DNA from: Patescibacteria group bacterium
GTDB taxonomy: Bacteria; Patescibacteriota; Patescibacteriia; Patescibacteriales; WJLG01
Length of the DNA: 64,000 nucleotides
Assembly: GCA_028707065.1 (NCBI GenBank)
Contig: JAQTUZ010000005.1
Coordinates: 3,334 to 67,333, forward strand
Direction of reading: 5' to 3'
The notes under the pieces were generated by a model, which ran no database searches, was not told where the DNA came from, and was given only the letters and a program-made list of their open reading frames with translations. The translations under genes and the position numbers were made by a program. Below, in pieces: positions 1-64,000 of this stretch (positions within the stretch are counted from its first letter, which is position 1; every line of letters starts with the position of its first letter).

Positions 1-10
1 TTGCGAACTT

Positions 11-43
11 AAAAGCGGCAGTCCCCTGACGGGAGACTGCCGC
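11..43 (-). terminator. candidate intrinsic terminator after ftsX
   Basis: GC hairpin gcggcagtcccc-tgac-gggagactgccgc at 15-43 (one bulge). On the minus strand it is followed by UUUU (plus aaaa 11-14). It lies 49 nt past the ftsX stop at 92. Confidence 0.55.
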
Positions 44-91
44 ATGGCAAAAAATATACTAAATACCAAATACTTTATACTTTATACTAAT

Positions 92-1006
92 CTACGCTTG
101 CGCGTAACGACGGGCCGCCCACCAGCTGGCCAGGATATTGATCGCGGCAATACCAACGAATTCGCCGCCGAAGATTTCGAAGAAGTGGCGGTTAAAATAA
201 TCAATCAGATTGATATTGTAGCCGACGAAAAACGCTTCCAAATACGGCTGCAACAAGGAGAGGAAAGGATAAAACAGCAAGATAATAATGATCACGCCGA
301 ACAAAGTGTAAAAAAGGCTGGAAACCAAAAACGGCAAATAAATAAAGGAGTTGGGCGCCCCGACCAAGCGCATGATATTTATTTCCATATTATGCGTGTA
401 AATGGCGACGCGGATCGCGTTGAAAATAACCATTAAGGTGATAAAGACGAAAATCGCGCTCAAGATCAAACCGGCCTTGGTGACTTTGTCGGTCACGGAA
501 TTAATTTTATCGAGCATGGTCTGGTAGTCAGTAAAATTCCGCGAATCAATGATCGTCGAGGCGATGCGGTCCAGTCCGTGCGTCAAATTATCGATGGCGT
601 CGGCGTTCTTCGGCTGAATGATCAAAGTCGGCGTCAGCGGATTTTTTCCCAATTCCCGCAGCGCCTGCAAAATTTCCGGATTATCGCTGTTGTTCCGCTG
701 AAAGATGCTCAACGCTTCCTCCTTGGAAACATATTTGACCGCTTTCACGTCGCTTAAATTTTCCACTTGCGCTTTTAAAGCCATGATCGCGTTTTCTTCA
801 GCGTCCGGTTTGAGATAAAGGCTGACGTCGATTTTATCTTTGATGGCGCCGATAGCGGCATCACCGATCACTTTCACCACCAACAGCATATTGATGGAAA
901 AAAGCGCTAAAATCAAAATCATCACTGTCACGATCGACAGCCAAATGTTGCGGGACAAATCCTGTAAGCTGAATTTTATAATTCTGTAAAGCGAGAGAAA
1001 AAACAT
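92..1006 (-). CDS. ftsX: cell division ABC transporter permease FtsX
   Basis: The ORF-track 92..1027 uses a GTG that runs into the REP element. The first ATG at 1006 gives MFFLSLYRIIKFSLQDLSRNIW. Topology is one N-terminal TM, a large external loop and three C-terminal TMs, directly downstream of ftsE. Confidence 0.85.
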   Translation of the reverse strand: MFFLSLYRIIKFSLQDLSRNIWLSIVTVMILILALFSINMLLVVKVIGDAAIGAIKDKIDVSLYLKPDAEENAIMALKAQVENLSDVKAVKYVSKEEALSIFQRNNSDNPEILQALRELGKNPLTPTLIIQPKNADAIDNLTHGLDRIASTIIDSRNFTDYQTMLDKINSVTDKVTKAGLILSAIFVFITLMVIFNAIRVAIYTHNMEINIMRLVGAPNSFIYLPFLVSSLFYTLFGVIIIILLFYPFLSLLQPYLEAFFVGYNINLIDYFNRHFFEIFGGEFVGIAAINILASWWAARRYAQA

Positions 1007-1018
1007 ATAGTATTTATT

Positions 1019-1125
1019 GAAACCCACCCCGTCCGCCCGGGGCGGACACCCCTCCTGGGGAGGGGAATAATATGAAACCCACCCCGTCCGCCCGGGGCGG
1101 ACACCCCTCCTGGGGAGGGGAATAA
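1019..1125. repeat. tandem pair of GC-rich double-hairpin REP-like elements (55-bp period)
   Basis: gaaacccaccccgtccgcccggggcggacacccctcctggggaggggaataa occurs at 1019-1070 and again at 1074-1125. Hairpin 1 is gtccgcc/ggcggac and hairpin 2 is cccctcc/ggagggg. It lies between ftsE and ftsX. Confidence 0.85.
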
Positions 1126-1140
1126 ATTTTAAATTGAAAA

Positions 1141-1821
1141 TTAAAGAAGGTACTTCGCCCTTTCCCGGTCGGAAACGATGCAGCCGTTGTCGATGGTGAT
1201 CACTCTTTTGTTGAGGCGATTGACGATCTCTTTATTGTGGCTGACTAAGACGACTGTGGTACCGAACTTATTGATATGCAAAAGCAAGTCGGTGATCTCA
1301 TTGGCGTTGATCGCGTCCAAATTGCCGGTTGGTTCATCGGCCAAGAGCACTTTCGGGCTATGAACCAGAGCGCGGGCGATGGCGGCACGCTGCTTTTCGC
1401 CGCCGGAAACTTCGTGCGGATAGCGATCCATCTTATCTTCCAAGCCGACGATCTTCATCACCCGGGGAATGATATCCTTGATCCTTTTCGAAGATTGGCC
1501 ACAGACTTCCAGGGCGAAAGCCACGTTTTCAAACAAAGTTTTTTTAGGCAGCAATTTGAAATCCTGAAAAATAACGCCGATCTGCCGGCGCAAATACGGC
1601 ACTTCCCGGCCGCCGATATTGGTAATATCCCAGCCGCCGATGACGATCTTTCCCTCGTTGATCTTTTCTTCGCCGATCATCGCCTTGACCAAAGTCGTCT
1701 TGCCCGATCCGGACACTCCGACGATCGAAACAAACTCGCCCGGTTTGATATGCAAATTCACGTCCTTTAAGACTTGAATTTCGGAAGTATATGATTTATA
1801 GACATTGAATAATTTAATCAT
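1141..1821 (-). CDS. ftsE: cell division ATP-binding protein FtsE
   Basis: Walker A GVSGSGKTT, ABC signature VSGGEKQR, Walker [12 protein letters not shown], 226 aa. It precedes ftsX on the same strand. Confidence 0.92.
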   Translation of the reverse strand: MIKLFNVYKSYTSEIQVLKDVNLHIKPGEFVSIVGVSGSGKTTLVKAMIGEEKINEGKIVIGGWDITNIGGREVPYLRRQIGVIFQDFKLLPKKTLFENVAFALEVCGQSSKRIKDIIPRVMKIVGLEDKMDRYPHEVSGGEKQRAAIARALVHSPKVLLADEPTGNLDAINANEITDLLLHINKFGTTVVLVSHNKEIVNRLNKRVITIDNGCIVSDRERAKYLL

Positions 1822-1844
1822 AATTTGTATTTTGGGTATATAAT

Positions 1845-1950
1845 GCGAATCTACGAATTGTACGCGAATACTACAAATAGATTTAACGAATTAACGATGG
1901 ATAATTCGTTAAATAGTTCGCGGTATTCGCGAAAAATTCGTAGTATTCGT
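1845..1950. repeat. composite inverted repeat built from CGAATACTACGAA words (family B)
   Basis: Left arm gcgaatctacgaattgtacgcgaatactac, right arm cgcggtattcgcgaaaaattcgtagtattcgt. The central 13-bp hairpin is atttaacgaatta / taattcgttaaat (1881-1914). Confidence 0.75.
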
Positions 1951-1957
1951 ATCATGT

Positions 1958-3691
1958 TTATTGCAATTTTCTAATTCCATACTGAATCAATTCTTGCGTC
2001 TCTGCCAAACTTTGTATTTTGGTCGTGGCGCCGAAATCCACCGCGATCAGCTCCTCCCCGGCAGATCCCGTCACTCTGGTCATTAAATTATATTGGTCCA
2101 GATAGCCGGTTTTGGAGCCGGTGACCTTTAAATTGTTGACGGCGGCAAAAACTCCGTCACGAATGAAATTATTGGTATTAGTCAAAGTATGTTTCTTCTT
2201 GGTATTGATGGTGACAAAGGAATATCTGGGAGCAACACTGATTTTTTGGATCACCGGATTCTTAAATATTTCTCTGATAATTATAGCATACTCGCGGGCA
2301 GTGCTCACGTTAGCGGGCGAAAGGCCGGTCGGTTCGATAAAATGGGTGCTGGTCGCGCCGATCGACGCGACATAGGCATTCATCTCGGCAAAGAAAGCGT
2401 CGCGGGAAAGTCCGGAGACCCTGACCAGGGATTCCACGGCATTATTGGCCGAACCGACCAGAGCGGAGTAAACCAAATCGCCGATCGTCATGGTATCGCC
2501 ATCGTTAACCGATAGCTTGGCCGATTCCGCCGGCAGACAATATTGATAATTATACAATTCATCTTGCTTTTTATAAGTTACCACGGTATTTAAAGAAGGA
2601 TGCTGATCGAAAAAAATTTTAATGGCGACTAGTTTGGATAAGCTGGCCAACGGCAAAACAGCGGAAGAATTCTTTTCCCAGATCACGCCGCCGGTTTTTT
2701 CATCAATGACGATCGCCGCCGCCGCTTTAATATCCGGTTCGGACATCGCTCCTGTTTTAGAAACGCCTAAAATACGCCCATTAGCATCCGGCGCCACATA
2801 AAGCGGCTGAATTCTGATGCTAACGATGCCGCTGCCGGCTTTGGCTATTTTTTTAAAAGCGACTTTATCCAAGTCCAGGATCCGATCGGGAAACTTATCC
2901 CTTTCCGGTCCAAAATCATTGATAGTAACATCGACTGATTTGTTATTGTCGATATTATAGACGCGTAATTTTGAACCCTTGGGGAAATCGATTGAAGCCG
3001 CAAAATTTCCGTTTTTATAAGCATACCAGCTGGCTTTGCCCGCGATCAGCACGGCCGGATCGCTCATCACCGCCACTTGGGCGTAAGGCAAGAAGATCTT
3101 GGCCGCTACTGTTTTTTTTGCCGGATCATCCGTGGTTGGCAATTCGCGCCAGGACTGATAATTTTTATCGTAAAAATAAATTCTTTTATAATACTGGTCG
3201 TTGCTGTTGTAGCTTAGCTTCAAAGTAATCGGCAATTTATTATTGTAAGCCGAATTGTTGCTCAAATCGAATTGATAGGTCGGGCTGATCTTTTCCAATT
3301 TCCACGGAGTCGGTAATTCATCGGTGACCGGCTGCGCTTGGATCTCGGTCGCGCCAATCAAAGATTTAGCCGGAAAAGATACGCTAAAATTATTATCAAC
3401 GGTGGACAAGGCACGCCCCTTGATCGCCGAGCTTGCATCCAGACTGACGCTGACCGCCTCCGTGTTAATCGCCGCGCTAGCGGCGGTTGTCGTAGCCGGC
3501 TGGGCTAGCGGAACGACTTTGGCCTGAGTGGCAAGAGGAACTGATGCGCCGGAAACTCCGCCATCATCAAAAACAATACCATCGGCGGCCAAAGCGGGCA
3601 GCACGCCGAAAGTAAGAAGTAAGAAGAAAGAAGTAAGAAGTAATTTTAATCCTTTAATCATAGCTCTGCTTGTCTTGATTTTATGAAACAT
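1958..3691 (-). CDS. secreted RlpA-like (double-psi beta-barrel) domain fused to serine-type D-Ala-D-Ala carboxypeptidase (peptidase S11)
   Basis: RlpA-like block ASWYAYKNGNFAAS..KLRVYNIDNNKSVDVTINDFGP. S11 motifs SxxK (ASLSK), SxN (GSANNA) and KTG (SKTGYL). The ORF-track start at 3811 reads through the octamer repeat (QPINQSTNQLI). ATG at 3691 (or 3661) gives a signal peptide ending LLTFGVLPALA. Confidence 0.8.
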   Translation of the reverse strand: MFHKIKTSRAMIKGLKLLLTSFFLLLTFGVLPALAADGIVFDDGGVSGASVPLATQAKVVPLAQPATTTAASAAINTEAVSVSLDASSAIKGRALSTVDNNFSVSFPAKSLIGATEIQAQPVTDELPTPWKLEKISPTYQFDLSNNSAYNNKLPITLKLSYNSNDQYYKRIYFYDKNYQSWRELPTTDDPAKKTVAAKIFLPYAQVAVMSDPAVLIAGKASWYAYKNGNFAASIDFPKGSKLRVYNIDNNKSVDVTINDFGPERDKFPDRILDLDKVAFKKIAKAGSGIVSIRIQPLYVAPDANGRILGVSKTGAMSEPDIKAAAAIVIDEKTGGVIWEKNSSAVLPLASLSKLVAIKIFFDQHPSLNTVVTYKKQDELYNYQYCLPAESAKLSVNDGDTMTIGDLVYSALVGSANNAVESLVRVSGLSRDAFFAEMNAYVASIGATSTHFIEPTGLSPANVSTAREYAIIIREIFKNPVIQKISVAPRYSFVTINTKKKHTLTNTNNFIRDGVFAAVNNLKVTGSKTGYLDQYNLMTRVTGSAGEELIAVDFGATTKIQSLAETQELIQYGIRKLQ

Positions 3692-3748
3692 TAATGATAC
3701 TTTAATAATACCAACAATTCGGATAATTGGGAAATAAATTTGCCGGAT

Positions 3749-3897
3749 AATCAGTTGATTGGTTGATTGGTTGATTGGTTGATTGGTCTGCAAATTTTGC
3801 GCTAAAATCAATTAATTTTACAAATCTTTTTAAAATTTTCGAAATCTTTTGTCTCGTAAACCAAGTAACCAATTAACTATTCCACTAATCGACTAAG
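3749..3897. repeat. family A inverted repeat, variant with 4 tandem TTGATTGG octamers
   Basis: Left arm aatcagttgattggttgattggttgattggttgattggtc (3749-3788). Right arm aaaccaagtaaccaattaactattccactaatcgactaag (3858-3897). The core between them is AT-rich. Confidence 0.65.
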
Positions 3898-3996
3898 GCC
3901 GAGATAGCTCAGCTGGTATCCGCGACGTCGCCGCTTTGAAGCGGCGCGCGCGGACCCGCTCACGGCCTTTGGCCGATGTAGCGGGGAGCGACGGTA
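3898..3996 (+). pseudogene. partial duplicate of tRNA-Thr positions 1-32, interrupted by a 67-nt GC-rich two-hairpin insertion
   Basis: 3898-3918 (gccgagatagctcagctggta) and 3986-3996 (gagcgacggta) match the tRNA at 4037 exactly. Nt 3919-3985 form two stem-loops, tccgcg..cgcgga and cccgct..agcggg. No anticodon 3' half, T arm or acceptor 3' strand follows. Confidence 0.4.
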
Positions 3997-4036
3997 ACTT
4001 CGCATAGCGCTTATTAAATCGTAATGTTAAATTCAA

Positions 4037-4109
4037 GCCGAGATAGCTCAGCTGGTAGAGCGACGGTATCGTAAACCGTAGGTCAGGGGTCCGATCCCCC
4101 TTCTCGGCT
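4037..4109 (+). tRNA. tRNA-Thr (anticodon CGU)
   Basis: Manual cloverleaf: acceptor gccgaga/tctcggc, D arm gctc-agctggta-gagc, anticodon arm acggt-aTCGTaa-accgt, T arm agggg-tccgatc-cccct. CCA is not encoded and a T-run follows. The T-loop has C where U55 is normally conserved. Confidence 0.8.
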
Positions 4110-4121
4110 CATTTTTTACTC

Positions 4122-4667
4122 TCATTCGATAAAATAGTCCCACCCCGGTTGCCAGGCCTTATTTTTTCTCCAATCATCAGCAAAGGCTTGCGCCCAAGCT
4201 TTTTTATTCAAAATTACTTCCAAGGCGAGTTGCGGGGCTTTATGCCCAACAATGGCAATATTCTTTCCGTCGTAATTTTTTTTCAGAAAAACAATAAAGT
4301 CTTCGATTCTTTTTCTCACATCTTCATAACTTTCTCCATCGGGAAAATTTTCAGTAATAAATTTTTCTTGCAGAGGCTCGACAATCGAAGAAGCTCTGCC
4401 GTTATAATCACCGTAATTACATTCTCTCAATCTTTTATCAGTAAAAATTTTTATCCTATCCTCAAAAATTAATTTTGCAGAACTTGCCGCCCGGTCTAGA
4501 TCGGAACAAAAAACAACATCAAATTTCCTGCCCTTAATTTTATCTTTTAATTCTAAACATTGTTTGACACCCAAAATTGAAAGTTTTGCATCAGACCAAC
4601 CCGAGGAAATTTCTTTCTCATTATCTTCGGTTGTACCATGAACAAAATACGTTAGCTTGATTGACAT
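4122..4667 (-). CDS. histidine phosphatase family protein (phosphoglycerate-mutase-like)
   Basis: N-terminal YFVHGTTEDN, then SDLDRA, RECNYGDYNG, and a second His in IAIVGHKAP. The ATG at 4667 is preferred because the track start at 4691 overlaps the REP element. The canonical RHG reads VHG. Confidence 0.7.
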   Translation of the reverse strand: MSIKLTYFVHGTTEDNEKEISSGWSDAKLSILGVKQCLELKDKIKGRKFDVVFCSDLDRAASSAKLIFEDRIKIFTDKRLRECNYGDYNGRASSIVEPLQEKFITENFPDGESYEDVRKRIEDFIVFLKKNYDGKNIAIVGHKAPQLALEVILNKKAWAQAFADDWRKNKAWQPGWDYFIE

Positions 4668-4683
4668 AAATATTGTCGGGAAT

Positions 4684-4735
4684 AAACCCACCCCGCCTCG
4701 CCGGGCTCGGCACCCCTCCCGGGGAGGGGAATTTT
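4684..4735. repeat. GC-rich double-hairpin REP-like element
   Basis: aaacccaccccgcctcgccgggctcggcacccctcccggggaggggaatttt. It belongs to the same family as 1019-1125 and is nearly identical to 50831-50884. Confidence 0.8.
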
Positions 4736-4745
4736 CGTAAAAAAT

Positions 4746-4826
4746 GTTCGTAGTATTCGCGACTCATTTTAGTAAAATTCGCATGAGCCGCATTCGTAGT
4801 GCGGCAGACGAATCGGTAGTATTCGC
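4746..4826. repeat. family B word repeats (TTCGTAGTATTCG x3)
   Basis: ttcgtagtattcgc (4747-4760), attcgtagtgcgg (about 4792) and cggtagtattcgc (4814-4826). They are followed by attatatacccaaag, the inverted copy of tttgggtatataat at 1831-1844. Confidence 0.6.
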
Positions 4827-4854
4827 ATTATATACCCAAAGCTTTAAGATCAGA

Positions 4855-5262
4855 TTACTGACCGAAAAAATAGTTCCACCACTTAACCGGGTTGGAATTT
4901 TTTTTATCTGAATTGCCGTTGGCCGCGCCAAAAGCGGCGACGTTGCCGGACTGACCGGAATTTTCGATCACGGCCACATGCTCGCCGGGCATTTTTAAAT
5001 TCATGTTAAGCCGGGCTTCTTTTTCCACAAATTGGTCGGATTGCAAATATTTTTTCATCGCGGTCAAATCGTTATTGCTTGCTTCCAAGCTGCTGATCTG
5101 TTTTTGCAGATCGGCCACTTCATTATTGACGGCCAGGCGCTCGCGAGCATTCTGATAAACCGGCAAAATTATCACGGCGATCACAATCAAACAAACCAAA
5201 GTAAAAAAATAGGGGGTTAAAAAAAGTCCGGTCAAAATTTTTCTTTTATTATTTTTTCTCAT
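4855..5262 (-). CDS. septum formation initiator family protein (FtsB/DivIC-like)
   Basis: ATG at 5262 gives MRKNNKRKIL, one TM, then the coiled coil LQKQISSLEASNNDLTAMKKYLQSDQFVEKEARLNMNLKMPGE. The track N-terminus (5403) overlaps the upstream gene. Confidence 0.7.
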   Translation of the reverse strand: MRKNNKRKILTGLFLTPYFFTLVCLIVIAVIILPVYQNARERLAVNNEVADLQKQISSLEASNNDLTAMKKYLQSDQFVEKEARLNMNLKMPGEHVAVIENSGQSGNVAAFGAANGNSDKKNSNPVKWWNYFFGQ

Positions 5263-5276
5263 TTCTGATTGCAAAT

Positions 5277-6857
5277 TTATTGTTCCTTGCGGGTTTTGGG
5301 TGTTACCAGGAAACCCATATATTTTCCCAACATCAGGCGGGTTTGCGCGTCCAGCGCCGGAAAGGAACCGAAGAAAATTATTCCCACCGGCAGCAAGAGC
5401 CATTCGAAAACGATCATCACTCTTTTAAAGCGGCTGACCCCCACCGGCCTTCTGGGCATTAAAAGCGAAGAAACGATCGCCGAGATCAGCAAGCCGATCA
5501 TCGATAAGGTCATCAGGGTTTGCGTGACGCCGGGCAAATTGCCCGAAATAACCATGGCATTGAAAGCCTCGCCGCCGAAAAATAACGGCAGCCAACCAAC
5601 CACGCCGATGATCAGGGCGTTAGTCGCCCAGGAATGAAAACCGTAAACTTGGGTGAACATTTTATCCAAGGCGTCGCGCTTGGGCAAATCTTTCCAGCGT
5701 TTGACCGAATTGAAAATTAAATAGGGAATATTTTCCACTCCCCAGCCCCAGCGGCGCTGCTGCTTATACAAACTTTTCATCGTATTCCAGTTGTCTTGAA
5801 CCATAATCGAATCCATGGAGATCGGGAAAAAAATCGGTACGGCTCGATAATCGCCATTATAATGGAAATAGCAATGCCAATAGATCCGGGAATCTTCAGA
5901 AACCATGGTGGTTGACCAAAAACCGATATCGACCAAAGACCGCCAACTCATTGAATGGGAAGAATAAGTGGCCAATTTGTCCGGACGGATCTGCTGCATC
6001 ATCTGCCAAAAAGTATTGCTTGAGGCGGCGACGCGGGAAAAAAACGGCACTTCCCAGACATTATTATGATAGAGCGGAATAGGCTGATAGCTGACGCGAT
6101 AAGGCTTGGTCAACGTCAAAAAGTAATAAGTCAGGCAATGAAAAAAACCGGGATAAACCACCGTGTCGCTGTCGAAAACACTGACCAAAATTTTATCGTA
6201 GGGAATCTTTTCCGGGTCAATCAGTTCTTCCTTGACTTTCCGTCCCGCCCAAGTCTGATTTGCACCCTTGCCTTTTAACTCCCCGACGATCCCGTCAGGA
6301 TGAATGGTTACTAAAAAATTCCGGAATTTTCCGGCAAACTCTTGCTTGAGGATCGCCGCTTTATCCAAACCCTTCTGCCCTTCGCGTTCCTCGATCGCCA
6401 AGACATAAATAATATTTTCCACGGGAAAATGATCGTCAACTATCGACTGAATGCTCGAACGCAAAACTTCAACCGGTTCCACGGCCGTGGGCACGATGAC
6501 CAGGTGAATGACATCCCGATAAGTAAATCCTTTTTTAACCAAGCTGTCAGCCGGCAATTTACCGGCAGTGGCAATATTTAACTCTTCGCATTTGCGGCGC
6601 CAATCCATCGAACGCATTTTTTTCATCTTAAAATACGATGTGAACAGCATTACACCCAGATAAAGCACCAACAGAAGCCAATAGACATCAAAGGCGATGA
6701 TAAAATAAGCCACCCAAACCGGTTGGAAATAAGAAAAGATGATGAGAATCAGCAAAGTCCCCCAGGAAAAAGCGCCGGGAAAAATTTCGAGTATTCGATA
6801 AAATACGCGGTCGCCGCCGGTCAATTCAGTCGCCTTGCCGATTTTTAAATAATCCAT
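5277..6857 (-). CDS. membrane-embedded processive family-2 glycosyltransferase (cellulose/chitin/PNAG-synthase-like)
   Basis: Two N-terminal TMs, GT2 core with the DSD motif (FDSDTVV) and the Q(Q/R)xRW motif (QQRRWGWG), and several C-terminal TMs. Confidence 0.85.
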   Translation of the reverse strand: MDYLKIGKATELTGGDRVFYRILEIFPGAFSWGTLLILIIFSYFQPVWVAYFIIAFDVYWLLLVLYLGVMLFTSYFKMKKMRSMDWRRKCEELNIATAGKLPADSLVKKGFTYRDVIHLVIVPTAVEPVEVLRSSIQSIVDDHFPVENIIYVLAIEEREGQKGLDKAAILKQEFAGKFRNFLVTIHPDGIVGELKGKGANQTWAGRKVKEELIDPEKIPYDKILVSVFDSDTVVYPGFFHCLTYYFLTLTKPYRVSYQPIPLYHNNVWEVPFFSRVAASSNTFWQMMQQIRPDKLATYSSHSMSWRSLVDIGFWSTTMVSEDSRIYWHCYFHYNGDYRAVPIFFPISMDSIMVQDNWNTMKSLYKQQRRWGWGVENIPYLIFNSVKRWKDLPKRDALDKMFTQVYGFHSWATNALIIGVVGWLPLFFGGEAFNAMVISGNLPGVTQTLMTLSMIGLLISAIVSSLLMPRRPVGVSRFKRVMIVFEWLLLPVGIIFFGSFPALDAQTRLMLGKYMGFLVTPKTRKEQ

Positions 6858-6930
6858 TAGTTGATTAGTTAATTGGTTAATTAGTTTGGCTGTATTTTAG
6901 CTTATTTCAATTAATTTTTATTACCTGCTA

Positions 6931-6959
6931 TTGACTTTATTAAAATTTTATGATATATT
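6931..6959 (+). promoter_or_regulatory. sigma-70-like promoter for the small plus-strand gene
   Basis: TTGACT (6931-6936), 17-nt spacer, TATATT (6954-6959), about 70 nt upstream of the ATG at 7030. Confidence 0.55.
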
Positions 6960-7029
6960 AAATTTATTAAACAATAAAATTGCACTTACGCGTTCATTCC
7001 AACTCAATGATTTCTCAAGGAGGTTTTTC

Positions 7030-7296
7030 ATGGATTCTTCCGCTTGCATTTTCTTTATTGCCTTTTCGGGTTTTGGTTTCCTTTGTTCTGTTTTTTATTG
7101 TTGTTATACGATTAAGACCAGAAAACCCGGAGACAACGATATGCTTACGCCAGTTGTAATTTTTATTGGATTAATGTCTTTGTGTATCTGCCTTATGGCC
7201 TATTATAGATACATACAAACATCCAATTTACCTCAATCGGAAATGGCAACAAAACAAACAATTACGGTACCTCTAAAAACGCCGTTGAGGCGATAG
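7030..7296 (+). CDS. small (88 aa) two-TM membrane protein, unknown function
   Basis: AGGAGG (7018-7023) lies 6 nt before the ATG at 7030. It has its own promoter and terminator and two hydrophobic helices (ACIFFIAFSGFGFLCSVFYCCY, VVIFIGLMSLCICLMAYY). The track start at 6931 is a TTG inside the promoter. Confidence 0.6.
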   Translation: MDSSACIFFIAFSGFGFLCSVFYCCYTIKTRKPGDNDMLTPVVIFIGLMSLCICLMAYYRYIQTSNLPQSEMATKQTITVPLKTPLRR

Positions 7297-7320
7297 TGGT
7301 TATCGTTAACCAATCTCGAG

Positions 7321-7350
7321 CGCTCAGGATTTTTTCTTGAGCGTTTTTTT
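7321..7350 (+). terminator. intrinsic terminator of the small plus-strand gene
   Basis: 8-bp stem cgctcagg / cttgagcg (one G-U pair), 7-nt loop, then TTTTTTT (7344-7350). Confidence 0.65.
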
Positions 7351-7492
7351 AAAAACTTTATAGATATCGGTCGAAGTTTATCCTCGTGAAAACAGGAATC
7401 AATATAACACAACAAAAAAAATAAACGCCTGGATTTTCCCGACAACCTATTTCGCAAAAAAACTAAGTACCTAATCGACTAATTAACTAATT

Positions 7493-8152
7493 TCAGTTTT
7501 TTGTAAGCTTTATTTTAAAAATAACCGTACCAAAAAAATAAAGAACGTAGTAGCCGGCCGTAAAAACCAATAAATTCCGGAAATATTCCCAATCCACGAG
7601 ATACTTTAGCAAATTTTGAAAAATCAACAAGGGATGAAGGAAGATATCCCAACTATTATAACGCTCGATCAGGCCAAGCAAGACCGCCCAGGAAACAAAA
7701 GGAATCATGCCATAGATCAAATTACGGGCAATTTTAGCATTAAAAATCTTGGCCAATACCTGACGCATCTGGGACAAGTAAATAGCAAACAAAACCCAGC
7801 CCAAAACGCTGTAAACAAAAAAATACATTATCTGCCAAGTACCGGCAATACAAACGCTGTTTGCCGAGTCGGCCGGGCAAAAATTCAACAAATGGCGGTT
7901 GCCCACCACCAAATAGGCGGCATTGGGCAAAAAAATGAACCAAAAGAAAAAAATGATAACGGCCCGGATTTTCTGGCCGGTTTTTTTAAACTTGGTTTTC
8001 TGCCAATAAGAAAAAAATAACAAAAACAATCCGAATGGCACCATGGCCAAAAATAAATTCCAAACCATCATCAAAAAAGGATAATCATTGACGTAAAATA
8101 GCCCGAACGTGTCCACAATATTCTTGATACTAAAAAAATGAGTAAAACTCAT
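7493..8152 (-). CDS. polytopic membrane protein, DUF1361-like
   Basis: About 6 TMs. The motifs WNLFLAMVPF and FLPNAAYLV resemble the conserved DUF1361 motifs as I recall them. Confidence 0.5.
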   Translation of the reverse strand: MSFTHFFSIKNIVDTFGLFYVNDYPFLMMVWNLFLAMVPFGLFLLFFSYWQKTKFKKTGQKIRAVIIFFFWFIFLPNAAYLVVGNRHLLNFCPADSANSVCIAGTWQIMYFFVYSVLGWVLFAIYLSQMRQVLAKIFNAKIARNLIYGMIPFVSWAVLLGLIERYNSWDIFLHPLLIFQNLLKYLVDWEYFRNLLVFTAGYYVLYFFGTVIFKIKLTKN

Positions 8153-8163
8153 AATATTGGATT

Positions 8164-8234
8164 GAAATTAGAAATTGGAAATTTGAAATTAGCATTTTTA
8201 AATCTCCAATTTCTAATTTCCAATTTCAAATTTC
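8164..8234. repeat. intergenic hairpin built from GAAATTN words (family C)
   Basis: gaaattagaaattggaaatttgaaattag (8164-8192) pairs with ctccaatttctaatttccaatttcaaatttc (8203-8233), about 26 of 29 positions complementary. The left arm is C-free and the right arm G-free. Confidence 0.8.
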
Positions 8235-8238
8235 TTTT

Positions 8239-10146
8239 TTATTCAAAAACAATGTCTTCTCCTTCGGCCAAATCTTTTTCCGAATTTTTTGGCGCTTCAA
8301 CGGCTTCGGGCGGCTTGCCAACCATAGCTTTAGCGACGGTTGGATTATTTTCAACTTTCGATTTCCGGTCAAAACCGGGCAGTCCCGCCTTCGCCAAGGC
8401 TGCGGCGGACAAGCCGGTTTCTTTCAATTTGGAGAGCGAAACATAACCTTCCTCATTCGCGCCGGTAGAAACCGCTCCCCGAGCCAAAAGAGTTGATGGA
8501 GAAATTTGCGAAAGATCAATCCGATCTTTTTTTACCGGACGATCCGCGGCACCGTCGCGCTTTTTCTTTTTCAATTCCGACAAACAATTCTTGCAATAAA
8601 CCGGGCGGGCGGGATCAGGTTTGAAAGGAACTTTAGTTTCCGCCCCGCAAGAAGCGCAGCGCGCGTCAAATAAAACTCCGCTCGCTTTTGGTTCTTCTCT
8701 TCTGGTCGGTCGATCGGCCTTGGCCGTAGCAGTTTCGAACCTGGGCACGAAATTCGGCCGGGGCAGGGATTCGACTCGCGGTTTTTCCAGATTTGGCTTG
8801 GAAACCAGGCCAGTCGCGCTGATTGATGTTTCCCTGCCTGGCATAACCGGCAATCTGGCCGGCTCTTCGGCAAAATGAATTCTCATTATTTCTTCCTCAA
8901 CCTCGGCCTGCGGCTTAGCATAACTTTGCCGCGTCCAGTCAACCGCCTTTTGCAAATTATTCGTTCTTTCTTCATCGGTTAGGGGCGGCAAGCCTCGGGC
9001 GGAAAACGGCGGCGAAGCCACGCCGTCGATCATTAATTTAACATAAAATTCATATTTGGGAAGATTGAGAATGTCCTCTTCTTCAAAAATCGGCGTAAAT
9101 TCCTTGACCAATTCCTCGGCATCGATCGCTCCGACGCGGAAAGCGACCAGCGTGCCGACGTTGCCGAACACCGCCGCTTTAACCTCATCCGTCAGCTGCT
9201 CCATATATTGATGGGCGATGATCAGATTCAAATGATATTTTCTCGCTTCGGACAAGATCGTGGCGAACGATTCGGTCGAAAAATTCTGGAACTCGTCGAT
9301 ATAAAGATAAAAATCCTTTCTCTCCTTTTCTTTGATGTCCACGCGGCTCATCGCCGCCAGCTGGATCTTGGTGATCATCATCGCGCCCAAAAGCGCCGAA
9401 TTGTCTTCGCCGATATGGCCTTTGGACAAATTCATGATCAAAATTTTTCCCTTATCCATCGCGTCGCGCACGTCGATCGACGATCTGGTCTGGCCGACGA
9501 TATTCCTGATGAGCGAGCTCGACAAAAACTGTCCGACCTTGTTTTGGATCGGCGAGACCGCCTCGGAAGCGAATTTATCGGCATAGCTGGCAAATTCTTT
9601 CAGCCAAAAAGATTTGACCACCGGATCTTTGACCTCGGCCATTACTTTCTTGCGATAGTTCTTATCGGAAAGCATCTGGATGACCGAAAGCAAAGTGGAG
9701 TTGGGATAATCCAAAACCGCCAAAATGGCATTGCGCAAAATATATTCCAATCTCGGTCCCCAGGAATCGGCCCAAAGTTTCTTGAACACGCCGACCAATC
9801 CGGAGGCGACCAAATGCCGGACTTTGATATCGACCGCTTCGACAATATTGAAGGCGATGGGAAAATCAGTATCGGACGGATTAAAATAAATCACGTCCTT
9901 GATCCGCTCGGCCGGAATATATTGCATCACCTTTTCCGCCAGATCGCCGTGCGGATCGACCACGGCCACGCCGCGGCCGGCGCGAATATCAGCGACAATC
10001 ATATTCTCCAAGATCGTCGACTTGCCCATGCCGGTTTTCCCGATCAGATACATATGGCGGCGGCGGTCGTCGACTTTAATGCCGAATTTGATCTTGCGGT
10101 TGCGGAAGGTGGTTTCAGCGAAAGTTGTAATTTCACTATTGATCAT
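8239..10146 (-). CDS. VirD4/TraG/TraD-like P-loop ATPase with disordered linker and C-terminal CxxC-x17-CxxC zinc ribbon
   Basis: Walker A GKTGMGKST, Walker B FYLYIDEFQNF, coupling-protein-like IIAHQYMEQL block. C-terminal CASC-(17 aa: GAETKVPFKPDPARPVY)-CKNC. The ATG at 10146 is preferred over the track start at 10179. Confidence 0.75.
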   Translation of the reverse strand: MINSEITTFAETTFRNRKIKFGIKVDDRRRHMYLIGKTGMGKSTILENMIVADIRAGRGVAVVDPHGDLAEKVMQYIPAERIKDVIYFNPSDTDFPIAFNIVEAVDIKVRHLVASGLVGVFKKLWADSWGPRLEYILRNAILAVLDYPNSTLLSVIQMLSDKNYRKKVMAEVKDPVVKSFWLKEFASYADKFASEAVSPIQNKVGQFLSSSLIRNIVGQTRSSIDVRDAMDKGKILIMNLSKGHIGEDNSALLGAMMITKIQLAAMSRVDIKEKERKDFYLYIDEFQNFSTESFATILSEARKYHLNLIIAHQYMEQLTDEVKAAVFGNVGTLVAFRVGAIDAEELVKEFTPIFEEEDILNLPKYEFYVKLMIDGVASPPFSARGLPPLTDEERTNNLQKAVDWTRQSYAKPQAEVEEEIMRIHFAEEPARLPVMPGRETSISATGLVSKPNLEKPRVESLPRPNFVPRFETATAKADRPTRREEPKASGVLFDARCASCGAETKVPFKPDPARPVYCKNCLSELKKKKRDGAADRPVKKDRIDLSQISPSTLLARGAVSTGANEEGYVSLSKLKETGLSAAALAKAGLPGFDRKSKVENNPTVAKAMVGKPPEAVEAPKNSEKDLAEGEDIVFE

Positions 10147-10163
10147 GAAAAAAATTATGAAAT

Positions 10164-10258
10164 GTAATACTAATCGCACGAATACATACTAATATAACGA
10201 ATGCTCACTAAAAAATTATTCGTCATATTAGTATGTATTCGTATTAAATTAGTATTAC
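10164..10258. repeat. long near-perfect intergenic hairpin (39-41-nt arms)
   Basis: gtaatactaatcgcacgaatacatactaatataacgaat (10164-10202) against attcgtcatattagtatgtattcgtattaaattagtattac (10218-10258). About 35 of 39 positions are complementary, with a 15-nt loop. Confidence 0.85.
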
Positions 10259-10280
10259 ACCTATCGATTGCCTAAATCAT

Positions 10281-11804
10281 TTAAACAAAAGGCAGGTTTG
10301 GTGGCGGCGCGCCCTTATCTTCTTTAGGCTCTTCCGGCGCGGCTTCGGCGGCCGGCTCTTCCGGTTCGTCGGCTGATTTTTTCTCCACACCGAGCTTGCC
10401 CGCCGTAGCCTTGGCGAAGGCGGGTTCTTCTTGCAATTCGCCCAAAAACAGCGGTTCGGCTTTTTCTTGACTGACTATTTCTTCCGCCTGCGGCAAAGTC
10501 ATCGGCGGTTCGGCTTTGCGGCCGGGTGCCATTTGAATCAGCGGCGCCTTAACCGTGCCCATATTGGGGAAATGCCAGATCGTCGCCAGCTCTTCCACGT
10601 TCAACAAACCGCGTTTCCGGCCGCCAACAGTGTCACGTTTGAGATAGTATTGAAAAATTCTATTTTTTCTGCGCTTAAGATTGCTCTGGCGGAACAAATA
10701 ATTGGCGGTAGTCGCCGTTTTGTCCATATCCGGTTTCAAACCATTGGAATCGATCGCCGCGAACTGTTTCATAAAACCGACAAAACCGCCAAAAACTTTG
10801 GCTTTGTTATACACTTCTTTTTCCGCCAGATACACGAATCTGATCTTGAAATCAAAAGCCACTTTGCCGGATTTTTTCTCAATGCCCTCGACTCTTTTTT
10901 TCTGTTTGGGCTTCAACTGCATCATCTTTAAAACATCATCTTTCTTTTCCACTTTTTTCTCCGCCGCCTCGACCGGCCCCATCACGGCGCTGCCCGCCGC
11001 CGAGATCAATCCCAGCGCGGCATCGGCGCTATAATGCAAAATATTTTTTTTGAATTCGGATTTCTCCCCCAAAATTTTACTGACCTCCTTGTCCAATTCA
11101 TCCATCCAGTCAAACCCGATCGGTATGACGAGCATCTGATACCAAAGATTTTCGCCGGGCTGCAGGCTGGAACAGAGATCCATCAGCGCGGCCATCGGAT
11201 CCTTAAAATGAGTTTCCGGCTCCCCCATGATGTGCTCGAACTCTTCATAAGTTTTGATCGGGTAGGACTTAGGCTGCTGCAGAATGAATTCCGATCCCAT
11301 GATCTCATATTTATCGTTGGGAAATCGAAGATCTTTGAAAGCCGTGACATAATCATCAACTTCGGTTATTTCCGCGTCCGGATATTGGGCATAGACGGCC
11401 GATTCGACCAAATCCCGCTGCGGGATCGGCGTGCGGATCAAGAATTGGGTGTACCCGCCGGTGCTGATGATCTCAAAAGAAAATCCCAGCTGGAATTTTC
11501 CTTCCCAGTATTGTTCCAGCAGGTTGATGGAAGAGTGCGCTCCGGCCAGATAGGCGAATAAATTTTCCACGGCTTTGGGCGATTGCTCGTTGCCGCGCGG
11601 AATATCAATGGCCAAAAGAGTGTATTTGCCGTTCTTGGCCGCGTACTGGTTCTGGCGGTAAAAAATCCACAGTTTAAACGATCCCCAGAGAAAGGTGACG
11701 GCAATCGGAATCCAGCCGAAATAAAAAAGCAGCTGGCCGAGAATGATATCGGGCGATTGGCTGAAAAAATTCAAAAATGGCGTAAAATCGATGACAATAT
11801 TCAT
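10281..11804 (-). CDS. membrane protein of unknown function, partner of the VirD4-like ATPase
   Basis: 507 aa, two N-terminal TMs (ILGQLLFYFGWIPIAVTFLWGSF), a large soluble domain and an acidic/Pro-rich C-terminal tail. It sits immediately upstream of the ATPase on the same strand. I recognise no catalytic motif. Confidence 0.6.
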   Translation of the reverse strand: MNIVIDFTPFLNFFSQSPDIILGQLLFYFGWIPIAVTFLWGSFKLWIFYRQNQYAAKNGKYTLLAIDIPRGNEQSPKAVENLFAYLAGAHSSINLLEQYWEGKFQLGFSFEIISTGGYTQFLIRTPIPQRDLVESAVYAQYPDAEITEVDDYVTAFKDLRFPNDKYEIMGSEFILQQPKSYPIKTYEEFEHIMGEPETHFKDPMAALMDLCSSLQPGENLWYQMLVIPIGFDWMDELDKEVSKILGEKSEFKKNILHYSADAALGLISAAGSAVMGPVEAAEKKVEKKDDVLKMMQLKPKQKKRVEGIEKKSGKVAFDFKIRFVYLAEKEVYNKAKVFGGFVGFMKQFAAIDSNGLKPDMDKTATTANYLFRQSNLKRRKNRIFQYYLKRDTVGGRKRGLLNVEELATIWHFPNMGTVKAPLIQMAPGRKAEPPMTLPQAEEIVSQEKAEPLFLGELQEEPAFAKATAGKLGVEKKSADEPEEPAAEAAPEEPKEDKGAPPPNLPFV

Positions 11805-11870
11805 TAGATAATGCTTATTTCTATTCTACTATTTTAACATTTTTTTTAGCTTTGTTCAAGGAAAAAATGG

Positions 11871-11973
11871 GAATTAGTTGATTAGTTAATTGGTCAATTA
11901 GTTGTATCGTTTTATCAATTCAATAATTTAAGCGCCTCAACTAAGTACCTAATCAACCAATTAACTAATTATC
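11871..11973. repeat. family A inverted-repeat element
   Basis: Left arm gaattagttgattagttaattggtcaattagttgtatcg (11871-11909), 28-nt core, right arm caactaagtacctaatcaaccaattaactaattatc (11938-11973). The right arm overlaps the TAG stop at 11965. Confidence 0.8.
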
Positions 11974-12657
11974 TGCCGCGCAAAATCCCAACTCGCATTT
12001 TAATCCTTGGGACGGGTCGCAATCATAGCCGGCGCCGGAATTTTCATTGCAGCAAGGCTGGTTGCTTTGGCCGCAGCGTTCGCAGGTTTTGCCGGTGAGC
12101 AGCTGGCCGATTAAACATCGATCGCCGGTCGCGCAGGACGGGTTGCCGTCAAAGCCGCAGTTGGCACAAATATTGTTCAAACATTCGGACCGCTCACCGG
12201 TTTTGGGCAAGCAGCTATCACTCGCGCAACAAGGCTCGCCGTTAAGACCGCATTCGGCGCATTTATTATTTTGGCAAACCAATCCGGACGAACAGCTCTC
12301 ACCGTTAGCGCAACAAACCTGATCTTTTTCGCCGCAAGCAAAACAAATGCCCTTGACGCAGACGGCATCGCCATTACAAACATTGCCGGCACAGCAAAAT
12401 TCTTCATTATCGCCGCAGCCGCAATCTTCCGAGCAATAATTGCGGGTGGCGTCATTCGGATCAACGCAGCATTGCTGGCCATAATTGCAGCTGGGCGTGG
12501 TCGCGCAGCATTTCAGCTTGTTAAATCCGCAATCAACGCCTAATAGCACCTGCGGGACTCGGCGGGCGGGCGGCTGATTATTCGTCGCGCAGGCAGGCAG
12601 AATAAGAAGCGAAAATGTCAATAATATTAGCAAGAAAAATCGATAAAATATAGGCAT
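11965..12657 (-). CDS. cysteine-rich tandem-repeat lipoprotein
   Basis: ATG at 12657 gives MPIFYRFFLLILLTFSLLILPAC, a lipobox-like LPAC. This is followed by about six ~30-aa repeats of the type CG-x(3-6)-CC-x(n)-C-x(n)-C (CGEKDQVCCANGESCSSGLVCQNNKC, CGLNGEPCCASDSC..). The track N-terminus MEHENMEH lies in a repeat. Confidence 0.65.
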   Translation of the reverse strand: MPIFYRFFLLILLTFSLLILPACATNNQPPARRVPQVLLGVDCGFNKLKCCATTPSCNYGQQCCVDPNDATRNYCSEDCGCGDNEEFCCAGNVCNGDAVCVKGICFACGEKDQVCCANGESCSSGLVCQNNKCAECGLNGEPCCASDSCLPKTGERSECLNNICANCGFDGNPSCATGDRCLIGQLLTGKTCERCGQSNQPCCNENSGAGYDCDPSQGLKCELGFCAADN

Positions 12658-12678
12658 AAATTTTAGAATTAGAACAAA

Positions 12679-12775
12679 GAGCATGGAACATAGAGCAAAA
12701 TCGGAATCAACGTTAAAAAATCTTTTGTGGCGGGATGTTCCATGCTCCATGTTTTCATGCTCCATGATCCATGAT
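12679..12775. repeat. intergenic inverted repeat built from CATGGAGC words
   Basis: gagcatggaaca (12679-12690) pairs perfectly with tgttccatgctc (12736-12747). Further words ccatgttttcatgctccatgatccatg extend to 12775. Confidence 0.75.
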
Positions 12776-12780
12776 ATAAT
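12752..12780 (+). promoter_or_regulatory. extended -10 promoter for the plus-strand cohesin-like gene
   Basis: TTTTCA (12752-12757), 17-nt spacer ending in TG, then TATAAT (12775-12780), i.e. TGATATAAT. AGGAGG at 12842-12847 lies 9 nt before the ATG at 12857. Confidence 0.5.
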
Positions 12781-12856
12781 CTAACTATACAGCTAATCAA
12801 AGTATTTTTCAAAGCTAACAACCTTATTTGTCGTAAGGTTTAGGAGGGCTTTTCCC

Positions 12857-13381
12857 ATGCTTAAAGCCCCAATAAAGGCGCTATTTCTGGCAATGATAGC
12901 CCTGTTTATATTTGCGGTAATAAATCCGGCTGCGGCCGAGGAGTTTTATTACCGCGGTCCCAAGTTGAATCCGCAAATCGCCGCTTCAGCTCTTTTTCTG
13001 ACCCCCATTCGGGAAAAAAATGGCAATTCTTTCACTCTGGATCTGGTGGTTGACCCGGCCGACGAAGAGATTAATACCGTCTCGACCGAAATATCCTTTC
13101 CGACCGACAAATTATCCTTGGAAAATTTGAGCAAAGGCAATTCTTTTTGCTCTTTTTTTGTGGAAGAAAAGATCGATAACGCTCTGGGAAAAATAAAAAT
13201 CAGCTGTCTCGCCCCTTATCCGGGCACGGACAGGATGAGCAATGTCATTTCCTTGACGTTCAAGCAGATCAACACCGGCACCGCTAATCTTAATTTAAGT
13301 TCCGATTCGCTGGTTCTGGCCAACGACGGCTACGGGACAAATGTCCTGAAAGATTTGGGCGGACAGACGATAGTCGATTAG
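12857..13381 (+). CDS. small secreted cohesin-like domain protein
   Basis: Signal peptide ALFLAMIALFIFAVINPAAA. The domain pattern FTLDLVVDP..INTVSTEISFPTDKL..GKIKISCLAPYPG..NVISLTFKQINTGTANLNLSSDSLVLANDGYGTNVL is shared with the N-termini of 13791, 15790 and 40856. Confidence 0.65.
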   Translation: MLKAPIKALFLAMIALFIFAVINPAAAEEFYYRGPKLNPQIAASALFLTPIREKNGNSFTLDLVVDPADEEINTVSTEISFPTDKLSLENLSKGNSFCSFFVEEKIDNALGKIKISCLAPYPGTDRMSNVISLTFKQINTGTANLNLSSDSLVLANDGYGTNVLKDLGGQTIVD

Positions 13382-13406
13382 GCAATTGGTTAATCAGTTA
13401 ATTAGG
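13381..13406. repeat. solo family A arm
   Basis: ggcaattggttaatcagttaattagg immediately after the stop codon. No obvious partner arm is nearby. Confidence 0.5.
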
Positions 13407-13409
13407 ATA

Positions 13410-13446
13410 AAAAAATCTCCTTCTGTAAAAGGCGATTTTTATTTTT
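13410..13446 (+). terminator. weak intrinsic terminator candidate for 12857..13381
   Basis: ctcctt (13417-13422) and aaggcg (13429-13434) form a 6-bp stem with one mismatch. It is flanked by an A-run and followed by tttttatttttt. Confidence 0.35.
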
Positions 13447-13490
13447 AAAAACAAATAAATAAATTCCCTTGTAGCGAGCATTGAAAAATT

Positions 13491-13592
13491 TTGGACAAGA
13501 CGCGCAGCGTATCCTCCCAAGGCGGACAGGGAAGCCGTGCCCCGCCAACGGCGGGGCTAGGCTTCCTAGCGGAGTGATAGGAAATTTGTCCA
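13491..13592. ncRNA. candidate structured RNA (about 100-nt GC-rich extended hairpin), class unknown
   Basis: Nested pairings: tggacaa (13492-98)/ttgtcca (13586-92), ggaagcc (13530-36)/ggcttcc (13560-66), ccccgcc (13540-46)/ggcgggg (13450+100 = 13550-56). It lies in a 409-bp convergent spacer with no credible ORF and is much more GC-rich than its flanks. Confidence 0.3.
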
Positions 13593-13630
13593 GCGCGCAG
13601 TTTTCCTTGTCCCGTCATTTTTGCGGGATG

Positions 13631-13656
13631 CGCCACTTTTTTTAAAAAAAGTGGCG
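13631..13656. repeat. perfect 26-bp palindrome
   Basis: cgccacttttttt|aaaaaaagtggcg. Possibly a bidirectional terminator-like hairpin. Confidence 0.6.
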
Positions 13657-13684
13657 AAGATTTTTGACCTTAAAACGAACCTTA

Positions 13685-13737
13685 ACACACCCCGTCCCGC
13701 CGAGGCGGCGGTCCACCCCTCTCGAGAGGGGAATTTT
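13685..13737. repeat. GC-rich double-hairpin REP-like element
   Basis: acacaccccgtcccgccgaggcggcggtccacccctctcgagaggggaatttt. Hairpin 1 is cgccg/cggcg and hairpin 2 is cccctc/gagggg. Confidence 0.75.
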
Positions 13738-13747
13738 ATATGCCGAC

Positions 13748-13779
13748 AAAAAACCACCTTTATTCAAGGTGATTTTTTT
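13748..13779. terminator. bidirectional intrinsic terminator
   Basis: AAAAAA, stem cacctt (13755-60)/aaggtg (13766-71), then TTTTTTT (13773-79). It lies 12 nt past the stop of 13791..15542. Confidence 0.6.
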
Positions 13780-13790
13780 AGCTGAAATGA

Positions 13791-15542
13791 TTATTTCAAA
13801 ATTTTCTCCACGTCCTTGATCTCTTTCAAAATCCTCTTGTTGGTGGCGTCGATATGCTCGTATAAAATATTTTTTACCCGGGCCTTGCCTTTGGCGAAAT
13901 CAGCGCGATTCATCTTAACGAGATCATCGATCTCCTCGGAGACGGCGATCTTCAGTTCTTCGATATTTTTCTCCAGCACATCTTCGATCTCCAGAGTTTC
14001 TTTCTTTAATTTCTTGCGCACGAATTCCCAGATCCAGATCAGGAGCGCGACGATCAGAATGATCACCAGGAGGAGGGAGACAAGCACCGTGAAATAATTT
14101 AAGACGAACGAACCGATGCGGGCAAAAATCGGCGCCGTGACCAGAAAACTGACCTTGGCGCTCGGCTTGCTCTTCAAGCCGTTGGGATTGACCGCTTCCA
14201 CCCAGGCCGTATAGCGGCCGTTGGCATAATTCTTGGACGCGACCAGGAACCAATTGCCGTCATTGTCGCTTTTTACACTATTAACTTCGGGTTGAGCTTG
14301 GCCTTCCCCTTGAAGATAAATATTGATCGTATTATTGGGATTGGCCGTGCCGCTGATGAAGAATTTATCGCCGGGTTTTATTTCGGCGGAGTAACTTTTG
14401 ATCACCGGAGTGGCCACGGCGGCAAATTCAAAGGTCAAATTAGCCAAGGTCCCGTTGCCGGCCAGATCAAGCGCCTTGACCGCGATCGCATGCGAACCGA
14501 CTGCCAAGTCGGTCAATTTATAAGAAGTTTTGTCGGCGGTTAAAACAATTGGCTCGGCCGACAAGCTGTCAATCAATATTTCATATTTATCCAAACCTGA
14601 TAACTCGTCAGTGGTCTGGAAATATAAAGTCGGCCAATCATTGGGGTCATCCTGCTTTACCGAAAGCGCGAAGTCTTTAGGCGGCGTGGAATCGATATTC
14701 ACGCGGAAATGCCCGGTCGTCCCCCAGCGCCCCTTATTGTCCTTGACCTTGACGTGAATGTACCAGCTGCCATCGTGGTCCGCGGTATATTGTTTGCTAT
14801 TGAATAAGCCATCGGGCACATTGCCCGGTTCAGTACCGGCTTTTTGATCAAAGGCAACGCTGACGCCGGTCGCGCCATCCGGCAGTTTCCAGGAAAAATC
14901 AGCAGTCTTGGCTTTATACCATTTGGTTTGGTCGGGATGAGTATCGGAAGTGATCACCGGCCGATTGTAAGCGGCCGTTTCCACCGGTGCCGGAGTCGGT
15001 GCCGGAGTCGGTTGGCCCGGGGCCGGTTTTTCAGGAGTCGGCGCTTCTACTTTGGCGGAAATGATAAAACTGGCCGAGCCCAGGCTGGATAAAATATTCG
15101 TGCCCATGCCGTCATTGGCCAAAACATCCCCGGAAGTAAAATTGACCGCGGCCGTTCCCAGCTTGATCGCCTGGAAAGTGATGACGCAGATCGTGCCGCC
15201 ATTGCCGGTATAACCGGGGCGGGGCACGCCGCCGCCGAATCCGATCGTTCCCGCGCCTGATGAAAAAGTCGGTTCTTCGGTCCAAAGGCTGAAAACCGAA
15301 CCCTTGGCGACGCTCAGCACTTTAAGCAGGGATTTATCATAAGTAAGCGACGCCTGCCCGGCATTGATGCTTTGGCCGCCGGTGCTGATCTTTATGGCCA
15401 CGGTGAATTTGCTGTTTAAAATTTTCGTCCCGGTCGAAGGCGAGAGATAAAGCGACGCACCCGCTGCCCAGGCCGGAGTCGCCAAAAACGCGCTGGCAGC
15501 AACTAACCCAACTAAAATTAACGGGAAGAAAAATTTTCTCAT
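13791..15542 (-). CDS. cohesin-like surface protein with C-terminal TM anchor and cytoplasmic coiled coil
   Basis: Signal peptide, cohesin-like domain (about 15047-15464), PT-rich linker PTPEKPAPGQPTPAPTPAP, Ig-like modules, TM FVLNYFTVLVSLLLVIILIVALLIWIW and a charged helical tail. It is a paralog of 40856..42604 with the same length and layout. Confidence 0.7.
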   Translation of the reverse strand: MRKFFFPLILVGLVAASAFLATPAWAAGASLYLSPSTGTKILNSKFTVAIKISTGGQSINAGQASLTYDKSLLKVLSVAKGSVFSLWTEEPTFSSGAGTIGFGGGVPRPGYTGNGGTICVITFQAIKLGTAAVNFTSGDVLANDGMGTNILSSLGSASFIISAKVEAPTPEKPAPGQPTPAPTPAPVETAAYNRPVITSDTHPDQTKWYKAKTADFSWKLPDGATGVSVAFDQKAGTEPGNVPDGLFNSKQYTADHDGSWYIHVKVKDNKGRWGTTGHFRVNIDSTPPKDFALSVKQDDPNDWPTLYFQTTDELSGLDKYEILIDSLSAEPIVLTADKTSYKLTDLAVGSHAIAVKALDLAGNGTLANLTFEFAAVATPVIKSYSAEIKPGDKFFISGTANPNNTINIYLQGEGQAQPEVNSVKSDNDGNWFLVASKNYANGRYTAWVEAVNPNGLKSKPSAKVSFLVTAPIFARIGSFVLNYFTVLVSLLLVIILIVALLIWIWEFVRKKLKKETLEIEDVLEKNIEELKIAVSEEIDDLVKMNRADFAKGKARVKNILYEHIDATNKRILKEIKDVEKILK

Positions 15543-15557
15543 AGCTCCTTGTTATTT

Positions 15558-15713
15558 AAATCCAAAATCTTAAGCACAAAATCCAAAGCAAATCCAAAAT
15601 TCAAATGGTCAAAACTTATCCAAAGAGCGACCATCTATTCGCTGACAAAATATTTTCAATTTTAAATTTTAGATTTGTTTTGAGTTTTGGATTTTGAGCT
15701 TTGAATTTAGGAT
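15558..15713. repeat. intergenic inverted repeat built from AAATCCAAA words (family D)
   Basis: Left arm aaatccaaaatcttaagcacaaaatccaaagcaaatccaaaattcaaa. Right arm tttaaattttagatttgttttgagttttggattttgagctttgaatttaggat. The loop is about 56 nt. Confidence 0.75.
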
Positions 15714-15789
15714 CCAGGGCAAACCGATTGTTTCGCGAAATCAAATCATCCTTATTATAACTTAAATTCAAGAATACGACAATTTAAAA

Positions 15790-16881
15790 TCAACCGAGCT
15801 TGATTTTATTTTTCGCCTTTCTCTTTAAAATGACGATGATCGGCACTAACACGAAAATGATCACTAAGATGCCGCCGCCGACAGCGATGATCGGCCGCCA
15901 ATTTGTTGAGCGGGGATTTTTCAATGATTGCAGCGCCGCGTTATCATACTCGACGATCCGCTCGTTGCCGGCGCGGTCAACGGCTTTAACCTTGATCACG
16001 CTGTTCAAAGACTGGTCCTTAAGGATATAGGGCGAGTCAGCTTTCACCCAGCCGGCGGGCAAAACTTCCTTGATCCTGAAAATCTGACGGATAAATCGCT
16101 CAAAGGCGCTTTCCTTTTTTTCTTGCAGATTTTGCGCCTTGGTTTCCAGAACTTCATAGTGATCAACTCCGGTCTGCTTGTCGACCGTGGAAAAAACCAC
16201 AAAATATCGGCCATTGGCGACTCGCGGACTGTTGTCGATCTCGATCACGAACGGTTCGGGCGGAATTTTGTCAGCCGCGATCTTCTCGGCCCAGACATCC
16301 GAGCTGGTCGTGATCTTTTCATTGATCTCAATAACCGCTCCTTGCGCGTTGATCGAAACTCTGGTGCCCTCGCCGTCATTGATATAAGCTTCCGTATCCG
16401 AGCTGAAATCAATCTTGGCCTTGTGAAAAACGATGGGGTTTTTGGGAGAAAAAATCAACGAACCTAAAATATTGCTATCGCCCGGATCGCCCGGGATGAC
16501 GCCGCAATAGCCGCCGGGAATTCCGCCGGAAAAAATAATTTTTCCTTCGCGGTTAACCCGCTCCAGCGCCTCCTGATCCGGCTTTTGCACCCAAATGGTT
16601 AAAAAAGATTCTCCGGAATTAAAATCCTTGAACTCCAGGATATCGGAAGGAAAATTAATGCCGACTTGCGCGGCATTAATGCATTCGCCGCTCGAAACGC
16701 CAACTTTTACCCGCACTTCAATGACATCATTCGGCCCGATCGTTTTTTGCGGCGGATCAAGATAAAAAGTGGCGGCTTTAACCGAAATCGGGAAAAAAAC
16801 AACTGGAAATATAAAAATAAATATTCCCAAAATAAACGTGGAAATTTGAAATTTGAAATTTGAAATTCGTTTTTTCATCAT
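15790..16881 (-). CDS. cohesin-like surface protein with C-terminal TM anchor
   Basis: ATG at 16881/16878 (MMKKRISNFKF..). Cohesin-like domain about 16314-16773 (FYLDPPQK..IEVRVKVGV..INAAQVGINFPSDIL..GKIIFSGGIPGG). C-terminal TM IIAVGGGILVIIFVLVPIIVIL followed by a basic tail. Confidence 0.65.
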   Translation of the reverse strand: MMKKRISNFKFQISTFILGIFIFIFPVVFFPISVKAATFYLDPPQKTIGPNDVIEVRVKVGVSSGECINAAQVGINFPSDILEFKDFNSGESFLTIWVQKPDQEALERVNREGKIIFSGGIPGGYCGVIPGDPGDSNILGSLIFSPKNPIVFHKAKIDFSSDTEAYINDGEGTRVSINAQGAVIEINEKITTSSDVWAEKIAADKIPPEPFVIEIDNSPRVANGRYFVVFSTVDKQTGVDHYEVLETKAQNLQEKKESAFERFIRQIFRIKEVLPAGWVKADSPYILKDQSLNSVIKVKAVDRAGNERIVEYDNAALQSLKNPRSTNWRPIIAVGGGILVIIFVLVPIIVILKRKAKNKIKLG

Positions 16882-16945
16882 AAAAAATATTAAGATTGGA
16901 AATTGAATTTTAAAATTTCTAATTTCCAATTTCTAATTTCTAATT
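16840..16945. repeat. family C (GAAATTT) word repeats forming nested hairpins
   Basis: ggaaatttgaaatttgaaatttgaaattcg (16840-16869) overlaps the first codons of the downstream gene. Its partners are ttggaaattgaatttt/aaaatttctaatttccaa and aatttctaatttctaatt, up to 16945. Confidence 0.7.
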
Positions 16946-16946
16946 A

Positions 16947-18281
16947 TCATCCTGTCCAATAATACATCATGATGGAAAAATCGGCTAAACCGACTTTGCC
17001 GTCCTTGTTGATGTCGGCGGTCTGGTCAGAGGTATCCCAGTTATAAAGCAAGATGGAAAAATCCACCAGGTTAACCGCGTTGTCGCAATTCAGATCGGCA
17101 ATGCCGCACTTGCCCTTTTCCGGCACATTCTTGCCGACATAAAAACTGACAGAACGGCTGAAATTGCTCTCGATCACGCCGGTCGGACTGTTCAGGTGGA
17201 TCAAAGCTTTGGCCGTATGAAAATCTTCGGTTAAAGGCGCGGTATTAAAAACCAAGCTCCAATCACCCTCTGCCCCGCTGGTGGTGGTGGAGACCCTTTC
17301 CAGATCCGAATTGACGTGCACGGCAATATTGACGGTCGGGGAACTCTTGCCGAAAATTTTTATGCTCTCTCCTTTGTTCACTTGATTCTTGTTGACATCG
17401 ATAGTGGGTGAAAGATAAACGTTTTCGATGGTCGTAATCGATTTGGAAGCGACGCGAAAGGTCAAAGTGAGCAAAGTGGATTTTAAGCCGCGCTCATCGT
17501 CGGTCCAAAGTCCGAAAGAAGAAACGCCCGGAGTCGTATCGCCGCTTTGAAAATGAAAATCGCCTTTGGAGTCGGCGCGCACGATGCCGGCGACGTTGCC
17601 GTCGATCAAGACCCGGACTTCGCGGTTGGGATAACCGTTGCCGTTAATGACCACTAAAGTCTGGTCGGGCGGGGTTTTTGTGCCGGGTACAAAGCCGGAG
17701 GTTCCGCCGCTCGAACCGCCTCCTCCGCCGCCGGTAGTCGGCAGCTGGCCCGGCTGGGGTTCTTGATTGCCGACCACGCTGCAATTGCTTAAATCGAGCC
17801 GGCAATTAGGAGTGCAATGCAAGGTGCCGGTGGTATAACCAAAACTTTTACAATCGGCGCCGCCAAAATCAAGGTTGTCGCATTCCTCCGCCTGTTGTTT
17901 GTGCAGATCGCCGCAAGTGTAGCAAGTCGAAGTGGAATAGGCGGTGCAATCACTGGTGCAAGCCAGCCGTCCAGAGACGAAAGGCAGCCCGGTGTAGATA
18001 TCGATGAAACTTTGGCAAGTCGTGGTGCCGGTGTTGGACAAAATTCCCCTGGACGGATTGCCCGGATCGCAAAACTCATAATAAGGGTCGATAAAACCAT
18101 CGCCGCAAACCAACAGAATTTTTACCGAAGTTTCCAGATAGGCGGAAGTGGAGGCATAAGCCGAGAAAACCCCTTCTTTCATCGCACCGACCCGAGCCCA
18201 AGGAAATAAATTAAAATTCAAAGCCAGACACAATAAACAAAAAAAAGAAACCAACAGGATTTTGGGGAAATTTTTATTCAT
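16947..18281 (-). CDS. secreted dockerin-containing protein with Cys-rich N-terminal repeats
   Basis: Signal peptide. CGDG..E.CD-type Cys-rich repeats (CGDGFIDPYYEFCDPGN, CGDLHKQQAEECDNLDFGGADC), a Gly-rich linker and two Ig-like modules. The C-terminal duplicated dockerin repeat is DLNCDNAVNLVDFSILL / DINKDGKVGLADFSIMM (16950-17108). Confidence 0.75.
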   Translation of the reverse strand: MNKNFPKILLVSFFCLLCLALNFNLFPWARVGAMKEGVFSAYASTSAYLETSVKILLVCGDGFIDPYYEFCDPGNPSRGILSNTGTTTCQSFIDIYTGLPFVSGRLACTSDCTAYSTSTCYTCGDLHKQQAEECDNLDFGGADCKSFGYTTGTLHCTPNCRLDLSNCSVVGNQEPQPGQLPTTGGGGGGSSGGTSGFVPGTKTPPDQTLVVINGNGYPNREVRVLIDGNVAGIVRADSKGDFHFQSGDTTPGVSSFGLWTDDERGLKSTLLTLTFRVASKSITTIENVYLSPTIDVNKNQVNKGESIKIFGKSSPTVNIAVHVNSDLERVSTTTSGAEGDWSLVFNTAPLTEDFHTAKALIHLNSPTGVIESNFSRSVSFYVGKNVPEKGKCGIADLNCDNAVNLVDFSILLYNWDTSDQTADINKDGKVGLADFSIMMYYWTG

Positions 18282-18333
18282 ATAAAAATAATCCGGAACA
18301 TTAAAAAATTATCTGCCGAATGCCGCCGCTATT

Positions 18334-18510
18334 AAATTCGAAACGCGAAATCATAAATCCGAAATAAATTCAAAATCCCAAATCCAAAACTTTTTAATTT
18401 AACCCCTCTCAAGCAAAGGGATTCAGCCTTCGACCGATCCAAACGTTTTAGGATTTAGCGCTTAGAATTTTAGATTTGTTTCGGATTTCGCCTGCCGGCC
18501 GGCAGACAGG
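18334..18510. repeat. family D inverted repeat plus a 14-bp GC palindrome
   Basis: Left arm aaattcgaaacgcgaaatcataaatccgaaataaattcaaaatcccaaatccaaaac. Right arm gttttaggatttagcgcttagaattttagatttgtttcggatttcg. This is followed by ctgccgg/ccggcag (18492-18505). Confidence 0.7.
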
Positions 18511-18575
18511 GATTTTGTACTTCGGATTTAACGCCAGCAATATTCAGATTGCGGATGAACCTGGATTATATCTTA

Positions 18576-19634
18576 TTATTCATTCTTTTCCTCCTTGTGC
18601 TTTTCGGCTTGTCTTACCAGCCATTGCCAGAATTTTTTATTAAGAGCTTTGAAGAAATTAATAATCGTGCGCAAGATCGGCCGGGAGGGCAACAAAACCA
18701 GCCAGATAAAGAAACGCCAGAATCTGATCTTAACCAGCAGGGCGATTATCGCCAAAACTATCAAAACTATCCCCGCCGCGACCAGCCAGGGCCAGACGCC
18801 CAAATTATTTCCGCCCAAAATGCCCGGATTAGCGATAGTAAAGGCTATTTCATAATAATTGACGATCTCCTGCTCCTTATAAATTCTAACTTTGACCCAA
18901 TATTGTCCGGCGGGAAGATGAGTGGTAAATTCGGCTGTCACAGCCGCGGTGGAAAACGGGTCGATCTTTTTGATCGATCGGTCCACGCTTGACTGGAGCA
19001 TTTTTTTCTTACTCAGATCCCAAACCTCGATTGTTACTTGGGATGGCGCGGTTTTGACATTGCCTTTATTTTCGATATTCATCACGACCCTTATTTTGTA
19101 AAAAAGCCGGTTGAAGATCGGCGCCCAAATTTTCCAATCCCAAGGTTTGCCCAAGCGCTCGAAATCAGGAATGGAAACCAGCCTGACCAAAAAGTCCGCT
19201 TGGGAAACATTAGTCAGCGCCAAGTCAATATCGATCCGCGCGCCCAAAGCGATGGACACGCCGGCTCCATTTTCCGAGGCCGGGGCGACTTTAACATCGA
19301 TCGCGCCGGTATAGTTGCCCAATTCCGCGCCTTTGGGAATTTTAAAAGTTATCACCATCGGCACTTGCAATTTTCCCTTGGGCAAAACAAAACTGCCGCC
19401 CTGGTCAAGCGTAATCCAAGAAGCTATTTCCGGAGCATTGACTTTTACTTCCGCCTTAAGATCATCGGCAGCGTCCGACCGCAATAACATTATTTCCTGC
19501 TTGTAGGTCGAGCCTGGCGTTAATTGATGATTTTGGATCAAAGGCGGTGAAACGCCAAAACCAGCCCGAACGCCATTAGCCCAGGAAAAAAGCAAAACTA
19601 AAACAAGCAAAGGCAATAAAATTTTCTTTAGCAT
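18576..19634 (-). CDS. DUF916/DUF3324-like (CscA-like) surface protein with C-terminal TM anchor
   Basis: Signal peptide LLVLVLLFSWANGVRA. Two beta-sandwich-like halves (FGVSPPLIQNHQLTPGSTY..., NIENKGNVKTAPSQVTIEVWD...LPAGQYWVKVRIY) and a C-terminal TM. The architecture matches 46947, 48065 and 49250. Confidence 0.5.
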   Translation of the reverse strand: MLKKILLPLLVLVLLFSWANGVRAGFGVSPPLIQNHQLTPGSTYKQEIMLLRSDAADDLKAEVKVNAPEIASWITLDQGGSFVLPKGKLQVPMVITFKIPKGAELGNYTGAIDVKVAPASENGAGVSIALGARIDIDLALTNVSQADFLVRLVSIPDFERLGKPWDWKIWAPIFNRLFYKIRVVMNIENKGNVKTAPSQVTIEVWDLSKKKMLQSSVDRSIKKIDPFSTAAVTAEFTTHLPAGQYWVKVRIYKEQEIVNYYEIAFTIANPGILGGNNLGVWPWLVAAGIVLIVLAIIALLVKIRFWRFFIWLVLLPSRPILRTIINFFKALNKKFWQWLVRQAEKHKEEKNE

Positions 19635-19682
19635 TTAAATATATTCAATCTGAAGGGTGGCAAAGGAATGAAGCGACCCTCG

Positions 19683-19704
19683 GGAGCGCAAAATTTTGCG
19701 TTCC
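19683..19704. repeat. 22-nt palindromic motif (copy 1 of 2)
   Basis: ggagcgcaaaattttgcgttcc followed by tgc. Compare ggaacgcaaaatattgcgttcc followed by tgc at 23515-23536. Confidence 0.6.
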
Positions 19705-20053
19705 TGCAAGGGATTTCCCCCTCAAATTTTCACAATCATAAAACTATACGCCGTGGTATATCCCCCAAATTGCGTATAATCCTACAACTTAATCATACAA
19801 TAACTTTTTGGCAAATGCAATGATGATTATTAAACAATTATTAAGTTTAAAAATATTTATTATTAGCCTTTTTAAACCAAGGTCGCCAAATATTTTTTTA
19901 GCCTTAGAATCCGCCTGAAATACTGGACAAAAATTATCCTTGCCCTGTTCATAAAAAGTGATTATCGCTGAATGCTCTTTCGAGCATTAATTTTCAAAAT
20001 TCGAGTCAAATTTAGGCTGAATACGGCATTCGGCGACACAATCCCATAAGAGT

Positions 20054-20080
20054 AAAAAAAGAGCGCCCGATGAGGCGCTC
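20054..20080 (-). terminator. intrinsic terminator after 20103..21866
   Basis: Minus strand: gagcgcc-tcatcg-ggcgctc followed by UUUUUUU (plus aaaaaaa 20054-20060). It lies 23 nt past the stop. Confidence 0.75.
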
Positions 20081-20102
20081 AAAATTGAAAATTTTGTCAA
20101 CT

Positions 20103-21866
20103 TCACGGATACTGCCAATCGTCATATTTATTTAGAACCACGGTAAAAGTATTGACGCCGTAAAAGGTGGCGGACGGCGTACCGGCCGGAACCCTGATGC
20201 CCCAATAAATCTCAGCCGAGACGTCACTTTGATCAATCGGACGAGCAATTCCCAGAGTCACCGTATCCGGAGTTGTCGAGGAAGTGTTGCCGGCGGAAAA
20301 AGAGAAGGGATTTTTATCATGTTGCTGATTATCGATCTTGATTATTTCCGGGCCAACATGATTTTTCAACATATCCTCGCCGGAAACCGCCGTATCGATC
20401 GGAGTGTTGCCGTAATTAACCACGGTGGTCGAGGCATTGTCCGCGCCGGTATTAGTACCGGCTTGAACGGTGCCGTAAGGAATGGTATTTTCATCGACGC
20501 TTAAAGCCGCGGACGAAATAACTTCCACGCCGTTTAAAGTATTATAAAGACCCAAGCCTTTCAATCCCAGCGCATCGTTGGCTTTAATGCCGGCATACCA
20601 GGAACTGGTGGAAGCGACGCTGGAAGCATCGGTCGGCATGGTAAAAAAAGCCAGCGTGGTGCTGCAAGTGATCGAAGCGGTGGCGCTGCTTGGCCCGGAA
20701 CAATTGGAAATAGCGCAATGATCGGTGGCGATCTGATAACAATTATTATCGTTGGCGCCGCAGTTATTGCCGCCCGAAACCGCTTCTAAATAAATCGTAC
20801 TGGTGGCGGTGGACAGATCGGTACAGCCGTTATTATCGGTAACACTTGAAGAAGTTGCCAAAACTAAAACTTCCGACGCTCCTTTGATGTTCAAAGTGAT
20901 ATTATTACCGCTATTTAAAGTCACGTTGGAAACTGTCGGCGCGACATTATTGACATTATAAACGCTGGAGGTGCCATTGCCGGTCGAAGCGGCCATATTG
21001 TGCCAATCTTTGATAAAACCATAATAAGTATAGGCGGCATGCATTTGGGGAACGTCGGTGGTGTAATCGCAAGAAACGCTGGTCGCCACGGAAGAAGAAC
21101 CGTGGCAAAGTTCAGTGTCGCCACAGCCGCCACCGACCGTCCAGCTATTACTGGAACAAACGAAGATGCTCATATGATCAGATCCGCCTTGAACGTCGGA
21201 ATCCGTGGTGCTGGCGGTAATGGTCACTGCCACTCCCGGATCTTTATTGTCTGACGAGGTATAAAGATGAGTTAGCTGTGGCGCGTGATTGACATAGAAC
21301 GGACTGCCGCTGTCGCCGGCGCCTTGGCTTTGAACCGAACACCGCTGATCGCCCCAATGGCCGTCACAAATAAAAGCATACCAAATCTGCATTTCCGAAC
21401 CCGGATCGGTGACATTGTTGTAAGTGCAGCTAACCGGCACTGTGCTGGAAGCTTTACTGGAAAGACAAAATTGAGTTCCGCTGACGCAAGAAGGCGGCTG
21501 GCCGTCCACCGTGGTAGTAGCCTGGGTGCCCGAACAAACGATCATCCAATAACTGTCTCCCTCGTCATCAAGCGCGGTGCCGGTAAAACCAATACTGCCT
21601 CCGACATTAACCGGCGAAGTAGAAGAGGAAACCGGACTTTCCGCCGGGCCGGCGGTAAAGTGCGGCGGAGAGTTTTTCACGACCACCGAAGTGGTGGCCG
21701 TCGCCGCCTCGGCATCGGCCGCCAGATTAACAAAACCCTTTTGCGCCGGTTTGACGAAATTCAAATTCAAGTTGAAAGAAAACCCCAAGACTATCACATT
21801 AAGCAAACAAAAAATCACGATGATCGGCAAAGTGTGTTTAATTTTCTTTTGTAAAAATTTGGCCAT
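20103..21866 (-). CDS. secreted Cys-rich protein, stand-alone paralog of the C-terminal ~590 aa of the 4142-aa giant
   Basis: N-terminal signal anchor. It is collinear with giant-1 residues encoded at about 28108-29650: NSPPHFTAGP/NTAPSFTSVP, FYVNHAPQL/FRVNHPPSF, ITLNIKGASEV/ITLNIKGAADK, CGANDNNCYQIATDHC/CAANDNNCYQLTTSDC, and the tail IYWGIRVPAG/IYWGIGIPAT. Confidence 0.75.
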   Translation of the reverse strand: MAKFLQKKIKHTLPIIVIFCLLNVIVLGFSFNLNLNFVKPAQKGFVNLAADAEAATATTSVVVKNSPPHFTAGPAESPVSSSTSPVNVGGSIGFTGTALDDEGDSYWMIVCSGTQATTTVDGQPPSCVSGTQFCLSSKASSTVPVSCTYNNVTDPGSEMQIWYAFICDGHWGDQRCSVQSQGAGDSGSPFYVNHAPQLTHLYTSSDNKDPGVAVTITASTTDSDVQGGSDHMSIFVCSSNSWTVGGGCGDTELCHGSSSVATSVSCDYTTDVPQMHAAYTYYGFIKDWHNMAASTGNGTSSVYNVNNVAPTVSNVTLNSGNNITLNIKGASEVLVLATSSSVTDNNGCTDLSTATSTIYLEAVSGGNNCGANDNNCYQIATDHCAISNCSGPSSATASITCSTTLAFFTMPTDASSVASTSSWYAGIKANDALGLKGLGLYNTLNGVEVISSAALSVDENTIPYGTVQAGTNTGADNASTTVVNYGNTPIDTAVSGEDMLKNHVGPEIIKIDNQQHDKNPFSFSAGNTSSTTPDTVTLGIARPIDQSDVSAEIYWGIRVPAGTPSATFYGVNTFTVVLNKYDDWQYP

Positions 21867-21928
21867 ATTTAATTATTAACTCAATTTACGCCATAAACAA
21901 CTTATCCACAGCTATTATCCTTATTCAT

Positions 21929-21937
21929 ATTATACCA
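21929..21937 (-). promoter_or_regulatory. extended -10 promoter (TGGTATAAT) for 20103..21866
   Basis: Minus strand reads TTCATT, 17-nt spacer with TG, then TATAAT. It lies about 60 nt upstream of the ATG at 21866. Confidence 0.45.
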
Positions 21938-22098
21938 CTTTTCCGGAGCTAAATGAATTGCTCGCGCATTAGCAGAAAAAAGGCTAATTTTAAATTAATT
22001 TACAAATATCAATTATCGATAAGACCAGCTTGACCTTCAAATAACAATAGATAAGAATAGATCTTTTTTACTTTTTATTTTCTACTTTTTACTTATTT

Positions 22099-22713
22099 TT
22101 ACACTTCATAATAGTAAATATTTTTGTCAGGCTTGTATTCTTTTTCTTTTTCAGTCAAAACTTTTTCCTCGCCGCCGATCAGAAAATTAAACCATCTTTT
22201 TTTCGGTTCGGTTTTCAAAACCTTGATCGGTTCCAAAAAAGGAATAATGAATCCGGAGCTGATAATTATAGCGCCGGCTCTGGGCTCGACGCGCAATTTT
22301 TTATAAATTTCGCGCAAAATTTGAACATCCAGGTAACAATAAACAACATTGGCCCCCTTGATATCCGCCAGATAATAGTCGGCGCATTTGACTTTGATCC
22401 GGCTGCCGCGGAAAAAAATCTGCAGCCGGGCCAGCGTGCAATGCCATAAACTGTCATCGACTCCGACCAATTTCACCGTAGGGAATTTTTTTTCCACCGC
22501 CCAAAGAAAGCCAGACCGGCCGTAACCCAAGGAGTAAACAACATAATCGTCTCTGATCTCGATTTGTTCCAATATTTTTTCCATTACTTCCGGATGCGAC
22601 TGCAGGAACGGGGCAAAACCGAAAAACAGCAATTCACGCAAAATAATAAAAATAAAAAATAAGACGATAAACAGAATAATTGCTTGAACGATGAAGATGA
22701 TTGTCGAAGCCAT
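22099..22713 (-). CDS. membrane-anchored class I SAM-dependent methyltransferase-like protein
   Basis: N-terminal TM (IIFIVQAIILFIVLFFIFIIL), a Gly-rich motif I-like SLGYGRSG, and the following strands KLVGVDDS and VVYCYL. Confidence 0.45.
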   Translation of the reverse strand: MASTIIFIVQAIILFIVLFFIFIILRELLFFGFAPFLQSHPEVMEKILEQIEIRDDYVVYSLGYGRSGFLWAVEKKFPTVKLVGVDDSLWHCTLARLQIFFRGSRIKVKCADYYLADIKGANVVYCYLDVQILREIYKKLRVEPRAGAIIISSGFIIPFLEPIKVLKTEPKKRWFNFLIGGEEKVLTEKEKEYKPDKNIYYYEV

Positions 22714-22724
22714 TAAATTAAAAT

Positions 22725-22870
22725 TTAGGGGGAACCCCTCAATAGTCCCGCCGGGGCGGGATCAAAGCTCCCCTTTCGCGGGAATAAAGGCGCTCGGGTC
22801 GCTCCACTATCCGGCCGACCCTCGCGGTTATTTTATACCAGCGAGCTCGCTGACGGGGAATTATAGATTA
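22725..22870 (-). promoter_or_regulatory. ~145-nt conserved intergenic element, copy 1 (candidate promoter plus structured leader, or MITE)
   Basis: About 80% identical by eye to 49090-49230. The minus strand starts with TCTATAAT, followed by a variable hairpin and the conserved core ataaaataaccgcgagNgtcggccggataNNggagcgacccgagc. It ends about 12 nt before the ATG at 22713. Confidence 0.4.
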
Positions 22871-22871
22871 A

Positions 22872-23441
22872 CTAAAATATGCCGAAAGTTTTCAGCGCGT
22901 CCTGGAAATCCTTTTGCATTGAAGAAAAATCGGCTTGATCCGCGCCGGGATAAGAATCGACGGGATAAAAATAATAGACGTAAGAATATTTGGTCGAATT
23001 GGTTTTCAATTCAGTTTCTCCGGCCGCCAATTTAAAACTCGCCTTATCGTCATATCTGATATACATTAGCGGCGCGGCGTAATTCGGATTTTTTACGTAA
23101 AGAATTGTCGTTTTTCTGTTGACATTATTAGTGTCTGACATTCGCCAGAATCCTTCCAAAAAACTGGGCACGTTGAGCGCGCCCTTGGCTCCGGCCGGAG
23201 CGCTTAAAAAGAAAGATTGGCGGGAATAAGTGGCGTTTTTCCTTTTATCCAGCAATACCTGGGCGGCTTTTTGCTGCTGCAACTCGGCCGTCCGTTTGGC
23301 CGCCATTTGCGGCTGCCAGAAAAACAGCCAAAAACCCAGCAAAATAAGGAGCGCGATAATAACGCCGAGAACCGGATAAAATATTTTTTTATTTCCGGTC
23401 CAGGAAATAAATTTTTGTTGCCGCTCGATCTTGTTGTCCAT
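22872..23441 (-). CDS. membrane-anchored hypothetical protein
   Basis: 189 aa with an N-terminal TM (IFYPVLGVIIALLILLGFWLFFW) and an extracytoplasmic domain. No motif recognised. Confidence 0.5.
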   Translation of the reverse strand: MDNKIERQQKFISWTGNKKIFYPVLGVIIALLILLGFWLFFWQPQMAAKRTAELQQQKAAQVLLDKRKNATYSRQSFFLSAPAGAKGALNVPSFLEGFWRMSDTNNVNRKTTILYVKNPNYAAPLMYIRYDDKASFKLAAGETELKTNSTKYSYVYYFYPVDSYPGADQADFSSMQKDFQDALKTFGIF

Positions 23442-23514
23442 AAAATTAAATTTAATTTATTATAAATATTTATGTTTAATGAGATGGTTATAAAGCTATT
23501 TTTAACAATCCGCC

Positions 23515-23536
23515 GGAACGCAAAATATTGCGTTCC
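23515..23536. repeat. 22-nt palindromic motif (copy 2 of 2)
   Basis: ggaacgcaa-aata-ttgcgttcc, a perfect 9-bp stem. It lies 5 nt past the stop of the ABC permease. Confidence 0.6.
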
Positions 23537-23540
23537 TGCT

Positions 23541-24734
23541 TTAACTGTACCGGATCGCGTCCAGCGGGTTAAGTTTAGAGGCGTTGCGCGAAGGGAAGAA
23601 ACCGGTTAAGGCTCCCAGAATCGCCGAGAAAATGATCATAAATGCCAAAAACCAAAGGGGAAATTCAAACAAGTTGACTGCTTGGCCGCCCATCCGCTGA
23701 GCGATAAAACCCAAAATCACATTGATCGCCACTCCTCCCCCGACGCCGATCGCCACCCCGGACAAGCCGCCGAAAAATCCCATTAAAACCGCTTCCGACA
23801 GGAAGAGGATCTCGATCGTCAAATTGGAAGCGCCGATCGTGCGCATAATTCCGATTTCCTTGGTCCGCTCCAGAAGCGTGACCGTCATGGTGTTGAACAT
23901 GCCGATCGCCGAAACGACCAGGGCGATGCCGCCGAAAACGGCCAACACGATCTGAATGGCGCCAAAGATCTTATTGGCCTGATCCACGGTTTTGGAAAGT
24001 GAATTAACAATGAAACCTTTGGCTAAAAATTCATTCGAAGCTTTATCCAAAAACTCCCGGGAGCTTACTTTTACTCTGACTCTTTCATAAGTTCCGATGG
24101 CGAATTGCGAAGTCAAATCACTTAACGGAACAAAAGCGTAAAGAGAGGCATCGTCGGCTATTACGCCCTTGATGCGATATTGCTTATTCAATGGCATCTC
24201 ATGGACCTTGCCATCGGCGGCAGGAAGCAAAACTTTCAAATCCACGTATTGGCCGATGATCTCTTCGGATTTGGCATCAAAAAGTTTTAATAAGGCGGAA
24301 GAAATAACCAAGCGATCATCCTCGTCCTCGGCAAACAAATCGCCCTTATCAGCGATTATGCCGGCATAGCGGAAATAAGACGAATCGACTCCCTTAAGCA
24401 TAATGCTGCCGGTCAGGCCGTTGTAAGTGAGCGAGGAACTGAAGCTGGCCAAAGGCGAAACATCTTCGACATTATCCATCAGTTTGAATTCCGCCAATTT
24501 TTTATCATCGATCGTGATCACTTGCGAAGGCGGCGCCAACACGTCCAAAGAAAGCATCGCTTCGCCGAAAACGATCTTTTCCAATAAAATCCTTTGCAGA
24601 CCGTAACCCAGGCCGACCAAAATCACCACGGCCGAAATACCCACGCCAATACCCAAAATCGTCAGCCAAGTTCTCATCGGCCGAGTGCGGAACATTCTGG
24701 TCGCCAATTTAAAGGTATCTTTATAGTTGATCAT
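23541..24734 (-). CDS. ABC transporter permease, MacB/FtsX family
   Basis: N-terminal TM (MRTWLTILGIGVGISAVVILVGLG), a large periplasmic MacB-like domain and a C-terminal FtsX-type 3-TM bundle. Confidence 0.85.
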   Translation of the reverse strand: MINYKDTFKLATRMFRTRPMRTWLTILGIGVGISAVVILVGLGYGLQRILLEKIVFGEAMLSLDVLAPPSQVITIDDKKLAEFKLMDNVEDVSPLASFSSSLTYNGLTGSIMLKGVDSSYFRYAGIIADKGDLFAEDEDDRLVISSALLKLFDAKSEEIIGQYVDLKVLLPAADGKVHEMPLNKQYRIKGVIADDASLYAFVPLSDLTSQFAIGTYERVRVKVSSREFLDKASNEFLAKGFIVNSLSKTVDQANKIFGAIQIVLAVFGGIALVVSAIGMFNTMTVTLLERTKEIGIMRTIGASNLTIEILFLSEAVLMGFFGGLSGVAIGVGGGVAINVILGFIAQRMGGQAVNLFEFPLWFLAFMIIFSAILGALTGFFPSRNASKLNPLDAIRYS

Positions 24735-24804
24735 ATTTTATCACGTAACACGTAGCGCGTAACACACGACAGGGTGCGGTAGAAAAATTTTTTCTTTAAA
24801 ACTA

Positions 24805-24913
24805 TAAGTTAATTAGTTAATTAGGCACTTAGTCGTATTAAAACGAAGTCCGTAAATAATAATTAATATTGTCTGCTATTCAACTAATTAACTAATCAAC
24901 TAAGTAACTAAAA
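24805..24913. repeat. family A inverted-repeat element in the opposite orientation
   Basis: The arms taagttaattagttaattaggcacttagtcg (24805-24836) and caactaattaactaatcaactaagtaactaaaa (24881-24913) are the reverse complement of the arrangement at 27994-28104, including the core motif ttcgttttaatac. Confidence 0.75.
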
Positions 24914-24916
24914 ATT

Positions 24917-26236
24917 CTATGATTTGTTGGCGGTGTCGATCCCTTGGGTCAATAATTTCTCAAAATAAAATACCACTTGGTCCCGATCTTTTTTATCAAG
25001 CCCCACGCCGCCCTTCTTGGCCGACTTTTTCAGAATTTCTTCCAAATCCTCTTTGCGGATCAGCCCGGAAACGCGGTCGCGGACCGCTTGTTTTAAAACC
25101 GCCTTTTGGTCGCGATCGACCCTGATCTTGGCTTCCTCCATTACATAATATAGCAGTTCATTGATCAGTTTGTCTTCCCGGCTGAAAAAAGCCCCTTCAT
25201 TCATGCGGCGGCGATAGCGCCGGACATCTTCCGAATGCTTTAAGATCTGCATCACTTTATCGGTCAAGAATTTGGCCCGGACTTTCGGCAGCCCCACCCC
25301 GCCTTTAGCTAACGGCGCGCTTAAAATTTCATAAAAATTATCGCTGCCCATGGTGCGCAAAATCATCAATTTCACCGCTTTTTCCAAGCGATCGATCTGC
25401 AAAAAATCCAAATCCTGCGTCAAATAATTGATCAGGCTTTTGACTTTCAAATCTTCCGGTTCAAAATAAGGGAACATCTTGGACAGCAGCTCGATTTCGG
25501 TGACCAAAACTTTCTGCCGGTCGAATTTGACGACTTGCTTCTTGTCCGGATTGGGAACGGTGCGCAAGAGCTGGCCGTCTTTCATGTAAAAAACCCGGTG
25601 GCACCAGACCAATTGCGACGCGTTATGGGTGATCATGATCACGGTCTTCTTATCTTTTTGATTGATCTCCTCCAAAACGCGCATCACCTGATCGGAAGAT
25701 TTGGAATCCAGGTTGCCGGTCGGTTCATCAGCCAGCAAAATATCCGGATTGTTGACCATCGAACGGGCCACTGAAGCTCTTTGCAATTGTCCGCCGGAAA
25801 GCAACATGGGATAATTGTCCGCCTTATTGCCGATGCCGAAACGATCGAGGAGAGCCTGTCCGCGAATCTTCCTTTTCGCCCACGGAATACCCAGAAAAGT
25901 CTGCGGTAAAACCGTATTATCGATTACGGAAATCGAATTGATCAGGAAAAATGCCTGATAGATGATGCCGATCGTCCGCGCCTGGTAGTTTACCATTTCC
26001 GCCGGAGAAAAAGCGTAGGGATTTTCGCCTTTTACCAATATTTCTCCCGCTGAAGGCTGCAAGATACCCAAAATGCTGTAAAAAACCGTAGACTTGCCGC
26101 AGCCCGAAGGGCCGAAAAGCGCGATAAACTCACCGGGATAAATATCCAGATTTAAATCGGTGATGGCCTTAAACTCGTTCTTCTTGCCGAGGTTATAGAC
26201 CACGTCCATGTGCCTGCTTTGTATTATAGGCTCCAT
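24917..26236 (-). CDS. ABC transporter ATP-binding protein (MacB/LolD-like) with ~215-aa C-terminal extension
   Basis: Walker [10 protein letters not shown], signature LSGGQLQRA, Walker [13 protein letters not shown]. The extension contains a duplicated motif KGGVGLPK / KKGGVGLDK. Confidence 0.9.
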
Positions 26237-26238
26237 CT

Positions 26239-26321
26239 TATTAGTTAAAAGTTGAAAGTGAAAAATTATTAATTTTATTTCTACCTTATAACTTTTAACT
26301 TTATAACTTTTTACTTTCTAC
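26239..26321. repeat. intergenic inverted repeat built from AGTTAAAAG / CTTTTAACT words
   Basis: C-free left arm ttagttaaaagttgaaagtgaaaaatta. G-free right arm ctaccttataacttttaactttataactttttactttctac. Confidence 0.7.
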
Positions 26322-27902
26322 TTATTTTTTCCCGTTGACCCAGCCGAAGGTGGATTCGAAATTCTTCAAAATGATATCAATGATGTTTTGTTCGCGGGTG
26401 GGCGTCAGCATAATATAATCGCTGGTGCGCGCTTTATTGCCGACATTGTCATAGCATTCGATCCAAAATTTATAAACCGTCGAAGGCAATAAATTCGTCG
26501 TTACTTGCACGTGTTTGGTGCCATAATCTTTTTCCATCGGCAAAACGTCCACTTTTTCCGTGGCATTGAAACCCTGATGGAAAGAAAATTGGCAGACCGC
26601 TTCTTCGTCCGTTTCCCAGCTGATGATCGTCTGCACTTTCGTGTCCGCGCCGGGATAAAGAGTCGATTCGGTATTGACTTTGGAAATAGCCGGCGGCAGC
26701 ACGTCTTTGATGGTCAAAAAAGTAAAAGGCGAACTTTGCGCTTTATCGTTATTTTCGCTCTCGGCGGTGATCATGGCCGAATAATAGGTATCGTACTTCA
26801 GATTATCCAGGCGGATCGAATGGACGATCGAATAATTGGAATTTCCCTGCATCTTGGTTTCGCCCGTATCCAGATCGGTGTACTCGATATAAGCGGAGCA
26901 AGGGATATTGGTGGCAAAATTTATGGTCGCCGCGCTCTCTTCGATCTTGGCAATGGTGATATTATAAATTTCCGGCAGGATCGATTTAGTCACAAAAACC
27001 TTGTCAGTACTCTTAGTCTCCACGCCCAAGCTGGTTTTGGAAACAACCTGAAAATGATAAGTCGTTGCCGGAGTCAGGCCGTTGATCTGCGCCGTATGAT
27101 CGATAACCTGTTCGTCATAATTTCCTTCCTGCCAGACATAAGGATTGGGATTATTGGCGTTGAAATCTTTTTCTGTCACCAGCGCCACGATCGAATTGGC
27201 TTCCTGGTTGGTCTGCCATTTGATAATGGCGTAATCGACGCCGGTTTCCACGTCAACCTTGTCAAAAATTATTTCCAGTTTTTCCGTGACCTGCTGGGCC
27301 TGCTCTTGAATTTGATTCTGAATAATTTGCAGGGTCCGTTGGTCGGTGATTTTATTGATCTCTTCCAAAATTTGCGTCACTTGCTGTTTGTTGGTTTCGG
27401 TGCTGGAAGACACTTGCTCGGTGTTGCCCTGGTACTGGCCGGGAGTTTCCGAAGGGCCCGGATACTGGCCGGGCTGCTCGGACACCTGCGCGTTTTTATT
27501 TCCCGTGGTCACAAAAGAAAAATCGCTGGAAATCGCCTGATTGCCCGAAACGTCCGAAGAAATAATGCGGAAATAATAAGTGGAGTCAGGCAGCAAATCG
27601 TCCAAAATTATTTTATGGCTGGTTTTATCGGAAAGCGGATCGCGCACCATGCCGTAATTGCGATTCAAACCGTAGTTGACCAAGGAATCCGATTGCTCGT
27701 CCGTCTGCCAATAAATAGTCGCCGAGCTGGTAGAGATGCCGTCGATCTTGGAGTTAAAAATTATCGGCGGGATCTTGTCGTTGGCGGCCGCTCCGGCCTG
27801 GTTGGCGCGGAAATTGCTTATCAAAAACAAACCAACGATAAAACTCGCGGCTAAAGCCAAAAGTAACAGCAAAATATTAATGATCAGCAAATGTTTTTGC
27901 AT
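26322..27902 (-). CDS. membrane-anchored protein with four fn3-like (purple-acid-phosphatase N-terminal type) repeats
   Basis: N-terminal TM. The four repeats are marked by IYWQTDEQSDSLVNYG, IKWQTNQEANSIV, INFATNIPCSAYIEY and ISWETDEEAVCQFSF. Confidence 0.65.
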   Translation of the reverse strand: MQKHLLIINILLLLLALAASFIVGLFLISNFRANQAGAAANDKIPPIIFNSKIDGISTSSATIYWQTDEQSDSLVNYGLNRNYGMVRDPLSDKTSHKIILDDLLPDSTYYFRIISSDVSGNQAISSDFSFVTTGNKNAQVSEQPGQYPGPSETPGQYQGNTEQVSSSTETNKQQVTQILEEINKITDQRTLQIIQNQIQEQAQQVTEKLEIIFDKVDVETGVDYAIIKWQTNQEANSIVALVTEKDFNANNPNPYVWQEGNYDEQVIDHTAQINGLTPATTYHFQVVSKTSLGVETKSTDKVFVTKSILPEIYNITIAKIEESAATINFATNIPCSAYIEYTDLDTGETKMQGNSNYSIVHSIRLDNLKYDTYYSAMITAESENNDKAQSSPFTFLTIKDVLPPAISKVNTESTLYPGADTKVQTIISWETDEEAVCQFSFHQGFNATEKVDVLPMEKDYGTKHVQVTTNLLPSTVYKFWIECYDNVGNKARTSDYIMLTPTREQNIIDIILKNFESTFGWVNGKK

Positions 27903-27993
27903 AATTCCCCTTGTTTGTTATTCTCCCCCTTTTTTATCTTGATTTTATTTATCTTCATTATATCAGAATCAGGCTCAACTTAGAAATAATAAT

Positions 27994-28104
27994 AATTAGT
28001 TGATTAGTTAATTGGTTAATTAGTTTGACTATAAACAAACCTTGTTCTAATTAACGAATTTCGTTTTAATACAACTAATTAACCAATCAACTAATTGACT
28101 AATA
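27994..28104. repeat. family A inverted-repeat element
   Basis: Left arm aattagttgattagttaattggttaattagtttgac (27994-28029), 42-nt core, right arm caactaattaaccaatcaactaattgactaata (28072-28104). The right arm abuts the stop of the giant gene. Confidence 0.8.
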
Positions 28105-31100
28105 TCACCATCCTGACCCGTTCAAAATCGCGGCAAAGGTGCTCGAACCATGGAAAGAAGTACGGGTGGAAGTGGCAGGAATGCCGATGCCCCAATAGAT
28201 CAAATCGGAAACATCGGAATTACTGGTCGGTTTGGCTAAATTAAGACTGACAAGCTCCCCGCCGTTTTTCAAAGTGCTGCCCGATGAATAGGAAAAATTT
28301 TGCGTCAAGTCCCAATGGATATAGGTAGAGTCGAGCGTGCTAACGATCAGGCCGGTCATATCAGTGCCGGCCACATCGCTGTTGATCGGCGAGTTGCCAT
28401 TATTGATCACCGTAACCGACTGATTGACCGAGCCGGTATCCGTGCCCGCGTCCATTCTGCCGAAATCGATATTTTCTTCCGGCACATTCAAAGCCAAATT
28501 GGTATTGACTTCGACCGTGGGCGAAGTGGTGGACATATAATTGGAGCCGTCGTAAACCTGCAAACGGCCGGACCAAGTGTCCGTACTCCAGATATTGCCG
28601 GTGGAGTTATCAGTCGGTTCGGCGAAAAATTTCATATTAGCCGTGCAAGTATAAGTGGCAATGGCGTCGGTAGGTCCGGAACAATCGCTTTTTACGCAAT
28701 CAGAGGTAGTAAGCTGATAACAATTATTATCATTAGCGGCGCAAACATACCCCAGCGCGGTGCGATAAATCACGCCCGTGGCCGAAACCAGGGTTTGGCA
28801 GCCATTAAGGTCAGTGACCGAAGTGTCGATCAATTGGACTTGCTTGTCGGCCGCGCCCTTGATATTTAAAGTTATATCGGCATTATTATTCAACGCCAAA
28901 GCTCCCAGCGACGGCGCCGTATTATTAATGTGATAACTGCTGGTTCGCGGGCTGGTGGTGGCGCCCAAGGAAAAATTATCAAAAACAAACGCGTAATAAG
29001 TATAGGCTCCGGCCGGATAAGGCGAAATATTTTGATAATGGCAGATCGGGTTGGCGGTCGTAGTGGCGGTTGTGGAACAGATCGTGTTGCCCGCTCCGCC
29101 GGTGCAGCCGGCCGCGGTCGCGCCATTGGTCGAACAAACATAATAACTCCAGGAATTATCAGTATCGCTATCCGCGGCCGTGGCTTGAATATCGATCAAA
29201 CTGCCCGGGTCTTTATAATCATTGAGCGTGGCAACGGCGCTGAATGACGGCGGATGATTGACGCGGAAAGTCGAAGCGTTCGGCGAGCCGGCCTGGCCCT
29301 GCGACACGGCGGAACATTGGGCGATACCGGCGCCATAATGATAATCGCAGGCAAAACCGTACCAATCATAATATTCAGAATAAAGATGGCTGGTGGAAGC
29401 GGAACAGCTGGCGGCGGCAGAGGAAGAAGCCCGGGAAGAAATGCACCAGGAACCTCCCGGACAAGTCGGCGCCCCGCCGTTGCCCGCGGTAATCGCGCTG
29501 GTTTTACAGATCGCCAAATAATATTGATCGGTCTGCGGGTCAGTAGAGGTGGCGGAAAAATTCACGTTTTGCCCGTAAGCGGTCGGGGTGGAAGTCGCCG
29601 AACCGCCATCCGAAGGCACTGAGGTAAATGACGGAGCGGTATTGGTGGTTCCGGCTACGGTCAATTCGGCATAACGGTCGTAAGCATCAAGCGCCACATT
29701 ATTTTTGGTGCCGCGGAAACAATAAGTTTGGCCGGCCTTGGCATTGGTGGTTGCTTTAATGGCGAATTCCACTTCAGTATCTTGGTCTTCGGCCAAGGTT
29801 ATCGCCGCTGAAGTGGCGGACGGACCATTGACCATGCGGCCGGTGGCATAGGCGTAGCCATTGGTGGATAACCACGCCCGGGTAGTGCTGGCATCGCTAT
29901 ACTGCGTGGAAGTGGCAATCTGGAATTGGTAAGTGGAGGTGGCCGTGCTCCGCACTTGATACCAGGAACTTAAAGCGCCGGAAGAACAATTGGTCGTGGT
30001 GGTAGCGTATTGCAGGCCAAAACCGTAATTGGCAGCTGTTCCGGCCTTGGTATTGGCAAAAGACAAACGCAATCGGATATTGGTTTTTTTACTGATGGCC
30101 GTGCCCAGCGTCGGGTCAGGCGTGTCCTCGGCTTCCCGCCAAGTGCCGGCCGACGCATCGTCAGCCCGCCAGCGATAATGCTTGCCAATAACGTAAGAAC
30201 TCGGCGTGGAAGTGGTGAACGACCAATAATCGGAGCGCAAAATTTCCGCTCCTGCTTGCTGGTAAACCCGATAGTAAACATACCCGCCGCTTAGATAATC
30301 GCTGATGCGATAATCAATCGTGCCGCTCAAAGTGAAATCAGTATTAAGCGCCGCCGAACTGTTGGAGGCCACCGAAGTCCAGGCATTGACCGAGCCAAAA
30401 CGATAAACCTGCAAATTGACATAATTAGCTGTCGGAGCCACGCTGGATTGGCCGTTCCAGGAAACATTCAAAGCATAAGTGGTTTTCCCGTCTCGGGCGG
30501 CAAAATTATAAATCGGATACTGACCGGACCCGCTGGTCATGCTGTCGCGATCATTATTATCAGTCGATACGGCCGTGTAACCGGGATTATCCAAAAAGTA
30601 AGTCAGGTTGACCGAATTGACCGGCAAGCTGCTCAAAATATCTTTGGAATATCGCTTAGTATCATTGGCCACCAGGCTTAAAGTGGGATAGGCCGAATAA
30701 ACATCGAAAGTGGAACTGCCGGTGCCGTCGATCAGCCTTAAGCGATAAGTTTTGCCCACGGTCGCGTTGACTGTCTGCACGGCAAAAGCGAATTCCGTAT
30801 AATGGCTGCTGAGCAAATTATACATATTGGTCAGATTGGTATTTTCCTGGAAAAAGCCGTCCGACCAAGTATTGCCATTGGCCGCGGCTTTGTTGGTGGT
30901 AATCGAATCGCCGTTCGCGCCGGAGATGCCGTAAGAATAGCTGATCGGCGTAGCGGCGCCCACATCGGTCCAGATTCCGGGCGAATCAGTATTATTTTCA
31001 TACTGCAGTTTGAAACGCTTATTATAAGTTTGATCGGCGCCGGTATTCTGGATCTGGACGCGGGCGTTGAGGCGCTGGCCTTTTTCCACATTGGCCAAGG

Positions 31101-34100
31101 GCGCTCCGGCCAGTCCCGGCGCGGTGTTCAAATTAACGCTGGCGCCATCGTCGTTTTCTATCAAGTAAGAAGTTTGCGCCAGTAAGTACCCGGAAGTGGT
31201 ACTGGCAATCATCGCCACGGTCGCGCTGGCTTTATTGCCGGCCAGATCGTAAGCCCAGATATTGAAAGTGTACCAGGAGCTTTTGGCCAAACCGGCCACG
31301 GTAGTGGTGACGGCGCCATTGTAATTAATGTAATTAAGGTTGGTGTCGCTTTGTTCCGAATCGCTTTCCGTAACCGGCGAAGTTGAACCTTTTTTATAAA
31401 AGATCCGATAGCGATAAAAATTGGTATCGGTCGTGGCCGAGCCGAAATGGACGTTGATCGAACCCGAAGTATGCGAACTGAAAACCAGATTGCCGGGCGT
31501 AGCGGGCGCGGCGGTATCGATCGTTATGTTGGGGGTGCTGGCATTGAAGCCGGCCCAGGCGGAGCAGATATCGCTCGCGTCGCAAACCAAAGCCTGCCAT
31601 TTATAAGCGCCGTCGGGAATATCAGTGAGCGAAGATGTTCCGATATAAGGCGTAACGCTGAAATCCTGGGGCGCGCCAGAATAGGTGACCACCCAGATTT
31701 TGGAAGTACAGCCGGAATAATCAGGGCTGGCGCAAGCTCCCGACGGCTTGGCCGTGCTGGTGGCGAAAGTTTGGCTGGTAGGAATGAATTGGTAATAGAT
31801 CGATAATGTTTCCGACGGATCAGGATCCGTGGCCTGGCCGGATAAAACGATATTTTTTTGATTGAAATAAGTGCCGTTGGTGATAACGGTCACCTTATCG
31901 CTCTGATACTGATACAAACTGCCGGCGTTATCAGGATACGAATCCACCGTCACCCTCAATCTGATCTGGTCGACATCGGCGGTAACCACCGTGGAGGAAG
32001 CGTTGAGCGCGTAAACTTTGGCATCAAGATTGATGATGTCATCCCAGATCCAGGCGGCTGGCGCGTTAGCATCGCTGGTAATGTCATCATAAAAAGTCGT
32101 ATCGCTGTCAGTCCGGCCAAAAAGCGACCCGGCCAAGGTATAAGTATTTCCGGCGGTCAAACCGGAAAATAGCGGAATTATCTTATAGCTTATATTGTTC
32201 GGGTCGTTGTTATATCCTTCCAGGCCGAGCTCAACGTCCAGAATAGACTTGGTGGTGGTAGCGACATTATTGGCCGTGCCTTGCAAATAATTGGCCGAGT
32301 CATCAGCCGAACTCCCCGGCACATTGCGATAAGCATATGTATCGTCGGTGTTATCCCAGGCATAAGGCGAATTGATCCACCCCTCCGTGGCGCCGCTGGT
32401 GTAATAATAAACTTCAGTCAAAGAATTGGATGTTTGAAAAGTTACGGCGGTGGAACTGGATTTGTTGCCGGCCTGGTCGTAAGCCCAAATATTAAAAACA
32501 TATTGGGTGTTGGCGGTCAAACCATCGATAGTGATCGACGGCACACCGTTATAGTTCAGATAGCCCAAACTGGAATCGCTGGACGAACCGAACAAGGTAT
32601 CGCTTTCCTTGACGCCGCTCGTCCCCTGCTTATAGAAAATTTTATACTGGCTGAAATTGGCTTCATAGCTTGGCGAACCAAACCCCAAAGTGATGCTGGT
32701 AGTTTTTCGGCTGACCAAAGAAAGTTGGCCCGGCGCTGTCGGCGCGATGGTATCGATCCTGAAATTGGGCGTGGACAAATTGTACGGCGCCCAGGGAGAA
32801 CAGCCGCCGCTATTGCAAGCAAGCGCGTGCCATTTGTAGCTGCTGTCGGGTATTAAAGTTATCATCGCCGCCTTGTTAACGGGCGTTAAATAATATTGTT
32901 CCGTGGAAGTCGAGTAAAAAGTGCCGGGAGAGTTTTGGTTATTATACTCCGTCAAGAGCCATTTGCCGGAACGGGCGACCGAAGCGATGCGGGCTTCATC
33001 GATAATACCGGTCCAATACTCCGTAGTGGCGCCGCCGAAATAAGAGCGGCCGATCTGGGTCGGGTCATTATTAGTAACGATCGTGCCGGTATGAGGGGTC
33101 GTTCCCTGAACAGCGCCGTTATAATAGGCGCGCAAATTCAAACCATCGTAAGTTCCGGCCACGTAAGAGAAGGTGGTGGGTAAAACCGTGGTGCTATAAG
33201 CATGATAAGCGGTTCCGCCCGAGTCCACTTCGGCATGCAATAATTTATTGGCCGAAGCATCCACGCCCAAGTTGAAGATCGCGTATGGGGCAACAGCGGA
33301 AGTTTGCGTTTTGGCGATGATCTTGGCGTAGTTAACCAAGGTGCCGCGCGTCGCCCAAGCCGAATAAGTCGCTCCGGTCGTCACATCGATATCGGCCAAG
33401 TTGATCGCCTGGGCCGTGCCGCTGAAATTTTTAGCAACGCCCAATTTGCCGGTGGTGTTGGTAGTGCCGACGTTAGTACCGTTATAATTGCCGGTCGAAT
33501 CTTTGAAATTATCAGTGGCCAAGTGATAGACGGCCAGATAGCTATTGGACCAGACGCTGCGGGCGCCGTAGGTGGTGGAAGAGGCGGGCTGGGAGGCGGT
33601 CGATGAACCGTAGTAAAGATAAAAAGTGTAATTAGAGGAGGAGGAAATGGAATCGGCGCGGAACCAGACTTCGCCCGAATAAGTGGAAGTGGCCAGCGAA
33701 ACGATTTCGACCGGCATTCTGGTTCCGGTGGAATTGGTGATGACGATGTCGCCGCCGTCGCTATTCCTCTTGGTGTGCCCCCAAAAATCATTAGTCGTAC
33801 CTAATCTGGCCATATCCAAATAAACGGGAAAATTGGTCAGAGCGCCGGCGATCTGGGAGCTTTGAACGACGATGGGAGTGCGATATTGGTAGCCTTTGCT
33901 ATACCAACCGCCGGTAATGGCGTTGTTAGTCCAAATTTTTCCCGCGCAGCTGGCAAAAGTTGTCCCGCTATAACAGAAAGTTGCCGGTACGGACGTGGCT
34001 ACCGTGAAAGTGTTGGCATTATCCAGCAATTCATAATAAAGGGAGAATGACGTGGCGCTCGTGGAAGTAGCCCACAGATTGACCGTATTGCTGGTGGTCC

Positions 34101-37100
34101 AAGCGCCGCTAGTTAAAACCGTGGAAGTGGACTGCTTGTACTGGATCAGCGAAAAAGGCTGAGCGGGAAATTCGGAAAGACTGACCAGGATTTCCGTACT
34201 GGCGCTGGCTTTGCGGCCGAACGTATCATAAGCGAAAATATTGAAAACATAGGTATAGCCGGTGGTCAAACCGGTAATGGTCGTCGAAGACTTGCCGTTA
34301 AAATTTATATAGCCCAAAGAAGCGTCGGAAGAAGAGCCCCAAAGCGAATCAGTTTCTTTAACGCCGCTTGTCCCCTGCTTATAGAAAATTTTATATTGTG
34401 AAAAGTTGGGATCTGAACTTGGCGCGCCAAAATTAAATTTTACGTTAGTGGCGCTTTTGGAATTAAAAATCAGATTCCCCGGGACAGTCGGCGCCGCCGT
34501 GTCGATCTTGATATTCGGCACCGTCGCGTTGAATTGCTTCCAATTTCTGGCGCAGCCGTTACTATCGCAGGCCAAAGCCTGCCATTTATAGTTACCATCG
34601 GGGATCGTCTTAAGATCAGCTTTGATCTCGTGGTTGGAATACCAGACTCGCGAGGCGCAACTTGCGTAAGCCGCGCCTGACGAACAAGCGCCGACCGGAG
34701 TGGTAGTGGCGGTAAGATACGGCTCGCTCGTCGTCGCCAGCTGATAATAAATCGTTACCAAGCCGCCATCCGGGTTGGTAGAGGTAGCATAAAGATTTAT
34801 TTCGTCCGCGTTGATCCAAGTATTATTGGCGATTGCCGTCGAGCCATCGGCCAAATATTGCTCCAAACTTCCGGCAATGGCAGGAGCATTGTTCGTGGTA
34901 ACAACGACTTCGCTGGTCCCGCTCGCCTTGTTGCCGTAAGAATCAAAAGCCCAAATATTGAAAACGTACTGGGTGTTGCCCAATAAGCCGCCGATCGTGG
35001 TGGTGGCCGCGCCGCCATAATTCACGCTGCCTAAATTAATATCGCTGGTGGAACTGAAAACAAAATCGGTTTCTTTGACGCCCGATGAGCCCACTTTGTA
35101 GAAAATTTTATACTGGTGGAAATTATTATCGTGAGCGGCCGAGCCGAAAGCCACCGTGACCGTACCGCCGGTCTTTTTGGAATAAGTCAAGCTTCCCGGC
35201 GGCAGCGGAGCCGCGTTATCGATATAAACGCTGGTGGTGGCGACATTATGATTGCCGCCGCGATTATCGTTGATGATCAGTTTGACGCAAACCGTGCCGG
35301 TGGCGGTGGGCAAATCAATCTTGGAAAGCCAAAAAGTATTGACGGCGTTGGCCCCGGCCGAGGTGGTGATATAACCCGATGAATTGCCGATCTGATCGGA
35401 GTTGCTGTTTAAAACCTTGGGGTCGCCGTGAGCGGCTGTCGTATTGGCGTCGGTTTCGTCGATGCGCGCCTTGTAAGCGGTGGTGCGGCAATTGGCGTCA
35501 AGATAATAATCCGCCCGGGCGGTAAGCGTGTCGTCCAGATCCGGATCATTGGCGGTAAAATTAAGATCAACCCCGCCTGAACCGTCGGATTTTTCCGTCG
35601 CTGAATTAAAAGTCACTGTCGGCAAGCGGTCAGTGCGCTCCCAAACCAGAGTCGTACTGGATTTGTGGCCCACCAGATCATAAGCCCAAAGCGAAAAACT
35701 ATAAACCGTACTGGTGGCCAGGCCGGTGACGGTAGTCGAGGATTTGCCGTTAAAAGTCCGCGAAGCAAGGTTGGCGTCCGAACTTGAGCCCCAAAGCGAA
35801 TCGGTTTCATGGATCGGCGTGGTTGAGCCAAGGCGGTAATAAAGTTTGTATTGGGAAAAATTCGCTTCCGTGGCCGCCGTGGGAAAACTCAATTTAATCG
35901 AAGCAGTGGTGGAAGCGACAGGATTCAAAGTGTTGGAAAAGATCGGCGCGTTGGCATCGACTAGAAAATTCGGGATCGAAGAATTGAATACGGCCCAGTT
36001 GGAACAGCCGCCGAGCGAATCGCAAGCCATGGCTTCCCATTTATAACCGGCGGGAGAAGTGGAATCCGGCACGCCGGGAATCATCACCGCTTTTTTATTA
36101 TTGGTCAGATAAAATTGTTCCGGGGTGGAAGTGGAGTAAAAAGTTCCCGGACTGTTTTGGTTGCGATATTCGGTGATAAGCCATTTGGTCGTCCGGGCGG
36201 TCGCGCCCAGGTGGACTTCGTCGATGATGCCGGTGAAATAGTCGGTTTCCGCGCCGCCGCCGCCGTAATAAGCGCGGCCGATATTCGTCGGCTCATTGTT
36301 AGTGTCGATAGTGCCGGTGCGGGCGGTAATCCCCTGCTGGGCGCCATTGTAGTAAGCGCGCAGATTAGAACCGTCATAAGTTGTTGCCGCCCAATACATG
36401 GTCCCGGCTGCCGGAGCAGTCGTGTCTTTTGCCACGTATTGCGTGGCGGCGCTGCATATTTCCCCTTGCGGCAATTTATTGGCCGAGGCATCATAGCTTA
36501 AAGTATAAATGACGAACGGAGCGACGTGGGTCGGTTGCATCTTGCCGATTATCTTCGCCCAGTTGCCGTTTCCCGCCGCCGGCTGATTCCAGGCGGAAAG
36601 AGTCATATTCGGCGTCAGATCAAGATCGCCCAAATTGATCCAGGCCGCGCCGTTAAAATTACGGGCGCCGCCGATCTTGCCGGTGGTATTGGTGGTTCCG
36701 TTGTCCGCGCCGTTCCACGTTCCGACCGAATCCTTCATACTGCTGTTTTGATAATGAAAAACAGCCGCGTAGCCATTGGACCAGACAGCGCGGGCGCCAT
36801 AGGTAGTGGTTGAAGCGACCTGGGCCGCGGTCGATGAGCCGTAGTAGAGATAGAAAGTGATATTGGAAGAAGAGGAAATGGAATCGGCGCGGAACCAGAC
36901 TTCGCCGGTTTTAGTGGAAGTGGCCAGTGAAACGACCTCGACCGGCATTCTGGTGCCCGAGGAATTAGTGATCAAAATATCGCCGCCGTCGCTGTTCCTT
37001 TTGGTGCGCGACCAAAAAGTATTAGCCGTACCCAGTCTGGCCATATCCAGATAGATCGGAAAATTAACCAGGGCGCCGCCGATCTGAGACGATTGGACTA

Positions 37101-40100
37101 CGATCGGCTGGCGATATTTATAACTGGTGGCGCTGCTAGACCAGCCGGAAGTGGTAGTGGCGTTGGCCCAAATATTATTACCGCAGGAAGAATAAGCCAG
37201 ATTATTCTTGCAAAATGTAGCTGGCGCGGTCGTCGCGGTATTATACGATGAGCCGCTGGGGATCAATTGATAATAAACCACCAAGGGATCGGAATCCTTG
37301 TCAGTGGATGTCGCCTGAAGATTCACCGTACTCTGCAAGGTCCAGGCGCCGTTGGTAATCGGCGTGGAAGTGCTTAACGGATATTGCTGCAGGGGGTAAG
37401 GATTGGCAGGCACGTGGTTAGTGATCAGCGTTTCCGAACCGAGCGCCGCGGCCACCGTGCTGGAAGCGTATTTGCGGACGCGATAATTATCCCAAGTGCC
37501 AAATTGGTTGGCGGCCACGCCATATTCGCCATCCGTGTAAGAAGTGTTGGTCGTAGTACAAGTTGATAAGTATGGCGTGGTAGTGGCGCCGGCATACAGG
37601 GAAGCCTGCAGCAGGCCGGTGGAGCGCCAGGTGAATTGGAGAAAATACCAAGTATTGGCAACGACAGTATAGGTATTGCTATTGGCAATGACCTGGGCGC
37701 CATCAAAATCTTTTCTGATCGTCAAATAATAAGTGCCGCCCGTGCCTCTGGTATCAGTGAAAACGGTATAACCGATCAATTCGCCGCCGCCGGTAGGATG
37801 CCCAACCTCAATGCCGGGCAGCGCGCCCAAAGTACTCGACGATTGGCTCATGGTCCAAGTTTCCCAGATAAGGTTTCGGCCTGAATTAATACTGGGGCGC
37901 GTGCCCAGATGCTTGACGCCGGCAGTATTGCTTTCCAATCCCAAGCTGCCGTATTTGGCGGCAATGCCGCCGATCCGCGCCAAGCTCAAGCTGCCGCTGG
38001 TAAAATCGTTGCTGGTTTCAAAATCATTGAAGTAAACAAAAGTATTGGCCCCGGAAGAATAGGAAGCGGCGGCGCTATTGCCATAATAAAGATAGATCGT
38101 TTTATTGCCGGTGATCAAAGGGATTTTCACCCAAACCTTGGTATAAGATCTGTTGCAAGTATTCGGCTCAAGAAAATAATACAGCTCGCTGGTATCGCTA
38201 TATCGATTGGAATCGGCAAAAGCGATATCCGAGCAGTCTGAGTTCATTTTGCCCGCCGCGATCAAAGTGGCGGTATCGATAGTGACCGGCACTTGAAAAT
38301 CAGTCAAGGTGTTGCCGCCGGCGTAAGTGACGCTGACCGGGACTTCATAATTCCAGCTGGCGTTCCACCAGGGATCCAAAAGCCCATAGCCTGATTTGTC
38401 GCCGACGGTTTCCAAATAAAATTCGCCCTGGGAACCGAAAGTAAAAGAAATATTCATTTTAAAATATTCGGTTTCGCCGGGCTGAATGCTGAATTGTCCG
38501 GCAGCCGTGCTGGAACGGGGCACGAAATTTTCCGGCACGCTTTTTTTACGCGGGCCAAGACCGAATATTTTTTGCCAAAGATTTCTTTGATCCGGAAGTT
38601 TGCCGGCTATGATCTCCGCGGCATTCCATTGATCGACATTTTCCATTGCCCCGGAACTGCCGACGATCACCTGGTTTTGCCGGCACTTTTTTTGATCAGG
38701 AGAAAGCGAATCGCATTGCCGGCTATTATTTTTCCCCGGGCAAAAATAAATTTGGCCGGAACTTGTCGCTATCTTGGCAGAATTCGCTTCCTGCTCGGCG
38801 GAACTTGTCGCCTGTTCTACGGAGCTTGTCGCCTGTTCGGTAGAACTTGTCGCTTGCCATCCGGCAGAACAATAATAAATGCGGTCGCCCCGGGTCGGAT
38901 TTTTCACGGTCATGGCTCGGCGGCTTAATTTTTCCAAACCGGTCATATTGCCGTCGGCGGCGGGAAAATAAGTTTGCAGGCCGAAATTTTCCGTTTGCTC
39001 GCCCTGATTGGTAACGCTGAAATAAACCAGCGCGCCGTTGAGGCCGGAATAATTTTGCCGGTCGGTCTTGATGATCAAGTTTTCATCATCAACGGCATCG
39101 GAGTAAGCGAAATCGATCTTTTGGCCGTCAGTGGTCAAGGGCGCGTCATTGAAAAAATGTTCTTCGGCGCCGGGTACGCCGAGCTGATCCTCGGTTTTTT
39201 CCTCTGCGGCTTTCACCTGGCCTTGGTTGTAATCGACTTCCAGCCAAAGGCCGTCCAGATAAATCTTGGCTGCTTTGGCCGAGAGATCAGCGGCGGAAAT
39301 TTCGCTGTTTTGATAGCTGATCCTGACGCGAAGGTTATTGATATCGTCCCAGGAATTAAAAACGGGCAAAGCATAAAGGAAGTAACCGCCGTTGGCGGCA
39401 TTGGCGACTCCGCCCTTGAGAAACAGATCGCCGGCCGTTTGCCAATCCCCGCCGGTGGAATATTCCACCAACAAATGATCAAAAGTGAAAGTGCTGGCCG
39501 CGGCCAGCGATAATCTTAACTGGACGTTGGTTATTTCGCTGGCGGCAGAATAGCTGTCGAGGTTAAAATCGGAAAAGATCAAACTGTCTTTAAGTTCAGC
39601 CGGCTCGACCGCTGCTTTTGAATTATTCAGCTCTGGCGAAGAAGTGGCCGCATCGATCGCGTTTTCCGCCAAAGCCTTGGGGGCGGAAATTAAATTATGC
39701 CAAAATTGGCCGATGGCGCGCGCCGTGGATTTTAAATTAAAGATCAGGGAAACCGGGCCGCTGTCCGCGCCGCCGCCATTAGCTCCCTGATCAATACCGG
39801 TCGGAACCGGAACGGAATTATTATCACTTCCTCCCGGCGCCGAATCAATCGGCGCGCTCTCCGCGGAATTATCCGGTAAAGTCAAGGCTGGATCGCCGGC
39901 TGGCTGGCTCGAATCGTTTTCTCCCGCAGCCGGACCGGCTTCGGGCAAATGATTTTGGCCGGCGGAAGAATCCAACGCTGGCGCCGCCGGCAAGCCGCCG
40001 TCTCCGGAAGAAGATCCGCCGGAATCAACCGGCTCTTGGATTGCTCCGTCGTTCACCAGAACCGGCGAAGATCCTTGATCGGCCGGAACCGGACTGGGCG

Positions 40101-40533
40101 GAACAGGCGAAGAACCGAGGAAAATTTCCGTAGCAGTGCCGGTGGCCATTGTCGGCTCGGTCGACCCATTAGCGGCGCTCGAAGTCGCCAGCTTGGCTTT
40201 GTTATCCAAAATCCCCGTCGGCAAGCTTCCGCTGCCAAAAATCAAAACCGCGGAATTATTATCATTGAACGCGGAAAAATCAGCCGCCTGATCCGCTTCG
40301 ACGGTCAATGCCTTTTCCGGATTCTGCCAGATGGAATCGCTTTTGATCGCCGGATTATTTAAATCCGCGGCATTGCTTTCCAAACTAAAACTTTGCGGGG
40401 ATAGCTTAATCTGTTCATCGGAAGCTTTAGCTGAAAAATTGTGTCTTAAATAGCCGAAAGACAGGATGATAAACAAAGTTAAAAATCCTAATTTGAACAA
40501 CGGGCTCTTGATAATTTTTTTTACTCTAGGCAT
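28105..40533 (-). CDS. giant (4142 aa) modular surface protein: fn3/Ig-like arrays, three DUF2341-LamG cassettes, Cys-rich C-terminal region
   Basis: Uninterrupted 12,429-nt ORF. It has an N-terminal signal anchor (LFKLGFLTLFIILSFGYL) and a long P/S/G/D-rich segment. fn3-like modules recur (FSQYKIFYK..GL..Y.FNI.AYD), as do Ig-like modules with conserved Cys pairs (WQALACD..GC..W). The composition is T/S/A/G/N-rich. Confidence 0.85.
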   Translation of the reverse strand: MPRVKKIIKSPLFKLGFLTLFIILSFGYLRHNFSAKASDEQIKLSPQSFSLESNAADLNNPAIKSDSIWQNPEKALTVEADQAADFSAFNDNNSAVLIFGSGSLPTGILDNKAKLATSSAANGSTEPTMATGTATEIFLGSSPVPPSPVPADQGSSPVLVNDGAIQEPVDSGGSSSGDGGLPAAPALDSSAGQNHLPEAGPAAGENDSSQPAGDPALTLPDNSAESAPIDSAPGGSDNNSVPVPTGIDQGANGGGADSGPVSLIFNLKSTARAIGQFWHNLISAPKALAENAIDAATSSPELNNSKAAVEPAELKDSLIFSDFNLDSYSAASEITNVQLRLSLAAASTFTFDHLLVEYSTGGDWQTAGDLFLKGGVANAANGGYFLYALPVFNSWDDINNLRVRISYQNSEISAADLSAKAAKIYLDGLWLEVDYNQGQVKAAEEKTEDQLGVPGAEEHFFNDAPLTTDGQKIDFAYSDAVDDENLIIKTDRQNYSGLNGALVYFSVTNQGEQTENFGLQTYFPAADGNMTGLEKLSRRAMTVKNPTRGDRIYYCSAGWQATSSTEQATSSVEQATSSAEQEANSAKIATSSGQIYFCPGKNNSRQCDSLSPDQKKCRQNQVIVGSSGAMENVDQWNAAEIIAGKLPDQRNLWQKIFGLGPRKKSVPENFVPRSSTAAGQFSIQPGETEYFKMNISFTFGSQGEFYLETVGDKSGYGLLDPWWNASWNYEVPVSVTYAGGNTLTDFQVPVTIDTATLIAAGKMNSDCSDIAFADSNRYSDTSELYYFLEPNTCNRSYTKVWVKIPLITGNKTIYLYYGNSAAASYSSGANTFVYFNDFETSNDFTSGSLSLARIGGIAAKYGSLGLESNTAGVKHLGTRPSINSGRNLIWETWTMSQSSSTLGALPGIEVGHPTGGGELIGYTVFTDTRGTGGTYYLTIRKDFDGAQVIANSNTYTVVANTWYFLQFTWRSTGLLQASLYAGATTTPYLSTCTTTNTSYTDGEYGVAANQFGTWDNYRVRKYASSTVAAALGSETLITNHVPANPYPLQQYPLSTSTPITNGAWTLQSTVNLQATSTDKDSDPLVVYYQLIPSGSSYNTATTAPATFCKNNLAYSSCGNNIWANATTTSGWSSSATSYKYRQPIVVQSSQIGGALVNFPIYLDMARLGTANTFWSRTKRNSDGGDILITNSSGTRMPVEVVSLATSTKTGEVWFRADSISSSSNITFYLYYGSSTAAQVASTTTYGARAVWSNGYAAVFHYQNSSMKDSVGTWNGADNGTTNTTGKIGGARNFNGAAWINLGDLDLTPNMTLSAWNQPAAGNGNWAKIIGKMQPTHVAPFVIYTLSYDASANKLPQGEICSAATQYVAKDTTAPAAGTMYWAATTYDGSNLRAYYNGAQQGITARTGTIDTNNEPTNIGRAYYGGGGAETDYFTGIIDEVHLGATARTTKWLITEYRNQNSPGTFYSTSTPEQFYLTNNKKAVMIPGVPDSTSPAGYKWEAMACDSLGGCSNWAVFNSSIPNFLVDANAPIFSNTLNPVASTTASIKLSFPTAATEANFSQYKLYYRLGSTTPIHETDSLWGSSSDANLASRTFNGKSSTTVTGLATSTVYSFSLWAYDLVGHKSSTTLVWERTDRLPTVTFNSATEKSDGSGGVDLNFTANDPDLDDTLTARADYYLDANCRTTAYKARIDETDANTTAAHGDPKVLNSNSDQIGNSSGYITTSAGANAVNTFWLSKIDLPTATGTVCVKLIINDNRGGNHNVATTSVYIDNAAPLPPGSLTYSKKTGGTVTVAFGSAAHDNNFHQYKIFYKVGSSGVKETDFVFSSTSDINLGSVNYGGAATTTIGGLLGNTQYVFNIWAFDSYGNKASGTSEVVVTTNNAPAIAGSLEQYLADGSTAIANNTWINADEINLYATSTNPDGGLVTIYYQLATTSEPYLTATTTPVGACSSGAAYASCASRVWYSNHEIKADLKTIPDGNYKWQALACDSNGCARNWKQFNATVPNIKIDTAAPTVPGNLIFNSKSATNVKFNFGAPSSDPNFSQYKIFYKQGTSGVKETDSLWGSSSDASLGYINFNGKSSTTITGLTTGYTYVFNIFAYDTFGRKASASTEILVSLSEFPAQPFSLIQYKQSTSTVLTSGAWTTSNTVNLWATSTSATSFSLYYELLDNANTFTVATSVPATFCYSGTTFASCAGKIWTNNAITGGWYSKGYQYRTPIVVQSSQIAGALTNFPVYLDMARLGTTNDFWGHTKRNSDGGDIVITNSTGTRMPVEIVSLATSTYSGEVWFRADSISSSSNYTFYLYYGSSTASQPASSTTYGARSVWSNSYLAVYHLATDNFKDSTGNYNGTNVGTTNTTGKLGVAKNFSGTAQAINLADIDVTTGATYSAWATRGTLVNYAKIIAKTQTSAVAPYAIFNLGVDASANKLLHAEVDSGGTAYHAYSTTVLPTTFSYVAGTYDGLNLRAYYNGAVQGTTPHTGTIVTNNDPTQIGRSYFGGATTEYWTGIIDEARIASVARSGKWLLTEYNNQNSPGTFYSTSTEQYYLTPVNKAAMITLIPDSSYKWHALACNSGGCSPWAPYNLSTPNFRIDTIAPTAPGQLSLVSRKTTSITLGFGSPSYEANFSQYKIFYKQGTSGVKESDTLFGSSSDSSLGYLNYNGVPSITIDGLTANTQYVFNIWAYDQAGNKSSSTAVTFQTSNSLTEVYYYTSGATEGWINSPYAWDNTDDTYAYRNVPGSSADDSANYLQGTANNVATTTKSILDVELGLEGYNNDPNNISYKIIPLFSGLTAGNTYTLAGSLFGRTDSDTTFYDDITSDANAPAAWIWDDIINLDAKVYALNASSTVVTADVDQIRLRVTVDSYPDNAGSLYQYQSDKVTVITNGTYFNQKNIVLSGQATDPDPSETLSIYYQFIPTSQTFATSTAKPSGACASPDYSGCTSKIWVVTYSGAPQDFSVTPYIGTSSLTDIPDGAYKWQALVCDASDICSAWAGFNASTPNITIDTAAPATPGNLVFSSHTSGSINVHFGSATTDTNFYRYRIFYKKGSTSPVTESDSEQSDTNLNYINYNGAVTTTVAGLAKSSWYTFNIWAYDLAGNKASATVAMIASTTSGYLLAQTSYLIENDDGASVNLNTAPGLAGAPLANVEKGQRLNARVQIQNTGADQTYNKRFKLQYENNTDSPGIWTDVGAATPISYSYGISGANGDSITTNKAAANGNTWSDGFFQENTNLTNMYNLLSSHYTEFAFAVQTVNATVGKTYRLRLIDGTGSSTFDVYSAYPTLSLVANDTKRYSKDILSSLPVNSVNLTYFLDNPGYTAVSTDNNDRDSMTSGSGQYPIYNFAARDGKTTYALNVSWNGQSSVAPTANYVNLQVYRFGSVNAWTSVASNSSAALNTDFTLSGTIDYRISDYLSGGYVYYRVYQQAGAEILRSDYWSFTTSTPSSYVIGKHYRWRADDASAGTWREAEDTPDPTLGTAISKKTNIRLRLSFANTKAGTAANYGFGLQYATTTTNCSSGALSSWYQVRSTATSTYQFQIATSTQYSDASTTRAWLSTNGYAYATGRMVNGPSATSAAITLAEDQDTEVEFAIKATTNAKAGQTYCFRGTKNNVALDAYDRYAELTVAGTTNTAPSFTSVPSDGGSATSTPTAYGQNVNFSATSTDPQTDQYYLAICKTSAITAGNGGAPTCPGGSWCISSRASSSAAASCSASTSHLYSEYYDWYGFACDYHYGAGIAQCSAVSQGQAGSPNASTFRVNHPPSFSAVATLNDYKDPGSLIDIQATAADSDTDNSWSYYVCSTNGATAAGCTGGAGNTICSTTATTTANPICHYQNISPYPAGAYTYYAFVFDNFSLGATTSPRTSSYHINNTAPSLGALALNNNADITLNIKGAADKQVQLIDTSVTDLNGCQTLVSATGVIYRTALGYVCAANDNNCYQLTTSDCVKSDCSGPTDAIATYTCTANMKFFAEPTDNSTGNIWSTDTWSGRLQVYDGSNYMSTTSPTVEVNTNLALNVPEENIDFGRMDAGTDTGSVNQSVTVINNGNSPINSDVAGTDMTGLIVSTLDSTYIHWDLTQNFSYSSGSTLKNGGELVSLNLAKPTSNSDVSDLIYWGIGIPATSTRTSFHGSSTFAAILNGSGW
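28108..29650 (-). other. giant-1 C-terminal Cys-rich region plus beta-sandwich tail (paralogous to 20103..21866)
   Basis: It starts near NTAPSFTSVPSDGG (about 29620-29650). The tail LALNVPEENIDFG...IYWGIGIPATSTRTSFHGSSTFAAIL ends at the stop codon. Coordinates are approximate. Confidence 0.6.
32900..33890 (-). other. giant-1 DUF2341-like + LamG-like cassette 3
   Basis: WYSKGYQYRTPIVVQSSQIAGALTNFPVYLDMARLG (about 33850-33890), then YLYYGSSTASQ (about 33605), then a LamG-like region ending LLTEYNNQNSPGTFYS. Coordinates are approximate. Confidence 0.55.
36110..37125 (-). other. giant-1 DUF2341-like + LamG-like cassette 2
   Basis: YKYRQPIVVQSSQIGGALVNFPIYLDMARLG (about 37050-37125), then FYLYYGSSTAAQ (about 36840), ending ITEYRNQNSPGTFYS (about 36140). 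It is a close paralog of cassette 3. Coordinates are approximate. Confidence 0.55.
37470..38375 (-). other. giant-1 DUF2341-like + LamG-like cassette 1
   Basis: DPWWNASWNYEVPVSVTY (38341-38377), then IYLYYGNSAAASY (about 38060), ending WDNYRVRKY (about 37470-37500). Coordinates are approximate. Confidence 0.55.
38759..38863. repeat. 21-bp in-frame tandem repeat inside giant-1
   Basis: Copies are gaacttgtcgcctgttctacg (38801), gagcttgtcgcctgttcggta (38822), gaacttgtcgcttgccatccg (38843), with a partial copy at 38759. They encode ATSSTEQATSSVEQATSSAEQ. Confidence 0.7.
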
Positions 40534-40544
40534 GGGCTAAACAT

Positions 40545-40642
40545 AATCCGAACCTACGAAATATCCGAATACTACGAACATCGCCGCAAACCTTTATTCG
40601 GTTCGCGGAATTCGTAGTATTAGAATATAATTCGTAATATTC
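40545..40642. repeat. family B inverted repeat in the 5' leader of giant-1
   Basis: Left arm aatccgaacctacgaaatatccgaatactacgaac. Right arm gttcgcggaattcgtagtattagaatataattcgtaatattc. Confidence 0.7.
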
Positions 40643-40729
40643 TGATTATATTTTAACGAACTTATCCCTTTAATTTTAGTACTTCAAACACAAAATTTCC
40701 GCTAAAAAGCGTATAATCTGGCATCTTAA

Positions 40730-40738
40730 ATTATATCA
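40730..40738 (-). promoter_or_regulatory. extended -10 promoter (TGATATAAT) for giant-1
   Basis: Minus strand reads ttgtgaTATAAT with TG at -15/-14 and a poor -35 (T-run). It sits just downstream of the terminator at 40752-40791 and about 190 nt upstream of the ATG at 40533. Confidence 0.45.
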
Positions 40739-40751
40739 CAATTTTATCAGC

Positions 40752-40791
40752 AAAAAAAGAACGAAAAGTGGTTAACTTTTCGTTCTTTTTT
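40752..40791. terminator. bidirectional intrinsic terminator after 40856..42604
   Basis: A-run (40752-57), a 12-bp perfect stem agaacgaaaagt / acttttcgttct with loop ggtta (40758-40786), then a T-run (40787-91). Confidence 0.8.
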
Positions 40792-40855
40792 ATCTACTAT
40801 TAGCTATTTATTGTCGTAGTGGAAAACCGTTGTTTTTTAACGCCCTATTTTGAGC

Positions 40856-42604
40856 CTATTCGATCTCTTTTTCCACATCTTTAATCTCCTTGCTGATGAA
40901 TTCCTGGGAAATATCCAAGGCTTCGTTGATCTTATCGCGCACGCGTTTTTCCGACTCAGAGTAGCCGGATTTTTTGTCGGCCAGCTCCATCAATTCATTG
41001 ACTTCTTCCTTAAGCGCGGCGAATATTTCATTCAGCCGCTTTTCCAATTCCTGCGACTCTCTGATCGCCCGATCTTTTCTCTGCCTATTCTGCCGCTTTA
41101 AATAAATCATCAAGCAAATGAGGAAGATGATCACTAACAAGAGGAAAAGAATGATCCAAGTTCCATAAGCGGTGATGAGCGAAGGAGACTGGACCAAGAG
41201 GCCCTTGCGCGAACTTTCAGTGCTTTGCGCGCCGCGGCTGTCGATCACTTGCGCCCAAACGTGATATTCGCCCCTGGCCAATTCATTGTGCTGAAAATAA
41301 GTCCAGTTGCCGTCGGTATCGGTTTTGGTCTGCAGAGTTTTGATATTTTTATCATCCTGGGAAATATAAATATTGATGGTCGCGTCGGGATAAAAAGAAG
41401 TTCCCTGGATCGCCAGTTCCGCGCCCTGATTGATCGTCGCTGGCATATCGGTAATGACCGGGGCCTTCAAGGGTTCCACGGAAAATTGTTTGGATGAACT
41501 GGCCGTGTTCCCGGCTTGGTCGGCTACGGCGATCTGAAGCAGATGCGCGCCTGGTTTAAGTATCGGCAGCTGATAAGGATTTTTGAGATATTCCGGAGCG
41601 GCATATTCCTTGATTTCTCCGTCTAAATTAATTTTATACTTGGCAATGCCGGAAGTTACGTCAACGGTGACAAAGGACAGTTTCGGCGTCGGGTTCGTGG
41701 GATCGCCGCCGTTATCGATGTTGATCGCGAAATCGGTTGGCGGCTTGGTATCGATCAAAGTTTGGCGGGTTGCGACCGGCCCCCAACCGGCCTTATTTTG
41801 AAATTTTAAATGCAGAAAGTTCCGGCCATCGGCGACGTTGGAATAAGTTTTAGTTTCGATGATGCCGTCGGATTTCTTTCCCGGGTCGGTTGAAGAGCTT
41901 TGGTCAAGGGAAAGGCTGACCGCGGAAACATCGGGCAAAAGTTTCCAGCTAAAGACCGGATTATTATTGGCATACCAGATATTTTCGTCGGGATGGGTGG
42001 CCGAATCGATCTTGGGCTGGGGCGGCAAGGCGCCGCCGACCGTTGGCTGGGTCGGCTGGGTAGTCGGGACAGTTGAAGTCGGCTTGCTAACCACGGGCGT
42101 TTTTTCCTTGAAAGTATATTGCGCGCCCGAAGTATTGGCCAAAATGTTGGTTCCCTGGCCATCGGCGGCCAAGGCGCTGGCCGAAGAAAAACTGGCTCCG
42201 CCCGAACCTGCTTTTAAAACCGCGAAGTTTACGGAAATGATCACGCCCGAACTGCCTTTATAAGCGGCCGGGGCTCCGCCCGAGTAAGTTATTGTCCCGG
42301 CGGTATTGGAAAAATTAGGTTCTGCCGTCCAAAGGCTGAAAACCGAATTATTTTTGGAGATGCTTTTAACCACCAAATAATCATTGTCGAATTTAATATT
42401 GCCGTCCGAGGCGTTAACGCCATTCCCCCCGCCGCTATTAAGAACGATGTTGACGTTAAAAACATCGCCGACGCTGTAAGTTCCGCTGGAAGGCGATAAA
42501 TACAAAGTCGCCCCGGCAGCCCGGACGCTCGCGGCCGGCATAAAACCAATCACAAAAGAAAGGAAAAAAATTAAGGTAAAAATTCTCGCGAATTGCTTGA
42601 TCAT
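40856..42604 (-). CDS. cohesin-like surface protein with C-terminal TM anchor and cytoplasmic coiled coil
   Basis: Signal peptide, cohesin-like domain (about 42109-42517: ATLYLSPSSGTYSVGDVFNVNIVLNSGG..), a T/P/Q linker, Ig-like modules, TM WIILFLLLVIIFLICLMIYL and a charged helical tail. It is a paralog of 13791..15542. Confidence 0.7.
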   Translation of the reverse strand: MIKQFARIFTLIFFLSFVIGFMPAASVRAAGATLYLSPSSGTYSVGDVFNVNIVLNSGGGNGVNASDGNIKFDNDYLVVKSISKNNSVFSLWTAEPNFSNTAGTITYSGGAPAAYKGSSGVIISVNFAVLKAGSGGASFSSASALAADGQGTNILANTSGAQYTFKEKTPVVSKPTSTVPTTQPTQPTVGGALPPQPKIDSATHPDENIWYANNNPVFSWKLLPDVSAVSLSLDQSSSTDPGKKSDGIIETKTYSNVADGRNFLHLKFQNKAGWGPVATRQTLIDTKPPTDFAINIDNGGDPTNPTPKLSFVTVDVTSGIAKYKINLDGEIKEYAAPEYLKNPYQLPILKPGAHLLQIAVADQAGNTASSSKQFSVEPLKAPVITDMPATINQGAELAIQGTSFYPDATINIYISQDDKNIKTLQTKTDTDGNWTYFQHNELARGEYHVWAQVIDSRGAQSTESSRKGLLVQSPSLITAYGTWIILFLLLVIIFLICLMIYLKRQNRQRKDRAIRESQELEKRLNEIFAALKEEVNELMELADKKSGYSESEKRVRDKINEALDISQEFISKEIKDVEKEIE

Positions 42605-42614
42605 AATTTATAAA

Positions 42615-42738
42615 AATATCCAATAACCAATATCCAATACTTTAAACAATATTAAAATATAATAATATCTAAAATTTAAATTATTAAAATATTAAATTAT
42701 TTTTTTAAATATTTATTATTTGATATTGGATATTAATT
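42615..42738. repeat. intergenic inverted repeat built from ATATCCAAT words
   Basis: G-free arm aatatccaataaccaatatccaatac (42615-42640). C-free arm ttatttgatattggatattaatt (42716-42738). The loop is very AT-rich. Confidence 0.65.
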
Positions 42739-43197
42739 TTCCTCTTCCATCTCCTTCACCTCGATCCTTTTCTTTCCTCTGGACTGGATGCGCAAGAGCG
42801 GCAATTTCAAAACCAAGACCCCGTTTTCGATGATCGATTCGATCTTAGCGACATTGATCTCCTCGGGAAGGATTATCTGGCGATAAAACTCTCCCCAGCG
42901 GTTTTCCTGGCAAAGATATTCTTTTTCTTCGTCTTCGTCTTTGATCAATTTGGGAATTTCTTTTTTGCCGGAAATAGTGATCACGTCGTTCTCGCTTTCC
43001 ACGAAAATGTCCAGCTTATCGGTTTTCACGCCGGCAATCGGCGCAAAAACCACGATCTTCGAGGAAGTTTGATAGATATCCACATCCAATTGCAAATGCT
43101 CGGTAGAATCTTCATCCAATATTTTTTTCGGCAGCTTCTCCCCTTCTTCAATGTCGACCGCCTCGGTTTTTTTCTTTATTTTGCTTAAAAAAGACAT
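42733..43197 (-). CDS. Hsp20/alpha-crystallin family small heat-shock protein
   Basis: Alpha-crystallin core: LQLDVDIYQTSSKIVVFAPIAGVKTDKLDIFVE..ITISGKK...GEFYRQIILPEEINVAKIESIIENGVLVLKLP. Confidence 0.85.
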   Translation of the reverse strand: MSFLSKIKKKTEAVDIEEGEKLPKKILDEDSTEHLQLDVDIYQTSSKIVVFAPIAGVKTDKLDIFVESENDVITISGKKEIPKLIKDEDEEKEYLCQENRWGEFYRQIILPEEINVAKIESIIENGVLVLKLPLLRIQSRGKKRIEVKEMEEEN

Positions 43198-43212
43198 AAA
43201 TTTAAAAATTAT

Positions 43213-43350
43213 GAAGTTAGAAGTAAGAAGTAAGAATTTTTTTGAATATCTTTAAATATAAAAAATAAAATCCTAATCTTATTATAACACAAAAAAATCA
43301 AACAACAAAATAGCCAAATTTTTCGATATTTCTTACTTCTTACTTCTTGC
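43213..43350. repeat. intergenic inverted repeat built from GAAGTAA words
   Basis: gaagttagaagtaagaagtaagaa (43213-43236) pairs with ttcttacttcttacttcttgc (43330-43350). The loop is 93 nt and AT-rich. Confidence 0.75.
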
Positions 43351-43354
43351 TTTA

Positions 43355-45202
43355 TTAACCGGTCCAGCAATACATCATGATGGAAAAATCGACCAGGTTG
43401 ATCTTGCCGTCTTGATTGATATCGGCATTGGCATTATTCGTTCCCCAGTAATACATTAAAATGGAAAAATCGACCAAATTGATCTTGCCGTCCTTGTTGA
43501 TGTCGGAGCGGGAACAAGGCCCTTGCTCGAGCTTCTGACCCACGCCGCAGAGGACTTTTTGGCTCAAAGTGCTTGAACCGATCTTGGCATAAGAAGTCAG
43601 CGCCGTTAATTCATAAATCCCCCGGCTCAATCCGGCGGTGGGAAAAATCGAACTCCAGCGGCCGTCGGCGCTAACTTTTTCTTTCTTGGCGCTTAGTAAT
43701 TTTTTGCCCGGGTCGTTCATTTGGACGATCACCCACACGTTGGGGGCGCTTTGTCCGGAAACGAAAATATTTTGGCCCAGCTCAATTGTCGTGCTGGCCA
43801 ATTTGATCGTCGGCGGAATCAAAATATTAGTCACATTCGTTTGCGTGTTAGCCTCGATCCAAAAAGTCGTGGGATAGGCGATCGAATTTATCCCTTCGGT
43901 GTCCTTGGCCACCAGGGTAAAAGTATATAATCCCTTTTTCAGGCTGCCGACCTCGGCAAAAAAACTGGCGTCAGGCCTGGCCAGCACCGATCCCAATAAC
44001 TGGCTATCCTGGGAAACGCCGATGCTCGAGCCGGGGTAAGCATAGCCGCTCAAAGCCACGCTGGGTAATTGCACGTTTTGGAGAGGAAAAGGCTTGAGGA
44101 TGCCCGTGCCTGAACCGCTGCCCGAACCCCTGCCTCCGCCGCCGCCACCGCCGCCTCCTCCGCCGCCACCGCCGCCCGTGCCGCCGCCGGTTCCCGTGCC
44201 CGTGCCGCCGCCCGTGCCGCCGCCCGTGCCGCCCTCGCCTTGCGCGGCCACGCAAAAATGAATGAGATAATCGTCAAAATTCACCGTGTCTTCGACAGTA
44301 TCGTGACAGCGGACAAAATAGGAAAAACAGCGGGCGCTGGATAAACCGGTGATCATGATGGTGTGATAGAGATCGTCGGAAGTATAAAATTCATCGGTCA
44401 TGTCGTAATAATCCGTCCCGCTCGCCACGCTATAGCGGCAAGTGGCGTCATAGTTGGTCGTTAAGGACATGATCGTCTGCGTTGTTTGCGCGGTCAAAGT
44501 GCCGGTCGGCAAACCGTTGGCGCGAATTTTTATCAAGCCCGCGCTCACCGCGACCGGCTCGACCATCACCACGAAAGTTCGGACATTATCAATGACCGCG
44601 TCGGCCGCGTTATAAGTCTTGACATCAAGCCAATAGCTTCCGGCGCTGGAGGCGTTGATGATCTGATTTACGCCCAAACCGCCAAAGGCGGCGTTCTTGC
44701 CCATTTTTATCCGCACTCGATCATGCGCGGCAATGCCCGTGGAAGAATTCAAAGTGATGGTGATCTTTCCTCCCTGGCCGGCAGTAACTGCCACGCCGTC
44801 GGTGCTGGTGGCGGCCACATCGCCCAACTGGCGATTGAGAAAAATATCAGTCCCGGAAGCGGCCACGGCCAGATCCAGATCAAAATAATCGAACAGAGCT
44901 GGGATGGCCAAGCCGTTATTGGCGAAGCTAATGACAATTTTTCCTCCCGGCGGCACTGCTTGAGCGGTATTAAAATTAACCAGATGATTAGTTGAAGTTG
45001 CCGGCCGAGAACTGTTGATCAGATCATAGGCTTGATATAAATTGGTGGCCCGGGCGGAAAAGGCCGAAATCAAAAAAACGGCCAGCAAACAAATAAAGCC
45101 GCCCAGGACCTGTTTGATAAGTCCATTTCTATCATGAAAGCGACTTATCCGGCCGGCTCTGGAAAAATAACTGATTTTGTTAAATTTTTTACCAGTGATC
45201 AT
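43355..45202 (-). CDS. secreted dockerin-containing protein with poly-Gly linker
   Basis: Signal anchor, an N-terminal beta-rich domain, the G/T-rich tract GGTGGGTGGGTGTGTGGGTGGGGGGGGGGGGGGG, and two Ig-like modules. The C-terminal dockerin pair is DINKDGKINLVDFSILM / DINQDGKINLVDFSIMM (43358-43516). Confidence 0.75.
   Translation of the reverse strand: MITGKKFNKISYFSRAGRISRFHDRNGLIKQVLGGFICLLAVFLISAFSARATNLYQAYDLINSSRPATSTNHLVNFNTAQAVPPGGKIVISFANNGLAIPALFDYFDLDLAVAASGTDIFLNRQLGDVAATSTDGVAVTAGQGGKITITLNSSTGIAAHDRVRIKMGKNAAFGGLGVNQIINASSAGSYWLDVKTYNAADAVIDNVRTFVVMVEPVAVSAGLIKIRANGLPTGTLTAQTTQTIMSLTTNYDATCRYSVASGTDYYDMTDEFYTSDDLYHTIMITGLSSARCFSYFVRCHDTVEDTVNFDDYLIHFCVAAQGEGGTGGGTGGGTGTGTGGGTGGGGGGGGGGGGGGGRGSGSGSGTGILKPFPLQNVQLPSVALSGYAYPGSSIGVSQDSQLLGSVLARPDASFFAEVGSLKKGLYTFTLVAKDTEGINSIAYPTTFWIEANTQTNVTNILIPPTIKLASTTIELGQNIFVSGQSAPNVWVIVQMNDPGKKLLSAKKEKVSADGRWSSIFPTAGLSRGIYELTALTSYAKIGSSTLSQKVLCGVGQKLEQGPCSRSDINKDGKINLVDFSILMYYWGTNNANADINQDGKINLVDFSIMMYCWTG
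44101..44240. repeat. GGN/GGT-ACC low-complexity tract (poly-Gly coding)
   Basis: Plus strand reads ccgccgccgccaccgccgcctcctccgccgccaccgccgcccgtgccgccgccgg..., encoding the Gly/Thr run of 43355..45202. Confidence 0.8.
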
Positions 45203-45675
45203 TTTTGAAAATCATTCTCATTTTGAAGATTGTTCTCTTTTTTCTCTTCCTGCGGCGGCGCTTCCTTCCTCTCCCATTGGGCCAGAATTTCCAATTCCTT
45301 TTCGCGGCGGCGATCAAAATAAAAATTAAGGACTACTAAAGCCGCCAAAATGCCCAGCGCGAGAAAAATAGCCAAAAGCAAACCGCTATTCCAAAAGTTG
45401 TCCTGCTTCTGCCTTTGCGCCTCCTGATCATTGAGCGCCTGTTCTCTGGCGTTAAGCTGTTTTTCCTTTTCGTCAAGCTGCAGCGCCAATTGGTTGATCG
45501 GGTTCACCGCCACGGTGGCGGAATTGTTGATGCCCGTGGCCGCGCTCAATTTATTACCCAAGAAAAAAACCAAATTCAGGGGATGGAGAAAAAGAAAAAA
45601 CAGAAAAAACGATAAAATCACCGCCAGGCAAAAGATCAGCGCCGAGTGATAAATTTTTTTAATGAAGAAAAACAT
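45199..45675 (-). CDS. small membrane protein with coiled coil, unknown function
   Basis: Two TMs flank a Q/E-rich helix (QLALQLDEKEKQLNAREQALNDQEAQRQKQ). Its stop overlaps the start of 43355..45202 (ATGA, 45199-45202), suggesting translational coupling. Confidence 0.5.
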   Translation of the reverse strand: MFFFIKKIYHSALIFCLAVILSFFLFFLFLHPLNLVFFLGNKLSAATGINNSATVAVNPINQLALQLDEKEKQLNAREQALNDQEAQRQKQDNFWNSGLLLAIFLALGILAALVVLNFYFDRRREKELEILAQWERKEAPPQEEKKENNLQNENDFQK

Positions 45676-45678
45676 TGG

Positions 45679-45847
45679 GAATTAGTTAACTGGTTAATTA
45701 GTTAATTAGTTTACAACTTAATAAGTTTAGTGATATAAAAAAATTAAAATATTATTTCATGTTTAAAAATAAACAACAGTCTTATTCTTTCTTTATAAAG
45801 TTGTAAAATTGTAGACTAATTAACCGATTAACTAATCAACTAACCGG
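45679..45847. repeat. family A inverted-repeat element with ~100-nt core
   Basis: Arms gaattagttaactggttaattagttaattagtttac (45679-45714) and gactaattaaccgattaactaatcaactaaccgg (45814-45847). The core shares aaaattaaaatattatttcatgttt with the core at 46799-46913. Confidence 0.8.
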
Positions 45848-46753
45848 CTATTTCGCGCATCTGAATCCCGTGCCCGTGCCCGCTTCGGACGGCGGCGTCA
45901 CCAGATAGACGGAATATTGCCCGGCTTGATCATTATTACCCCAATAACCGCCGCGCGCAATGCCGCGGGAGCCGGTCTTTTTTATCCAAAAATAATCATC
46001 GTAATAATTAGGATCAGCTTGGTCCGAATTGGTATCAGTGGGCATGGCCAGGGAATTCACCCCCTTGATATAACCGTCGTCAGGCAGGGCGTTGCCCTGA
46101 TATTTTCCGTCTTCGACAGTCCCTTCCACCCATTCCCAGACGTTGCCGATCAAGTCATAAGCGCCCGCGCCCGAAACGCAATTTTTTCCCGAGCCGGCCG
46201 GTCCCGGCTGTTTGACCCAATTATTGGCCACTTGGCAATCATCAGCTCCCCAATTGCTATTCTTATCCGGAGTGGCCAACGCGGCCGCCAGCCATTCTTC
46301 GTTGGTGGGCAAGCGCTTACCGGCTTTGGCGCAGGCCACCGCCGCCTGATTTTGCGAAATATAGCGCCAAGGGATCAAGCCCGCTTGCGAGGCCGGCTGG
46401 CAAGACTGGTTTTCCAAATTAGTTCTGGTTTGGTCCTGATTGGCCGGATCCTTGAAAGAGCAGCCATTGCCGGCCGCGTCTTCATATTTATCCAGGCAAA
46501 AACCGCCGGTCGAACCTGGAATAAAAACCATCTCGGCCGGACAAAGAGAATTATTTTTCGCCTTGTTGCCGAACAAACTGTCGCTCGCCTTGATCCCGGC
46601 GGTCGTCAAAGCCACCGCGACGATCATCACGATCAGCCACCTTATCCAGCCAGATTTTCTTTTTCCGCCCTTTTCTTGATACTCAAAACGCCCGGAATCT
46701 TGCCTTCCGCCGGTTGACCTTGCCTTATGTTTTAAATCCAATACTTCGGACAT
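45848..46753 (-). CDS. membrane-anchored FGE-sulfatase/SUMF1-family domain protein
   Basis: N-terminal TM (WIRWLIVMIVAVALTTAGI). Family motifs LPTNEEWLAAA, GNVWEWVEG, RGGYWGN and C-terminal GFRCAK. Confidence 0.8.
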   Translation of the reverse strand: MSEVLDLKHKARSTGGRQDSGRFEYQEKGGKRKSGWIRWLIVMIVAVALTTAGIKASDSLFGNKAKNNSLCPAEMVFIPGSTGGFCLDKYEDAAGNGCSFKDPANQDQTRTNLENQSCQPASQAGLIPWRYISQNQAAVACAKAGKRLPTNEEWLAAALATPDKNSNWGADDCQVANNWVKQPGPAGSGKNCVSGAGAYDLIGNVWEWVEGTVEDGKYQGNALPDDGYIKGVNSLAMPTDTNSDQADPNYYDDYFWIKKTGSRGIARGGYWGNNDQAGQYSVYLVTPPSEAGTGTGFRCAK

Positions 46754-46764
46754 TAAAAACAGGT

Positions 46765-46946
46765 ATTAGTTAATTGGTTGATTGGTTAATTAGTTGTGCA
46801 ATAGAAAATTTTTAAAGGATTTGACTCGGCCAAAAATTTAAAATATTGTTTCATTTTTTAAATCATTAAATTTCGATCGCCATATTTTATTGAACAAAAT
46901 TGATGAACCTGCAGACTAAGTGCCCAATCAACTAATTAACTAATTA
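46765..46946. repeat. family A inverted-repeat element with ~115-nt core
   Basis: Arms attagttaattggttgattggttaattagttgtg (46765-46798) and gactaagtgcccaatcaactaattaactaatta (46914-46946). Confidence 0.8.
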
Positions 46947-48038
46947 CTATGATTTCTTCCTCAAATCAATCACTTTCTTTTCTTCCAATTTTTCAGCCGC
47001 CCCGGCTTCCTTGATCGTTTTTTTCTCGGCTTTTTTTCTGGCTGTTTCCGCGGCTTTCAACTGCTTTTCCAGACCCTTCACCGAACGGCGGATATAATAG
47101 CGCACGAAAATGAAAATCAAAACAAGGAAGAGCAATAAGCCGCCGCCGATGAGCGAGAGCCAGCGCCAATTAAATCCCCAGAAAAAGAAAGTGGCGAATT
47201 CGGTTTGTTTGGCCTGCTCGCCATAGGAAAGCGATAATTCCGCCCGATAGCGATTGATCAAAAAGAAATTATCGCCCGACCATTTCAAATTATCCCAGGT
47301 CCGTTCGCCTTTGGGCAAGACATTGCCGAAATCGCTGGCGATATTCACCGGGATTTCCCCCTGCTGTTTGCCGAACATGTCGAAAATCCTGATATCGCCG
47401 GTCGGCGCGAGATGGACATTGCCCAAATTGTCAAAACGCACGCGGAAATTTCCCTCGCCGCCCCGATAGATCCGGTTGCTAAAAGTGAATTCCCTGATCA
47501 TCCCTTTCTCCTCGATCGCTCCGGCCACTCTGGCCAAAATCAGCGAAGAGATATAAGAGGTGACTTTTATTTCCGTGCCTTTGGCCGTTTCCGCCGGCGG
47601 ATTGGTGCCGATCAAAATCGCCGCGTAATGCCCGCCGGGCTGGGCGTTGAGCGGCACGTCGATCGAAAAAGAAAAAGTGGCGGTTTGGAACGGCGGCAAG
47701 TCCTGTTTCTCCTGGCTTAAAGTGATCCACTGGCTTAAATAAACGCTTTTATTTTCCGGCGTCTCCGGCAAATTGCCGTTATTTAAAAATTTTATTTCGC
47801 CGTTGCCGTTATCCGCGAAATCAACTATTTTGGCGTAAACGGTCACCGGATAACTATTATTGTTAACCGCGTTAACGGCCGTGGCCAAACTTTCACCCGG
47901 CTCCATATTAATCTTCATCAGCGGCGGCGTGATCGTCAAAGCCAAAGCAGAGTCATTGGCGGCCCAAACCAAACCCGGGGTGAAAATTAAAAAAAATGAA
48001 AATATTATAAAAAAAATTTTTTCAATCATGGCTTTCAT
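46947..48038 (-). CDS. DUF916/DUF3324-like (CscA-like) surface protein with C-terminal TM anchor
   Basis: Signal peptide FSFFLIFTPGLVWA. LALTITPPLMKINMEPGESLATAVNAVNNNSYPVTVYAKI.., then a second half FRVRFDNLGNVHLAPTGDIRIFD..LPKGERTW..YRAELSLSYG, a TM and a Lys-rich tail. Confidence 0.5.
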   Translation of the reverse strand: MKAMIEKIFFIIFSFFLIFTPGLVWAANDSALALTITPPLMKINMEPGESLATAVNAVNNNSYPVTVYAKIVDFADNGNGEIKFLNNGNLPETPENKSVYLSQWITLSQEKQDLPPFQTATFSFSIDVPLNAQPGGHYAAILIGTNPPAETAKGTEIKVTSYISSLILARVAGAIEEKGMIREFTFSNRIYRGGEGNFRVRFDNLGNVHLAPTGDIRIFDMFGKQQGEIPVNIASDFGNVLPKGERTWDNLKWSGDNFFLINRYRAELSLSYGEQAKQTEFATFFFWGFNWRWLSLIGGGLLLFLVLIFIFVRYYIRRSVKGLEKQLKAAETARKKAEKKTIKEAGAAEKLEEKKVIDLRKKS

Positions 48039-48064
48039 GGGCTTAGGGAAATTTAACCCCTCGT

Positions 48065-49078
48065 TTATTTTTTTAAGTTAATCACGTATTTATGGTGGTG
48101 GCGAGGAACGGAGCCGGGTTCGGCTTCAAGCTCATCGCCGTTTTTTTCCATAGGTGAGACTGATCTTTTCTCCTGCCTTTTTTTGTGGATGAACCAGGCC
48201 GCGCCGTAAAGCAATCCCAAAATAATCGCCAATAAAGCGATAAACAAAGCCAGGGGCAAATAGGAAAAGTAAACGATATCGGTCAGATTTTTCCCGTTAT
48301 TCTGGCCGTAATCAAGATTAAGCATGGCCTTGAACTTTCCCGGCCCAAGAGCAAGCTTGCCCGCGGCGGAAAAATCTTTTACTTCGTCGGGAGCAATGGT
48401 GCCGCCGGCGATCGACAGTGAACCGACTTCCTGGCCGCCTTTATTGTAAATGATTATTTCGCCAGTTGGCGCCACCGGCTGATTGCCGATATTTTTTATC
48501 TTTAAAACAAAGCTGATATTGTTTTTCGTAAAAAGAGCGCTCGCCGGCTGGAAGCGGTTAATTTCCGCTTGCTCTACCTGATGCTCGACCAGATCCAGAT
48601 TGATCTGCACTTTCGCGGCGTTCATTTTTTGATCGCTCGCTTGCGCCTCGGGCAGATTGCCGCCGGCGGGAAAAGAAATGATCGCGTGATATTTTCCGGG
48701 CCGGGCGTTAGGGCTGGCGGTGATGCGCAAAGTTTGCGTCGCGGTTTCGCCCGGCGGAATTTCGATCACCGCGCGGTAAAAATCGATCCAGCGAACCAGT
48801 GAGGCATCAGCCGGAAGATCAGACGGATCGCCATAAGGAATTATGCCCGCGGCAGGCGAAAGATCGTTGACTTGCGCGTAAACATCGGCCCGAGCGGCGG
48901 AATTATTTTTAATCGCGATAGTTTCCTCCAGGCAGATTCTCCCCTTTTCGCAAGCGGCCACGTCGATCACCGCCGGCGTAACGCTTAAATCAAAAATGGT
49001 ATCGGCGGAAACGATCGCGGGCGAAAAAAACACCGGCAACAGCAGACTAAAAAATATTAATTTTTGCAATAGGCGCAT
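48065..49078 (-). CDS. DUF916/DUF3324-like (CscA-like) surface protein with C-terminal TM anchor
   Basis: ATG at 49078 (MRLLQKLIFFSLLLPVFFSPAIVSA); the track start at 49087 is a TTG. The layout matches 46947 (IFDLSVTPAVIDV.., KIKNIGNQPVAPTGEIIIYN.., a TM and a basic tail). Confidence 0.5.
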   Translation of the reverse strand: MRLLQKLIFFSLLLPVFFSPAIVSADTIFDLSVTPAVIDVAACEKGRICLEETIAIKNNSAARADVYAQVNDLSPAAGIIPYGDPSDLPADASLVRWIDFYRAVIEIPPGETATQTLRITASPNARPGKYHAIISFPAGGNLPEAQASDQKMNAAKVQINLDLVEHQVEQAEINRFQPASALFTKNNISFVLKIKNIGNQPVAPTGEIIIYNKGGQEVGSLSIAGGTIAPDEVKDFSAAGKLALGPGKFKAMLNLDYGQNNGKNLTDIVYFSYLPLALFIALLAIILGLLYGAAWFIHKKRQEKRSVSPMEKNGDELEAEPGSVPRHHHKYVINLKK

Positions 49079-49089
49079 TTTATTCAAAT

Positions 49090-49230
49090 TGAGGGGAAAA
49101 CCCTTGATGGTCCCGCCGCGGCGGGATCAAGACTCCCTTTTCCAAGGTGCTCGGGTCGCTCCGTTATCCGGCCGACTCTCGCGGTTATTTTATGCCCCGC
49201 AGTTTGCTCGCGGGGAATTATAGATTAAAA
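49090..49230 (-). promoter_or_regulatory. ~145-nt conserved intergenic element, copy 2
   Basis: Aligns with 22725-22870: same TCTATAAT 5' end, same conserved core, and the GC hairpin cccgccgcggcggg flanked by cttgat/atcaag. It ends about 12 nt before the start region of 48065..49078. Confidence 0.4.
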
Positions 49231-49249
49231 ACTATCCGCCGCTAAACAG

Positions 49250-50371
49250 TTAAAATAAAATAAAGTAAAGGATGGCGATCACCGCCGCCGCGATTCCCGA
49301 TAAAATCAAGAAGGTCAGCGCAATTTCATTTTTCTCGCGCGGCGATTTTTTCTTGGTTAAAATTTGTCCGCCCCGCAAGCCCATCTTCTTCAAGGCCGCG
49401 TTGATCGCCATTTTCCGATAAACTCGCAGAAAAATCAGAAAAAGAGTGATCAAAACCAAGAGGCTCGCGCCGACCGAAACGAGTATTTTGACGGGGAAGA
49501 TCCAAAAATACCAAAACATCGTCAGAGTTTTTCGCCCTTCGCCTCCCAATTCGGCGGGCGTGCCGTAACTTAAAACCAGTACTGCCTGATAACGGCCGAA
49601 ACCGAAACTGTCTTTCCAGTTAGCGGCGAACAAACGGGCGCTTTTCGGCAAAATATTTCCCCCCTTGTCGTTAACCGGCAAAACCGCCACCTTGCGGCCC
49701 AGCATATTGCTGATTTCGATCACACCCATGGGCTTGATATGCACGTTGCCCAAATTTTGAATTTTGGCGGAAAAATTCACGGAAAAAGGCGTGGCGTAAA
49801 AAATTTTATCAGTCTTGAATTCGCGGATATCGGCGCGTTCATCGGCAACGCCCTCTATCTGCAATAAAAGCAAAGCTGCCGCCTGTTCGGCCACGCCGAT
49901 CGCGGCGCCCTTTTCCGCCTCGCCCGGTTTGAGTTTCGGCGCTTGGGTGCCAAAAACGATCGCTCCGTAATACCCGCCCGGCCCGACATTGGAAGGAACA
50001 TTGACCGTAAAAGGGATCGCCCGGCCTTGCCCGGGTGAAAGAACAATGCCGTCGGTCGAAATATTTATCCAGGAAGAAATATAATTGCCTGCCTCGGTTC
50101 CGGGCACGATCAATTCCGCTTTGCCGCTTTCATCTTCGGCCGCGGCTTTAAAATCTTTCAAGAAAGCGTAAAAAGTTATCTCTTTATCCGATTGATTGGT
50201 TAAAGTGATCGCGCTAGTAAGCACATCGCCGGGTTTGACCATTTCTTCCAGAATCGATGGCGTGACCTTAATGGTGATTTGATTGGCATCCGCCGCCTTG
50301 GCCGCGCCAAATGGCATTAAAAAACAAATTGCCATTAATCCCCAAATCGCCAATTTTTTTTCCCTTAGCAT
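49250..50371 (-). CDS. DUF916/DUF3324-like (CscA-like) surface protein with C-terminal TMs
   Basis: ATG at 50371 (MLREKKLAIWGLMAICFLMPFGAAKA) is preferred over the TTG at 50425. ITIKVTPSILEEMVKPGDVL.., KIQNLGNVHIKPMGVIEISN..LPKSARLF..YQAVLVLSYG, and C-terminal TMs. Confidence 0.5.
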   Translation of the reverse strand: MLREKKLAIWGLMAICFLMPFGAAKAADANQITIKVTPSILEEMVKPGDVLTSAITLTNQSDKEITFYAFLKDFKAAAEDESGKAELIVPGTEAGNYISSWINISTDGIVLSPGQGRAIPFTVNVPSNVGPGGYYGAIVFGTQAPKLKPGEAEKGAAIGVAEQAAALLLLQIEGVADERADIREFKTDKIFYATPFSVNFSAKIQNLGNVHIKPMGVIEISNMLGRKVAVLPVNDKGGNILPKSARLFAANWKDSFGFGRYQAVLVLSYGTPAELGGEGRKTLTMFWYFWIFPVKILVSVGASLLVLITLFLIFLRVYRKMAINAALKKMGLRGGQILTKKKSPREKNEIALTFLILSGIAAAVIAILYFILF

Positions 50372-50461
50372 AAATAATAACACCGGCTGATCTTCCGTGG
50401 GTGCTGTCGTCGAATATCGATTCAACGACAGGATCCTCTTTTCCCAGCCGTCTTTTCTTAT

Positions 50462-50485
50462 TGAGATGGTTTTACAACCATCTCA
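50462..50485. repeat. perfect 10-bp-stem hairpin
   Basis: tgagatggtt-ttac-aaccatctca, about 90 nt upstream of the ATG at 50371. The half-site aatgagatggtt recurs at 23478-23489. Confidence 0.5.
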
Positions 50486-50565
50486 TTGAATTATCAATAA
50501 TATTATAGCAATCCTTGGACATTTTCTCAACTGCCGAATTGTTACTAAACTGTGCAAAAATATAA

Positions 50566-50597
50566 CGCGAATACCACGAATTATACTCGAATACCAC
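50566..50597. repeat. family B words (direct)
   Basis: cgcgaataccacgaattatactcgaataccac. Confidence 0.5.
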
Positions 50598-50608
50598 AAA
50601 CCATTTAT

Positions 50609-50754
50609 AATTCCCCTCTTGCTTGCCCCGCAAAGCGAAGCGATGCGTGGGGGGGTGGCCGCGCCGCCTTGTCCGCCTCGGGCGTAGCGAGACGGGGTGG
50701 AAGTCCCCTCTTGGGAGGGGTGGCCGGCCCCTGGCCGGACGGGGTGGGTTTATT
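50609..50754. repeat. two adjacent GC-rich REP-like units in inverted orientation
   Basis: The reverse complement reads aaacccaccccgtccggccaggggccggccacccctcccaagagggga, followed by a more diverged second unit. Confidence 0.7.
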
Positions 50755-50830
50755 CTTCTTCCTTATTATTGTTATTTTTATTTATCCACCCTCCAATAAT
50801 TTTCAAAATATTTTTAAATAATGTCAGGAA

Positions 50831-50884
50831 TATACCCTCCCCGCCTCGCCGGGCTCGGCACCCCTCCCGAGGAGGGGACAAACA
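50831..50884. repeat. GC-rich double-hairpin REP-like element
   Basis: ataccctccccgcctcgccgggctcggcacccctcccgaggaggggacaaac, near-identical to 4684-4735. Confidence 0.8.
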
Positions 50885-50933
50885 AAAAAACCGCCGGTGT
50901 TCAACCAGCGATTTTATTTTTTGATAAAATATT

Positions 50934-51980
50934 TTAGTAGGTCGGCGTGCAGATGTAAGTCAGCGTACTGGCGTAATCGCCGGCTTCCTGCAGGGCGCTG
51001 ATCTCGATGGAATAAGCCACCGTTGACGAGCCGATGCCGGTAGTTAAACCATCAGAAGGGCCGTTATGATACATGACTTCAACCGGAGTCGTGTGCCAAA
51101 AACCTTTGTAAAGCGAGCCGGCGAAAGGATTGCCGTCGCTTAAAACCGTATCGCCGCTGGTCAGGCCAAGATGGCCGTAAGTGTGGGCATTGCCCAAAAC
51201 ACCGGTCGGCGGCGCCCAGGCCAAGGGCGTGGTGGAGGCGGCCGCGCCGTCTCTGAATGAATCGATATCGGCGCCATTGCTGGCTAGCAAATTATGATCC
51301 TGCTCGACCGTGACCGTATAGCCATAATTGGCGTTAGTGGTGACATTCAATTTCTGGCACATGGTCTTTTCGACTCCCGGAGTAAGAACTCCGAAAGCTA
51401 AAGTATTAAAAGTCGAGGAGGCGGTGCAGGGAACGCCGTTAACCGAAGTGGAAGTGGTCGAGGCTATGCCGGTAATCGTAAAAGTCAAGGAAGCTTCGAC
51501 AGTCGCGGTTACGGCCACGCTGTTGACGATCGCCACGCGGAAAGTGGAATGCTCGATCAGCGCTCCGCCGCTGGCCTTAGTATTAATGGTGATCAACTGG
51601 CTGCCGACCGTGGCCGGATTGGTAGTCCCGCTCAAAGTGATCGTGTAAAGGCCGACGGCCAGACCTCCCGTATAAGCGCAAGTTACGGTGTTGCCGGTTC
51701 CACCCTCGTCTCCCGCGTTGGGACAGATTAAATTACCCGACGAAATATCAGTGAAAGCCGCGGGAAAAATTATTTCAATATAGCCGTTAGCGCCGATCGC
51801 CTGGGTGGTCGAAGCGACGATCGTGTGCGTGACGTTGGCCTCCAATACATCGGAACTGGAAATCGTATCTTTGACACTCTCCATTGATATCGCGTTAGTG
51901 ACCCGGGGAACCGAACCATACATCAACAGCATGCTGAGCATGAGCAATCCGATGATAAATTTTCGTCTTGAAATTTTCAT
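50934..51980 (-). CDS. secreted protein with WxL-like C-terminal domain shared with giant-2
   Basis: Signal peptide. The C-terminal ~190 aa align with the giant-2 tail: SLTFTITGI/SLTLTVAGL, LAFGVLTPG/VPFGVLAPD, NANYGYTVTV/NAEWGYSLYA, and ending AGDYASTLTYICTPTY/AGDYSTNIVYILVPTY. Confidence 0.55.
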   Translation of the reverse strand: MKISRRKFIIGLLMLSMLLMYGSVPRVTNAISMESVKDTISSSDVLEANVTHTIVASTTQAIGANGYIEIIFPAAFTDISSGNLICPNAGDEGGTGNTVTCAYTGGLAVGLYTITLSGTTNPATVGSQLITINTKASGGALIEHSTFRVAIVNSVAVTATVEASLTFTITGIASTTSTSVNGVPCTASSTFNTLAFGVLTPGVEKTMCQKLNVTTNANYGYTVTVEQDHNLLASNGADIDSFRDGAAASTTPLAWAPPTGVLGNAHTYGHLGLTSGDTVLSDGNPFAGSLYKGFWHTTPVEVMYHNGPSDGLTTGIGSSTVAYSIEISALQEAGDYASTLTYICTPTY

Positions 51981-52111
51981 ATTTTTTTTCTTGCCTTACC
52001 AGCCGACCGTCGGGAAATAATTATTTATAAATACTTTAAAAATAGCCTCCTATTCCGCTTAAGCGATAGCTTGCTTAGGACGCGTTCAGAATAATTTTAT
52101 CTCCTCGTTTT

Positions 52112-52120
52112 ATTATACCA
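52112..52120 (-). promoter_or_regulatory. extended -10 promoter (TGGTATAAT) upstream of 50934..51980
   Basis: Minus strand reads TTATAA, 17-nt spacer with TG, then TATAAT. A second TATAAT lies 22 nt further upstream. The leader to the ATG at 51980 is about 125 nt. Confidence 0.45.
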
Positions 52121-52201
52121 TAATTCAGTTTAAATTATAACCCCCTGTCTATCTTTATTAGCCTATTGACCTTTTAATATCTTTTCCCTTTAATTTTGGC
52201 T

Positions 52202-52258
52202 AAAAAAAGAATGAATAAGCTCAAAATTAGAAATTTGAAATTCGAAATTTGCTTGAGC
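52202..52258 (-). terminator. weak terminator candidate after giant-2
   Basis: Stem gctcaa (52219-24)/ttgagc (52253-58) encloses GAAATTT words. The U-run (plus aaaaaaa 52202-08) lies 10 nt away from the stem. Confidence 0.3.
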
Positions 52259-52270
52259 CTGTGGATAAAC

Positions 52271-55200
52271 TTAGTAAGTCGGCACCAAGATATACACAAT
52301 ATTCGTCGAGTAATCCCCGGCCGGCTGCAGGCTGCCGATGCCGGCGCGGAAAATTAAATCGAAGGTTTCATCGGTCACCGGAATCGAACTGTAAGAAATT
52401 TCCTGGTTGCTTGAATCAAATTGCGCGTAAGTGTTATCGGCGGCAAAGCGCGAAGGCGCCGCTCCGGAAAGAGTATCGTCGCCGGAATGATAACCGAAAT
52501 CGCTCGGGTTGAAGACAACAGGCCAAGCCGCGGGCGAAGCGTTAGTCCAAGGAACCGGATTTATTATCGCTCCGTTCGAACTGATGAAATCGTTGGTTTG
52601 GAAGGCATACAAACTGTAACCCCATTCCGCGTTAGTGGAGACGGTAAACCGCTGCGCGCCGATCACCTGATTGTCGGGAGCAAGCACGCCGAACGGAACG
52701 CTCGCCTCGCTGGTCGTCGCGGTGGTGACGATTCCTTCCGTGGCCGTGCCGGCCGGCAGTCCGGCCACGGTCAAGGTCAGGCTGCCGGCGGCGGCGATCA
52801 GACTCGGGTAAACAGCATAAGGTTTGGTGGGAATCGGCTGATCAATATTATTATCGTAACCGCGGAAATAATAAACGGTTCCGGAAGCCGCGCCATTGTT
52901 CCTGATGGTAAATTCCCATTCGCCCCAGCTGTTGGCCGGCTGCACGGCCGAGGAAGTGGAAATACCGGATTCGTTATGAGTCATCTTTGCCGTGGTCGTG
53001 CTTAGTAATAAATTTTGGATCGGATCATTATCCAGATCAATGCCATCGGCATAAGTCCAATCGGTAGTTGAGCTGATCTCCCCTACCCAATTTACGTCAG
53101 TTAAAAAATCAGAATAAGTGGAATACTGCAAACGGATCTTGGTATCAAGCGCGTCAAGACCCTGGATTTCCTGGAAAGCCATTCTTAATTTCATTATTTG
53201 TCCGTCCGTGATATTGTTTGGCGTCGCGTTTTCATCAGCCAGCGGAATTTGCGGCGTTTCATTATATTGATCCTGATACCAGCGCCAGGGACCGCCCGAG
53301 CGCTTAGTGCTCCAGAGATAAACGGAAATTTCTTCCGAGGAACTGGATTTATTGCCGTATTGATCATAAGCCCAGATGCGGAAGACGTATTGCTGGTTGG
53401 CCGTCAAGCCGGTGACGGTCGTGGTGGCCGCGCTGTTATAATCGGCGTAACCCAAATTAGGATCGGACGTCGATCCCCAAAGCGAATCGCTCTCGGTTAC
53501 GCCCGAACTGCCTACCTTATAATATATCCGGTACTCTTTAAAGTGGGTGTCCGAGGATGCCGAGCCGAACACCAGAGTGACCGAACCGGTGGTTTTGCTG
53601 GTGGTGGCCAAGTTCCCCGGATTGGTCGGCTTGACCTGATCGATGATGACCGTGGTGGTGGCCGAGACGGTTTGATTGTCATAACCGTCGTAGGCCGTGC
53701 CGCGCAAACAAAAAATTTGATCAATGCCGGAGACATCATTCAAGGTCGGCCAATCAAAAGCCACGGTATTGGTGCCGTAAGCCGTGATGATCATATTGCC
53801 GGTAGTGGAGCCGATCTGATAGGTTTCGCTATTGTCGATATCGGGAAGCCCGTAAGTCGCGCTCACCGAGGCCGGATCAGTATCCAGAGTAGGATCAAGC
53901 GACGAGCCGAAATCGCAGGAAGAATTGGCCCCGAATTCCAGCTTGAGCTGGGTGGGATAACCGGCCGGATGCGAAACGTTTAAAGTCATTCTGACCACTG
54001 CTGAACCGTCTCTTTTTTGCTGCGCGGACAAGAAAGAGCTGTCAGGCGGCGGCGATAAGGTCAATTCCGGATAGCGTGTGTAAGCGTCCAATACCTGACC
54101 GTTCTTCAAGACGCGGAAACAATAAGTCTGGCCGGCCGCGGCATTGGTGGTCGCCTGGAAAGCATATTCCAATTCAGTATATTCGTTAGCGCCCAAAGTG
54201 GTCGAGGCGCTTTGATTGCTCAAGGCCTTGATCAAACTGCCAGGCACGAAATTGTAGCCCTCGGCATTATTAAAGCGCTGGACGGTCGGTTCGCCGTTGA
54301 AGAAATAGCTGGAATCGATCATGGCAAAATCATCGGCGGCCGTGGTGGTCGGCACATCATTCCAGGAAACCACCGCCGCGCAACTGGCCGCCTTATCCGC
54401 GTATTGCACTTTGTATTGATCTGTTGTTGACCAATCGCCGATATTGGCCACGCTGATCCTGACTCTGACTGGTTTTTCCTTGCCCAGATAAAGAATGTTG
54501 GTCGGATCAACCGTGTCCTCGGCCTCGCGCCAAGTCGCGCCTGTGCTGCTATACGTGGTGGTGGACACCTGGTTAACAGCCGACGATTTATTGCCGTAGT
54601 AATCATAGGCCCAGATATTAAAGGAATATTGGGCTACCGCGGTCAAATTAGAGACCGCGGTGGTGGCTTTGCCGTTATAATCGGCAAACCCCAAGTTATA
54701 ATCCAGCGCTTTGGTCAAAGACAGATCGGCTTCGGTGACCGTGGCCGTGCCGACTTGGTAGAAAACTTTATATTCCCGGAAATGCGAATCAGCCGCGGCC
54801 GAACCGAATTTCAAGAAAACATAATCGCCATTAACGCGGGAGACAGAGAGATCGCCAGGGGTGGAGGGCGCGGCATTATCGATCACTAAACTGGTGGTGG
54901 CCGATGCAAGTTGATCATTTTTTCCATCGTTGATCGTCAAGCGCAAACAATAAATTCCGTCGCCGGTTGGCAAATCCAAGCCAGCGAGCCAATCGAAGTT
55001 AACCGTGTTCGGCCCGCTGGTAGTGATAATCCGGGAAGCGTCGCCGATTTGATAAGCGTTATTATTATTAAGATCCGGGTGGCCGAAGCTGGCGCTGATC
55101 GTGGAACTGGCGTTGTTCAAAGTCGGGTCAAGCGGCGAGCCATGGCAATCGGCATCGGCAAAATATTCCAGCTTGGCCGCGACCGAATCGCCGTCCGGGT

Positions 55201-58200
55201 CGCTGGTAGTGAAGGAAATGTCGACCACGCCGCTGCCGTTGGTTTCCTCGGCGGCCGAATTGAAGGTCCCGGTCGGCAAATGATCAGTGGAATAAGTTGT
55301 TTCCGTGGAACTGGCTTTATGCCCGTAATCATCATAAGCGAAAATCTTAAAACTGTACTGTTTGCCGCCGGTCAGCCCGGTCGCGGTGGTCGTGGCCGCG
55401 CCATTATAATTAATGTAGGCGAGATTGGCATCGGACAATTCCGTGTCGCTTTCGGTAACGCCGGTCCCCTGCTTATAGAAAATGCGGTAGCTTTGGAAAT
55501 TGGTTTCCCGGGTTGCCGCGCCAAAAACAAGTTCCAGATAAGTCGAACCTCTTTTGCCCAAAGTCAAAGCGCCGGGAGCGGTCGGTTTGATATTATCGAT
55601 GACTAGCGAAGTCGTGGCCGGCGCTGCCTGATCTTCAATTCCGTCGTTAGCGGTTAAGCGCAAACAATAAACCGCGTTGCCGGCCGGCAGATCGATCGTG
55701 GAAAGCCAATCAAAATTAACCGTATTGGCGCCGGAGCTGGTAATGATCCAGCCGCTCGAATTGCCGATCTGGTAAGCGTTGGTGTTGCTGATCTTAGCAT
55801 CGCCATAAGTGGAAGTGGCGGTATAATCGGTTTCGTCCAAAGTTGTCGCGTATGGCGCGCCCACGCAGCGGGAATTGGCGAAGAACTCCAGCTTGGCTTT
55901 TAAATTATCCTGGTTGGCATCGTTGGCGATAATGGCGATGTCCACCCGGCCCGAGCCGTCGGTCTGCTCTGAAGCCGAGGCAAAACTCGCGGTCGGAAGA
56001 GCGTTGGTGGTCGCGGTCAATTCGGACGTGGAGCTGGCTCGCCTACCTGTTGAATCATAAGCGTAAATATTAAAGACGTATTGAGTATTGGCCGCCAAAT
56101 TAGCAATAGTGGTCGAACCCGCGCCGTTATAATTAATGTAGGCGAGATTGGCATCCGAGCTTGAACCCCAGAGCGAATCGGTTTCCTTTACGCCGCTCGA
56201 CCCGGCTTGGTAGAATATTTTATATTGAGTAAAGAAGGCTGAAGCGCTTTCTGCTCCGAAATTCAAGGTCAAGCTATGCGAAGTCTTGGAATCCAAGGTT
56301 AACGCGCCAGGAAGAGTCGGCCCATTGCCCGAGACCGTGAAGTTCGGCACGGTATCATTGAACTTGGTCCAATTGGAACAGGCATTTTCTTCGTCGCAAA
56401 CCAGCGCTTGCCATTTATAACCGACTGCCGAATCCGGCAGACCGGGGACAGTAACTTGATCGCCCATGCCGGTTCTTGTCTCTTCGGCACCGGCATTGGT
56501 AAATGATTCCGGATCATTTTGATTGCGATAAGTCGTGCTTATCCAAGCGGCGCCGGCCTTAGTGTCCGCCACGGTGATTTCATCAAGCCGGCCGTCAAAA
56601 CCTAAGCCAATTCGCAGCGGCTGATCATTGGTTTCGGGCGCGGTGGAAAAAGTGGTGCTGGCCTGTGATTGGCCGTTCAGCTTAAGTTCCAAATGAGAAC
56701 TATCCCCGAGCAAAGTGAAATATTGCCAGCTATCAGTGGCGATCAGCGCGTCCACCGTGGTCGTGCCGTAACCAGCCGAGAGATAACTCCCCTTTTGCGA
56801 AACTTGATAATTTTGCTTATCCGCGATGATCCGGGGATTGGCCAAAGCGGATAGTCCGCTCGCGTTCGAAGAAATTCGCCACTCGCCTACCCAATCGCCG
56901 CTGCCGTTCACCACTCTGACAATGATGGTATTCCAGCCTTGTTTCAAATCGACCGCGTTAACCAGAGCATCAGCCGTGAAGCCGTGGACCTGGCAATCGG
57001 CCGAAATCAAACGGCCGTTCACCCACAATTCACTGCCGTCATCAGAACCGCGGGAAATATTGACCGTGCGGCCATCCGGCGAATAAATGTAAGCTCCGAC
57101 ATAAGCTTCGGAGTTCACCGCCGTGTTTCCCCAAACTTTGTTCAAATCGATCGAATAGGGCGCGGCCTGATAATAAACCGAGGACAAACTGGTATCATAA
57201 ACTTTCCAGGATGAGCCGTTAGCCCAAGTGTCGCTGCCATAAGTCGCGCCGGAATAAGGATCAATCATGGCCGGATCAAAAGCGCCCGCGGGAGCGCAAT
57301 CCGCTCCGCCGTCAGCAGGCCATTTCAAGCCGACAAATTGATAACGGGCCTCGCCGCTACCTGACAAACTGTCGACTGTCGCCGTATCCGGGTTGATCCA
57401 GCCGGAAACGGTCAAACCGCCGGTAATATCCAAACTGGCCGAATTCGCCGCCTGCAAAAATTTGTTGGCGCTGTTAAAATCATCAGCTCCGTCAATAATG
57501 CCGGCGCGGCCTTTTTCGCTGCCGTCAAAATTATGGGTCGCGGCATTATTGGCGTTAACGGTCGAGTCTAATCTCGCCCCGGTGCCAGATTCGGCTAAAT
57601 GCCAGACAGCCTGATAATCGCTGTTCCAAGTATTAGCCGAAGAAAGATCGGCGGTTTGGCCGGAGTTGCCGTAATACAGATAAATATCAGTGTCAACGCT
57701 CGCCGAAAGACCGGACTTGACCCAGAATTCGTATTCACCCGTCGTGGAATTGAATTTCTCTTGGGCAAAATTCAATAGGGTCCGGCCGTCAGCGGCGGTA
57801 AAAATGATATCATGTCCGTCGGCGCGGGCCTTGGCCGCCAGATCAGCATCGGTAGCCGTGGCGATCAAGATCGGGAAGTCAGTGAGATCAGCGGCCACTT
57901 GCGCGTGATTAACAGTGATCTTCCGGCGATACAACCAGCCGGCGTTATACCAATCGGACGGGCCCGAGGAAGTGGCGGCCGCCCAGATTTTGGCGGCGCA
58001 AGAATTAAAGGCGGTATTGCTCGCACAAGTTGTTCCTGGCGCGGAAGTCGCAGTAGTAAACCCAGTCCCATTATCCAACAATTGGAAATAGAAAGTGGTG
58101 CTGGTGGAATCCGTATCCACCACATTGGCCCGCAGCTTTACCGTAGCCTGATCAATGACCGCGCCGTTGAGAATGGGCGTGCCGTCGCTCTTGGTCTGTT

Positions 58201-61200
58201 TAAGGTCATTGGGGTTATCCGGCTTTTGGTTGATTTTGAAACTGACCGGAGTGGCGCTGGCTTTATTGCCGTAATCATCGTCAGCCCAGATATTGGCCGC
58301 ATACCAATTGCCCGCGGTCAAGCCGCTAATGGTGGTCGTGGCCGCGCCGTTATAATTCTGATAATTCAAATTGCTGTCGGTCTTTTCATTGTCCGTTTCC
58401 GCCACCGGCGGGCTGCCGGTTTTGTAGAAAATCCGGTAGCGGTAAAAATTAGCTTCCGCGGCCGCGGCGCCATAATTCAAGATCGCGCTGCTGCCGACTT
58501 TTTTGTTGATTGTCAGATTGCCCAGCCCGGTCGGGGCTTTATTATCAATATACAAGGCGGTGGTGGTCGCCGTCGAATCATATGATCCGTTATTAACGGT
58601 CAGGCGCAGACAATAAGTCCCTTCGGCCGCCGGCACATCCGCCTGGGAAAGCCAGACGAAGTTGACGGTGTTGGCGCCGTCAGAGGTGCTGATGTAACCG
58701 GTGCTGGTGCCGACCTGATAGGAATTTTTATTCTGGATGACCGGAGTGCCGGTCGAGGCGGAGATCGATGACGGGTCTTCGTCCAAAGTCGGCTTAAGCG
58801 GCGAGCCGGTGCAGCCGGAATTGGCAAAATATTCCAGCTTGGCGCGAGTATCATAGTCATTAGGATCATCGGCGGTAATGGAAATATTAATGCGCCCCGA
58901 ACCATCAACCTGCTCCGCGGCGGAATTGATCACGCCGGTCGGACCGACCGGGGTCTTGGTGGTGAATTCAGGGCTGCTGGAAGCTTTATTGCCGTAAAGA
59001 TCATAAGCCCAGATATTGAAAACATAATCAGTATTGGTATTCAAGCCGGCGATTGTCGTGGTGGCATGGCCGGAATAATCAAGGACGCTTAGGACCGCGT
59101 CCGAGGAAGAGCCGAACAGGGTATTATGTTCATTAACGCCGCTGGTTCCCGCTTTATAATAAATTTTATATTGGCGGAAATTGGTTTCGGTGGCGGCCGT
59201 GCCGAACAAAACAGTCACGCTGTTGATGGTTTTTTTGCTCAAAGTCAAAGCGCCCAAAGCAGCCGGCGGGGCATTATCAATGATCAAAGTGGTCGTGGCC
59301 GACTTGGTGCCGCCGCGATTGTCGTTCGCCGTGACCCGGAGACAATAGATACCATCACCGGCGGGCAGATCAGTTTTACTCGGCCATTCAAAATTGAGCG
59401 TATTATTACCGAAGGAAGTCAGGATCCAGCCGGTCGAGGTGCCGATCTGGTAATCATTTTTATTTTGGATGGTCGGGTGGCCGAAGAAAGCGGATGAATG
59501 CGTATATCTCTCATCAAGCGCTGCCTTAAGCGGGCTGGAAAAATCGCAGCTGGAACCGGCCGCGTATTCCACTCTCGCCATTGTTTGATTGTCGCCGTCC
59601 GGATCGCCGACCAGCAAGGAAATATCCACCACCCCCGTGCCATTTGTTCTTTCCGCCGCTGAATTAAAAATAATGGTCGGCAAGCGGTCGGTGCGCTCCC
59701 AGATCATCGTCGAGCTGGTTTTACCGCCGTAATTATCATAGGCCCAAATCGAGAAACTATAAGCCGTGCCGCTATTTAAGCCGGTGACAGTGGTGGAAGA
59801 TTTACCGTTGAAATCGATCGCGCCCAAATTAGCATCCGAGCTGGAACCCCAGAGCGAGTCGGTTTCGCGAACCGGCGTGGTTGAACCGACGCGATAATAA
59901 ATTTTATACTGCGAAAAACCAGCGCCCGTGACCGGAGCGGGGTAGCCAAGTTTCATCGAAGCGGAACTTGAAGCGATCACGGTCAGCGGACCGGGCGTGG
60001 AAAGATTGGAGCTGGCCAGAATGAAATTGGGAATGGTTTCATTGAATTTCTTCCAGGCTCTCGAGCAGCCGTCGGCATCGCAAGCCAAGGCCTGCCATTT
60101 GTAACTTCCAAAAGGAATATTCTTTAAATCGACTTTTACGGCATTGGCCGCCAGCCAAACTTTGCTGGAACAGCCGGCGTAGGCGGTGCCGGAAGAGCAG
60201 GCATTGCTCGGCGTGGAAGTGGAAGTTTTAAACGATTCCGAGCTGGTGGCCAGCTGGTAATAAATAGTCACTGAATCGCCGTCCGCGTCGGTCGTGGTCG
60301 CGTAAAGATTAACTTCATCAATATCCAACCAGGAATTATTAGGAATAACAGTAATGCCATCGGACCGATATTGCTCCAGGTTATCGGGAATCGCCGGGAA
60401 ATTCTTGGTCGCCGTGGAGAATTCAGTGGAACTGGCTTTGTTGCCGGCCGAATCATAAGCGTAAATATTGAAAACATATTGCGTGCCGGCGTTGAGGCCG
60501 GAGATAGCAGTAGTGGCATGGGAAAGATAAGTTTGTGAACCTAACGCCGCGTCAGAAGAAGAACTGAAGAGTATATCGCTCTCGGTAACGCCGGAGGAAC
60601 CGACTTTGTAGAAAATCTTGTATTGGGAGAAATTGGTTTCATCGGTGGCCGAGCCAAAAAAGAGATCAATGGAAGTATCGGTTTTTTTGCTTAATGACAA
60701 ATCGCCGGGGGCGGTCGGGTCGGTCTCATCATTCGTAAAGTTAGGCGTGCCGGCGTCAAAGGCCTTCCAGTTTCGCGCGCAGCCGTCAATATCGCAAGCT
60801 AACGCCTGCCATTTATAGCTGCCCTCGGGGATAGCTTTAATGTCGGCCGGGGAATTGTTGCGCCAAACCTTCGACGGGCAGGAAGCATAAGCGGTGCCGG
60901 ACGAGCAAGCATCGGCCGGAGTCGTAGTGGCGGTAAGATACGAACCGCTCGTCGAGGCTAATTGATAATAGAGAGTGACGGGGTCGGCATCGGCATCGGT
61001 GGTGGTGGCAAAAAGATTGACTTCGTTTTGATTGATGAAGGCGCCATTGGGTATGACCGTAATTCCGTCGGCGCGATATTGGATAAGACCGGAAGCTTGC
61101 GCCGGGAAATTCTTGGTGGTGGTGGTGAATTCGGAAGTGCTACTGGCGATGTTGCCGTAAGAATCATAGGCGAAAAGATTGAACACGTAGGCCGTGCCGG

Positions 61201-64000
61201 AATCAAGACCGCTGATGGTGGTGGTGGCGTGGCTCAAATATGTCTGCGAAGCGAGAGCCGGATCGCTCGAAGAGCCGAAGAGCGTATCGGTTTGCTTCAC
61301 GCCCGCGGTACCGGCTTTGTAGTAGATCTTGTATTGGGAGAAATTGGTTTCAACTGCTTGGGCATTGAAATTGACCGTGATCGAATTATCGTTTTTCTTA
61401 GATAAGGTGAGCGGACCGAAATCAGCCGGCGCTTGGTTATCGATAATGAGCGAGGTGGTGGCGAAAGCGGTGGCGCCGCGGTTGTCATTGACCGAAAGCT
61501 GGAGGCAATATATTCCCTCCCCGGCGGGCAGATCATTTTTAGAGAGCCAAACCGTGTTGACCGTATTCGCGCCCGAGGATGTCAAAATCCAGCCGGTTGA
61601 GGTACCGATCTGATAAGTATTTTTGTTCTGGACTTTGGGATCGCCGTAGGTCGCGGTGGTATTGGCATCGGTTTCATCGAGCGTGGTTGGCGCTCCGGAA
61701 CTATGGCAATATTGATCGGTGAAATATCGCACTTGCGCCATCACCTGATCGTCCTGGTCCGGATCAGAAACAACGAAAGACAGATCAGCCTTGCCGGTAG
61801 CATCGATCCGTTCGGCCGCGGAATTAATAATGATGGCGGGATTGCGGTCGGTGCGGTCCCAGATCAACGTGGAGCTGGATCGATTGCCGGCTTGATCATA
61901 GGCCCAGAGCGAAAAACTGTAAGTAGCGGCCGGAGTAAGACCGGTAATGGTAGTCGAGGACTTGCCGTTGAAATTGAGAGAACTCAAATTAGGATCAGAG
62001 CTCGAGCCCCAGAGCGAGTCGGTTTCGCGGATGGGCGTGGTCGAGCCGAGGCGGTAGTAGATTTTATATTGCTGAAAATTAGTTTCCGTAACCGCGGCAG
62101 GTATTCCGAGCTTGATCGAAGTAGTGGAGGAAGCAAGGCGGGTTAAAGGATCGGGAGCGGAGGGCGGCGCAGTATCAACGATGAAATTGGGAACCGAGAC
62201 TTCGAATTTTTTCCAGGCTGTTGAGCAGCCGTCCATGTCGCAGGCCAAAACTTGCCACTGGTAATCATTATCGGGAATGGTTTTGATATTGACTTTTTTG
62301 GTGGCGGCCGGAGTATACCAGACTCGGGACGGGCAGGAAGCATAAGCCGTGCCGGACGAACAAGCATCGGCCGGAGTCGTGGTGGCGGTAAGATACGAAC
62401 CGCTCGTCGAGGCTAATTGATAGTAGAGAGTGATGGGGTCGGCATCGGCATCGGTGGTGGTGGCGAAAAGATTGACTTCGTTTTGATTGATAAAGGCGCC
62501 ATTGGGTATAACTGTCACTCCGTCGGCGCGATATTGGATAAGACCGGAAGCCTGCGCCGGGAAATTTTTGGTGGTAGTGGTGAATTCGGAAGTGCTCGAA
62601 GCGATGTTGCCGTAAGAATCATAGGCGAAAAGATTGAACACGTAGGCTGTGCCGGAATCAAGACCGCTGATGGTGGTGGTGGCGTGGCTCAAATATGTCT
62701 GCGAAGCGAGAGCCGGATCGCTCGAAGAGCCGAAGAGCGTATCGGTTTGCTTCACGCCCGCAGTACCGGCTTTGTAGTAGATCTTGTATTGGGAGAAATG
62801 GGTTTCCGTGGTTTCCGAGCCAAAGACAAGCGTGACCGAACTGTCATTCTTTTTGTTCAAAGTTAAATTACCCGGGCTCGTCGGGGCAACGTTATCAATG
62901 ACGATCGAAGTGGTGGCAAAAGCAGTGGCGCCGCGGTTATCGTTGATCGTCAGCTTGAGGCAATAGGTGCCATCGCCCGCGGGCAGATCAGACAATGATT
63001 GCCAAATTGTGTTAACCGTATTAACGCCGGAAGAAGTCAGGATCCAGCCGGTTGAGGTACCGATCTGATAAGTATTTTTGTTCTGGACTTTGGGATCGCC
63101 GTAAGTGGCAGTGGTGTTGGCATCGGTTTCGTCGATCTCGGCCTGGTTTCCTGCCGCCCGACAATATTGATCGGAAAAATATTGCACTCTGGCCATCACC
63201 TGGTTGTCCTGATCCGGATCATTAACCGCGAAAGCCAGATCAACCATGCCGGTGCCGTCAAATCGTTCAACAACTGAATTTATCGCCAGAGTCGGATCGC
63301 GATCAGTGCGATCCCACATCAAACTGGAACTGGATTTACGGCCAGCCTGGTCATAGGCCCAGAGCGAAAAACTGTAAACCGTGGCCGGAGTCAAGCCGGT
63401 AATAGTCGTCGAGGATTTGCCGTTGAAATTAATGTCGCTCAAATTAGGGTCCGAACTTGAACCCCAAAGCGAATCGGTTTCGCGGATCGGTGTAGTGGAA
63501 CCAAGGCGATAAAATATCTTGTATTGACTGAAGCTGGAAGCGGTTATTGGCGCGGGGAAACCGAGCTTGATGGAAACAGTGGTGGAAGCGATCCTGGTCA
63601 AAGGATCGGGAGTCGAAGGCGGAATCATGCCGATCCTGAAGTTGGGGATCGAGTTATTGAAAGTTTTCCAATTTCTTGAACAACCGTCAATATCGCAGGC
63701 TAACGCTTGCCATTTGAAATCGCCATCGGGAAACGCGGTAATATCGGCTTTTTTGGTGGCGGCGGCAGTGTACCAAACGCGGGAAGGGCAGCTTGCCCAG
63801 GCCGTACCGGATGAGCAGGCATTGACCGGAGTGGTGGTGGCCGTAAGATAGGCGCCGCTGGTAGTGGCTATTTGATAGTAAAGAGTGATGGGGTCGGCAT
63901 CGGCGTCGGTGGTAGTGGCAAAAAGATTGACCTCATCTTGATCAATGATCGCGCCATTAGCAATCACCGTAATACCATCAGCTTGGTATTGTTCAAGGCT
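52271..64000 (-). CDS. giant modular surface protein, 5' end beyond the window (more than 3910 codons in window)
   Basis: The frame stays open to position 64000; the codons before the track start read SLEQYQADGITV, which continues the module pattern. It contains fn3-like, Ig-like (Cys-pair) and DPDxD-rich modules, one DUF2341-LamG cassette and a WxL-like tail. Confidence 0.85.
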   Translation of the reverse strand, partial: SLEQYQADGITVIANGAIIDQDEVNLFATTTDADADPITLYYQIATTSGAYLTATTTPVNACSSGTAWASCPSRVWYTAAATKKADITAFPDGDFKWQALACDIDGCSRNWKTFNNSIPNFRIGMIPPSTPDPLTRIASTTVSIKLGFPAPITASSFSQYKIFYRLGSTTPIRETDSLWGSSSDPNLSDINFNGKSSTTITGLTPATVYSFSLWAYDQAGRKSSSSLMWDRTDRDPTLAINSVVERFDGTGMVDLAFAVNDPDQDNQVMARVQYFSDQYCRAAGNQAEIDETDANTTATYGDPKVQNKNTYQIGTSTGWILTSSGVNTVNTIWQSLSDLPAGDGTYCLKLTINDNRGATAFATTSIVIDNVAPTSPGNLTLNKKNDSSVTLVFGSETTETHFSQYKIYYKAGTAGVKQTDTLFGSSSDPALASQTYLSHATTTISGLDSGTAYVFNLFAYDSYGNIASSTSEFTTTTKNFPAQASGLIQYRADGVTVIPNGAFINQNEVNLFATTTDADADPITLYYQLASTSGSYLTATTTPADACSSGTAYASCPSRVWYTPAATKKVNIKTIPDNDYQWQVLACDMDGCSTAWKKFEVSVPNFIVDTAPPSAPDPLTRLASSTTSIKLGIPAAVTETNFQQYKIYYRLGSTTPIRETDSLWGSSSDPNLSSLNFNGKSSTTITGLTPAATYSFSLWAYDQAGNRSSSTLIWDRTDRNPAIIINSAAERIDATGKADLSFVVSDPDQDDQVMAQVRYFTDQYCHSSGAPTTLDETDANTTATYGDPKVQNKNTYQIGTSTGWILTSSGANTVNTVWLSKNDLPAGEGIYCLQLSVNDNRGATAFATTSLIIDNQAPADFGPLTLSKKNDNSITVNFNAQAVETNFSQYKIYYKAGTAGVKQTDTLFGSSSDPALASQTYLSHATTTISGLDSGTAYVFNLFAYDSYGNIASSTSEFTTTTKNFPAQASGLIQYRADGITVIPNGAFINQNEVNLFATTTDADADPVTLYYQLASTSGSYLTATTTPADACSSGTAYASCPSKVWRNNSPADIKAIPEGSYKWQALACDIDGCARNWKAFDAGTPNFTNDETDPTAPGDLSLSKKTDTSIDLFFGSATDETNFSQYKIFYKVGSSGVTESDILFSSSSDAALGSQTYLSHATTAISGLNAGTQYVFNIYAYDSAGNKASSTEFSTATKNFPAIPDNLEQYRSDGITVIPNNSWLDIDEVNLYATTTDADGDSVTIYYQLATSSESFKTSTSTPSNACSSGTAYAGCSSKVWLAANAVKVDLKNIPFGSYKWQALACDADGCSRAWKKFNETIPNFILASSNLSTPGPLTVIASSSASMKLGYPAPVTGAGFSQYKIYYRVGSTTPVRETDSLWGSSSDANLGAIDFNGKSSTTVTGLNSGTAYSFSIWAYDNYGGKTSSTMIWERTDRLPTIIFNSAAERTNGTGVVDISLLVGDPDGDNQTMARVEYAAGSSCDFSSPLKAALDERYTHSSAFFGHPTIQNKNDYQIGTSTGWILTSFGNNTLNFEWPSKTDLPAGDGIYCLRVTANDNRGGTKSATTTLIIDNAPPAALGALTLSKKTINSVTVLFGTAATETNFRQYKIYYKAGTSGVNEHNTLFGSSSDAVLSVLDYSGHATTTIAGLNTNTDYVFNIWAYDLYGNKASSSPEFTTKTPVGPTGVINSAAEQVDGSGRINISITADDPNDYDTRAKLEYFANSGCTGSPLKPTLDEDPSSISASTGTPVIQNKNSYQVGTSTGYISTSDGANTVNFVWLSQADVPAAEGTYCLRLTVNNGSYDSTATTTALYIDNKAPTGLGNLTINKKVGSSAILNYGAAAAEANFYRYRIFYKTGSPPVAETDNEKTDSNLNYQNYNGAATTTISGLTAGNWYAANIWADDDYGNKASATPVSFKINQKPDNPNDLKQTKSDGTPILNGAVIDQATVKLRANVVDTDSTSTTFYFQLLDNGTGFTTATSAPGTTCASNTAFNSCAAKIWAAATSSGPSDWYNAGWLYRRKITVNHAQVAADLTDFPILIATATDADLAAKARADGHDIIFTAADGRTLLNFAQEKFNSTTGEYEFWVKSGLSASVDTDIYLYYGNSGQTADLSSANTWNSDYQAVWHLAESGTGARLDSTVNANNAATHNFDGSEKGRAGIIDGADDFNSANKFLQAANSASLDITGGLTVSGWINPDTATVDSLSGSGEARYQFVGLKWPADGGADCAPAGAFDPAMIDPYSGATYGSDTWANGSSWKVYDTSLSSVYYQAAPYSIDLNKVWGNTAVNSEAYVGAYIYSPDGRTVNISRGSDDGSELWVNGRLISADCQVHGFTADALVNAVDLKQGWNTIIVRVVNGSGDWVGEWRISSNASGLSALANPRIIADKQNYQVSQKGSYLSAGYGTTTVDALIATDSWQYFTLLGDSSHLELKLNGQSQASTTFSTAPETNDQPLRIGLGFDGRLDEITVADTKAGAAWISTTYRNQNDPESFTNAGAEETRTGMGDQVTVPGLPDSAVGYKWQALVCDEENACSNWTKFNDTVPNFTVSGNGPTLPGALTLDSKTSHSLTLNFGAESASAFFTQYKIFYQAGSSGVKETDSLWGSSSDANLAYINYNGAGSTTIANLAANTQYVFNIYAYDSTGRRASSTSELTATTNALPTASFASASEQTDGSGRVDIAIIANDANQDNLKAKLEFFANSRCVGAPYATTLDETDYTATSTYGDAKISNTNAYQIGNSSGWIITSSGANTVNFDWLSTIDLPAGNAVYCLRLTANDGIEDQAAPATTSLVIDNIKPTAPGALTLGKRGSTYLELVFGAATRETNFQSYRIFYKQGTGVTESDTELSDANLAYINYNGAATTTATGLTGGKQYSFKIFAYDDYGHKASSTETTYSTDHLPTGTFNSAAEETNGSGVVDISFTTSDPDGDSVAAKLEYFADADCHGSPLDPTLNNASSTISASFGHPDLNNNNAYQIGDASRIITTSGPNTVNFDWLAGLDLPTGDGIYCLRLTINDGKNDQLASATTSLVIDNAAPSTPGDLSVSRVNGDYVFLKFGSAAADSHFREYKVFYQVGTATVTEADLSLTKALDYNLGFADYNGKATTAVSNLTAVAQYSFNIWAYDYYGNKSSAVNQVSTTTYSSTGATWREAEDTVDPTNILYLGKEKPVRVRISVANIGDWSTTDQYKVQYADKAASCAAVVSWNDVPTTTAADDFAMIDSSYFFNGEPTVQRFNNAEGYNFVPGSLIKALSNQSASTTLGANEYTELEYAFQATTNAAAGQTYCFRVLKNGQVLDAYTRYPELTLSPPPDSSFLSAQQKRDGSAVVRMTLNVSHPAGYPTQLKLEFGANSSCDFGSSLDPTLDTDPASVSATYGLPDIDNSETYQIGSTTGNMIITAYGTNTVAFDWPTLNDVSGIDQIFCLRGTAYDGYDNQTVSATTTVIIDQVKPTNPGNLATTSKTTGSVTLVFGSASSDTHFKEYRIYYKVGSSGVTESDSLWGSTSDPNLGYADYNSAATTTVTGLTANQQYVFRIWAYDQYGNKSSSSEEISVYLWSTKRSGGPWRWYQDQYNETPQIPLADENATPNNITDGQIMKLRMAFQEIQGLDALDTKIRLQYSTYSDFLTDVNWVGEISSTTDWTYADGIDLDNDPIQNLLLSTTTAKMTHNESGISTSSAVQPANSWGEWEFTIRNNGAASGTVYYFRGYDNNIDQPIPTKPYAVYPSLIAAAGSLTLTVAGLPAGTATEGIVTTATTSEASVPFGVLAPDNQVIGAQRFTVSTNAEWGYSLYAFQTNDFISSNGAIINPVPWTNASPAAWPVVFNPSDFGYHSGDDTLSGAAPSRFAADNTYAQFDSSNQEISYSSIPVTDETFDLIFRAGIGSLQPAGDYSTNIVYILVPTY
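52274..52830 (-). other. giant-2 C-terminal WxL-like domain
   Basis: SLTLTVAGLPAG...VPFGVLAPDNQVIGAQRFTVSTNAEWGYSLYA...LQPAGDYSTNIVYILVPTY, homologous to the C-terminus of 50934..51980. Coordinates are approximate. Confidence 0.45.
56510..57935 (-). other. giant-2 DUF2341-like + LamG-like cassette with an inserted PA14-like segment
   Basis: WLYRRKITVNHAQVAADLTDFPILIA (about 57900-57935), then IYLYYGNSGQ (about 57670). The PA14-like block is YVGAYIYSPDGRTVNISRGSDDGSELWVNGRLI..LKQGWNTIIVRVVNGSGDW (about 56880-57300). It ends WISTTYRNQNDPESF. Coordinates are approximate. Confidence 0.45.
60872..64000. repeat. tandem 1,455-bp (485-codon) super-module repeat inside giant-2
   Basis: Units start at about 60872, 62327 and 63782, the last cut by the window edge. 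The cores 60872-61350 and 62327-62805 differ at roughly 20 of ~480 positions by eye, while the rest of the unit is more diverged. Confidence 0.8.

Follow-up and report, generated by a model that had tools for sequence, protein, structure and literature searches.

A modular, leader-like element with a conserved hairpin core lies before the start codons of unrelated genes in Patescibacteria

A conserved, unannotated element of about 150 nt lies directly upstream of two unrelated genes in the 64-kb stretch of Patescibacteria DNA analysed here (the window), and further copies occupy the same position in a Candidatus Falkowbacteria MAG. Its intact copies are placed in sense orientation immediately before start codons, its modules are kept or lost independently of one another, it has been gained and lost at orthologous loci, and one part of it, the core, is selectively conserved. 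We read it, with a probability of a little under one half (about 0.45), as a dispersed, lineage-restricted, modular promoter/5'-leader cassette that would be transcribed from a start of its own in some copies and act in cis as RNA, its core being a probable factor-binding or processing hairpin. On the best reading it is neither a riboswitch nor a classical MITE. Apart from the corrections given below, the element is as an earlier, first-pass annotation of this DNA described it.

The two intact copies in the window, A and B (Table 1), are both on the minus strand and have a mean column identity of 81% on alignment, close to the 80% previously judged by eye. Each opens with TTAATCTATAAT, identical in A and B as had been reported, and each abuts the start codon of its downstream gene in the sense orientation. 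The first base of copy A follows immediately on the stop codon (22872-22874) of an upstream 189-aa gene; the 391-aa WxLIP-like gene upstream of copy B is a paralogue of the 337-aa gene downstream of it. The highly conserved core, which had been put at about 44 nt, is a 45-nt sequence, ATAAAATAACCGCGAGnGTCGGCCGGATAnnGGAGCGACCCGAGC, found twice in the 64-kb window (22792-22836 and 49149-49193, minus strand; 42/45 positions match between the copies), with none expected in 100 shuffles. A strongly conserved block, CCCCCTmAA, stops 10 nt 5' of the ATG in both copies, near the end point of about 12 nt suggested originally, and weaker similarity carries on from there up to the ATG. Copy A also has an 8-nt insertion relative to copy B, UAUUCCCG (22778-22786 with 22743-22751), which duplicates the 5' arm of the inner hairpin described below and so gives GCGGGA two alternative partners. 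A search of the 64-kb window with sub-blocks of the unit, allowing up to three mismatches, gave no additional intact copy. Both copies counted in the first-pass annotation are real; a third and decayed one (copy C) had been missed.

Table 1. Positions of the element, its modules and associated features in the window.
Feature	Position	Strand	Remarks
Copy A, full unit	22714..22871	minus	TTAATCTATAAT to base before ATG of 204-aa gene
Copy A, TATAAT (-10-like box)	22860..22865	minus	no matching -35
Copy A, P0 (5' hairpin CAGCG-AGCU-CGCUG)	22839..22852	minus	
Copy A, P1 core (GCGAGGGTCGGCCGGATAGTGGAGCGACCCGAGC)	22792..22825	minus	34/34 identical to both Falkowbacteria MAG copies
Copy A, P2 (GGGGAGCUUUGA...UUGAGGGGUUCCCC)	22728..22772	minus	encloses inner hairpin UCCCGCC/GGCGGGA (22746-22761)
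Copy A, AU-rich tail (UAAAUUUUAAUUUA)	22714..22727	minus	no Shine-Dalgarno; translation-initiation region of 204-aa gene
Gene downstream of copy A	22099..22713	minus	204-aa membrane-anchored protein, no Pfam family
Copy B, full unit	49079..49228	minus	between 391-aa WxLIP-like gene (stop 49250-49252) and ATG (49076-49078) of 337-aa gene
Copy B, TATAAT (-10-like box)	49217..49222	minus	no matching -35
Copy B, P0 (5' hairpin CCCCGC-N9-GCGGGG)	49195..49215	minus	same position as in A, other sequence
Copy B, P1 core	49149..49182	minus	three differences from copy A
Copy B, P2 (GGGAGUCUUGA...UCAAGGGUUUUCCCC)	49093..49137	minus	encloses inner hairpin (49111-49126)
Copy B, AU-rich tail (UCAAUUUGAAUAAA)	49079..49092	minus	no Shine-Dalgarno; translation-initiation region of 337-aa gene
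Gene downstream of copy B	48065..49078	minus	337-aa surface protein, secreted or anchored; paralogous to WxLIP_PGBD proteins
Copy C, decayed	19640..19725	+	antisense to genes; abuts ATG (19632-19634) of 352-aa gene
Second repeat family	~1028-1125 (two tandem copies), 4691-4745, 13690-13740, 50839-50890	minus	
Second repeat family, composite	~50606-50770	+	begins with TATAATTCCCC, same as the studied element

Read 5' to 3', the modules are the TTAATCTATAAT box, a hairpin (P0), an A-rich linker (AUAAAAUAAC), the P1 core, a GGAA/GGAG linker, P2 and an AU-rich tail, in which CUCAAUUUGAAU-like sequence leads to the AUG. The description of a 5' hairpin with altered sequence and retained pairing is borne out, as CAGCG-AGCU-CGCUG and CCCCGC-N9-GCGGGG both fold, with a third version, CCCAG-N12-CUGGG, at the equivalent position of a related genome (locus L015). 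P1 (GCGAGGGUCGGCCGGAUAGUGGAGCGACCCGAGC) is predicted to form an imperfect hairpin composed of two G-C pairs, a tandem G.A/A.G, a 6-bp stem, a 1x2 internal loop and a 3-bp stem, closed by a terminal loop that is GAUAG in copy A and, for the unit in general, GAUAR; its pairing is kept in copy B, where a U-to-C change turns a G-U pair into a G-C pair. P2 joins a G-run to a C-run through the pairing of GGGGAGUCUUGA with UCAAGGGUUUCCCC; the hairpin that it encloses is free in sequence, and all four substitutions between A and B in P2 keep the pairing. The enclosed, inner hairpin is the GC hairpin recognised at the outset (TCCCGCCsCGGCGGGA in A and B, giving UCCCGCC/GGCGGGA); its place is taken by GGG-GAAA-CCC and CAGG/CCUG in the MAG and by GGAGCGC/GCGUUCC in copy C. 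Hairpins are replaced and not lost: three P0 sequences are known, and four or five inner hairpins, each set sharing one position in the unit. A K-turn was considered for P1 and rejected, the tandem G.A pairs, as read from the sequence, having no adjacent 3-nt bulge.

The predicted fold of the 3' half differs between the two genomes: in the most stable fold of the MAG copies the C-run has the inner region as its partner in place of the 5' strand of P2, and in the copy upstream of ftsZ this alternative pairing is a perfect 15-bp hairpin. Pair counting over six sequences gave 91% of cells paired. The covariation that the first-pass annotation had proposed looking for gave no signal beyond shuffled controls in these six sequences, an input in which P1 does not vary and the changes in P2 are one-sided; what support there is for the pairing comes from the replaced hairpins. 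Folding energies of the sense and antisense strands are similar, with no decisive asymmetry.

Of the promoter proposed for the element the analysis recovered a -10-like box. A perfect TATAAT is present in A and B, and a -10 box in three copies of the family; the whole window holds 65 TATAAT hexamers. A promoter scan of the minus strand of both copies found no -35/-10 pair at the sigma-70 spacing of 16-18 nt, and the box is decayed in the two MAG copies. At the other end of the unit, the tail resembles the -20 to -1 regions of nearly all genes in the window, which are AU-rich and without a Shine-Dalgarno sequence. Only the genes starting at 15542 and 27902 carry AGGAG/GGGGA-like motifs.

Gene starts at these leaders may be misplaced. 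The start of the second gene, taken earlier to be a TTG at 49087, is the ATG at 49078, since orthologues begin ATGCG. An open reading frame listing likewise extends ftsZ of the MAG by 14 in-frame codons from a TTG within the element (L001 6118-6162), and the pilO-like gene from a GTG inside the core (L002 2402-2485); gene callers could place N-termini wrongly at such leaders. Two other readings of this region were discarded. A conserved small ORF fails because the GTG in the core is missing from copy B, the TTG after GGAG is missing from the pilO-like copy, and the TTG frames and lengths differ among copies, that in front of ftsZ being in frame by chance. A split Shine-Dalgarno, in which a hairpin would bring GGAG near the AUG, fails on inconsistent spacing (9 nt in the ftsZ copy and ~20 in the pilO-like copy).

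The proteins flanking A and B are non-homologous (BLASTP E 0.18 between the two downstream and E 13 between the two upstream proteins), which confirms that the two downstream genes are unrelated. The label 'methyltransferase-like' for the 204-aa protein is unsupported, because that protein matches no Pfam family even at E<=10. The label 'CscA-like' for the 337-aa protein is reasonable, since the WxLIP_PGBD (former DUF916) protein next to it is its paralogue (E 1e-16). Across all four intact copies the downstream genes (the 204-aa membrane protein, the 337-aa WxLIP-like surface protein, ftsZ and a pilO-like gene) are unrelated genes of the cell envelope and of cell division, and the common theme that the first-pass annotation suggested seeking did not emerge, as they share no pathway or transport function.

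Every protein gene of the window runs on the minus strand, and the sole plus-strand gene is a tRNA at 4037-4109. Two giant surface proteins, at 28105-40533 (4142 aa) and 52271-63967+ (>3898 aa, made of long internal repeats), are also encoded on the minus strand; they sit among cohesin/dockerin, Big_13, fn3 and WxLIP-like proteins, which indicates that the window is a cell-surface gene island.

Other repeats and motifs occupy the spacers of the window. A second GC-rich repeat family of ~50 nt (TTCCCCTCCCCrGGAGGGGTG..CCCGGCG..CGGGGTGGGTTT) is intergenic and has two hairpins, and the GTG 'starts' of the ORFs at 1027 and 4691 are probably false since they lie inside its repeats. The AT-rich motif AACTAATTAACCAAT(c/t)AAC stands directly upstream of three unrelated minus-strand genes (starts at 6857, 45675 and 46753). 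Short tandem-like repeats with GAAATTAGAAATT, TTTTGGATTT, ATTGGATATTGG, CTTACTT and ATTCGnnGTATTCG-type units are found in spacers upstream of the genes at 8152, 16929, 15542, 42604 and 43197 and also at 1821, 4691, 10179, 40533 and 50560-50600; the ATTCGnnGTATTCG-type units are conserved at the orthologous place in a related genome (L015 8480-8540). Beside the decayed copy C, a block at 19726-19830 (+) is 81% conserved with its counterpart in the related locus L013 (12830-12885, minus strand). It contains TTGCGTATAAT on the plus strand and TTGCAT-N17-TATGAT on the minus strand, and may drive transcription of the 352-aa gene or else of an antisense or small RNA.

The element belongs to a very small family. 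At gathering score, Rfam 15 returned only a tRNA from the whole window; copy A had no match at E<=10, and copy B yielded at that cut-off nothing but noise, at 10-21 bits where the gathering scores are 50-191 and in part on the wrong strand, in agreement with the first-pass annotation, which had recognised no known riboswitch consensus in the core. Distant-mode BLASTN against plasmid and phage collections found no match to the element. The exact apical core, used as query against one genome per species, found one other MAG, a Candidatus Falkowbacteria, with two copies on contig CAVVFV010000012.1, a sequence distinct from the window DNA with which it shares only matches of 34-42 nt. One of these (L001) occupies the spacer between ftsA and ftsZ, its end 7 nt short of the ftsZ ATG. 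The second (L002) is placed between pilN-like and pilO-like genes inside a pilM-N-O-B cluster; its A-rich 5' end overlaps or abuts the stop codon of the preceding gene, and 11 nt separate its conserved 3' block from the ATG. The four intact copies are thus all in sense orientation, with the last conserved block ending 7-11 nt before the ATG. A metagenome scan in which the P1b stem was allowed to vary gave two GC-rich chance matches, and a viral scan one, each below 7 bits with the model. One MAG from the genome scan and nothing beyond chance matches from the other two indicate a very narrow family.

Two covariance models, R1 and R2, built from the copies and run over ~220 kb of the window and its relatives, bring the total to seven members in two or three genomes, four intact and three degenerate. 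The degenerate members are copy C, its orthologue in a related genome (L013 12885-12989, minus strand; R1 E 9e-4, nhmmer E 5.6e-4) and copy D (L015 8380-8480; R1 33 bits, E 1.4e-9). Copy D has TTAAATCTATAAT, TATAAT, the third P0 hairpin and the basal P1 stem, with the apical core altered or lost; it is truncated after GGGGGAGUC and has no adjacent start codon. The loci L013 and L015 (ERZ25039473 contig_43950) come from the same assembly sample as L017 (ERZ25039473 contig_58167, which is CAVVFV010000012.1). The pilB leader of the Falkowbacteria MAG (L002 3522-3604) has no core and scores 10.8 bits with R1 (E 0.24); its end is built in a comparable way, of AGGA, a U-run, a hairpin GGGAAACC..GGUUUCC and UUCUUAAUU-AUG, and may be a distant relative of the 3' module or reflect a leader design common in the lineage.

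At all three orthologous sites examined (ftsZ, site A and site B) relatives are without the full element, two of the sites being empty and one holding 3' remnants. Upstream of ftsZ, three relatives (FtsZ 96%, 94% and 91% identical) share with the MAG a TTGATA-N17-TATAAT promoter and have a leader of ~60 nt, compared with which the MAG has ~120 extra bases directly 5' of the ATG. At site A, the spacers of two relatives, whose proteins are 86% and 79% identical, measure 70 and 45 nt and have no core. One contains AGUCUG|UCAAGGGUUCCCCCCUCAAUUUGAAUUAUAUG, which corresponds to the P2 strands without the inner hairpin, plus the tail, and the other a hairpin plus a degenerate tail. In L013 the core of site A is gone and the 3' block and tail beside the ATG are retained. 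At site B the spacers of two relatives, 20 and 29 nt long, show no trace of the element. The unit therefore comes and goes, and any function that it has for the host is dispensable, close relatives doing without it at all three sites.

Presence and absence at orthologous loci, together with the decayed and truncated copies, are as would be expected of a mobile repeat, so that the MITE proposed as an alternative in the first-pass annotation is right as regards gain and loss; its hallmarks did not turn up in the sequences searched. All four intact copies contain internal hairpins and no terminal inverted repeats, no transposase is encoded in the 64-kb window or in the fetched loci, and comparison of filled with empty sites (ftsZ and site B) shows no consistent direct repeat, the junctions being AT-rich and diverged. 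Flanking repeats of ATAAAAT (copy B) and AATTGC (the ftsZ copy) were considered as target duplications and are taken as chance because their boundaries are inconsistent and the sequence is AT-rich. CsrA-type GGA sites, rRNA mimicry and an integron attC site were also considered and set aside, the last because there is no RYYYAAC/GTTRRRY.

Conservation within the unit is strikingly uneven. The 34-nt core is identical (34/34) in copy A and both MAG copies and matches at 31/34 positions in copy B, while the remainder of the unit is 57-80% identical, with indels, and the inner hairpin 25-40% between genomes. Dead copies show what happens to this sequence without constraint: copy C and its orthologue in L013 agree at 44/84 aligned positions (~52%), with 31 gap columns and 16/30 in the core, and the intergenic flank beside copy C is better kept than the copy itself (43/53, 81%), from which we conclude that the sequence decays quickly once constraint is lifted. 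Given an identical core in otherwise diverged units and the drift of the dead orthologous pair, purifying selection on the core at each locus probably explains its conservation best, rather than recency of the copies; the divergence of the rest of the unit also makes recent transfer unlikely. The modules decay independently, as seen in the MAG copies, in the truncated copy D and in the remnant of site A in L013. Of the MAG copies, one is fed by the conserved ftsZ promoter and the other lies inside the pilM-N-O-B operon, and in both TATAAT and P0 are decayed (TTTAATTTGTAAT in one; TTGATCCGAAAA, inside the upstream CDS, in the other), with P1, P2 and the tail intact. That the core appears to be constrained as sequence points to recognition by a trans-acting factor or nuclease.

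These features are consistent with the following scheme for a promoter/5'-leader cassette. The cassette would be copied, without the hallmarks of a transposon, into short spacers before the start codons of unrelated genes and transcribed as the leader of the downstream mRNA, the transcript of the window copies beginning at the unit's own -10 box, that of the MAG copies being supplied by an upstream promoter or operon read-through. P0 and P2 would sequester the GC-rich parts and so leave the last ~15-20 nt open for initiation independent of a Shine-Dalgarno sequence, with the tail supplying an initiation region like those of most genes in the window. P1 would serve as a sequence-specific docking or processing hairpin for a trans-acting factor, either an RNA-binding protein or an RNase, that sets the stability or translation of the message. 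The proposal in the first-pass annotation of a novel cis-regulatory RNA accords with a hairpin-built unit in sense orientation, directly before start codons and without an Rfam family; a riboswitch is unlikely, and covariation does not exceed that of shuffles.

The main rival is a purely selfish, non-autonomous mobile element, either REP/PATE-like or an atypical MITE, with the core hairpin recognised by a strand-specific transposase. Sense orientation and a short distance to start codons would, on this view, simply follow from insertion of one particular strand into AT-rich spacers between one-way genes, and the location of all the window's protein genes on one strand agrees with this, as do the absence of the full element from relatives at three orthologous sites (two empty, one with remnants), the existence of decayed (C), truncated (D) and internally deleted derivatives, the one copy that is antisense to genes, the restriction to one other MAG in the genome scan, and the second GC-rich, REP-like repeat family in the same window. 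It is harder to reconcile with an invariant core in a diverged remainder, which recent transposition does not predict, or with intact copies that all end 7-11 nt from the ATG and supply the translation-initiation region. The second hairpin is moreover free in sequence, unlike the paired ends of IS200/IS605 derivatives, and terminal inverted repeats, a consistent target-site duplication between filled and empty sites, and a transposase in the 64-kb window or fetched loci were all lacking. We consider a purely selfish origin unlikely, if a serious competitor, and the three explanations that follow less likely again.

One of these places the activity in DNA: a lineage-specific transcription factor would have its operators in the imperfect dyad GGGTCG-N14-CGACCC and the other conserved blocks, all of them lying on a promoter region that was duplicated. 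Conservation of the core as sequence, without compensatory changes, the similar sense and antisense folding energies and the -10 box in three copies fit such a site, but two intact copies have no -10 box and lie inside operons or far downstream of the real promoter, the asymmetric GA/GA positions in the dyad and the change from G-U to G-C suit an RNA helix better, and the hairpins of free sequence (P0 and the inner hairpin) would have no role; we think it improbable. A metabolite- or ion-sensing riboswitch of a new class would account for a highly conserved core in a 5' leader with no Rfam match, and the pairing of the G-run and C-run near the start region could be its expression platform. We nonetheless give it very little weight: no metabolic theme links the downstream genes, orthologous genes have no core in front of them (ftsZ in three relatives, the 204-aa gene in two and the 337-aa gene in two), the family spans only two or three genomes, there is neither a conserved terminator nor an alternative structure that would sequester a Shine-Dalgarno sequence before genes that have none, and the core hairpin is a simple stem-loop with no junction or pocket-like architecture. 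An independent small RNA gene that merely happens to lie upstream of other genes is hardly more plausible. It would have its own TATAAT, a compact, hairpin-rich body of ~130 nt and, at the end of copy A only, a terminator-like match; no U-tract terminator is common to the copies, the copies stay similar as far as the start codon, neither MAG copy has its own promoter, and the pilO-like copy abuts or overlaps the stop codon of the gene before it.

If the cassette reading is right, the family is an expression module that has been moved as a unit before essential and envelope genes, with the promoter box, core and initiation tail kept or lost by local need, and its copies amount to a natural dissection of what matters. 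CPR/Patescibacteria have small genomes and few recognisable regulators, and to our knowledge almost nothing is known of how their genes are regulated; were the core a factor-binding site, it would offer a simple handle for finding a post-transcriptional regulator in CPR organisms. A bolder idea, which we hold to be rather doubtful, is that a lineage-specific RNA-binding regulator or RNase docks on the invariant 34-nt hairpin, which would make the cassette a portable regulon tag. Through copying of the tag, ftsZ, pilus assembly and surface proteins would come to share a single post-transcriptional control, in an ultra-small CPR bacterium largely without Shine-Dalgarno-led initiation. Should the element prove to be only a selfish repeat, it would still be a clean example of repeats that rewrite 5' leaders and mislead start-codon calls.

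Several known systems share features with the element. REP/REPIN sequences and the IS200/IS605-derived PATE are built on an imperfect hairpin of conserved sequence and have a strand-specific look and no inverted termini, all of which the element has too. REPs are usually downstream of genes, in both orientations, conserved over the whole unit and dependent on RAYT/TnpA, whereas the element has a second hairpin of free sequence, is fused to the start region and has no RAYT/TnpA in view. Putative mobile promoters (PMPs) have been delimited as at least 50 nt at no less than 80% identity within ~150 nt upstream of two start codons, with non-homologous CDSs upstream and downstream (Matus-Garcia, Nijveen and van Passel, NAR 2012, PMC3488235). 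According to the authors most PMPs have no Rfam family and no insertion sequence nearby (PMC3488235). The class is an operational one with no mechanism attached. Copies A and B fall within these limits on both counts (81% over the whole unit; BLASTP E 0.18 and E 13 for the flanking proteins), and like PMPs the element matches no Rfam family and has no insertion sequence in sight. It differs in being a leader rather than a promoter, since most of what is conserved is downstream of the -10 box; decay affects its promoter module, and the unit extends right to the ATG.

By analogy, the element in its behaviour resembles the BOX elements of pneumococci and, leaving inverted repeats aside, the Correia elements. 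Correia elements of Neisseria (CREE/NEMIS) are ~100-150 bp long, lie beside genes, and can supply a promoter and co-transcribed structured leaders; their presence varies between strains, and they have 26-bp terminal inverted repeats and a TA target duplication. The element is of comparable size, adjoins genes and is likewise variable in presence, but has neither the terminal inverted repeats nor a visible TA duplication. The BOX elements of Streptococcus pneumoniae are modular (boxA/B/C) intergenic repeats that are short, GC-richer and without a transposase; they are often in 5' untranslated regions, have stable predicted RNA folds and can alter expression of the adjacent gene, and they vary in presence between strains, with >100 copies per genome in both orientations. 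The element, too, is short, modular, GC-richer, variable in presence and unaccompanied by a transposase in the sequences searched. It shares no sequence similarity with BOX, and is set apart by its handful of copies, the intact ones all in sense orientation, and by the one module that is held invariant.

Follow-up and report, generated by a model that had tools for sequence, protein, structure and literature searches.

The 64,000-nucleotide stretch of DNA analysed here (in the following called the window) contains part of a giant gene in which two segments of about 480 bp are nearly identical, while the remainder of the repeat units that carry them is much more diverged. How can a short piece of an old repeat appear so young? 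A preliminary description of the region proposed ongoing gene conversion or a recent partial duplication. We characterized the gene, its repeats and its closest resolved ortholog, and compared these and further explanations.

The giant gene and its product

The gene lies on the minus strand, with its stop codon at 52271-52273. Its frame is still open at base 64000, such that it runs past the window as had been described before. With codon 1 at 64000..63998 the visible part comprises 3,909 codons and the stop codon. Pfam detected nine fn3 stretches (196 bits at a cut-off of 25, E 8e-59) as well as a DUF2341 domain above threshold (29.6 bits, cut-off 23.4), and with home-made domain HMMs 25 modules of the types X, Fa, B and Fb were found in the visible protein. 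The product is best explained as a very large, probably extracellular protein from a Candidatus Falkowbacteria-like organism (Patescibacteria), in which FN3/Ig-like modules are arranged as beads on a string. It presumably serves at the cell surface or in adhesion. If it forms a surface fibre, 66 or more beta-sandwich domains of an assumed 4 nm or so each would add up to a length of a few hundred nm.

A syntenic ortholog was found in the Candidatus Falkowbacteria MAG MFD01188.bin.1.43 on a 331-kb contig, with conserved neighbours at the locus (n348, n301, n615, n582, gene 1 and n526). Its open reading frame has about 10,236-10,246 codons, of which residues 6337-10246 correspond to the window protein; the window part is probably the last ~38% of a protein of ~10,000 aa. 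The ortholog starts with a hydrophobic N-terminal helix (MLYKIIKNKNTRYILAGVIAALLVFVYVNYV...), and the database protein P0007 begins alike. The N-terminus of the window protein lies beyond base 64000.

Matches in the protein database were at most about 1,900 aa long, and in their best BLASTP segment they did not exceed 65% identity; metagenome_contigs, scanned with protein guidance, yielded no relative. At the DNA level, genome_contigs and metagenome_contigs contained no match to exact 50-mers, and by way of neighbouring proteins just one 3.6-kb Logan contig of SRR22315508 was recovered, which was 100% identical to 50850-54467. A tRNA was the sole match of the Rfam scan. We also noted a cohesin/dockerin context near the giant gene.

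Repeat architecture

The previously reported period of 1,455 bp (485 codons) was recovered in an offset scan of 52271-64000, in which 1,455 bp was by far the best self-match offset (383/400). Tandem Repeats Finder, run with a longest period of 500, reported nothing at this array. The 485-aa unit comprises four beta-sandwich domains in series, labelled X, Fa, B and Fb. An AlphaFold2 model of residues 478-962 was all-beta with four domains at a mean pLDDT of 85.7. While a PDB sequence search with the 485-aa unit gave zero matches, the best PDB matches of the modelled unit in Foldseek were the four-domain FN3 strings 1fnf (fibronectin FN7-10) and 6tpw (LAR FN1-4). As predicted for the unit here, these proteins carry four beta-sandwich domains serially. 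At an identity of 13-15%, and with low TM-scores due to differing inter-domain angles, the likeness is one of fold class only and not of family. The following features, all on the minus strand, are referred to below:

52271..64000, minus: 3' part of the giant gene, encoding a string of FN3/Ig-like beta-sandwich modules and one DUF2341 (open frame, Pfam, domain HMMs, end-to-end ortholog alignment)
58952..60406, minus: older, diverged third copy of X-Fa-B-Fb (residues 1199-1683; 481 aa aligned with unit B at 61% aa identity; module map)
60872..61351, minus: downstream core copy, residues 884-1043 (C-terminal ~80 aa of Fb, linker, N-terminal ~80 aa of the next X); likely donor
61118..62569, minus: complete super-module in domain phase, with X 62186-62569, Fa 61844-62185, B 61430-61843 and Fb 61118-61429 (bounds from domain HMMs)
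61352..62326, minus: diverged rest of tandem unit 1 (C-terminal half of X, Fa, B, N-terminal third of Fb); dS about 1.2 to 62807-63781, site patterns pointing to orthology
62327..62806, minus: upstream core copy, residues 399-558; likely acceptor
62807..63781, minus: diverged rest of tandem unit 2; site patterns again pointing to orthology
63782..64000, minus: start of the third tandem unit (N-terminal half of X), cut by the window edge

An X-Fa insert lies between the copy at 58952-60406 and the tandem pair. We best explain the whole as a tandem array of 485-aa super-modules in the middle of the protein that was produced by old duplications. More units very probably exist beyond the window, as had been surmised: in the ortholog, Fa-B-Fb-X occurs six times in a row, and about 6,337 further residues lie on the N-terminal side of the window edge.

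A near-identical core in diverged units

The earlier estimate of about 20 differences in a core of ~480 bp was close to our count. Between 60872-61351 and 62327-62806, i.e. at an offset of 1,455 bp, 22 of 480 positions were mismatched, which corresponds to 95.4% nucleotide identity. The longest exact run between the copies was 113 nt. The strong divergence that had been ascribed to the flanks was confirmed as well: 61352-62326 and 62807-63781 are 72% identical, and 62327-62545 and 63782-64000 are 76% identical. Below 60872 the identity at this offset drops to random level because of a 3-codon indel that is followed by a different module order. At a background mismatch rate of 28%, the probability of finding 22 or fewer mismatches in 480 nt is about 2e-40. 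Within 28-64 kb the core was the sole tract with at least 92% identity over 150 bp. This ungapped offset scan replaced a blastn self-comparison, since identity-filtered blastn missed the tract, its HSP running into the 72% flanks. The start of the third tandem unit is only 76% identical to both core copies (residues 1-73 match residues 486-558 at 76.3% and residues 971-1043 at 76.7%) and thus had no part in the putative conversion.

The core extends from within Fb into the following X, such that domain borders are not respected. Its two translations differ at 3 of 160 residues (H401N, V495I and I523V). The identical protein block mentioned in the preliminary description is present but starts ~20 residues earlier than was stated there, at ...ETxFSQYKIYYKAG. 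The divergence is not uniform along the unit: in the core dS is 0.15 and dN 0.017, compared with a dS of about 1.2 and a dN of 0.13-0.20 in the flanks. The low dS in the core is indicative of homogenisation at the DNA level rather than of protein-level conservation. Third codon positions account for 17 of the 22 differences, 15 of which are transitions and 7 transversions, and 16 codon changes are synonymous. Several types of substitution contribute (T>C 6, A>G 4, C>T 3, ...). Mismatches are unevenly distributed inside the core (3/206 versus 19/274); with a permutation p of 0.053 this is borderline, and we make no claim of a nested conversion.

Comparison with the ortholog

The window protein and the ortholog share 78.8% amino acid identity, and their colinearity extends along all 3,909 residues, interrupted by one gap of 1 aa. 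Over this length the domain HMM map gave the same order and count of modules in both. Both core copies are resolved in this one orthologous genome, so that the comparison is one at the species level. Three loci of the JAQUPS MAG (L005, L007 and L020) were considered as a second outgroup and dropped, being too diverged or too fragmented.

In the ortholog the two corresponding stretches (F_up and F_dn) are 67% identical at the nucleotide level with a dN of 0.26. The window copies (W_up and W_dn) are 95.4% identical to each other, compared with 67% between W_up and F_up and 77.5% between W_dn and F_dn, i.e. the paralogs are closer than the orthologs. In the same segment the dS of 0.15 between the window paralogs is below the dS of 0.73 between the orthologs, which shows that the core copies coalesce after the species split. 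The informative sites among the four sequences change their pattern accordingly. Sites with an orthologous, concerted or cross pattern number 33, 17 and 2 in the left flank, 1, 36 and 3 in the core, and 74, 2 and 3 in the right flank, with flips at residues ~399 and ~559. Since both flanks are mainly orthologous the tract is discrete. Older exchanges blur its left border, as can be seen from the minority of concerted sites in that flank (17/52). The window gene thus carries a bordered tract that is specific to its lineage and in which synonymous divergence drops.

We consider it highly probable (roughly 0.85) that this is a lineage-specific gene-conversion tract, made after the split from the MFD01188.bin.1.43 lineage. 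Judged from its sequence, the ortholog has independently undergone the same conversion process, with tracts of its own of 1,078 bp at 97.8% and of 358 bp at 93% identity.

Likely direction of copying and proposed event

The direction of the transfer can be approached from the ortholog. At sites where both window copies agree, 87 match F_dn only and 40 match F_up only (binomial p 4e-5), and the bias agrees between the two sub-segments, with F_dn:F_up ratios of 58:27 and 29:13. The downstream copy is as close to its own ortholog F_dn (77.5%) as given above, which is near the 79% of the left flank and below the 85-86% of the right flank. The upstream copy matches its positional ortholog F_up at 67% and F_dn at 78%, and it lacks the extra residue of F_up (DPLAL in F_up, DP-AL here). 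When the window core was compared with 15 Fb-X junction copies of the ortholog, the counterpart of the downstream copy matched it best (78.5% aa). These data suggest that the downstream copy at 60872-61351 was likely the donor and the upstream copy the acceptor of a non-reciprocal transfer. As the 1,078-bp tract of the ortholog overlaps F_dn in part of the core, the polarity argument is weaker there; in the part that the overlap spares the ratio is nonetheless 29:13. Alternatively, the sequence could have been donated by a different copy of downstream type, located in the ~19 kb by which the gene extends beyond the window.

In the proposed scenario, one non-reciprocal homologous recombination between misaligned repeats would have taken place after the split from the MFD01188.bin.1.43 lineage, by which about 480 bp of 60872-61351 were copied over 62327-62806, one period upstream. 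The tract would stop where homology falls, i.e. at a diverged Fb segment on one side and, at the opposite end, at the X indel of 3 codons. Its indifference to domain borders is what a DNA-level process would give. A RecA-type mechanism seems plausible, and the exchange may have been intrachromosomal, between sister chromosomes, or via DNA taken up from a close relative. Since then the copies would have gained their 22 mostly synonymous differences. Measured against the synonymous distance that separates the sister species, these substitutions amount to about 20%, such that the earlier term "ongoing" is too strong. Nor did the suggestion that the repeats let the cell change its module number find support in the colinearity of the two proteins; this one comparison speaks against frequent changes. 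Such a change is possible in principle, given the 113-nt exact run and a deletion that would stay in frame.

Alternative explanations

An assembly artefact, in which a repeat was mis-threaded or duplicated or strains were mixed such that no single genome contains the pair, is unlikely. Repeats of this family do break short-read assemblies: P0002 and P0007 are partial proteins at contig ends, and the Logan contig of SRR22315508 breaks off at 54467. For the pair itself, however, the 22 differences are compatible with coding (including the 16 synonymous codon changes), the frame is intact over 3,909 codons and the longest exact run reaches just 113 nt. Furthermore, each copy is joined to unique flanks whose order agrees with the independently assembled 331-kb contig, modules having been neither gained nor lost, and the separate assembly of the ortholog contains similar tracts.

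A recent tandem duplication or unequal crossover, of which the near-identity would be the remnant, was the other half of the earlier proposal and is the part that did not hold, in contrast to conversion, which fits the data. The copies keep the frame exactly and are spaced by precisely one period, and arrays of this kind do grow by unequal crossover. A young duplication of a unit should, however, leave near-identity over the full 1,455 bp and not over 480 bp only, and the dS of the flanks is saturated. Both units with orthologous flanks are already present in the sister species, where the cores are 67% identical, so that the duplication is older than the split. We therefore regard a young duplication as very improbable.

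Purifying selection on a functionally constrained Fb-X junction would explain the 98% identity of the protein block, and across the family some portions of FN3 and X are indeed well conserved. Yet synonymous divergence is about 8-fold lower in the tract, the same segment has diverged to 67% nucleotide identity and a dN of 0.26 within the ortholog, and a third copy of the X half in the window is 76% identical, which leaves hardly any room for this explanation.

Programmed variation, by a diversity-generating retroelement with its template/variable repeat pair or by cassette-type antigenic variation, is scarcely credible: a surface protein would be a typical target and both recombinational reshuffling and antigenic variation have been speculated upon for giant proteins of Patescibacteria (PMC11809585), but the differences are mostly third-position transitions that are not adenine-specific and the architecture is conserved between both species. 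In those window ORFs to which Pfam/NCBIfam scans were applied, domains of a reverse transcriptase, an invertase or an integrase were not detected, and with the mixed third-position spectrum the gene was rejected as a retroelement target. The typical variable repeat of diversity-generating retroelements is also far shorter than the 480-bp tract.

Discussion

Intragenic conversion among tandem domain repeats is known from staphylococcal SasG/Aap, from streptococcal Rib/alpha-C and from giant adhesins of the Bap and SiiE type. The gene-conversion tract described here resembles these cases in that repeats are closer within a genome than orthologs are across genomes, in that DNA is exchanged regardless of domain borders, and in that the product is long, repetitive and probably extracellular. 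It differs from them in its 485-aa super-module of four domains, the units of which are otherwise old and diverged (about 72% nucleotide identity), and in being one discrete, datable tract of 480 bp with an inferable direction instead of a wholesale homogenisation. Since the homogenisation of repeats is already well known from other repeat-rich surface proteins, this locus leaves the general view unchanged. A eukaryotic parallel of concerted repeat evolution is provided by the spidroin repeats of spider silk (PMC3933166).

Giant genes have also been described in Omnitrophota, where they encode repetitive, membrane-anchored, extracellular proteins and where repeats fragment the assemblies (bioRxiv 10.1101/2023.11.21.568195). 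Both cases have in common a giant, repetitive product, presumably of adhesion type, and a cohesin/dockerin context. The Omnitrophota proteins belong to another phylum, carry HEAT/TPR or dockerin/thrombospondin repeats and exceed 30,000 aa, and no homology is claimed. Closer to the present gene are Patescibacteria proteins of more than 4,000 aa with DUF2341 and/or FhaB domains, for which a reshuffling of domains by homologous recombination was proposed as a speculation (PMC11809585). They share phylum, DUF2341 and size class with the window protein, as well as a presumed role in adhesion or host interaction. An FhaB domain was not detected in the window protein, the body of which consists of FN3/Ig-like modules. 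For the gene in the window, exchange between modules by recombination has direct sequence evidence, which is absent from that paper.

One may further ask whether ectopic recombination among the Fb-X junction copies, of which the ortholog has at least 15, is frequent and selected, creating, within one gene and without any cassettes, mosaic forms of a fibre of ~10,000 aa that contacts the host. We consider this doubtful. If true, episymbiotic Patescibacteria would gain antigenic or host-range variation in this way, and the tract in the window as well as the 1,078-bp and 358-bp tracts of the ortholog would be its fixed traces.

Short-read MAGs will likely contain genes of this kind in fragments or wrongly joined. 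Here a clean and datable conversion, with borders, lineage and an inferable direction, can probably be followed within a giant, repeat-rich gene from a bacterium that is uncultivated and has a reduced genome. It would lend sequence-level support to the published speculation that recombination reshapes the very large surface proteins of Patescibacteria (PMC11809585), the module architecture nonetheless being stable between both species compared.

Architecture of giant gene 2

Features of the window

52271-64000, minus strand: giant gene 2, the second giant ORF; stop codon 52271-52273, frame open at base 64000
28105-40533, minus strand: giant gene 1, 4,142 aa, with three DUF2341 domains, Laminin_G_3 and fn3
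40856-42604 and 13791-15542, minus strand: two paralogous cohesin and Big_13 proteins
43355-45202, minus strand: dockerin-domain protein
8239-10179, minus strand: 646-aa protein with VirD4/TraD-like coupling-protein motifs at its N-terminus

Since the frame of gene 2 is unbroken at base 64000, the window holds the C-terminal portion (3,909 codons) of a longer gene, as the preliminary description had supposed. Pfam assigned nine FN3 stretches and one DUF2341 domain to the visible protein, and a PDB sequence search with the 485-aa repeat unit returned zero matches. An AlphaFold2 model of one unit (residues 478-962, mean pLDDT 85.7) predicts four beta-sandwich domains in series, for which the best Foldseek PDB matches were four-domain FN3 strings, e.g. 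1fnf and 6tpw. HMMs built from these domains, labelled X, Fa, B and Fb, detected 25 modules in the visible protein in the order X-Fa-B-Fb / X-Fa-B-Fb / X-Fa-X-Fa-B-Fb-B-Fa-X ... (DUF2341 region) ... X-Fa-B-Fa-B-Fa-B-Fa. The plus-strand GC skew is strongly positive at 60001-64000 (+0.18 vs about 0 to +0.1 elsewhere), which means that C is strongly enriched on the minus strand, the one that codes for the repeat array; C-ending codons in a protein rich in Thr, Ser and Ala may explain this.

Extent of the near-identical core

In an offset self-scan of gene 2 the strongest match by far (383 of 400 bases) was found at 1,455 bp. The offset comparison reproduced the coordinates, period and mismatch count reported previously, and likewise the patchy identity, with flanks more diverged than the core.

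Identity within gene 2 at an offset of 1,455 bp

Core, 60872-61351 vs 62327-62806: 22 of 480 nt mismatched (95.4% nt identity), 3 of 160 aa differ
Flank, 61352-62326 vs 62807-63781: 72% identical
Start of next X, 62327-62545 vs 63782-64000: 76% identical
Below 60872: identity at random level; a 3-codon indel, after which module order diverges

At a background mismatch rate of 28% such a tract would occur by chance with a probability of about 2e-40, and no other tract at least 92% identical over 150 bp was found between 28 and 64 kb. The core starts immediately ahead of strand C in Fb, crosses the linker and stops at approximately residue 81 of the following X, so that both ends fall inside domains. 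Mismatches are unevenly spread within it (3 of 206 vs 19 of 274 nt; permutation p = 0.053), a borderline hint of nested exchange events.

An ortholog in Falkowbacteria

The closest database proteins to the gene 2 product come from Patescibacteria MAGs. A protein-guided scan of species-representative genomes led to contig CAVVFV010000008.1 (331,635 bp) of the Candidatus Falkowbacteria MAG MFD01188.bin.1.43, a small-genome organism. Three overlapping loci (L006, L004 and L003) merged without conflict into 36.7 kb (contig 71764-108476), which contain a single ORF of 10,246 codons (30.7 kb). Its first Met is codon 11, followed by a hydrophobic N-terminal helix, and it carries 30 FN3 motifs and 66 recognisable modules, including six Fa-B-Fb-X units in succession. 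The window protein aligns end-to-end with residues 6337-10246 (78.8% aa identity), interrupted by one gap of a single residue, and the 348-aa, FGE-sulfatase-like, dockerin and cohesin genes, giant gene 1 and a 526-aa gene are syntenic. This ORF is therefore the ortholog of gene 2. About 6,300 N-terminal residues of gene 2, with up to four further tandem units among them, thus probably lie outside the window. Module count and order are the same in both species across the entire visible part. A change of module number through the core, as previously proposed, is mechanistically possible, but this sole comparison shows none.

Gene conversion between units

By the Nei-Gojobori method, the two core copies (W_dn, 60872-61351; W_up, 62327-62806) differ by a dS of 0.15 and a dN of 0.017, compared with about 1.2 and 0.13-0.20 in the flanks. 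Differences within the core lie mostly at third codon positions (17 of 22; transitions to transversions 15:7). Together with the low dS this shows that the identity does not stem from selection on the protein. Conservation of the core is ruled out, as the corresponding ortholog stretches (F_up and F_dn) are merely 67% identical and core dS is lowered.

We sorted the informative sites of a codon alignment of these four sequences into orthology, concerted (paralogs identical within one genome) and cross patterns.

Informative sites by pattern

Left flank: orthology 33, concerted 17, cross 2
Core: orthology 1, concerted 36, cross 3
Right flank: orthology 74, concerted 2, cross 3

The pattern flips at residues ~399 and ~559. 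Over the core the paralog dS in the window (0.15) is below the ortholog dS of the same segment (0.73). The common origin of the core copies is therefore younger than the species split, and that of the units is older. Of the two origins previously considered, this excludes recent partial duplication and supports gene conversion. We accordingly identify the core as one gene-conversion tract, specific to this lineage and about 480 bp long, hosted by a tandem array of four-domain super-modules in a giant Falkowbacteria gene for a putative surface protein. It would have arisen by RecA-type recombination of misaligned repeats, whether within one chromosome, between sister chromosomes or with DNA acquired from a close relative.

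An assembly artefact producing the near-identical pair is unlikely: the 22 differences between the copies are compatible with coding, the longest exact run is 113 nt, the frame is intact across 3,909 codons, and the flank order agrees with the independently assembled Falkowbacteria contig. An independent short contig (Logan, SRR22315508) matches 50850-54467 exactly and ends short of the repeats. A DGR or other programmed variation system is hardly credible, given the unsuited substitution spectrum of the core and the lack of reverse transcriptase and recombinase domains among the window ORFs scanned.

Direction of copying

Where W_up equals W_dn and F_up differs from F_dn, 87 sites match F_dn and 40 match F_up (binomial p 4e-5; 58:27 and 29:13 in the core halves), a polarity that rests on one outgroup whose own conversion tract overlaps F_dn across part of the core. 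Compared with 15 Fb-X junctions of the ortholog, the window core is closest (78.5% aa identity) to the one orthologous to the downstream copy, and an extra residue of F_up is absent from W_up. These comparisons point to the downstream copy (60872-61351) as the probable donor and to 62327-62806 as the acceptor; a copy in the gene 2 portion beyond the window is a possible alternative donor.

Other features of the locus and its relatives

One X-Fa-B-Fb super-module is present in giant gene 1, at approximately residues 1381-2007, and shares 54% aa identity with the gene 2 unit. The Falkowbacteria ortholog of giant gene 1 (L019, ~5627-18107) was matched in two frames joining near L019 10614-10618, which reflects a frameshift or an error in long-read sequencing. 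A contig-start partial protein of Patescibacteria MAG STD1_31 (P0002; L007 1-3636, JAQUPS010000004.1) appears to be a hybrid of both giant genes: orthology to giant gene 1 (73%) extends over the final 510 aa and the downstream neighbours, residues 217-703 are nearest the gene 2 unit (74%), and residues 2-696 are nearest the Falkowbacteria gene 2 ortholog at 4303-5002 (67%). Two explanations are possible, a genuine fusion by recombination or a mis-join of short reads across repeats.

The cohesin and dockerin genes, the latter with GCC-rich tandem repeats (44132-44233), sit between or beside the giant genes, which suggests a cohesin-dockerin surface assembly at this Patescibacteria locus. AT-rich 8-bp tandem motifs lie in intergenic regions between surface-protein genes at 42648-42701, 45680-45727 and 46765-46796 (AATATTAA in 6.8 copies; AATTAGTT in 4 and 2) and might be promoter or regulatory repeats. 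A GC-rich intergenic element of ~64 bp occurs twice (4667-4730 and 50815-50878, 92% identical), with an exact 30-mer, CCCCGCCTCGCCGGGCTCGGCACCCCTCCC, common to both copies (0 matches expected by chance). One copy lies directly downstream of the 348-aa gene adjoining the giant gene; in fold prediction it did not exceed shuffled sequence. The 646-aa protein has a CxxC-x17-CxxC zinc-ribbon domain near residues 504-535, and every family score was far under cut-off.

Recurrence and biological context

The ortholog carries two near-identical tracts of its own, independent of and different from the window tract.

Near-identical tracts in the ortholog

Tract 1, CDS nt 16535-17612 vs 20903-21980 (aa 5512-5871 vs 6968-7327): 1,078 bp, 97.8% identity; paired units three periods apart
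Tract 2, CDS nt 7000-7357 vs 10216-10573 (aa 2334-2453 vs 3406-3525): 358 bp, 93%

Inter-module exchange therefore recurs in this giant-gene family.

From the hydrophobic N-terminal helix of the ortholog, the FN3/Ig-like rod architecture and the analogy to giant adhesins, the gene 2 protein is predicted to be a long surface fibre for attachment. Giant adhesins known more widely served for this analogy. It further draws on those of bioRxiv 10.1101/2023.11.21.568195. Patescibacteria proteins of >4,000 aa with DUF2341/FhaB domains have been described, for which reshuffling by homologous recombination was speculated (PMC11809585). Gene conversion between repeats is itself well known, and the locus is a new, well-resolved instance of it, providing direct evidence for one form of the speculated reshuffling.
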